Virus record (IMG/VR): IMGVR_UViG_3300020426_000019
Location: 1 to 28,746 of that record
DNA: 28,746 nt
Source of the DNA: a virus
Taxonomy: Duplodnaviria; Caudoviricetes
Reading direction: 5' to 3' (one strand)
The notes below the pieces were generated by a model that ran no database searches, was not told the DNA's origin, and was given only the letters and a program-made list of their open reading frames with translations. Below, piece by piece: positions 1 through 28,746 of the stretch (the stretch's first letter is position 1; the number at the start of each line of letters is the position of its first letter). A program made the position numbers and the translations under genes.

Positions 1-1061
1 AAGGCGAAGCCCGTCCAGCCTGGCCCGCCGTCGCCATATTCGGCCTGCATCGCCTCCGTGAAGGCGCGGATCCAGTAGAGCGGCGATCCGGTCCAGCTGT
101 CGCCGACCATCGCGAAAACGATCGGCGTGGTGGCGACACCCAGCTTGATCGAGCGCAGGCGGCTCGCCGTCTGACGCATCCGATCCGGCGCGTAGACGGA
201 TCGCTGGCCGTAGGGCATCGTCAGCGCGGTCAGATAGGCATTGCCGGCGCGATCGGCGACATCGCCGCGCAGCCGTCCGCGCCCATCGACCCAGACCGGC
301 AGGCGCAGGTCCGCCGACATGATCACTGCGGCGTCGCCGTCCACCGTCTGGCCATCATAGCGCAGGCCCGAAACCGCCCGGGTGAACTGGTCCAGCGGGG
401 TCAGGGCGGCGCCGTCCAAGGTGCGCAGGTCCGCGTGAAGCCGCCCGTGGCCATCTATCCACCAGGGCACCCGGCCGCTTGTCGGGTCGTAGAAGGATGC
501 CGCGTCGCCATCTACGGTCTGCCGATTGTAAAGCGGGGCATAGGGATTGCCCTGATGATCGGCCGCGGAAATGCGCAGCACGCCGGCGGCTGTGATGAAC
601 CCGACCTGCCGGCCCGTGGCCGGGTCGATGATCAGCATTGCGTCGCCATCGACAGTCTGTCCGGTATAGCTCAGCCCGGCCGTGGCTGCCTGCAACTGGT
701 CGGGCTGCACCGCGCTTTGTGCCGCACCGACCAGATCCTGCGCGACGCTGGCGGCGGACTGGGCCGCATCCTTCGCCGCGATCGAATCGCCTACCAGCGC
801 CTCGATCGCCGACAGGTCGCCCCCCCCGGCTGCAATAACCTGCAGCCGCGCCAGGGACGGGACGTAGATGGTCTGCCCGGACGCGTTGATCACGGGATAA
901 TAGCCGAGCGCGCCTGTCTTCCCACCCTCGGCATTGAAGCTTTCGGGATCGTCGATCGTGCCCGCCAGCAGCTTGGTCTGCGAATTGGCCCACAACTCAT
1001 AGGTCGAAAAGAGCGAGGCGTTGCGCTCGATCAGCGCCGCCAGTTGATCTTCAGCCGCCAT
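1..1061 (-). CDS. Tail spike/fibre-like protein with SGNH/GDSL esterase motif (partial, runs off left edge)
   Basis: Not in the ORF track; translated by hand from ATG 1061 (MAAEDQLAALIERNAS...), open for 353 codons to the edge. Three QTVDGDA repeats, then IVFAMVGDSWT (GDS block I) and YGDGGPGW. Lies after the tail-tip gene. Confidence 0.75.
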   Translation of the reverse strand, partial: MAAEDQLAALIERNASLFSTYELWANSQTKLLAGTIDDPESFNAEGGKTGALGYYPVINASGQTIYVPSLARLQVIAAGGGDLSAIEALVGDSIAAKDAAQSAASVAQDLVGAAQSAVQPDQLQAATAGLSYTGQTVDGDAMLIIDPATGRQVGFITAAGVLRISAADHQGNPYAPLYNRQTVDGDAASFYDPTSGRVPWWIDGHGRLHADLRTLDGAALTPLDQFTRAVSGLRYDGQTVDGDAAVIMSADLRLPVWVDGRGRLRGDVADRAGNAYLTALTMPYGQRSVYAPDRMRQTASRLRSIKLGVATTPIVFAMVGDSWTGSPLYWIRAFTEAMQAEYGDGGPGWTGFA

Positions 1062-1356
1062 TGCCTGCGCTCTCCGTGTCCGCCACAGCAGCCAGCCCGC
1101 GCAGCCGCGCCAGCTCCAGCTTCGCCAGGGTCGCCATGTCGCCGCGCATCTTGACCCACGCCGCAACCCGCTTGCGCGTGGCCGCGTCCAGCGGTTCGAC
1201 CGTTGCGCTCATCGCGGTCATGAGCGCGTCGACCTCCTCGCTTGCCAGAAGGGCGACGAACGCCTCCGCCGCGCCCAGCGAAGCGGCGGCCAGACGGCGC
1301 TCCAGTTCGTCCTTTTGCGCGCGCATCTCTTCGATTGTCGGCTCGGTGTCCGCCAA
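1051..1356 (-). CDS. Small helical hypothetical protein (101 aa), possible tail fibre-associated factor
   Basis: TTG start with GAAAGGA RBS; stop overlaps start of next gene. Confidence 0.7.
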   Translation of the reverse strand: MADTEPTIEEMRAQKDELERRLAAASLGAAEAFVALLASEEVDALMTAMSATVEPLDAATRKRVAAWVKMRGDMATLAKLELARLRGLAAVADTESAGNGG

Positions 1357-1390
1357 GGTCTTGTCCTTTCGATGATGAGGGCAGGTGGTG

Positions 1391-4300
1391 TTAGGGTTGC
1401 TCGACCGCGATCACGCTTGTGCGCTGCGTCTGAACCGGGAATGTCATGTTCGTGCCGTTGATCGTCGGCTGGCTGAAGGCGGTCCAGCGCAGGCGGATAA
1501 GCACGCCGGACAATGCGCCAGGGGTCCAGGCAAAGGTCCCGGCCGCGGCCATGGTCCATTTGATGGTGTCACGAACAGTGGGATCGCCGTCGACCACGAC
1601 CAGCCGCTCGGTTTCATTGGCGCCGATCGTCGTCAGCAAGGTCCAGTTGTCGCCGTCGCTGCTCCATTCCAGCGCCAGCGTTCCGCCGCCCGCGCCGGAT
1701 ATGGATGCGGTGCCGGCGTCCGCCGTCTGCTCCCGCGTGAACGATGCCGACATGTTGACGTTGATGGGGGCGCCCATGCTCTGGAAAGGGCCGACGACGA
1801 TGAAGGCGCTCGGCGACACCGTTGTGGACGTGCCCTCATTCTTGAGGATGCCGCTCGACAGTGACCCGTTGAAGCGCGCGTTGCCGCTGACATCCACATA
1901 TTTGATGGCATTGGCCTCGGTGCACTGAGACAGATCGGAAACGACAGGCCCGGTCCATTCCAGGAACTGATCGGTCGACCCGAAGGGGCGCCCGCTGATC
2001 GTCATCACAGATCCGCCGACAATGACCTGACGACCGTCGCCAAATTCATACCGGTCACCGCTTGAGTCGGAGTAGACCCGGAATTTGTCCGCCATGACGG
2101 TGAAGTCCGATTCCTCCCCATTGTCGTTCAGACGCACGCCAGACACCACAGGCGCGCCGCCAGGGCCTTCACGCACGATGCGCACGCCCCACTGCGCGGA
2201 CAATCCGTCGACAGACTCCATCAGCATCAACACGCTGGCCGTGTTACCGTCGACGGTTGTCTGCACCGCGCTCAGGTCGGACGCGATGGCGCCATCCTCC
2301 GCCGCACGCGCTATCGCCTCGCTTTCGACAGCGGCGGACACGTCGGCGATGTCGCCGCTCAGCGTCGCCGCCAATGCTTCGCGGGCAGTCGCTTCCGCCT
2401 CGTCGCCGCTGGCCCGCACGCTCGCCTCATTGATGATCGCGGCATTCACGTCGGCCAGATCGCTGGCGATGCTGGCCGCCAGCGCCTCGCGCGCGCTGGC
2501 CTCCGCTTCGTCGGCGGTCGCGCGAGTGCTCGCCTCAGAGCCGATGGCGGCCATGACATCGACGATCTCGCCATCCACGTCCGATCGCAGCTGCGATATC
2601 GCTAGCTCTCTCTGCATCGTTTCGGCGCTGTCCGCGTCCGCCCGCGTGGTGGCTTCGTCCAGGATGGCCGCCTGAAGATCGATGACCGCGTCATCGATGT
2701 GGGCCTGGACCAATGAAACCGCCAACTCGCGCTGCGCTGTTTCGGCCGCGTCAGCGCTCGCGCGAACGCTGGCTTCATCGCTGATCGCGGCCATGGCCGC
2801 CGCAACCCCGTCAGTCGCTGCGGCTTCGATCTCGTTGACCATCTCGACTATGGCGATGTCACCGTCGATCCGCTCGCTGATCTCGCTGCGGACGCGTGTG
2901 GTGATTTCCTTGCCGTCCAGATGCGTCAGCCGCTCCCAGCGCGCCTTGCGCTCTTCGCCCAGCATCTGCGCCTCGAACAACGCCAGGGCGTGATTTTTCG
3001 TTCGGTCGATCAGCGCCAGCGCGCCACCCACGATATCATCGGGATCGGTGACCGAACCCAGCGCCAGCAGCGCGGCGATCACATTGCTGGCCGTCGTGCC
3101 GCCCACCGCTGTGCCATCGGGGGCTCCCACGGTTGCCCCGTCCTGCGGCTTGGGATGCGCAGGATCATCGTCGACGATGTCGCCCCAACTGACATCGCCG
3201 GGATCGACCTGCAGCGGCGCGATCTTGGCGGCCGCGCTCAATCCTTCGACCGACAGCGACAGCGTGCTGACATTCTGTCCGACCGCGATCGAGAAGTCTT
3301 TGAAAAAGCCGTATATGGTGACGCTTTCGCGCCCCTCGTCGCCGATCCACAGCGACGGGATCGCGCGAACCCGCGCGATGCGCCCGGCAACGACGTCCAA
3401 CGCGTCCGTCGCAATCAAGGCGCGCACATTCATGCGCTTCGCCCACGCGCGCTCGACGACAGTCACTTCGCCGAAGTCGTCGGTTTCCTTTCGGCTGTAA
3501 TCGGTGATGCCGGCGGTCGGCGACGCTTCCGTGATGCCCAGGCCGACCAGTTGCCCGAACAGCAGCGTGCCTACCGATACGGCACCGGGTCCTGTAATCG
3601 TGACGGTGAACGCCTCTATCACGTCCGGCAGGTCCAGGAACGCCACCATTCCCGGCGTCGCTGTGGGCGACAAGGTCCGGTCATAGCCTTCCGCCTGCAC
3701 CCGGACGCTATGCGCCGTCACATCCAACAGCGCCACCGCGTTGATAGGGTCCAGCGCAACCAGCGTCACCGTGATCGCTTCGGCCGCCTCCGTCGCCGAC
3801 CCAAGCGCCTGGTCGAACATCGCCCAGCGATTCGTTGCCCCGATGTCGATCCACAGGCCTGCCGCAGCGATGGGCTCATTGCCCTGATTATTGTCTGCGG
3901 CGCTTTCGAAGATGCGATGCATGCGGATGACGCGCGCGCCCAGGTCATAGTTCGCATCATCGTCCCACAGCGGGTAATCATCCTCATCAACGCTGCTGGA
4001 TCGCAAGGCGATATTGGTGACGGGCTGCAGCAGGCGCAGCGACGACACTGCATTGGCTGGGGCTGGATCGCCGCCAGGATCATGGAAATCGCCGCCTTCG
4101 ACCAGCCCTTCGATCGTCAGCGTGCAGAAACTGACCGGCGGGATCGCCAGGTCGATCGAGAATTCTTTGAAATAGCCGCGAAAGGACAGGCTTTCGAAGC
4201 GATCGTCGGCGACCCAGAGCGCCGCCTTGGCGCGCAGCGACGCCAGATCGCGCTGGATCTGATCGACATTTTCGCTCGGCACCTTGACGCGAACAGACAT

Positions 4301-4444
4301 GGTGCGCGCGAAATCGCGGGGAACCACGGTCGTGACGCCGAAGTCATCGGTTTCGCGCCGGCTGTAATCCACGATCCCGACGGTGGGCTCACTCTCGGTC
4401 GCGCCGATCGCAATGGCCCGACCGTCATCGGTTTCCACCCTCAT
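1391..4444 (-). CDS. Multidomain tail-tip protein: two Dit-like repeats, a CBM-like insert, coiled-coil repeats and a gpJ/DUF1983-like C-terminal region
   Basis: Directly after TMP (ATGA overlap). GIVDYSRRETDDFG and GITDYSRKETDDFG duplicate motifs; W..DANYDLGARV aromatic motif; EA..RA.AD repeats; SDFTVMADKFRV. Confidence 0.8.
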   Translation of the reverse strand: MRVETDDGRAIAIGATESEPTVGIVDYSRRETDDFGVTTVVPRDFARTMSVRVKVPSENVDQIQRDLASLRAKAALWVADDRFESLSFRGYFKEFSIDLAIPPVSFCTLTIEGLVEGGDFHDPGGDPAPANAVSSLRLLQPVTNIALRSSSVDEDDYPLWDDDANYDLGARVIRMHRIFESAADNNQGNEPIAAAGLWIDIGATNRWAMFDQALGSATEAAEAITVTLVALDPINAVALLDVTAHSVRVQAEGYDRTLSPTATPGMVAFLDLPDVIEAFTVTITGPGAVSVGTLLFGQLVGLGITEASPTAGITDYSRKETDDFGEVTVVERAWAKRMNVRALIATDALDVVAGRIARVRAIPSLWIGDEGRESVTIYGFFKDFSIAVGQNVSTLSLSVEGLSAAAKIAPLQVDPGDVSWGDIVDDDPAHPKPQDGATVGAPDGTAVGGTTASNVIAALLALGSVTDPDDIVGGALALIDRTKNHALALFEAQMLGEERKARWERLTHLDGKEITTRVRSEISERIDGDIAIVEMVNEIEAAATDGVAAAMAAISDEASVRASADAAETAQRELAVSLVQAHIDDAVIDLQAAILDEATTRADADSAETMQRELAISQLRSDVDGEIVDVMAAIGSEASTRATADEAEASAREALAASIASDLADVNAAIINEASVRASGDEAEATAREALAATLSGDIADVSAAVESEAIARAAEDGAIASDLSAVQTTVDGNTASVLMLMESVDGLSAQWGVRIVREGPGGAPVVSGVRLNDNGEESDFTVMADKFRVYSDSSGDRYEFGDGRQVIVGGSVMTISGRPFGSTDQFLEWTGPVVSDLSQCTEANAIKYVDVSGNARFNGSLSSGILKNEGTSTTVSPSAFIVVGPFQSMGAPINVNMSASFTREQTADAGTASISGAGGGTLALEWSSDGDNWTLLTTIGANETERLVVVDGDPTVRDTIKWTMAAAGTFAWTPGALSGVLIRLRWTAFSQPTINGTNMTFPVQTQRTSVIAVEQP

Positions 4445-7400
4445 GCGGCAACGCCCGCTACGCTGATCGCCTGACCGCCGCTTGCCGCCGACACATCCTC
4501 CAGCTTGCGCTTGATCGCACCCGTGTTGCCAGCATTGGCCGCATGGCCGCTGTTATTCTCGCTGCGCATCTGCGCCACTTCCTCGCGCAACGCGCGCAGC
4601 TCCGCCGCCAGATTGTCGTTGGACGCGCTGGCGGGCGCCGCCTGCGCCGTGCTGGCCGCCGCAGCGAGCGTCGCCGCCTCGGGCCCGCCCGACAGGATCG
4701 CGCCGCCGCTCGTCGCGACACCCGCGACACCGCCCAGGGCGCTGATCACCGCATAGGTCTCTTCCAGGCTCGCCGCCGTCAGGGCCTTGATCCGGTCCAG
4801 CTCCTGCCGGCTGGTGGCGGACAGCGACGCCGCGTTCAGCAGCGACTGCGACAGGCTGACCAGCTGCCCGGCCGCGTCCTGGTCGCCCGCGCGCGCGGCG
4901 GCCGTGGCGGCGTTGAACTGGCCCATCAGCGTGGCGAAGCTGCCGCCACTCGACCCGTCGGTGATGCCGCGGATCCGGTTGACCTCATCCAGGATGCTGT
5001 CGCCGATCGACGACCAGGCTTCGCGCAGCTGGTCGGCCGCATCGGCCGCTTCCTTGGCGTCCTGCAACGCCCAGATCTGCTGCTGCAGCGCGCGGTTGCT
5101 TTCGTCCAGCTGCGCCAGCTCCATTTCGCGGATCGCGGCGGTGTTGCCCTGTAGTTCCAGCAGCTGTTTTTCCAGATCCTGCCGTTCGGACAGGATGTCG
5201 GCCGCGCTCTTCGCGCCGTTGAGCGCGGATTGCAGGTCGGCAAAGGCCGGCGCCAGCTGCAACAGCGTGGCATAGGTCGCCTGTCCCGCTGCCGTGGTCA
5301 GGTCCTGCGCCTCGACCAGCGCGCGGAAGCCCGCAAGCGACGATGGCATGGTTAGACCCAGGCTTTCGAACACGTCGGTGAACTGCGCCGTGCGCGCTGC
5401 CGCCTGTTCGGCCGCGGTGTAATAGGTCTCGAAATAACTGCCGGCCGCGTCGGTGAAGTCGGACAGGCTCTCGAACTGGCCCGCCAGCGCCATCTTCATG
5501 TCGATGCTCATCAGGCTGGCTGACGAACCCAGCATCGTCAGAGTCGACGTGACGCTCTCCACGGTGGACGACACGCGCACGAGCGTCTCGAACAGCCCTT
5601 CGCCGACCTGTTGGAAGCGCTCGATGCCGGGGAACGCCGCTTGCGCCATCTGGTCGGCCGCCGCTCCGAATACCGCCGTCAGCTTTTCTTCAATCTCTTC
5701 GCCGGTCAGGCCTTGCAGGTCGATCTTGCCGATATTGACGACAAAGCCGTTCAGCTTCTGCTGGATCGCATCGGTCGCCAGCCCCAGCGGCCCGGCCGCC
5801 GCCAGGATCGCGTCATTGAACTCGCGCAGGATCAGCGTGAACTGGTTTTCCAGTCCCGCATCGGCATCGGCATATTGCGTCCGATATTTGGTCGACGTCG
5901 TGATGCCGAAGAATTTCTTCTTTTTCTGGATGTCGCTGTAATAGGACGCGTCGAACCCGCCGGTCAGGATATCGCCCAGCGACTGCGCGTCACCGTAGAG
6001 GCCGCTGCCTACGACCTTCGTCTTGGTGCCGAACAGGCTGCCCAGCAGGCCGCCGATGATCGGGATGTTGGACAGGATCGATCCGACGCCGCTGGCCTTG
6101 AACCCTTCGGCAACGCCCTGCGACGCGTTGACGTCGCCCGTGCGCAGCACCAGCGCGGCAAAGCCGCCGATCTGGTCCTCGATCGAACTCAGCGACGCCG
6201 CCATCTGGCGCGAATAGCCCAGCATGACGGTATCGACCTCCTTCAGGCTCTCGATCGCGCGCTTGATGCTGTCGGACTTGGTGGTGACGTCGCCCAGCAC
6301 CGTGCCGGTGCCGTCGTTCGATTTGGGCAGGCTGTTGCTGCCGCCGAACGACCCCGCCACCGCAACGCCGATCGAGGCGAGAGCCGCGATGGTCGCCGCC
6401 CCTGCCGCCAGGTTGAGCGGGAAGGGCAGGGAGGAAATGGCCGACACGACGGCCTCCACCGCCTTGGTCGCGGTGCGCGCGCCGCTCTTGGCGATGGACG
6501 ATGCGGTTTCGATGGCATCCTGCGCCACTGCGCGAACGGATAGGGCGAACTCGACCGCGCGGAATGCCTTTTCCGCCGTCTCCAGCGCCTTGTAGCCGTC
6601 GGAGCCTTCCTTGAAAAACCCCTTCGCGGCATGCGTCATGTCGCCATAGAGTCCGACCTGCGCAGTCAGGCCGCGCACGGCATAAAGGGCGTTGATCTGC
6701 TGTGTCCGCTGCACGCGGGCATTCTCGTCCGCCAGCTGACTGGCAAGGCGCAGCTCAGCCGCCTTGGAACTGTTCAGCCGCTCTTGATCGGCCAGATAAC
6801 TGGCAAAGGTCGATGCCATGCCGCCCAGCGCCTCGCCCGCGCGGCCGAAGGCATCAGCGATGCCGTTGGCTGCCAGGCTGACATTGGTCGCGACGGCGTC
6901 CAGCAGGTCCGCCTGATAGCGCAGGCTGTCATTATAGGCCTCGGCGCGCAGCTGGCGCTGCAGGTCGAGATCGGCGATCTGGACTTGCTGGGCGATAAAT
7001 TGCTCCGCCTGCTGCCCCACGAAATTATTCCGGGCGGCCTCCTGGGTTGCTCGGATCGTCGCCAGGGCCTTGACCCGTGCGGCATCTGTGGCGCCGATCA
7101 GCCGCAGCTCTGCCTGCAACTCCGTGATGCGGTCCGCGCCCGCTTCCATCGCGGCATTGAACGATGCGGTGCGCTCGGCAGCCGTCAGCTGCTCCCGCGC
7201 CTTGCGCTGATCGTCCAGCGCGCGCTTGGCCGCCTCGATCTCCTTCACATAGCCGCGCTGCTGCGCCACCTGGAGCGCGGCGAGCAACGGCAGATCAGCA
7301 ATCTGGTCGCGCACCAGGTCTGCGGCGCGCTCGGCGGGGATCAGACCGGCCGACACCATCGCGTTGACACGCTCCTGCGCCGCCACCTGTTCGCGCGTCG

Positions 7401-9477
7401 CCAGTGATGCCTTGGCGGCGTCGGACACGCGCTGCGCGATCGTCAGCCGGATCTGCCGCTCCACCGCAGCCTCGATGTCGGCCCGCTGCTTGATCGCCTG
7501 GCTTTCGGCCTTCACCCGCGCTTCGGCGACCAGCGCCGCGGCGCCGGAGACCTGATAGGCATCGGCCAGGGCGTAGAGGTTGCGGATCTGCGCTTCGGTC
7601 GCGGCGGCCTCACGCGCCAGCTTTTCGGCATGCTTGTCCGTCTTTTCCGACCGCTTCTTCAGGATGTCGTCACGCTGCTTGTCCAGGCGCGCGCGGGACG
7701 CGGCGAAGGTGTTTTTCTCGATGTCGCCGACCAGCGTGGACATCCAGTCCTTCGCCCGCTTCGTTTCGGCCGCTACGCTGTCGCCGAACGTGCTGGCGAC
7801 CTTGCTCGCCGCGCCCTCATAGAGGTTGGTCACCCGGTCGATAGTGACATTGGCGATCTGGCCGAAAAGCTCGAACCCCAGCAGGTCGTTGGCGCGGCGG
7901 GCAAGGCCGTTGATCCCCTCGATCGACGCATTCACCATGGACTCCAGCTTGGCAATGGTCGCGTTGGTCGCCTGGGCGACCAGATCGCCCATGGCGGAAG
8001 GCAGCATGGCCCAGGTCGCGACGACGGCCTTGTAGCCGCCGACGAACGCGCCATAGATCTCGGCGACGAAATTCGCGACCGTCTGCACATCATTCGGCGA
8101 AAACAGCCAGTCGATCAGCTTCTTCGTATTGCCGGAAATGTTCGTGCGATCGTCGAACGTTTTCCAGATACCGTTCATGATGTCCCCGGACGTGACCGTC
8201 ACATCCTTCAGGCGGTCCATCTCCTTTGCGGTCAGCCCCAGCGTCGACGCATAGGCTTTGAGGCCCGCGTCATCGTTCAGCTGATCGTGCCAGCGCGAGA
8301 ATGCCACGCCGGCGACGGCAAGCCCCGCCGTCACAGGCGCAAAGCGCAACAGCAGCGCGCCCATCTGGAGCGCGAACCCCTTGATGCCGCCTTCCGCCAT
8401 CTGCGCCACCTGGAAGATCTGACCGGCCTGACTGGCGAATATCTGCATTGGCGCCGCGCCCATGGCGGCCATGGTGGCGATGTCGTTGATCTGGAACGAC
8501 AGCTGCGTCAGCGTTCCGCCATGCTTCGACGCCACGCGCGTCGCATCGTCCTGCACGGCGCTCAGCTGGCGCAGACGGCCGGTGAGCACTTCCTGCTGTC
8601 GCGCATATTCCGGCGCAGCGGTCGCGCCGGCTTGGTAGAGCCGCGTCGATTCGGCGATCTCGTCATTCAGCCGCTTGGTCGCCGCATAGAGCGGGTCGGT
8701 CGACATGCGCATGTGCTCGGCCGCGGCGGCATCCGCCTCCAGCGCCGCCTGCGATCCCCGCACCATGGCAGCCAGGCGCGCATGTTCGGCGGTCAAGCGT
8801 GCGGTGGCTTCTGCCTCGGCGCGGATCTTGGCGGCAGCGGCATCGCGATCGGCGATCTTCTGCGCCGCCTCGGCTTCGCGCATCGCCTGCACGCCCTGTC
8901 GGACCTTCAGCTGGAAGATGTCATGCGCGACCGCCGCCGCCTTGATGGCGCGCGCCTCCGCTTCCGCCGCCGCTACCGCCCGCTGCGCCGCGATTGCCTT
9001 GTCCTCAGCCATCGCCTGCGCTTCCTGGCTGGCGCGGCGCGCGGCGGCGAACTGTTTGTCATACAGCGCCGCCTCTTCGGCGCGCAGCCGGTTGGCAAGG
9101 TCGATATTGCCGACGCTTTCCGCTGACGCCGCCAGTTCGGCGGCGCGAAGCGCGCGCAGCTCATCACGCGTCTTGCCGAAGCTCGCATTCTGGCGCTCCA
9201 GCTGGCGCACCATCGCTTCGCCGGCCTTCTCGACACGGGCGAATTCCTGCGCCGCCTCGCGCCCCGCGCGGGTCGCGGCGTTCCGGAAACTATCCATCTC
9301 GACCACGGCGCCGCCCAGCTTGACCATGCCGCTGGTCGCCTTTTCGATCCGGGCGGCCTCCTGCACGATCCGCCCTTCTGTGCTGTCCATGGCGGCCTGC
9401 AGCTGGCGCAGCGTGTCGAATGAACCTTCGGGATCGATCGTGAAGCCGACGCCCAGACCGGGACTGTCATTGTCCAT
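4441..9477 (-). CDS. Tail tape measure protein of helper prophage (1678 aa)
   Basis: Long Ala-rich helical ORF; lambda-type TMP motif QLSFQINDIATMAAMGAAPMQIFASQAGQI; located after tail chaperones. Confidence 0.95.
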   Translation of the reverse strand: MDNDSPGLGVGFTIDPEGSFDTLRQLQAAMDSTEGRIVQEAARIEKATSGMVKLGGAVVEMDSFRNAATRAGREAAQEFARVEKAGEAMVRQLERQNASFGKTRDELRALRAAELAASAESVGNIDLANRLRAEEAALYDKQFAAARRASQEAQAMAEDKAIAAQRAVAAAEAEARAIKAAAVAHDIFQLKVRQGVQAMREAEAAQKIADRDAAAAKIRAEAEATARLTAEHARLAAMVRGSQAALEADAAAAEHMRMSTDPLYAATKRLNDEIAESTRLYQAGATAAPEYARQQEVLTGRLRQLSAVQDDATRVASKHGGTLTQLSFQINDIATMAAMGAAPMQIFASQAGQIFQVAQMAEGGIKGFALQMGALLLRFAPVTAGLAVAGVAFSRWHDQLNDDAGLKAYASTLGLTAKEMDRLKDVTVTSGDIMNGIWKTFDDRTNISGNTKKLIDWLFSPNDVQTVANFVAEIYGAFVGGYKAVVATWAMLPSAMGDLVAQATNATIAKLESMVNASIEGINGLARRANDLLGFELFGQIANVTIDRVTNLYEGAASKVASTFGDSVAAETKRAKDWMSTLVGDIEKNTFAASRARLDKQRDDILKKRSEKTDKHAEKLAREAAATEAQIRNLYALADAYQVSGAAALVAEARVKAESQAIKQRADIEAAVERQIRLTIAQRVSDAAKASLATREQVAAQERVNAMVSAGLIPAERAADLVRDQIADLPLLAALQVAQQRGYVKEIEAAKRALDDQRKAREQLTAAERTASFNAAMEAGADRITELQAELRLIGATDAARVKALATIRATQEAARNNFVGQQAEQFIAQQVQIADLDLQRQLRAEAYNDSLRYQADLLDAVATNVSLAANGIADAFGRAGEALGGMASTFASYLADQERLNSSKAAELRLASQLADENARVQRTQQINALYAVRGLTAQVGLYGDMTHAAKGFFKEGSDGYKALETAEKAFRAVEFALSVRAVAQDAIETASSIAKSGARTATKAVEAVVSAISSLPFPLNLAAGAATIAALASIGVAVAGSFGGSNSLPKSNDGTGTVLGDVTTKSDSIKRAIESLKEVDTVMLGYSRQMAASLSSIEDQIGGFAALVLRTGDVNASQGVAEGFKASGVGSILSNIPIIGGLLGSLFGTKTKVVGSGLYGDAQSLGDILTGGFDASYYSDIQKKKKFFGITTSTKYRTQYADADAGLENQFTLILREFNDAILAAAGPLGLATDAIQQKLNGFVVNIGKIDLQGLTGEEIEEKLTAVFGAAADQMAQAAFPGIERFQQVGEGLFETLVRVSSTVESVTSTLTMLGSSASLMSIDMKMALAGQFESLSDFTDAAGSYFETYYTAAEQAAARTAQFTDVFESLGLTMPSSLAGFRALVEAQDLTTAAGQATYATLLQLAPAFADLQSALNGAKSAADILSERQDLEKQLLELQGNTAAIREMELAQLDESNRALQQQIWALQDAKEAADAADQLREAWSSIGDSILDEVNRIRGITDGSSGGSFATLMGQFNAATAAARAGDQDAAGQLVSLSQSLLNAASLSATSRQELDRIKALTAASLEETYAVISALGGVAGVATSGGAILSGGPEAATLAAAASTAQAAPASASNDNLAAELRALREEVAQMRSENNSGHAANAGNTGAIKRKLEDVSAASGGQAISVAGVAA

Positions 9478-9498
9478 GGGGTGTCTCCACGATAGAAG
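9470..9498 (+). promoter_or_regulatory. Putative sigma70 promoter for the antisense moron, overlapping the TMP start codon
   Basis: TTGTCC-N17-TAGAAG about 30 nt upstream of the + strand ORF; weak -10. Confidence 0.3.
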
Positions 9499-9530
9499 GG
9501 CTGCCCGGTTGGGCAGTGAGAGGGATGGTG

Positions 9531-9881
9531 ATGATCAGGGCGATGGCAGCGATTGCTGCATTCTCATGGACGACAGGCGCGATGGCGGAGCCTACCTACC
9601 TCGTATGTCAGCTGGTCCAAGAAACGGGTCTTATTCCAGTCGAAATAGCTTTGGATGAAGATAACCAAAAGGTGACGATCGGCTTACCCAGCGGGCGCAC
9701 TGTCTCGCGTGACGGGTTGTTCGGTCCAACCGAGATCAAGGTCGTTGACGATCAAACGACGTGGATCATTAACCGTGTTTCGTCTTCGCTACGTCGCACA
9801 TTTGCCTTCATGCCACTGAGCGACCCGGGCGAGCATGGAGAGTGCGCCGTCAAAGCCGCGCCCGCAAAACGAGCATTCTAG
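9531..9881 (+). CDS. Secreted/periplasmic moron protein (~116 aa), candidate superinfection exclusion factor
   Basis: GAGAGGG RBS; signal peptide MIRAMAAIAAFSWTTGAMA|EP; two Cys; opposite strand to the operon; less GC-rich than flanks. Confidence 0.7.
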   Translation: MIRAMAAIAAFSWTTGAMAEPTYLVCQLVQETGLIPVEIALDEDNQKVTIGLPSGRTVSRDGLFGPTEIKVVDDQTTWIINRVSSSLRRTFAFMPLSDPGEHGECAVKAAPAKRAF

Positions 9882-9909
9882 TCGGACAGTATTGGTGAAG
9901 GTTCAGCGT

Positions 9910-10344
9910 TCATCCGGGCAGCAGCCGCTGTTTCCAACTATCCCACGATTTGATGGTGCCAAACTTAAGAGGCATCATCAGGTCCAGTTTGACGCCGTAA
10001 TGACCCTCATTGCCTGCGCCATCGTCCCAACCACCAACAATTTTTGCGCGACATAGCATGCCCTCGGGATCCTCGCGGCCCAGGTCTTTAAGACATGACC
10101 TGTAACGGCGAGCATCTTTTCGCGCTAAATAGCCAACGATCAGAATCTTTCCACTCGCGAAAACGATGAAGACGGCAACCGCCTTATCGTCGTGCAGATT
10201 ATCGTCATGTCGAACAAGGGCTGCCAGGCAGTCAAGATCATGCCCTGATGGAGACTTTGGACCTGCGATCCAGCTTAGGTGATTTTGCCGGTGGCTCTCA
10301 CCAACGATGTTGAAATCGAAACGGCCGTTACCCTTCATCAACAT
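9910..10344 (-). CDS. HIRAN-domain-like moron protein (~144 aa)
   Basis: IVGESHRQ...LVRHDDNLHDDKAVAV...VGYLAR matches the HIRAN pattern. Start re-assigned to ATG 10344 (or 10338) after GGGGAG. Confidence 0.75.
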   Translation of the reverse strand: MLMKGNGRFDFNIVGESHRQNHLSWIAGPKSPSGHDLDCLAALVRHDDNLHDDKAVAVFIVFASGKILIVGYLARKDARRYRSCLKDLGREDPEGMLCRAKIVGGWDDGAGNEGHYGVKLDLMMPLKFGTIKSWDSWKQRLLPG

Positions 10345-10414
10345 GACCACGCTGATCACTCCCCGCAAAGCAGATGAGTGTGGCAACGTGACAATCAGAT
10401 CGGAGTGAGTCGAG

Positions 10415-10828
10415 TCACCCCAGCACCGACCGCAGCCGGGCAAGCTCCAGCTCTTTTTCCCGCTCCGTCGGCGCTGCCCGCCACGGCGCCGGACAGTTCT
10501 CGCTCTCGGCGCTGCGCCCTTCCGCCACATAGGCGACTGAGAGCGATCGCAGCAGGCGGGCCTCCCACGGCGCAAGGTCGATGCCTGTCCGCCGGCACCA
10601 TGCATCGATGGTAAGCCAGCTGATCGGGCCTGAGCCCATGCCGGCCGCTTCGGAAAGGCCGATCTCCACCAGCCGGTTGATGATGTGAGGGGCCGGGTTG
10701 GGCGGCATCTGCGGGACGATGCCATCCCGCTTGTATCGCTCCATCCGGCTGATCGCGGGCGGCTGATCCTTCGCCGCCGCCCGCTTCGTTCCCGCTGGCG
10801 GCTTGGGCGTGGCATGCAGCCACGCCAT
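10415..10828 (-). CDS. Tail assembly chaperone, T part (C-terminal part of the G-T frameshift fusion)
   Basis: Open in the -1 frame from the slippery site (LQARIDRELKLYVRQMAWLH...); PISWLTIDAWCRRTG motif. Confidence 0.85.
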   Translation of the reverse strand: MAWLHATPKPPAGTKRAAAKDQPPAISRMERYKRDGIVPQMPPNPAPHIINRLVEIGLSEAAGMGSGPISWLTIDAWCRRTGIDLAPWEARLLRSLSVAYVAEGRSAESENCPAPWRAAPTEREKELELARLRSVLG

Positions 10829-10845
10829 TTGCCGGACGTAAAGCT

Positions 10846-11265
10846 TCAGTTCCCGGTCGATCCGGGCTTGAAGTTTCCCCAGTCCTTGACCGCCTTCATG
10901 ATCTGCTGGGGAATGAAGCCGAGCGTGATATCGGCGTAGAGGGCCTTGAACAGATCCTTGCCCTGCGCGCCGGCGGCGGGTGGATAGGTGAAGTTTTCCA
11001 GCGCGACCGTCAGGTCGGCCAGATCCTCGGCCTGCTCGTTGGCGCGCTGCTCGGGGGAGGCTACGGACACCTTGCCGTCATTATCCTGCATGCGCTTGAC
11101 CGCGCGATTGGTCTGGCGCGCCTCGATCGCGGCGAACTGCTTGGAGCCCGGCCCATAGATGACGATGCGGACAGGCTTGCCCTCGGAATAGAGATGCTCG
11201 CCGTCGGCACCCTTGAGGTGAATGGCGGCGGTGTCCTGCACCGCCTGGCTGGTAATATCGAACAT
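10846..11265 (-). CDS. Tail assembly chaperone (gpG-like)
   Basis: Between tail tube and TMP; ends WGNFKPGSTGN, spanning the slippery heptamer. Confidence 0.85.
   Translation of the reverse strand: MFDITSQAVQDTAAIHLKGADGEHLYSEGKPVRIVIYGPGSKQFAAIEARQTNRAVKRMQDNDGKVSVASPEQRANEQAEDLADLTVALENFTYPPAAGAQGKDLFKALYADITLGFIPQQIMKAVKDWGNFKPGSTGN
10852..10879 (-). promoter_or_regulatory. Programmed -1 ribosomal frameshift signal
   Basis: G GGA AAC (10879-10873) in the correct frame, then a 6-nt spacer and hairpin CCCGG-ATCGA-CCGGG. Confidence 0.85.
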
Positions 11266-11368
11266 AAGTTAACGTCCTTCGCGGGAGGGTGCACCGACCC
11301 GACCCGCCACCCGCGATGTGCGGGGCGGGCCGATGCGCAGTGACCGGCTGCTGCCGGAATGGAGAGAA

Positions 11369-11812
11369 TCAGGCCGAGCGGACGACCTTCTTGCTGAGCT
11401 CGATGGTCGGGTTGACCATGATGATGCTGTCGGCGTTGCCGATATTCTCGGGGTAGCCGAACGCGCGGCCCTGCGACCAGCGCTTCTCGCCGGTCGGATA
11501 GGTGACCTGGATCGAGTAGAGCGCGTTATTGTCCGGTTCGGCGGCCGTGCGCAGCAGCGTCTGCCCGGCATCATCGTCATTATGCGCGATCGCGGGCTGC
11601 AGCGAGCCGAAGTCGGTCGACCCCTTGTGCTTTTCCTTAGGGCCATCGAGCGGCTGGAATTCCACCTTGTTGGTGGTCGCGCCGATGACGCCGATCTGCT
11701 CGACGCCGCCAATCTTCGTGAAGGTAAGGGCGCCGTAGCCTGCAGCGTCTTCGGTGGCGGGAAGGGCAGCCGAGATCGCGATCATCGTGCCCGCAGCAGT
11801 GGTGGATGCCAT
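11369..11812 (-). CDS. Major tail (tube) protein
   Basis: 147 aa; KHKGSTDFGSL and DDDAGQTLLRTA motifs; located before the chaperones; AGGAG RBS. Confidence 0.85.
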   Translation of the reverse strand: MASTTAAGTMIAISAALPATEDAAGYGALTFTKIGGVEQIGVIGATTNKVEFQPLDGPKEKHKGSTDFGSLQPAIAHNDDDAGQTLLRTAAEPDNNALYSIQVTYPTGEKRWSQGRAFGYPENIGNADSIIMVNPTIELSKKVVRSA

Positions 11813-11881
11813 GGTATTTCTCCTGTGTGGCGAGCCGGACTATCCGGCGGAAACCGTCCGCGCGGGCGGACGAAGGTCGTA

Positions 11882-12064
11882 TCAGGCCTTCTTGGTATCG
11901 GCCTTGGCGTCGGCGGCGCCGGTGGCGGCTTCTACCAGCCCGGCCGCCGCGTAATTGGTGAACTCGCCGTCGGTCAGGTCGATCGCCTCGCCGGCCGCAT
12001 AGCGTTTGTTCGTGCCGGCATCGTTGAAGTTGCGCAGCACCTTCGCCTTCTTCATGGTGGACAT
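11882..12064 (-). CDS. Small phage protein (60 aa)
   Basis: AGGAG RBS before ATG 12064; KVLRNFNDAGT...YAAG..I motif, typical of small head/tail-region proteins. Confidence 0.7.
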   Translation of the reverse strand: MSTMKKAKVLRNFNDAGTNKRYAAGEAIDLTDGEFTNYAAAGLVEAATGAADAKADTKKA

Positions 12065-12077
12065 GGATATTCTCCTG

Positions 12078-12488
12078 CTAATCCTCAGCGTCCCAGCTGA
12101 TCTTGAAATCCTGTGTTTTTTCGAAGCTGCCGCCCGGGCCATTGACGTCAGGCCCCATGCCGGCGGTCAGGATCGACACGTTGCGCCCGCCGCCCAGCTG
12201 TCCGGTCTTCCCGGCGCACGCGCGCCGCACCGCCGCGATCACCGCCTTGCGATTGCGGTGACTGGCGGCGCGCACCGTGACGGAAACCCTGTCCGTACGC
12301 CGCACCAGCGCCTCGCGCGTCAGGGGCTGCCGATCAGTCGAACTGGTGCCATTCACCAGCAACGCGTCCAGCGCGATCCCTTCCGGCAACAAACCGGCCT
12401 TGATCCGCTCCGCGGGAACCAGCTGCAGCAGCGCGGCGTCCTCCAGCAACAGCGCGCCGATGATGTCGCTGCCTTCCAGCACCGTCAT
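12078..12488 (-). CDS. Tail terminator/completion protein
   Basis: Position and size (136 aa); ATGA coupling; DRVSVTVRA strand pattern. Confidence 0.75.
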   Translation of the reverse strand: MTVLEGSDIIGALLLEDAALLQLVPAERIKAGLLPEGIALDALLVNGTSSTDRQPLTREALVRRTDRVSVTVRAASHRNRKAVIAAVRRACAGKTGQLGGGRNVSILTAGMGPDVNGPGGSFEKTQDFKISWDAED

Positions 12489-13021
12489 TCCTCGCTCCCT
12501 TCGTCCGTGACGGCGATGCCGCGCCGGGAAACCCGCGCATTGATGTAAGCTTGGGCGGCGCGGATCGCGTCCTGCTCCTTCACGTCCAGCGCGGGCCGTA
12601 GGAACGGGTGTGGCCGCGCGCCGGGATGCCAGACCGTGCTGCCGACGAACTTGCCGCCGATCACCAGCGACGCATTTCCACCCGCCTCGCGCGTCTGGAC
12701 ATTGATACGGCGAACCGATCGACCCTCGCGCTGGCTGTCATCGACGCTGATGAAGTGTGCATCTGTGCCATATTCGAGCCACAGCGCTCGGGACCAGATA
12801 TAGCCAGGCTTCACCGTCACCGTGACGACTATCCGACCTTCATCCTGGCGCGACTTCACGATCACGGCTTCAGCAACGTCATCGGAAGCCGATCGGCTTT
12901 TTGCTTCCTCGGCGATCACCCTGCCGCCCGCGCGCCCCGCTCCGCGCAACATGCGCGTGATCTGGCCGGGAAGGTCGTTCATGTAGGCTCGGACTTCGCT
13001 TTTCCCCGTCACCGTCGGCAT
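12485..13021 (-). CDS. HK97 gp10-family neck protein (178 aa)
   Basis: WLEYGT and HPGARPHPFLRPALD motifs. Start re-assigned to ATG 13021 (TGATG overlap). Confidence 0.88.
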   Translation of the reverse strand: MPTVTGKSEVRAYMNDLPGQITRMLRGAGRAGGRVIAEEAKSRSASDDVAEAVIVKSRQDEGRIVVTVTVKPGYIWSRALWLEYGTDAHFISVDDSQREGRSVRRINVQTREAGGNASLVIGGKFVGSTVWHPGARPHPFLRPALDVKEQDAIRAAQAYINARVSRRGIAVTDEGSEE

Positions 13022-13368
13022 CACGCGGCATTCCCGGCCGGGCTGTACTCCTCGACCATGAACTCCAGCGCCTCGCGCCGGCCAAGCTCGGCGGGGCCAG
13101 ACACGATCTGCATAATACGGTCGCCCATGACAAAGCGCATGGCCGACGTGATGCCGGTGCGATAGCGGATGCGCACGCGCGCGGGACGCGCGGCGACGTT
13201 GATGCCCTCGGCAAGGCGCTCGCCCCGGCTGGGCAGCATGTCCTGCACATTCGCCCAGACGGTGATGACCGGCTCCCACTCGCCCGAACCGGCGGCGTCA
13301 AAGCCCTCGGCGGCTACAGGGCGCTCGATGCGCACCCGGCGGTCAAGCGTCCCTGCATCGAGCGTCAT
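13021..13368 (-). CDS. Head closure / head-tail adaptor (SPP1 gp16-like)
   Basis: AGTLDRRVRIER, VWANV and VRIRYRTGITSAMR motifs. Confidence 0.9.
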   Translation of the reverse strand: MTLDAGTLDRRVRIERPVAAEGFDAAGSGEWEPVITVWANVQDMLPSRGERLAEGINVAARPARVRIRYRTGITSAMRFVMGDRIMQIVSGPAELGRREALEFMVEEYSPAGNAA

Positions 13369-13970
13369 CAGCGATAGACCCTGTAGGGTTGGAGCAGGCT
13401 TTCCACCGTCGTTGACATGGGGATCGACGTCGCGGTGATGTTCATGTCCGACGCTGACGTGCGGAAGCGGTAGAGGTCGCCTACCATCAGCAGGATTGCG
13501 GCGCGGATCGGTGCGGGGATGTTGGGCACCACCGGATCGGCATCAGGGTTCACGGCATAACCAGCGCGATAGCGGATGCGAACGACATCAGCATCAGCAC
13601 CCCGCCACTGAGCGTTTGGCCACACGCGCGGCCATGCCGGGCGCAGCAATTGGCCCGCCAGTTCGTAGTCATCATCGGCGACGCTGGCGATCTCGCCCGC
13701 ACTGTCGACATATTCAATCGAAGCGATGTCGACGGCAGGCGGATAATCCAGCGCGATCGACGTGAGGCCGAAGGCGGGCAGGCACATCTCCAGCGTCTGC
13801 AAACCTATCGCCCGGCCAAGCCAGCCCGAAGGGCCGTCAATGTGAGCCGTAGCGGCGGCGATCAGCCCCTCGACAAAGGCCTGCTCGTCGTCACCATCCA
13901 GACGCAGATGCGTCTTCGCCTCTTCCCACGTCACGACGGGATCAGGCGGGGTGACGACGGTGACGCGCAT
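13368..13970 (-). CDS. Head-tail connector (HK97 gp6-like)
   Basis: VTWEEAKTHLRLD, LIAAAT and PAPIRAAILLMVGDLYRFR motifs. Confidence 0.9.
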   Translation of the reverse strand: MRVTVVTPPDPVVTWEEAKTHLRLDGDDEQAFVEGLIAAATAHIDGPSGWLGRAIGLQTLEMCLPAFGLTSIALDYPPAVDIASIEYVDSAGEIASVADDDYELAGQLLRPAWPRVWPNAQWRGADADVVRIRYRAGYAVNPDADPVVPNIPAPIRAAILLMVGDLYRFRTSASDMNITATSIPMSTTVESLLQPYRVYR

Positions 13971-14284
13971 CAGGCGATGACCGTCGCCGTCTCAGCCGAC
14001 ACCGCTTTGACGGTGTTGGCGCTGTTCAGTGCATTGGTGGCCGTCACCTCATAGGTGATCTTGGCGCCGACATCGCCAGCCTGAACGACATAGGTTGCAG
14101 CCGTGGCGCCGGAAATGGCAGCGCCATCGCGCAGCCAGCGATGGGCACTAACAGTGCCGTTGCGAACCGTCCCGCTTGCGCCCGTCAGGGTCTGGCCGAC
14201 CTGGGCGGTGCCGGTGATCGACGGCGCGGCGGTGAAAGCCGGCGCGCACATGAAGCCGCGCGAGCGCTGAGCGGAACGGGCCAT
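13970..14284 (-). CDS. Ig-like domain protein, probable virion decoration
   Basis: APSITGTAQVGQTLT...RWLRDGAAISGATAATY...DVGAKITYEVTATN. Confidence 0.8.
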   Translation of the reverse strand: MARSAQRSRGFMCAPAFTAAPSITGTAQVGQTLTGASGTVRNGTVSAHRWLRDGAAISGATAATYVVQAGDVGAKITYEVTATNALNSANTVKAVSAETATVIA

Positions 14285-14286
14285 GG

Positions 14287-14550
14287 TCAAGCGTCCTTGG
14301 TCTTGGGATCGGCGGCCTTCTTGTTGGCCGGCTCGGGCGCCTTCTTCTCGCCGCCCTCGGCCTTGCTCTCGTCGGGGTCGATGGTGCGCTGGCTGCCCGC
14401 TTCGACTTCCTTGGCCGTCGCCTCGCGCACCAGCTTCTTCTTCTCCAGTTCGGTGAACCGGGTCGAGGAAATGTCCCGCAGGATCATGCCGGCGGTGACG
14501 GAACCGTTATCGCCGTAGTGATCGTCCAGAACGTAGGCGTTCTTGCTCAT
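14287..14550 (-). CDS. Small post-capsid protein (87 aa)
   Basis: AAAGGAG RBS before ATG 14550; Lys/Ala/Pro-rich tail (KKAPEPANKKA). Confidence 0.75.
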   Translation of the reverse strand: MSKNAYVLDDHYGDNGSVTAGMILRDISSTRFTELEKKKLVREATAKEVEAGSQRTIDPDESKAEGGEKKAPEPANKKAADPKTKDA

Positions 14551-14602
14551 GTGCTGCTCCTTTCGGGTCATCAGCGCGGGGTTGCGCCGATGATCGGAAA
14601 GG

Positions 14603-14628
14603 GGGTCCATCGGAATTACGATGGACCC
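14603..14628 (-). terminator. Stem-loop after helper capsid gene (terminator/attenuator)
   Basis: GGGTCCATCG-6nt-CGATGGACCC, followed by a short CCTTT on the minus strand. Confidence 0.6.
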
Positions 14629-14640
14629 ACCTCCGTCAGG

Positions 14641-16008
14641 TCAGGCGATGACCAGCGAGCCCTTCACCAGAGCCGCCGGGCGGCGCACGACCAGCGCCAG
14701 GCGCTTCTCGGCACGAACCGTCAGCATGTTCTTGATGAAATTGTCGCGGTCCTGATCCGAGATGCGGACCTCGGTGTCCATGCGATCGAAGATCTGGCCG
14801 GCCAGCTTGAAATTGCCGGTCAGGAAGTTGTTCGCGCCGATGCGCTTGGTCGACACGACCGGGCGGCCCCAGAGGACCGGGCCAGCCACGCCCTGCGGAT
14901 TGGCGAAGATATAGCCTCCGGCCGCGTCCTTGGTCAGTTCGATGTTCGCCCACTGGGTGGGATGGATGACGATACCGTCGGGGGCGAAGTCGGCCAGCTC
15001 GACCTGCAGGATGGCGAGGCGCAGACGGTCAATCTTGGTTTCGCCCGAGATCGAGACGCCCGACGGCTGCGCATATGCGGTCGCCTGGGTATAAAGGCCA
15101 TTGAGATGCTGGCCGGTGCCGTCGCCAAGCAGAAGCTCGGCATCTTCGACGTCGTCCAGACCCCAGCGCAGTTCGCCATCGATCAAGCTTTCCAGCTGCG
15201 GGATATCGTCCATGGCCTGGCGCGAAACCGGAACCCAGTGTGCGATCGTGCGCACCGGGGCGTCATCCACGTCCCATTCATAGACCGATTCCGGCTTCTG
15301 GGCGCCCTCCGCCACAGGGGCGGCGTTGTTGGTGCGAGTCACCTGCTTGGCGAACTCGATCGAATTGCCATCGGTGCGGCCGGGCGTCAGCAGATCGCGA
15401 ACGCGCAGACCCATGCGCGGCATCGTCACGATATCGGACTGGCGGTCAGGACGGATCAGGCCACCTGCCGAGCCGGCAGCCGTGGTGACTGCCTTCACGC
15501 TGAAACCGATCGTGCCCTTGCATCCGCCATCGACATAGGCGCGCACCTCGTCGTGATTGGCGACTTCGACGCCCAGGCTTTTCAGCGCGGGCTGGTCATC
15601 ATCACCACCGCGGCGCGACTGGGCCAGCTTCTGCGACAGTTCGGTGATCTCGCCGCGCAGGCCTTCCAGTTCGGAAAGAGCCTTGTCCGCCTTTTCCTTG
15701 GTTTCGGTCGACACCTTTTCACCGGCTTCGCTCTTCGCCTTGAATTCCTTGGCGAACTCCTTCACCTCGCCGAGCGTTTCGCCCAGCTGCTTCTGAAGGC
15801 CCTCCAGCGTTTTGTCTTCCCCGTCGGGCGCTTTACGGCCGAATTCACGCGCCATCGGCAGCGCGGTCATGGCCATCGCGATTGGCCCGAATGCATCAGC
15901 GGAAGAGGCGGGGCTTAAATGCCCCAATGCAGTTGCGGCCATAGCCGCGTCCGGAATGACGGTAAGCGCCATCGCCACGGCAAGCGCCGCGAAGAGAAAA
16001 GTTCGCAT
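14641..16008 (-). CDS. HK97-fold major capsid protein of helper, with hydrophobic N-terminal leader
   Basis: VAEGAQKPES, TIAHWVPVSRQ, LLGDGTGQHL and DNFIKNMLTVRAEKR motifs; TAAGGA RBS supports the long start. Confidence 0.96.
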   Translation of the reverse strand: MRTFLFAALAVAMALTVIPDAAMAATALGHLSPASSADAFGPIAMAMTALPMAREFGRKAPDGEDKTLEGLQKQLGETLGEVKEFAKEFKAKSEAGEKVSTETKEKADKALSELEGLRGEITELSQKLAQSRRGGDDDQPALKSLGVEVANHDEVRAYVDGGCKGTIGFSVKAVTTAAGSAGGLIRPDRQSDIVTMPRMGLRVRDLLTPGRTDGNSIEFAKQVTRTNNAAPVAEGAQKPESVYEWDVDDAPVRTIAHWVPVSRQAMDDIPQLESLIDGELRWGLDDVEDAELLLGDGTGQHLNGLYTQATAYAQPSGVSISGETKIDRLRLAILQVELADFAPDGIVIHPTQWANIELTKDAAGGYIFANPQGVAGPVLWGRPVVSTKRIGANNFLTGNFKLAGQIFDRMDTEVRISDQDRDNFIKNMLTVRAEKRLALVVRRPAALVKGSLVIA

Positions 16009-16018
16009 GATGATTTCC

Positions 16019-16741
16019 TTAGTCGGCGGACTTCAGGGAGAAGCCGGCCAGGGTGTCCGAGAGGCCTTTAAGGGCCGGGGTGATCGTCGTATCGCGCTCG
16101 GACTCCCTCCGGCGCAGTTCAGCCAAGCCGCTGCCGACGAGGCCAGCGGCACGGGTCTTCGAGAAACCTGCATCCCGCAGGAACTTCTCAAATTCTCGAT
16201 CAGTGGGCAGCTCGCCATGCGCAAGCTTGAATTTGACGGCTTCGACCCGCGCATCATCATTGGCGGGGAAGGTGACGAGGCTGATCTCGACAAGGTCCAA
16301 CTTCGTCAGTGTGCGGATGCCGGTCTTCTCGTCATAGGACGATTCACGCACCCAATACCCAATGGATAGGCCGGTCACGGTGCGGGCCTTCATGTGCGCA
16401 TAGGCGCGCTTTTCCATCTCGCCGGCATCCAGCAGGATCTGGCCTTCGCCGAAAAGGCCGTGATCGTCCTCTTTCAGATTGGCCCACGCACCGATCGGCT
16501 CACTGCTGCGATGCTGCCATAGGACAGGGACGGGACGCCCCTTCGCTGCCAGCTCGGCCAGGCTTTCGGTGAACGCTCCTTTGGCGACCACTTCCTGATA
16601 GCTGTCGACCACGTCCCAGACGGAGCCATAGCCGTTGAACTTGCCGTCTTCCGAAACCGCTTTGATCTCGAAATCGAAGTCGCGGACCTTGAGTGCCCCG
16701 CTGTGCTTGCGCCCGAAGGCGCGATCAATACGCATCGTCAA
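16019..16741 (-). CDS. HK97-family prohead protease (helper)
   Basis: FNGYGSVW, LWQH, GLSIGY and EISLVTFPAND motifs. Confidence 0.95.
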   Translation of the reverse strand: MTMRIDRAFGRKHSGALKVRDFDFEIKAVSEDGKFNGYGSVWDVVDSYQEVVAKGAFTESLAELAAKGRPVPVLWQHRSSEPIGAWANLKEDDHGLFGEGQILLDAGEMEKRAYAHMKARTVTGLSIGYWVRESSYDEKTGIRTLTKLDLVEISLVTFPANDDARVEAVKFKLAHGELPTDREFEKFLRDAGFSKTRAAGLVGSGLAELRRRESERDTTITPALKGLSDTLAGFSLKSAD

Positions 16742-18102
16742 TCCTCCAGGCGCGGGCCGCCATTGTGGTTCATCAGCGCCGCTTTCACGCGGGCATCAAT
16801 CAGGCTGTCAACATCGCCGCCGAACAGCAGGTTCATCAGCGCCGATCGGGCACCCTGTTCCGGCGCGTCGACCTGTCCCAGCTTGTCGAGCGGGACGAGG
16901 TTGGACTGCACCGTAAGGAAATCGTCGCCCGGCAGCGAAGGCAGGTTCTCGCGGTTGCGCATTTCGCCGCGCGTCATCACACCATTCTGGCCGAAGGCGG
17001 AATAGAGCGCCGCGCGCGCCGCGCTGTCCGCCGCCATCAGCGCCTCGCGGTTGATCTCGGGATAGACCCGCTTGCGTTCGGCCACCGGCAGCAGTTGCTT
17101 TTTCACGGCCTGCTGGATGTTTGTGAGCAGCGGATTGAGCAGCAGCGTCTGCCAGCCGAGCAGCAGTTGCTCAATGCCACTGCCCCACATCGTCTGCCCT
17201 TTGGCGGCGTGCCCGATCAGCATCGGAAGGACGCCGAACCAGCGGCAGATTTCCTCCACATCCCAGGCGCGAGACTCCAGAAGCTGCGCATCGGCAGGGC
17301 TCATCTTGATCGGATGGAACTTGAAATCCTTTTCCAGCGGGACGATCCGACCGCGCATCGCGTCGCCCAGCCATGCATCAAAGATCGTCAGCAGGTCCGC
17401 GCGCTGTTCGGGGCTGAGCTTGGTGCTTCCCGTCTCCATCAGGCCCGCGATTTGCAGGCCGCCGCGAAAGGTGTCCGAGGCCGTCTTGTTCGCGGCAATT
17501 GCCCCGCCCAGCGTGCGCCGGCCGAACTCGATCGCCGACAGCCCCACATCGCCGCCTAGGGTCAGGCCGCGCAGGTGGAAAATCTTGTCCGCCGGCAGTT
17601 CCTCTGACTTGCCGCGATCCTGATAGATATAAACCCGCTCGTTACGGCTGTTGCGCTTGACCTGCATCAGGTCCGGCGCAAGCGGCGTCAGCGCGGTAAC
17701 ACGCGGCCCGAGCGTCTCCTTTTCCGCGAAGGCATTGCCCCACAGGTCCATGGCGGCCACCTGACCGGCCCAGAACTCGGCAGCGGTCTGGTCGCGGTTC
17801 GGCTCTTCGTGAACGAGCTCATAAAGCCAATGATCCTGCCGCGCTTTTCGCCCGCCATCGGACTTCTCGAACACGCCCATGCCCATCGCGCCTACGACAT
17901 CCGACCTAAGCCGGACGCAGGCCCAGGCGGTCGGTAGTCCCAGCGTCGTTTTCGCCGTGACAGACTGTCCGGCGCTGTCGATCCGGCTGCCGAGAGCGAT
18001 GGCCTTGCGGGTTGGCTCGTCTACAGGATCGCCGCTCAGCTTCCCATTCTGGCCGCTGCCGAACAGACGCAGGGTGGAGCCGACCCAAGTGCCGATACCC
18101 AT
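16738..18102 (-). CDS. HK97-family portal protein
   Basis: AWACVRL, IFHLRG, DAQLLESR, EEICRWFGV and MTRGEMRNRENLP motifs. Confidence 0.95.
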   Translation of the reverse strand: MGIGTWVGSTLRLFGSGQNGKLSGDPVDEPTRKAIALGSRIDSAGQSVTAKTTLGLPTAWACVRLRSDVVGAMGMGVFEKSDGGRKARQDHWLYELVHEEPNRDQTAAEFWAGQVAAMDLWGNAFAEKETLGPRVTALTPLAPDLMQVKRNSRNERVYIYQDRGKSEELPADKIFHLRGLTLGGDVGLSAIEFGRRTLGGAIAANKTASDTFRGGLQIAGLMETGSTKLSPEQRADLLTIFDAWLGDAMRGRIVPLEKDFKFHPIKMSPADAQLLESRAWDVEEICRWFGVLPMLIGHAAKGQTMWGSGIEQLLLGWQTLLLNPLLTNIQQAVKKQLLPVAERKRVYPEINREALMAADSAARAALYSAFGQNGVMTRGEMRNRENLPSLPGDDFLTVQSNLVPLDKLGQVDAPEQGARSALMNLLFGGDVDSLIDARVKAALMNHNGGPRLED

Positions 18103-18850
18103 CAGCCGGCCGCCTGCATCTGGGCTTTCAGACCGGAGATCAGGTCGTCCATATCGTCATTGTCGGCGGTGAGCGCCGCGACCCCGCGCGCCATGACTGC
18201 TGCGACCATGCCGTCGATCCTTCCTGTGGATTTGGCCTTGTCGAGCTTGCGGTTCCCGGCCGGGTCTTTCTTCACCACCGCGTTGGCGGCGCACATGGTC
18301 AGCACGGGGTTGCCGCCGTGCCGGACTTTCTCATTGAGGAAGTCGATCTCGATAAGGTCCATGGCCGGGGCCATGCTGATGAAGCCCTGCCCGAACGGCT
18401 CGAATGGCAATTCAATGCCGACCTTCTGCATCTGCGTTTCGAGCGTCTTGAAGCGGTGACGGTCATAGCCGATCTTGATGACCGGCACGCCCTCGCAGAT
18501 CCGCGCGATGTCGTGGGCGACATATTCGTAATCAACTGCGACACCGGGCGTCGTGTTGATGAAGCCCTTTTCAGCCCAGATGTCGTAGGGCACCCGATCG
18601 CGCTTCGCGTGATCCTTTAGCGTCGCGTCCGGCTTCCAGAACCACGCCCGCAGGTGCCAGACGCCATTCCAGAGCGCGGCCAATACGAAGGCGCAAAGGT
18701 CGGTCGTCTCCGCAAGGTCGAGACCGCCGTAGACTTCGCCCTTCTCGAACGCCTCGTCATCCGTGTCGCCAATGCAGGCGCCCCAGACGCTGGGCGAGAT
18801 GAACGGCGAGAAGCGGTTTACGCGCTGGTTCAGATAGAGGTTGCGGAAGC
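18102..18850 (-). pseudogene. terL: 3' half (nuclease domain) of terminase large subunit, interrupted by satellite insertion
   Basis: The frame of ORF 18102-18683 continues upstream through YGGLDLAETTDL to FRNLYLNQRV, then meets TAA TAG at 18860-18855. Also HGGNPVL and KSTGRIDGMVA motifs. No ATPase domain in the window. Confidence 0.92.
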
Positions 18851-18856
18851 AAACCT
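18838..18856. other. Putative att core of the satellite (junction with terL 3' half)
   Basis: AGGTTG-[CGGAAGC]-AAACCT: inverted arms around a 7-bp spacer, exactly where terL coding stops and 24 bp from the integrase stop. Confidence 0.7.
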
Positions 18857-18880
18857 ATTAGATGGCTGATTTCTGCGGTT

Positions 18881-20128
18881 TCAAGCCGCCGTGCGCAATT
18901 CTTGCGTAATTGAAGGGAGCATGATCATCGCCGCCGATCGGTCTATCGCAGTCACGCGATGTTCTCGGCCGCGAATCGCATGGGTATAAACCCGCGCCGT
19001 GATTTCGACATTAGCATGCCCCAGCAGCCGCGACACCTCAGCCAGCGTGGCTCCTGCATCTAGCCAAGCGCTACCAGCGAAATGCCGTAGGGCGTGAAAA
19101 TTTCGATTTCCGCGATCGGTCTTCGGAATGCCAGCTGCGCGCAGCAACTTATACCACTTATCATAAAAATCCTGAGAGCTCGGGTTGGTATTGAGACTGG
19201 TCCTGAAGATCAGGCCTCGCTCATTGGCGAGCATATACGGCTCCCACTCCCTCAGGGCCGCCATCACCGGATCAGGCATCGGGACGATACGGATACCCGA
19301 AACCGTCTTCGTCGGCCCCAAGTGGTCGTCCTCTGACAGGCTGGCATCGATCGTGATGGCCTTTGCCTCCCAGTCGATGCGGTCCGGCCGCAAACCCAGG
19401 ATCTCGCCTTTGCGCATGCCGCAGAAGGCCGCGAGGTAGACGACGGCGCGCAGGAAGGCTTGCGTGCGCTGTGTCGGCATCCTCCGCGAAGTATTTTCAA
19501 ACCATGCCTCGATTGCAGCGGTCACGCGCTGCATCTCTTCGATGGTGAATGTTTCGATAGGAGCCTTTGCAAGCAGGCCTATCTCCCGGCGAGCCTCACT
19601 GGCGGCGTTCCTGCCCACAAAGCCCCTCCGTGCCGCCCAAGCAAGGGCCGACGTCAGCCAGCCGAGCGAGTTATCAATCGTGCCATTGGCCATCTTCCTG
19701 CCAACCTTCGGCGTGTGGCCGGGGAACGCCCGGAAAACGACATTCGTGTCCCGCAGCCGGTCCACCTCCGAAGCGATCATCTGCCACGTCAGGTCCGTCA
19801 GTTTTACGTGGCCGATGTTCCGTGCGAAATGGTTTAGTCCGCGCGCGACATTTTTGATGCCAGCCTCCTTGCGTTCACCGCGTGCGGCGCGGGAGTATTG
19901 GGCAGCAATGTAGGCCTCCGCCAACTCGTTTAGCGTCAGAGTCTGGGCCGGTGCGATATGCGATCCAGCCTCCAACTCGTTCTCAACTTGGCGCCGGTAG
20001 TCGTCTGCGGCCTTTTTCCTGTCGAACTGCCGCGACCGATGCGCGCCAGCCTTGTCCTTGTAGCGAACGACCCACGCGGTTTTCGTCTCGCCCTTGTACG
20101 TCCATTCACGCTTGGCAACCGATGCCAT
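18881..20128 (-). CDS. int: Tyrosine recombinase/integrase (415 aa)
   Basis: GMRKGEILGL (R), PTKT (K), HALRH, LGHA and VYTH motifs; N-terminal arm-binding WVVRYKD...RSRQF. Start re-assigned to ATG 20128 after GGAGGA. Confidence 0.96.
   Translation of the reverse strand: MASVAKREWTYKGETKTAWVVRYKDKAGAHRSRQFDRKKAADDYRRQVENELEAGSHIAPAQTLTLNELAEAYIAAQYSRAARGERKEAGIKNVARGLNHFARNIGHVKLTDLTWQMIASEVDRLRDTNVVFRAFPGHTPKVGRKMANGTIDNSLGWLTSALAWAARRGFVGRNAASEARREIGLLAKAPIETFTIEEMQRVTAAIEAWFENTSRRMPTQRTQAFLRAVVYLAAFCGMRKGEILGLRPDRIDWEAKAITIDASLSEDDHLGPTKTVSGIRIVPMPDPVMAALREWEPYMLANERGLIFRTSLNTNPSSQDFYDKWYKLLRAAGIPKTDRGNRNFHALRHFAGSAWLDAGATLAEVSRLLGHANVEITARVYTHAIRGREHRVTAIDRSAAMIMLPSITQELRTAA
18892..18911. 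repeat. Tandem 9-bp direct repeat, candidate integrase arm-type sites
   Basis: TGCGCAATT (18892-18900) and TGCGTAATT (18903-18911), ~40 bp from the att core. Confidence 0.45.
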
Positions 20129-20146
20129 GATATTCCTCCATATGAG

Positions 20147-20173
20147 GCCCCGCCCAGCCGCGCCGGGCGGGGC
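20147..20173 (-). promoter_or_regulatory. GC-rich hairpin just upstream of the integrase RBS
   Basis: GCCCCGCCC-9nt-GGGCGGGGC, no U-tract. Confidence 0.5.
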
Positions 20174-20180
20174 AGGTGAG

Positions 20181-20375
20181 TTATTGGGCGTGGGCCATAT
20201 TTGCGAAGTTCTCGACCGATTCCGCGATGCGCTTGGCATGGGACACGATCCCGTAAAGCGCGTCCGTCGCGGGGCCGTCGAAGTTCGCCGCGACGATGGC
20301 CAAGCCAGTCGCCATATTGCTGATCTCCAGCGATAGATCGGCCAGCCGCTCCGCCTCCTTTTCGCTGACCGTCAT
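20181..20375 (-). CDS. Small helical hypothetical protein (64 aa)
   Basis: ATGA-coupled to the upstream gene. Confidence 0.7.
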   Translation of the reverse strand: MTVSEKEAERLADLSLEISNMATGLAIVAANFDGPATDALYGIVSHAKRIAESVENFANMAHAQ

Positions 20376-20662
20376 GCGCCATACCCTCGGTCAAGTTCGA
20401 TCTTCTGGAACAGGTCGATGCAGACGGCGACCTGTGCGCGCATGATGTTCAGCAGGGAACACATAGTGCCCCAGTCCTCCGCCTCTGACAGTGGCGGCAG
20501 CTTCTCGATGATCCCCATACGGCGCGCATCAAGATCGTTCTGGCGGATCGAACACATGGCCAGTTCGGTGGCGCTGATTAAAGCGTCGATGTGATCGGCG
20601 GCGATGCCGCCATTCATGGCCTTTTCTCTCAGGGTCATGCCTGGCTGGACTGCCTCAATCAT
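20372..20662 (-). CDS. Hypothetical protein (96 aa)
   Basis: GGGAGGG RBS before ATG 20662 (MIEAVQPG...); overlaps the upstream stop. Confidence 0.7.
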   Translation of the reverse strand: MIEAVQPGMTLREKAMNGGIAADHIDALISATELAMCSIRQNDLDARRMGIIEKLPPLSEAEDWGTMCSLLNIMRAQVAVCIDLFQKIELDRGYGA

Positions 20663-20840
20663 GGGCCTGCCCTCCCGTGTGGAGAATGGCCCCGGCCGCG
20701 CTGTCGCGTTCGCCGATCGACCAGATGGCCTCCCAGGCGCGCAGGTGCGCCGCGTTGGTCGGGTCAAAGGAGGGGACACCCGCGCGCAGCTTCAGGCTGG
20801 CGCGTGGCTCTCTGCTGGGCAGAGCTATCACGTTGTCCAT
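20655..20840 (-). CDS. Small protein (61 aa), positional analogue of P4 kil / P1 icd
   Basis: First ORF after the downstream antisense target; no sequence similarity recognised. Confidence 0.6.
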   Translation of the reverse strand: MDNVIALPSREPRASLKLRAGVPSFDPTNAAHLRAWEAIWSIGERDSAAGAILHTGGQAHD

Positions 20841-20848
20841 GGTTCGTT

Positions 20849-20870
20849 CTCACTGGTTTCGGCCTCTGAC
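20849..20870 (-). promoter_or_regulatory. Downstream antisense-RNA target overlapping the RBS region of the 61-aa ORF
   Basis: GTCAGAG...CCAGTGAG ends 8 nt before ATG 20840; complementary to the RNA loop and bulge. Confidence 0.75.
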
Positions 20871-20897
20871 AGCCTATTCCCCGTATCGGACGGGGCG

Positions 20898-20977
20898 CCG
20901 GGAGGGTCAGAGCCGGCCAGTGAGACCGGTGGAACGCTTTTACCTCGAAAGGCTATTGCATGGCGCCCCACTCCCGG
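20898..20977 (-). ncRNA. c4/CI-like antisense immunity RNA (~80 nt)
   Basis: Closing stem CCGGGAG/CTCCCGG; inner stem GTGGGGCGC/GCGTTCCAC capped by CCT-TTCG-AGG; CCGG stem presenting CTCACTGG; unpaired CTCTGAC. Both exposed segments are complementary to flanking direct repeats. Confidence 0.75.
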
Positions 20978-21061
20978 ACATAAAGGTCCGGTCAGCGATG
21001 GACGCCAATCCACGCTGTTACATTCGGCGATCATGCCCGCGCCAACGGGTCTGATCGCCTA

Positions 21062-21081
21062 TCACTGGTCCGGGCTCTGAC
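21062..21081 (-). promoter_or_regulatory. Upstream antisense-RNA target
   Basis: GTCAGAGC...CCAGTGA, a direct repeat of 20849-20870. Confidence 0.75.
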
Positions 21082-21091
21082 ACCCATTCCT

Positions 21092-21121
21092 ACAATAGAA
21101 CGATGATCCCCCGTCACGCAA
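21092..21121 (-). promoter_or_regulatory. Putative sigma70 promoter of the immunity/integrase operon
   Basis: TTGCGT-N18-TATTGT, 10 nt upstream of the first target. Confidence 0.55.
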
Positions 21122-21147
21122 GTGCCGGGCGCATCGTCGCGCCTGCG

Positions 21148-24100
21148 CTATTTGGCCACGCCCGCCACACTGACCGCTTGGCCGCCGCTCGCGCTGGTCA
21201 CGTCGTCCAGCTTCCGGGCCATCTTGCCCGCGTGCCCGGCCGTGGCGGCATGGCCTGAATTATTCTCGCTGCGCAGCTGCGCCACCTCTTCCCGGAGCGC
21301 CCGAAGTTCCGAAGCCAGATTGTCGTTCGACGCGGTCGCCGGCGCCGCCTGTGCCGTGGTCGCCGCCGCCGCCAACGTCACCGCCTCCGGCGTCCCTCCG
21401 GTCAGGATCGCGCCGGACGTGCCGCGCGCGGCGTCCACCACGGACGAACCGCCGGCGGCGCGCGCCGTTTCCTCCAGACTGGCTGCGATCATCGCCTTTA
21501 CACGATCGAGCTCCTGCCGGCTGGTCGCGCTAAGCTCCGCCGCTTCGATGAGCGATTGCGACAGTCCGACCAACTCGCGCGCTGCGTCCTGGTCGCCGCC
21601 CTTCGCCGCGGCGGTGGCGGCATTGAACTGGCTCATGATCGCCGCGAAGCTGCCCCCGTCGGTCGGATCGGTGATGCCCCGGATCCGGTTCACTTCGTCC
21701 ATGATCGTGTCGCCGACCGATGCCCAGGCGTCGCGCAGCTGCTGCGCCGCCGCCGCCGCGTCCGCTGCATCCTCCAGCGCCCATACCTGCTCCTGAAGCG
21801 GGCGCAGGCTGGCCTCCATCTGTTCCAGCTCGATCTGGCGCATGGCGACCGTCGATTCCAGCGTCTTGCCCTGAAGCTCCATGATCCGCGCCTCCAGCGT
21901 GCGCCGGTCGCGGCTCAGGCTTTCCGTCTCGGCATTGGCCTCCTTTAGCGCATCGATGCGCTTGAGGTCGTATAGCTGCTGAAGCTGGGCATATTCCTCC
22001 GCCGACGCGCCGGCCTGGTCGAAGGTCTTGCGCAGCTGCGCGAACTCCTTGTCGAGGGACTCGATCGCGAAGCCCACCGGATCGGTCATGCTCTTGAGCT
22101 CGGAAAACACGCCCTCGAATTGCAGGGCCTTCGCTAGCTGCGCCTCCACGTCTAGGCCACCCTGGATCAGCGTCTGCGTGGACGCCCGGAGCCCCAACAG
22201 CGCGCCATCGCTGATCGCGTCGGCGATCGCGAACTTGATAGCATCCTCTGCGCCGTCCGTTCCGAAATCCTTGATGTCGGTGCGGCTGGACCCGCCCTTG
22301 AGCTTGCCGGTGCGGCCGATGGTCGAAACCCGCCACTTGTCCTTATACTGGCCGATGGACACGTTATAGGCCCCGATGTCCGCGCCCAGCTGATCGGCGA
22401 TTGCCTGCAACCCGCCCTGGATCGAATCTGCCGCCAGGCTGGCGTTCGATCGATAGGCGGCCTTGTTGCCGGCCGTGGCGATGCTGGCGGCATCCTGACC
22501 GGTGACGACAGACGTTCCCCACTTCGCCTTGCTGAACAGGCCGCTCAGCGCCCCGCCCAGGACGCCGCCGACGATGGAGCCCAGCGGGCCGGCGAAGTCG
22601 CCCAGGCCGCCCAGCGCCTTCGACAGGAACTTCTCGCCGATCTTTTCGCCGACCGCGCCACCCGCGAAACTGGCGAGGTCGCTGTTCTGCGATCCCCATA
22701 GGGCGTTGCCAGCCAGCGAGCCCACGCCGCCCGCCGCGAAGGTCTTTTGCATGATCCGGGCGAAACTGCCGTCGCCGGACGTGCCGAATATGGCGTCCAG
22801 CTTGTCCGTCACCTCCTTCCACCCGTTCTTGCCCACGCCCATGGCGCTCAGGCCGTCCAGCAGCTTGCCGGCCGTCCCGGACAGTCCGCCGAAGTCGCCG
22901 GTCGCGAACCCGCCCAGGATGCCCGCCAGCGCGGCGGCAGGCCCGCCCATCGCCTGCAGGGCGGATAGCTGGCGCAGATAGGTGTCCAGCAGCTGCTGCG
23001 CGCCCATCTGCTGCGCTTCCTCCAGCTGCAGGCGCTCATTCGCCTGGTCGATCATCTTTTCGCCCAGCGTGATCTCCTGCTTGCCGAACTCAAGGTTCCG
23101 CTTCGCCGCGTCCGCCGCCATCGTCCAGACGTTGCCCTGGGCCGTCATCTTCATGTCGTTCAGCCACTGCGCCGTCTTGATAAGCTCCTTCAGCGCATCG
23201 TCTGCGGCCTTGGTCGACACCTTCGCCTTCTTCGTCTGGAGGATCAGGCCCCGATCGAGCGACGTGCCGACGCCATCAAGGATGCGCTGCGCGGATTCGT
23301 AGGTCTTGAGGTTTTCGCCTTCGACCGCGAAATTTGCGACGGCGGCAGCGGCCTCCGAAAATGCCTCTGCCGTCATGAGCCCGCCCTGCTGCAGGCTCTC
23401 CAGCGAGCGCAGCACGCTCTTGCTATCCGTGCCGCCCCCCAGGAACGAAGACATGAGGTCGCGGGTCGTCCAGCTGCCGTAGAGCGTCTTCTTGCTGCTG
23501 AACATGCCATAGAGCCCGTCGGTGAAGCCCAGCGTGCCCGCATCCTTGATCTGCGCCCGCGCCTCCGCCTGCCGCGTCTGCGCCTGGACGCGCGCGACCG
23601 CCAACTGCGCCTGCGCAAGCCCCATCATGGCGCTGCTCTGATTGATGACCTTCCCGGTGGTGAGGTCGAGCACATTGCCAAGAATGCCCTGCGCATCGCC
23701 CACGGCGCTGGAGGAAAACTTGACCTGATCGAGCGCGTCGGAGGTGTCCATGAGCTCCGCCGCGAAGCCAGCCGCCAAGGTGCCGGCCAGCGTGAGCGCT
23801 ATGCCCCACGGGCCGTTAAGGAACCGGCCGACCGAGCCCAGCTTGCCCTCAAACCCTGTGAGCGCGCCGGCCGCCTGGGGCGCCTGCATCGCGAAGGCGC
23901 GCAGCGCAGACGTTCCGCCCACAACCTGGACGGCGAAGTCCTGCACCTGGAAGCCGAGATTTTGCGTGGCCGCGCGCGCCGCGTTGGACGACTGGCTTAG
24001 GCTGCCATGGCCACGGGCGAGCATCATCTCAACGCGGGCCAGCTCTTCACCGCTCGCGCCGGCCGCCTGCATGACGCGTCGGGCTTCCGCGATTTCCTGA

Positions 24101-24684
24101 TTGAGCCTTTCCTGCGCGGCGGCGGCGGGATCGAGCATGGCGCGCAGCTGGGCAAGCGTCTGCGCATCGCGCGCGGCGGCCGTCTCCTGCTCACGCATGG
24201 CGAACGCACCCGCCTTCACGCGCTCTTCGAACATGCGATGGGCCTGCGCCGCGGCGCGGTTCGCTGCCGTCAGCTGATCGAGCTCGGCGATCTGTCCGCG
24301 CAGCCGGCCGGCCAGCTCGGGGAGATTGCTCTGCTCTGCGTTGAGGGCGGCGGTCTCGACCTTCAGGCGCTGTATCTCCGCGCGGGACATGCCGAAGGTC
24401 GAGATTTGCCGCTCCATCTGGCGTGAGAGGGACTCGCCCGCCTTTTCGACTTTGGCCAGGTCTAGCGCAGTCCTAGTTGCGGCGTGGCGGTAGCTGTCCA
24501 TCTGGATGACGGCGCCGCTCATGGTGACGTTTCCAGCCGCCTGTTCCAATTTTTGGAAGTCGCGCACAGCGTTTGCGGCGGTTTCGCCGATGATGTCATC
24601 CAGCCGCGCCAACTGACCGAACGAATCGCCGAAGCCGATGTCAAAGCCGACGCCAAGGGCGGGCTGTCCGTCATTGTCGTTCAT
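21148..24684 (-). CDS. Satellite-encoded tape measure protein (1178 aa)
   Basis: QNLGFQVQDFAVQ...AFAMQAPQ TMP motif; N-terminal ~130 aa and C-terminal ~250 aa clearly homologous to helper TMP. Confidence 0.93.
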   Translation of the reverse strand: MNDNDGQPALGVGFDIGFGDSFGQLARLDDIIGETAANAVRDFQKLEQAAGNVTMSGAVIQMDSYRHAATRTALDLAKVEKAGESLSRQMERQISTFGMSRAEIQRLKVETAALNAEQSNLPELAGRLRGQIAELDQLTAANRAAAQAHRMFEERVKAGAFAMREQETAAARDAQTLAQLRAMLDPAAAAQERLNQEIAEARRVMQAAGASGEELARVEMMLARGHGSLSQSSNAARAATQNLGFQVQDFAVQVVGGTSALRAFAMQAPQAAGALTGFEGKLGSVGRFLNGPWGIALTLAGTLAAGFAAELMDTSDALDQVKFSSSAVGDAQGILGNVLDLTTGKVINQSSAMMGLAQAQLAVARVQAQTRQAEARAQIKDAGTLGFTDGLYGMFSSKKTLYGSWTTRDLMSSFLGGGTDSKSVLRSLESLQQGGLMTAEAFSEAAAAVANFAVEGENLKTYESAQRILDGVGTSLDRGLILQTKKAKVSTKAADDALKELIKTAQWLNDMKMTAQGNVWTMAADAAKRNLEFGKQEITLGEKMIDQANERLQLEEAQQMGAQQLLDTYLRQLSALQAMGGPAAALAGILGGFATGDFGGLSGTAGKLLDGLSAMGVGKNGWKEVTDKLDAIFGTSGDGSFARIMQKTFAAGGVGSLAGNALWGSQNSDLASFAGGAVGEKIGEKFLSKALGGLGDFAGPLGSIVGGVLGGALSGLFSKAKWGTSVVTGQDAASIATAGNKAAYRSNASLAADSIQGGLQAIADQLGADIGAYNVSIGQYKDKWRVSTIGRTGKLKGGSSRTDIKDFGTDGAEDAIKFAIADAISDGALLGLRASTQTLIQGGLDVEAQLAKALQFEGVFSELKSMTDPVGFAIESLDKEFAQLRKTFDQAGASAEEYAQLQQLYDLKRIDALKEANAETESLSRDRRTLEARIMELQGKTLESTVAMRQIELEQMEASLRPLQEQVWALEDAADAAAAAQQLRDAWASVGDTIMDEVNRIRGITDPTDGGSFAAIMSQFNAATAAAKGGDQDAARELVGLSQSLIEAAELSATSRQELDRVKAMIAASLEETARAAGGSSVVDAARGTSGAILTGGTPEAVTLAAAATTAQAAPATASNDNLASELRALREEVAQLRSENNSGHAATAGHAGKMARKLDDVTSASGGQAVSVAGVAK

Positions 24685-24708
24685 GGGCGTGCTTTCGCTT
24701 GCAGGTAG

Positions 24709-24743
24709 TGGCCCCGGCCTCAGGGGGAGTTAGGCCGGGGCCA
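24709..24743 (-). terminator. Strong hairpin between satellite capsid and TMP genes
   Basis: Perfect 12-bp stem TGGCCCCGGCCT/AGGCCGGGGCCA with an 11-nt loop; no clear U-tract. Confidence 0.55.
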
Positions 24744-24782
24744 TGAGGGCGGCACGGGACACCTGCGCCCACCCTCAAGTTG

Positions 24783-25997
24783 TTATGCGACGTTGCCGAA
24801 GTCGCCGTAGATGAACGAATTCGGTCGCTTCTTGCCCAAGCCAATTCGCTTCTCAGCCCTTATCGTGAGCTTGTTGCGCACGAAATTGTCACGGTCCTGG
24901 TCGGAGATGCGCACTTCCGTCTGCATCCGGTCATAGTAGGCCGCGCCACGCTTGAACGGCCCAACAAGGAACTTGTCGATATTCATGGCCTTGGTCGGCA
25001 CAACAGGCTGGCCGAAGAGGGTGGCGCGGTTCTGGCCCTGCGGATTGGCGATGATATAGCCGCCCGCTGCATCCTTGGTCAGAAGGAGGCGCAGCCAGTC
25101 GGACGGGTGGATGACGATGCCGTCCGGCTCCACGTCGGTTAGGGCCGCCTGAAGGAGCGCAAGCCCGATCTGGTCAATCATCGTCTGGCCTGCCACGGTG
25201 AACGGGGCGGCATAGGCGGTAGCGCCAACAGCCAGCCCGGTCAGATGCTCGCCGGTGCCGTCGCCATAGATCAACTCGGCTTCTTCGTTCAAATCGAGGC
25301 CGTAGCGCAGTTCACCGTCGATCAGGCCCTCCAGCTGCGGCACGTCGTCAATGATCTGGCGGGACGCTTCGACCCAGTGCGCGATGGTCCTGATCTTGGT
25401 GTCCTTCAATTCCCACTTGTAGGACGATTCCGGCTTCAGCGCGCCTTCTGCGACAACCCCGGCCGCGTTCGTCCGCTCGGTCTGAACCGGCGTTTCAACG
25501 ACGCCGGTTTCCGTATTGATGATGGTCAGCAGATCCCGGACCACCAGCCGACGCTGCGGCATGGATACCACTTCATCGCGCTGCGGCACGATCAGGTCGC
25601 CAGCCGAGGCGCCGCTGTCGATTGCCTTCATCGCGCACCGCATTTCGCGCGGCCGGTCCTGCGCCTCCATGTCCACATAGGCTTTGAAGCGTTCGGAATC
25701 GGTGAACTGGCGGCCCCATGCCGTGGCCCCCGGATCGCCCAGCATCGAAACGGCCCCGCGCTGGCCTTGCGCCATCTTCTGCGACAGTTCGGTGATCTCG
25801 CTGCGCAATTCGCCCAAGCGCTCATCGGTGGACTTCTCGCCCTCCTTCACCTTTTCCAGCGCCTTGGTGACGGTGGCGATATGCTCATCCAGCACGTCCT
25901 CGACGCTCTTGGCGTTCTTCGTTTTGACGATCGGGATATCCAGATGGGCGCTGGCGCGCATGGCGGCGCGGAACTTCAACAGACGGTCGGTAAACAT
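24783..25997 (-). CDS. Satellite HK97-fold major capsid protein (404 aa)
   Basis: VAEGALKPES, TIAHWVEASRQ, YGDGTGEHL and EVRISDQDRDNFVRNKLTIRAEKR motifs; GGGAG RBS. Confidence 0.95.
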   Translation of the reverse strand: MFTDRLLKFRAAMRASAHLDIPIVKTKNAKSVEDVLDEHIATVTKALEKVKEGEKSTDERLGELRSEITELSQKMAQGQRGAVSMLGDPGATAWGRQFTDSERFKAYVDMEAQDRPREMRCAMKAIDSGASAGDLIVPQRDEVVSMPQRRLVVRDLLTIINTETGVVETPVQTERTNAAGVVAEGALKPESSYKWELKDTKIRTIAHWVEASRQIIDDVPQLEGLIDGELRYGLDLNEEAELIYGDGTGEHLTGLAVGATAYAAPFTVAGQTMIDQIGLALLQAALTDVEPDGIVIHPSDWLRLLLTKDAAGGYIIANPQGQNRATLFGQPVVPTKAMNIDKFLVGPFKRGAAYYDRMQTEVRISDQDRDNFVRNKLTIRAEKRIGLGKKRPNSFIYGDFGNVA

Positions 25998-25998
25998 G

Positions 25999-26616
25999 TT
26001 ATTTCACTCCCATGAGAGTTGCGATGTTTCGGGTGGATTGCGCCAGGCGCTCGGCGACCTGCGCCATAGCCTGATCGTCTTTTGCTTCGTCGGCGGCGCG
26101 AAAGGCGGCGGCGGCGGCGGCCTTGGCGCGGCGACCGGACAGGCCGATCTCCCGCAGGTGATCCTCAAGCTCGCGGACATTCGCCACGGACTTGACCTGC
26201 TCGACATAGGTGAGAGGGTTGGAGGGGATCGCGACCAACGAGATTTCCCATAGGTCGGCCTTTGTGATGACCTTGCCTCTGGCTTCGCGCTGGAGATAGC
26301 CGACCGACAGGCCGGTGAGGGCGCCAGCTTTCGCAAGCGCATACGCCTCTTGCCCGTCGGGCGCGCTCAGCGCCAACGTGCCGGATGCGTGAAGCCCTTT
26401 GCTGTTTTCCGCCAAGCTATCCCACTTCCCAACAGGGCGGGATTTATCGTGGTGCAGCAGCATGGCGACGGGCCGGGATCCGCGAAGGCTCTCGGTAAAT
26501 GCGCCGGGCGCGAACGTCTCGCCATGGCTGTCGACATTGCCATAGCCAGCCGCAAGGCCGGATATCTGACCCTCGGCCAGCTTCTTCAAATCTAGGGGGT
26601 GGTAAGCGTGTTCCAT
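25999..26616 (-). CDS. Satellite HK97-family prohead protease (205 aa)
   Basis: MLLHHD...PVGKW, GLSVGY and EISLVAIPSN motifs. Confidence 0.93.
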   Translation of the reverse strand: MEHAYHPLDLKKLAEGQISGLAAGYGNVDSHGETFAPGAFTESLRGSRPVAMLLHHDKSRPVGKWDSLAENSKGLHASGTLALSAPDGQEAYALAKAGALTGLSVGYLQREARGKVITKADLWEISLVAIPSNPLTYVEQVKSVANVRELEDHLREIGLSGRRAKAAAAAAFRAADEAKDDQAMAQVAERLAQSTRNIATLMGVK

Positions 26617-26755
26617 ATGCGCAGTCCGACAGCTCGCCCGAAGGCGTTTTCTAAGCCGTCGCCGGCGCGCATCTCACGCGGTAGGCGGGGTGTCGTCGCA
26701 CATCCCATGCGTTGACGCGCCAGCGATAGCAAGAACATGGCGGAAACGAAAGGCC

Positions 26756-27157
26756 TTAGTGCGCCTTCGACGTTTCTTCGATTGCGTCGCCATTCTGGTC
26801 CACGAGTGTTGCCAACCCTCGCAACCAGTGCGCGGCACCAGCCGCGCCGCGCGTCCGGGCGACCCGCTCCACAAGGGTGTTGCCGATTGTTACGACTGCG
26901 ATGCGCTCATCCACGCCCGCGACCATGAGCGAATTGATAAATTCATGCGCCTTGCGGGCTAGATCGACCATCTCCCTCTCGTCCATGGACATGGGATCGC
27001 GCGGCCCCGCCACCTCGATCTTACCAGCCTCGACCCGGAGGCCCGCGGCAAGCGCCGAATGGGTTACTCCCCCTGCTTCGATGAGCTCGCGGGCAAGATT
27101 TGCGATGGCAGTGCAGAAATTTCGGATGGCCTCTGGCTTGTGTTCGTCATTCAGCAT
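26756..27157 (-). CDS. Hypothetical helical protein (133 aa)
   Basis: AAGGAG RBS before ATG 27157 (MLNDEHKPEA...). Confidence 0.75.
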   Translation of the reverse strand: MLNDEHKPEAIRNFCTAIANLARELIEAGGVTHSALAAGLRVEAGKIEVAGPRDPMSMDEREMVDLARKAHEFINSLMVAGVDERIAVVTIGNTLVERVARTRGAAGAAHWLRGLATLVDQNGDAIEETSKAH

Positions 27158-27240
27158 TGATCGTCTCCTTTTCGTAGGAAAAATGGGCGGTTGGGAAAGG
27201 TGAGGGGGTGGCCAGCGCGGCGCGGCGGCCCCAAGAAGCG

Positions 27241-27325
27241 AAAACTGTATTAGCAAACACTTTCGGGTCGGGAGCGGTGTCCTATCGGAGGGCGCTCCAA
27301 CTTTGCGACCACCCCCCACCCTGGG
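27241..27325 (-). other. Putative cos-like packaging site of the satellite
   Basis: Intergenic GGGTGGGGGGTGGTCGCAAAGTT...GGACACCGC...GCTAATACAGTTTT resembles sequence I recall upstream of terS in HK97-like cos phages; pattern recognition only. Confidence 0.45.
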
Positions 27326-27329
27326 CGGC

Positions 27330-27536
27330 TCAGGCCGGCCGGACGGCTTCGACCATCGCCTTGACGACACGGCGCGCCTTGGCCATCCCGACACGGCTGG
27401 CCAGCTGTTCGAAACAGATCATCATGAGCGTCGTCGTGGCTCGCGCCTGGTCGGCGCCCTCGTCGCCAGCGGCCATGATGAACGCATCGTGCAAGCGGCG
27501 AGCTTCAAGGCAAAGCTTCTCGTTCTCGGTCATCAT
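27330..27536 (-). CDS. Hypothetical helical protein (68 aa)
   Basis: ATGA-coupled to the Bro-N gene (MMTENEKLCLEARR...). Confidence 0.7.
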   Translation of the reverse strand: MMTENEKLCLEARRLHDAFIMAAGDEGADQARATTTLMMICFEQLASRVGMAKARRVVKAMVEAVRPA

Positions 27537-28273
27537 GCGCCCGCCTTCAACTCTGCCAGCCGCGCCAAGCCTTTCGGCGTCACCACGACCTGTTCGACCC
27601 ACTTGTCGGGCCGGCCGCGCACGGTGATGGTCGTGCCCTTGTGCTCCAGCAGCTTGGCTTCCAGCTTTGCGCCGAACGCGACGAAGTGGCCGCCTTCGCT
27701 GCGCCGGTATATCCAGTGATTGGCCTCCATCCACGCGAACAGGCGGCGCGGCTGGGCGTTCAGCGCCTTTGCCGCGTCGGTGATGCACAGGGAGCCGCGG
27801 GCATCGGTCAGTCGATCGAGCGCTTCGGCCTTCGGAGATAGCTTTGCGATCTGCTCGCTGGCATTCATGGTCCGGCTGGTATGCTCCAATAGCAGGCGCT
27901 GGAGCGTCGCCGGATCGTTGAGGTCCAGCGACGGAGCGGGGCTGCCATACTGCCCGGTCCGCAAGACGGTCGGCACAACCTCTGCTGTGATCCACTTGCG
28001 CACACGGTATGGCAGGGTGCCGGGCTTCATCGCGCCCCGGCAACGCAGCATCAGCGTCAGCAGTCCCGCGAGACTGACGATCGTGGCATCCGATCCCGAC
28101 CCTAGGTTTAACCGAGACTTCTCGGTGTCATCCAAACGGCTGGCCGCATCGCTGGGATTGCGGATGCCGAGCAGGCCGCAAGCGTCGGCAAGGACGAACC
28201 ACGGCTGGCCGCCCTGGTCGCTGATCGCCCTGATAGCGTGGCTCTCGAACTGGAAAGGGATGATGTCATTCAT
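27533..28273 (-). CDS. Bro-N / KilAC (ANT) antirepressor-like protein (246 aa)
   Basis: PWFVLADACGLLGIRNPSDA and RKWITAEVVPTVLRTGQY (Bro-N); PKAEALDRL...ITDAAKAL...VTPKGLARL (KilAC). Start at ATG 28273. Confidence 0.92.
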   Translation of the reverse strand: MNDIIPFQFESHAIRAISDQGGQPWFVLADACGLLGIRNPSDAASRLDDTEKSRLNLGSGSDATIVSLAGLLTLMLRCRGAMKPGTLPYRVRKWITAEVVPTVLRTGQYGSPAPSLDLNDPATLQRLLLEHTSRTMNASEQIAKLSPKAEALDRLTDARGSLCITDAAKALNAQPRRLFAWMEANHWIYRRSEGGHFVAFGAKLEAKLLEHKGTTITVRGRPDKWVEQVVVTPKGLARLAELKAGA

Positions 28274-28746
28274 GACGGTCTCCGTCGTCCGTTGGCTTTG
28301 AGGTCGGTGACGATGGCAAGGCGGTCGCGCGCCCATGCGGCATGGGTCGCGGACAGGCCCTCGCGTCCCAGGAACATGGATAGGGCTTCCTGCCAGTGGT
28401 CTAGGTTCGTGCTGTCGCCAGTGAGGCCGACAAAGGCGCGCTCTGTATGCGCCACCCATTCCAGAACAGCGGGGTCGCTCGAATATCCCCCTGCACCCCC
28501 TGAAGATGCTTTAGCATCTGAAGGGGAATGGTTGTTCTTTGGTAGTTTGGGTGTCTGTCTGACACGGGTAGGCGTCTGTGGGGCACCGGTGCCTGTCTGA
28601 CACCCGTGTCCCTCTGACACCTGTGTCTGTGAGACACCCCCCACAGCATTTCGGGGGTGGACGTTGTAGGCGGTGCCTTTGCCCGGAACGGCTCGCCGGG
28701 TGATATGCCCAGCCGCCTCAAGCGCCTTGGCTGCCCGCTGCACCGT
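28270..28746 (-). CDS. HTH replication initiator-like protein (partial, 5' end outside window)
   Basis: VQRAAKALEAAGHITR winged-helix end, followed by an iteron-encoded low-complexity linker, as in lambda O-type initiators. Confidence 0.7.
   Translation of the reverse strand, partial: TVQRAAKALEAAGHITRRAVPGKGTAYNVHPRNAVGGVSQTQVSEGHGCQTGTGAPQTPTRVRQTPKLPKNNHSPSDAKASSGGAGGYSSDPAVLEWVAHTERAFVGLTGDSTNLDHWQEALSMFLGREGLSATHAAWARDRLAIVTDLKANGRRRPS
28551..28637. repeat. Iteron array / putative replication origin
   Basis: Five GTGTC-N5-GACAC-type palindromes starting at 28551, 28572, 28589, 28606 and 28623 (last four at a 17-bp period). Confidence 0.8.

Follow-up and report, generated by a model that had tools for sequence, protein, structure and literature searches.

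An alphaproteobacterial phage satellite inside the helper terL gene may build its own tape measure protein into helper tails

Introduction

Helper-embedded satellites (HE-PICIs) were described in 2023 by Tommasini, Mageeney and Williams, in Enterobacteriaceae only (PMC10111431). The accessible main text of that paper never mentions a tape measure protein (TMP). Its supplement lists TMP domains in the gene profiles of enterobacterial PICIs and HE-PICIs, and the profile Sen15553.16.A_Terminase_1_132 lists TAC and PhageMin_Tail. The PLEs of Vibrio cholerae, satellites of phage ICP1, form chimeric tails (Mathur, Boyd et al., Nature 2026, PMC12987554); the TMP of PLE11 is 95 aa shorter, and the tails are ~10 nm shorter. 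The EPIPs of Mycolicibacterium aichiense are ~11-kb satellites of a temperate siphophage (PMC12822802). TMP genes are also indicated for cf-PICIs and other Gram-negative PICIs by the legend of Extended Data Fig. 10 in PMC12987554 and by the supplement profiles of PMC10111431. A literature search, thin on subscription papers, found no alphaproteobacterial or terL-embedded TMP satellite.

Here the window, a viral DNA stretch of 28,746 bp analysed at full length, was compared with these systems.

Results

Position of the satellite within helper terL

The first-pass annotation had taken the element for a satellite and not for a decayed prophage, which is upheld here; its integration inside the helper terL had been overlooked. 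The overlapping contig L001, which shares 17.6 kb with the window at 99.7% identity, supplies the rest of the element, and its region 3218-3774, beyond the window, holds attL, the terminator, the left arm repeat, the xis-like gene and the initiator start. The complete satellite is 10,453 bp and is inserted in frame within terL (Table 1). The gene is interrupted between its ATPase half and its nuclease half, and the two pieces match phrog_9 at positions 183-447 and 444-674. All satellite genes are co-oriented with the helper late genes. The 5' terL frame ends a few codons past attL, and the target gene is broken while the satellite is integrated. Since both 7-bp cores are in the same reading phase, a crossover there would restore a terL frame of 528 aa.

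The pattern of the 18-bp arm-like repeat, built from both copies, has 2 matches in L001 and 0 in 100 shuffles. A terminator-like hairpin lies ~50 bp inside attL. In a second sample, X2 records span the two junctions (2943-3784 and 12800-13777). The contigs of four runs over L001 1000-16500 contain the integrated form only, with no attB or attP joint and at flat depth, which has no bearing on excision. The host of the helper prophage is likely a sphingomonad.

Table 1. Features of the helper and the satellite (window coordinates, unless L001 is named)
Feature	Location	Strand	Remarks
Helper tail-tip gene	1391-4444		after TMP
Helper TMP, 1678 aa	4441..9477	-	phrog_7740, E 4.5e-54
Low-GC insert between helper chaperone and TMP genes	9516..9881	+	predicted secreted 118-121-aa protein
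Helper portal, protease, capsid, connectors, major tail protein, tail chaperones	10415..18102	-	
Helper terL 3' half, nuclease domain	18102..18850	-	Pfam TerL_nuclease
attR core, 7 bp	18844..18850	-	repeated at attL in same terL reading phase
Tyrosine integrase, 415 aa	18881..20128	-	
18-bp arm-like direct repeat, right copy	18892..18909	-	left copy L001 3371-3388
Three small ORFs (61, 96, 64 aa)	20181..20840	-	86-95% identical in L195
Structured RNA candidate	20889..20979	-	before small-gene module; weak sRNA-Xcc1 match, below Rfam threshold
Satellite TMP, 1178 aa	21148..24684	-	helper-type ends, core from another TMP lineage
Satellite HK97-type major capsid protein	24783..25997	-	51% identical to helper's
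Satellite HK97-type prohead protease	25999..26616	-	39% identical to helper's
133-aa ORF	26756..27157	-	directly after cos-like site; homologues in four other related elements
cos-like site	27246..27304	-	resembles helper HNH-terS intergenic site, L001 1825-1883
68-aa ORF	27330..27536	-	no family match
Satellite Bro-N/ANT antirepressor	27533..28273	-	Pfam ANT, Bro-N; phrog_130
Replication initiator, lambda O-like winged HTH, 215 aa	28270..28746, start in L001	-	PHROG replication-initiation E 7e-15; Pfam HTH_36
Satellite xis-like HTH gene	L001, within 3218-3774		
attL core, 7 bp	L001 3218-3224		copy of attR core
Helper terL 5' half, ATPase domain	L001 2380-3246		Pfam TerL_ATPase

Gene content of the satellite

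The gene order is xis-like HTH, O-like initiator, Ant, late genes and int last, with no primase recognised. The capsid and protease are above the cut-offs of TIGR01554 and TIGR01543, respectively. PHROG, Pfam and ORF comparisons recognised no portal, terminase, connector, tube or chaperone gene in the complete 10,453 bp; the earlier view that TMP is the only tail gene thus holds for the whole element in L001. Five small ORFs have no PHROG or Pfam family match, and none of the small ORFs matches the helper chaperones, in a search that a divergent chaperone would escape. L195, which shares the three-ORF module, is an element with a different integrase. The 276 nt around the RNA candidate have a fold z of -4.4; its sRNA-Xcc1 match scores 29 bits (E 0.18), where the gathering score is 53, and Rfam at the gathering threshold gave no match in 7 related loci.

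The cos-like pattern was built from the satellite and helper sites, the 2 that it finds in L001, and has 0 matches in 100 shuffles. In viral contigs, terS or terL lies within 1.5 kb downstream at 39 of 122 such sites. Permissive BLASTN found helper-shared cos-like stretches in 9/10 related elements; the more diverged L001 pair was missed. The position of the satellite site suggests a role in packaging.

The satellite and helper TMPs

TMP proteins are long coiled coils. The ORFs of both TMPs, with the lengths reported before (1178 and 1678 aa), are present on the - strand. The C-termini were described as highly similar, and the last 229 aa are indeed 69% identical, with 73% DNA identity over 704 bp of the 3' ends (E 3e-113). 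The N-termini align as well, and farther than first noted, to about residue 313 (satellite residues 3-313 versus helper 2-402; 32% identity, E 4e-30). Between the centres, which had been said to lack visible similarity, composition-adjusted BLASTP gave no segment better than E 0.01. Forced global alignment gave 27-35% identity, near background for Ala/Gly-rich proteins; BLASTP without composition adjustment links a long 30% segment through the centre. The satellite protein itself matches no Pfam, PHROG or NCBIfam TMP model and nothing among GenBank phages. It is called a TMP because of its homology to the helper TMP (phrog_7740), to relatives carrying PF06791/PF20155, and to the TMP of L122, which lies in a normal tail operon and matches it at 70% over the C-terminal half.

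Among 358 database matches to the satellite C-terminus, the co-resident helper comes first after the gene's own near-copy; it outranks relatives with 83% and 75% of the satellite core. The helper TMP is absent among the 120 matches listed for that core. As a control, family members with 60-80% identity to the helper C-terminus were inspected (n = 80); the preceding 650 aa had a median identity of 64.5%, with 35% or less in 5/80, and the value for the satellite TMP is 30%. Therefore, the satellite TMP reflects mosaicism, not ordinary terminal conservation.

Relatives and satellite/helper pairs

The satellite belongs to an alphaproteobacterial integrase clade, and 39 of 75 clade relatives are located directly before a truncated phage late gene. 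Ten relatives of ~7.5-11.3 kb have the same layout, and all 11 elements checked have a terminator-like hairpin near the left end. Capsid genes were found in 19 and TMP genes in 14 of the 23 inspected elements; TMP is optional, since it is absent from 8/23. A family-wide integrase-profile search gave 2/401 genomes, a count that provides no prevalence because only 4 candidates per genome were scored.

Eleven satellite/helper pairs were compared. G408 and G410 have near-identical helpers, so that not all pairs are independent; for G411, no left end was mapped. The top cores from automated att mapping were doubtful in six cases (G406, G004, G407, G005, G001 and G003), five of which were checked by eye. 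The TMP length differences (satellite minus helper) are -500, -509, -315, -2, -2, +15, +236, +45, +5, +5 and +195 aa, within 50 aa in six pairs. For the C-terminal 200 aa, the top match is the own helper in 8/11 pairs, and for the N-terminal 100 aa in 7/11; in the three pairs where it is not first for the C-terminus, G409 and G412 have no match above background. In the 7 alignable pairs, the ORFs are intact with dN/dS 0.13-0.33. The first-pass annotation had proposed a tail hijack that yields short tails. The helper-matched ends in independent pairs support the use of helper tail parts; shorter tails are not the general purpose, since only 3/11 satellite TMPs are much shorter than the helper's.

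Comparison with known satellites

The satellite is similar to the HE-PICIs in many respects. Both are ~10-11 kb, lie in and are co-oriented with a helper late gene (terL sites included), leave the target gene broken with no replacement sequence, carry a Bro-family gene and their own capsid gene, have a cos region in common with the helper, and contain a doubled arm motif. However, the integrases are unrelated beyond the catalytic motif. Against the 11capE integrase, the only HE-PICI integrase compared, the best BLASTP match has E 0.02 over 30 aa, and the clade HMM does not match it at E 10. The HE-PICI order is int-alpA-Bro-primase-late; whereas the satellite order is xis-initiator-Ant-late-int. 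The HE-PICI attP is flanked by a doubled TGTATTGC motif (0 copies in L001, 3 in the 11capE region); the satellite has a different arm-like repeat. Helper late transcription was proposed to enter the HE-PICIs (PMC10111431); the satellite, in contrast, has a terminator-like hairpin immediately inside attL. HE-PICI membership was rejected on integrase clade, zone order and the TGTATTGC motif.

Among the cf-PICIs and other Gram-negative PICIs, small integrative elements such as Kpn27.17.fis, Yen44.16.fis and EcCI11368 also combine an HK97-type capsid and protease with a gene for a TMP domain. In addition to a portal, connectors and HNH, the cf-PICIs encode the two terminase subunits, and they are located in chromosomal genes. 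The gene profiles in the PMC10111431 supplement agree with this gene set. In contrast, the complete satellite has no recognisable portal, connectors, terS or terL and depends on the terminase gene that it interrupts, and membership was rejected on these grounds.

Like the PLEs, the satellite encodes a TMP and appears to rely on helper tail parts. The PLEs differ in having a lytic helper with a contractile tail, in not being embedded in it, in the tac (and bhuB) genes that accompany tmp, and in using the helper capsid protein. The PLE TMP is ~20% identical to that of ICP1; whereas the satellite TMP ends here are 45-70% identical to the resident helper's. The EPIPs also have their own TMP and an altered tail length (PMC12822802). 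However, they are actinobacterial, with longer tails, a serine integrase, terS, and a head-to-tail adaptor and stopper; the satellite has a tyrosine integrase, and EPIP-type terS, adaptor and stopper genes are not recognisable. The accessible main text of PMC12822802 does not report helper embedding.

The satellite thus appears to combine two separately published strategies, the helper embedding of HE-PICIs and the chimeric tails of PLEs. It had been stated earlier that no characterised proteobacterial satellite with such a module was known. This novelty claim was too strong, because each strategy had been published separately and the Vibrio PLEs carry their own TMP (PMC12987554).

A low-GC insert next to the helper TMP

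The insert before the helper TMP shows a GC dip, and its product has an MliC-like predicted fold (TM 0.55). In HK97, TMP-directed exclusion morons lie between the chaperone and TMP genes, and gene 15 occupies the same slot as the insert (PMC3594210). By predicted fold and analogy, the insert is a candidate superinfection-exclusion moron. A moron screen gave 4/11 helpers versus 2/59 controls in a first run with mis-called TMP starts. With thresholds retuned post hoc it gave 8/11 versus 6/56, where G407 is a probable false positive, three seen by eye were missed, and the controls were mostly of other TMP classes; the screen is a lead only.

The satellite must inject into a helper lysogen, since its sole attachment site is in the helper prophage. 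It is tentatively suggested, as a rather doubtful extension, that Alphaproteobacteria independently evolved helper-embedded satellites whose helper-matched TMP ends and foreign core evade helper superinfection exclusion. If true, this would explain why satellites replace the TMP, a question left open in the accessible text of PMC12987554.

Discussion

Judged from sequence, the preferred reading, with a probability of about 0.6, is that an in-frame terL satellite builds its TMP into tails made of helper parts, ~50-75 nm shorter in this pair. The mapped limits with the in-frame core, the own-helper ranking of the C-terminus, the mosaic signal against the 80-member control, the own-helper ranks across the pairs, the intact ORFs with low dN/dS, the frequency of TMP and capsid genes among the inspected elements, and the left-end hairpins were counted in its favour. 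Upon helper induction, helper DNA packaging would be blocked until the satellite excises, and the helper late transcript would likely halt at the terminator near attL until then. This delay would let satellite capsid and TMP production run ahead. Once excision has restored terL, the helper terminase would cleave the satellite at its cos-like site and package its DNA into heads built from satellite capsid protein, with the helper portal and connectors as closure. The conserved TMP ends would interact with the tail tip, chaperones and tube of the helper, in the manner of the PLE TMPs. The PLE11 TMP, present in virions and required for transduction, is a precedent for chimeric tails (PMC12987554). 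What the satellite gains probably lies in the distinct core (the DNA-entry conduit with its predicted membrane segments) rather than in the length. Several points count against chimeric particles. The satellite seems to lack a tail chaperone, whereas in every PLE tmp is accompanied by tac; no mechanism emerged that would match satellite heads to satellite tails; the capsid genes of PICIs were reportedly dispensable for transfer (PMC10111431); and the three pairs in which the C-terminus does not place the own helper first and the eight elements without TMP fit less well.

The same matched ends would be expected if the satellite TMP were a decoy that binds the tip complex or chaperones and lowers helper yield, with no role in infectious tails. 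This is unlikely. Satellite factors that block tail assembly are known, namely Rta (PMC12987554) and Tai (in the accessible part of PMC11364771), and the satellite has no chaperone of its own. However, a poison needs no full-length 3.5-kb gene, the core is conserved at 75-96% in relatives P0001-P0003, the lengths stay within 50 aa of the helper's in six pairs, and the helper is the satellite's sole source of tails. About equally unlikely is a working captured late gene without special role, a spare from an earlier helper with its ends refreshed by recombination, which could occur because satellite and helper lie on one DNA molecule. Late-gene capture was already proposed for HE-PICIs (PMC10111431), TMP is dispensed with in some relatives, and the two TMPs of G001 and G407 are alike over most of their length. 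Nevertheless, many elements keep the TMP alone, without neighbouring tail genes, and the C-terminal dN/dS of 0.27 at dS ~0.9 indicates an old acquisition under selection, not a fresh copy.

It is improbable that the purpose is a shorter tail, for cheaper particles or a length fitted to the small genome: three pairs of the same TMP class have satellite TMPs 315-509 aa shorter, but the other eight are as long as the helper's or longer (-2 to +236 aa), and EPIP tails exceed the helper's in length (PMC12822802). Least probable is a decayed second prophage or an assembly chimera. The protease, capsid and TMP are in phage order, as a decayed prophage would have them; but the 10,453 bp contain intact ORFs and are delimited by precise att cores and arm repeats, ten relatives share the layout, and the junctions recur in the second sample. 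The mapped ends effectively refute this explanation.

With this element, helper-embedded satellites are extended from Enterobacteriaceae to Alphaproteobacteria via an unrelated integrase clade, a convergent tropism for phage packaging and head genes. Such prophages are prone to mis-annotation as defective, with a split terL and duplicated capsid and TMP. Natural satellite/helper TMP pairs are now available on single DNA molecules, and may mark which portions of a siphophage TMP have to fit the tail tip and chaperones, namely the ends, and which are free, namely the core. Cultured sphingomonads, such as the strain from which L005 derives, would allow a test of what a satellite gains from its own TMP.

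Organization of the element inside the helper terL gene

The viral contig L001 is 99.7% identical to the window across 17.6 kb and reaches 3.8 kb further. It shows the order helper HNH, terS, terL ATPase half, element, and terL nuclease half. The element is 10,453 bp long, has a 7-bp core at both junctions in the same terL phase, and carries an 18-bp repeat close to either end; crossing over within this core yields a terL frame of 528 aa. No excision product was found in the contigs, which say nothing on excision either way. The gene order is xis-like HTH, O-like initiator, Bro/ANT antirepressor, small ORF, cos-like site, 133-aa ORF, protease, capsid, tape measure protein (TMP), three small ORFs, and tyrosine integrase. 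In the complete element, no gene for a portal, terminase, connector, tube, or chaperone was recognizable, which agrees with the first-pass annotation that the TMP is its sole tail gene. The helper TMP's close relatives carry the name Sphingobium, and two marine metagenome runs from a single study contain the region.

The cos-like site is similar to the helper's HNH-terS gap, and its position suggests the packaging site of the satellite. A cos-like stretch is common to the element and its own helper in 9 of 10 related elements. Of 122 sites that show the pattern in viral contigs, 39 have terS/terL at most 1.5 kb downstream and 38 have HNH immediately upstream; many of the remaining sites are probably chance matches or have short flanks. 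All 11 elements checked have, ~45-65 bp inside the left end, a hairpin with T run that resembles a terminator. It would come after int in the excised circle, and would stop helper late transcription in the integrated state. This effect is opposite to the read-through of helper late transcription proposed for the helper-embedded PICIs (HE-PICIs) (PMC10111431). By analogy with P4 CI, the RNA candidate and the three small ORFs may form an immunity module (PMC10111431).

Positions of the features in the window and in related contigs
Feature	Position	Strand	Remarks
Satellite TMP ORF	window 21148-24684	minus	1178 aa, long, Ala/Gly-rich
Helper TMP ORF	window 4441-9477	minus	1678 aa, long, Ala/Gly-rich
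Helper gene after tail tip	window 3-1166	minus	repeated unit; open at contig end; probably fibre or depolymerase
Low-GC two-gene insert, helper chaperone/TMP gap	window 9516-10401		predicted secreted MliC-like-fold protein and second ORF
7-bp core, left	L001 3218		
7-bp core, right	L001 13671; window 18844-18850		
Conserved intrinsic-terminator-like hairpin	L001 3269-3296, outside window		~50 bp inside attL; also at left ends of ten relatives
Degenerate target copy	L001 3225-3242		satellite's first bases past attL, ~12/18 like terL beyond attR; ends in stop, gene not repaired
Structured RNA candidate	window 20889-20979		weak sRNA-Xcc1 match; precedes three small ORFs
Three small ORFs	window 20181-20840		86-95% identical in L195, whose integrase differs
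Host-like gene (SbcC-like)	L025 6635-7684		after clade integrase
Host-like gene (FabG-like)	L204 3025-3858		after clade integrase
Protease-capsid fusions of elements	L005 2819-4768; L048 3355-5424		

Integrase family and insertion sites

Integrase homologues were aligned, and the alignment was used for fetching loci. At a score of at least 250 bits 97 loci were obtained, including 84 non-redundant ones, 75 of which could be tested for the frame that follows the integrase. In 39/75 loci the match begins in mid-profile and the frame is a truncated late gene of a phage (terL 18, portal 8, capsid 6, protease 5, virion protein 1, fibre 1), a count biased by viral contigs; the loci from cellular genomes alone give 9/22. 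The loci L065 and L206 have terL cut at the same profile position as the window's element. Host-like genes follow the integrase in 2/75 loci (L025 and L204), possibly off-target integrations; in the remaining loci the frame is unassigned, a full gene, or probably the wrong frame. Two integrases of the clade (L069 and L080) lie on the same contig, which suggests two embedded elements within one prophage region. In L070 the gene right after the integrase is xis-like; this arrangement may reflect an attP junction or a tandem.

The cargo was surveyed in 23 elements whose upstream DNA was long enough, covering 66 of 160 candidate ORFs, picked by size and position. A capsid gene was found in 19 elements; a PHROG TMP match was found in 14, a weak tail match in one, and none in eight. 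The elements of L005 and L048 carry their own protease-capsid fusion and are inserted in such a fusion of the same PHROG family; thus the capsid cargo also tracks the helper type. In L005, the TMP has a peptidase domain. One 18.5-kb member (L293-L294, G412) has a 12-bp core and extra genes besides the TMP; the usual size is 10-11 kb.

The satellite TMP is a mosaic protein

The helper ORF is matched by PHROG tape-measure families, and lies between tail chaperones and a tail-tip gene. The satellite ORF comes after another protease gene and another capsid gene, which are 39% and 51% identical to the helper counterparts. The two TMPs align at the N-terminus (residues 3-313, 32%, E 4e-30) and across the last 229 aa (69%; 73% DNA identity across 704 bp at the 3' ends of the genes). 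The centre is near background and the predicted membrane segments are not alike. The helper-like ends, the unlike centre, and the lengths of 1178 and 1678 aa had been described from the sequence by eye, and all of them hold.

In a search with the C-terminal 229 aa (358 matches), the window's helper TMP was the best after the gene's own near-copy. It outranked P0003 and P0002, two relatives of the satellite TMP with 75% and 83% of its core in common. In the core search (residues 300-950), the helper TMP was not among the 120 of 227 matches listed, and many top core relatives carry other ends. The control consisted of 80 family members with 60-80% identity to the helper C-terminus. Over the preceding 650 aa their median identity is 64.5%, with only five members at 35% or lower; the satellite value is 30%. 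By this sequence comparison, the satellite TMP is therefore a mosaic.

Eleven satellite/helper pairs were compared, two of whose helpers are near-identical. Of the 11 helpers, the own one came first in eight pairs with the C-terminal 200 aa and in seven with the N-terminal 100 aa (one expected by chance in each case); in G409 and G412 the satellite TMP had no match above background to its own helper TMP. The length differences (satellite minus helper) are -500, -509, -315, -2, -2, +15, +236, +45, +5, +5, and +195 aa. The dN/dS values are 0.13-0.33 in the seven alignable pairs; the window's pair has 0.27, with dS ~0.9.

Relation to known satellites

The window's element works like an HE-PICI (PMC10111431). 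However, its integrase is unrelated, its gene order and arm motif differ, and it has no primase, so membership in the HE-PICIs as described there is ruled out. The scope of that survey was Enterobacteriaceae, with non-Enterobacterales integrases below the cut-off dropped; the string 'Sphingo' is absent from its text and supplement (PMC10111431). The first-pass annotation knew of no characterized proteobacterial satellite with this exact module. This view goes too far, since a Vibrio satellite, PLE11, has its own TMP. The supplement of the survey lists TMP domains in several PICIs and one terL-embedded HE-PICI (PMC10111431), and the PLE paper mentions tmp genes in cf-PICIs (PMC12987554). Thus embedding and a satellite TMP are both already known. 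The literature searched, with most subscription papers outside reach, yielded no description of an embedded satellite from Alphaproteobacteria or of TMP ends matched to a helper. The finding is real and biologically coherent.

Possible role of the TMP replacement, and the proposed satellite cycle

Only a helper lysogen offers an embedded satellite its integration site. In HK97, gene 15 occupies the gap between the chaperone and TMP genes, and its injection block is tail-dependent (PMC3594210). TP-J34 Ltp was escaped through TMP changes, and gp15 by HK97 hybrids carrying the tube and TMP genes of HK022 (PMC10883804). The window's helper has a low-GC insert at the HK97-gene-15 position, with a predicted secreted protein. 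To the eye, the second ORF of this insert resembles HIRAN; it has no HMM match. Homologues of both genes occupy this position in L059, and one of the first gene is also present there in L008. In a rough, post hoc screen, envelope-type ORFs were found in the chaperone/TMP gap of 8/11 helpers and 6/56 control TMP loci; the first version of this screen gave 4/11 and 2/59. That the TMP replacement lets the satellite past the helper's exclusion is a lead and not a result, and it seems rather unlikely.

At the sequence level, the split terL, the in-phase cores, the cos-like site, the gene content, and a mosaic TMP under purifying selection are established, and a cycle can be proposed. Before excision, the helper would be without packaging, and its transcription past attL would probably be blocked. 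After excision, the satellite would draw on the restored terminase, portal, connectors, and tail parts of the helper, and would supply its own capsid protein and TMP to the particles. Tail length amounts to about 0.15 nm per TMP residue. A value of 0.10 nm comes from PLE11, whose TMP is present in virions and whose TMP deletion lowers transduction by ~99.9% (PMC12987554). By analogy with PLE11, the satellite TMP would probably be incorporated into chimeric tails (probability about 0.6). At 0.10-0.15 nm per residue, the satellite tail of the window's pair would be 50-75 nm shorter.
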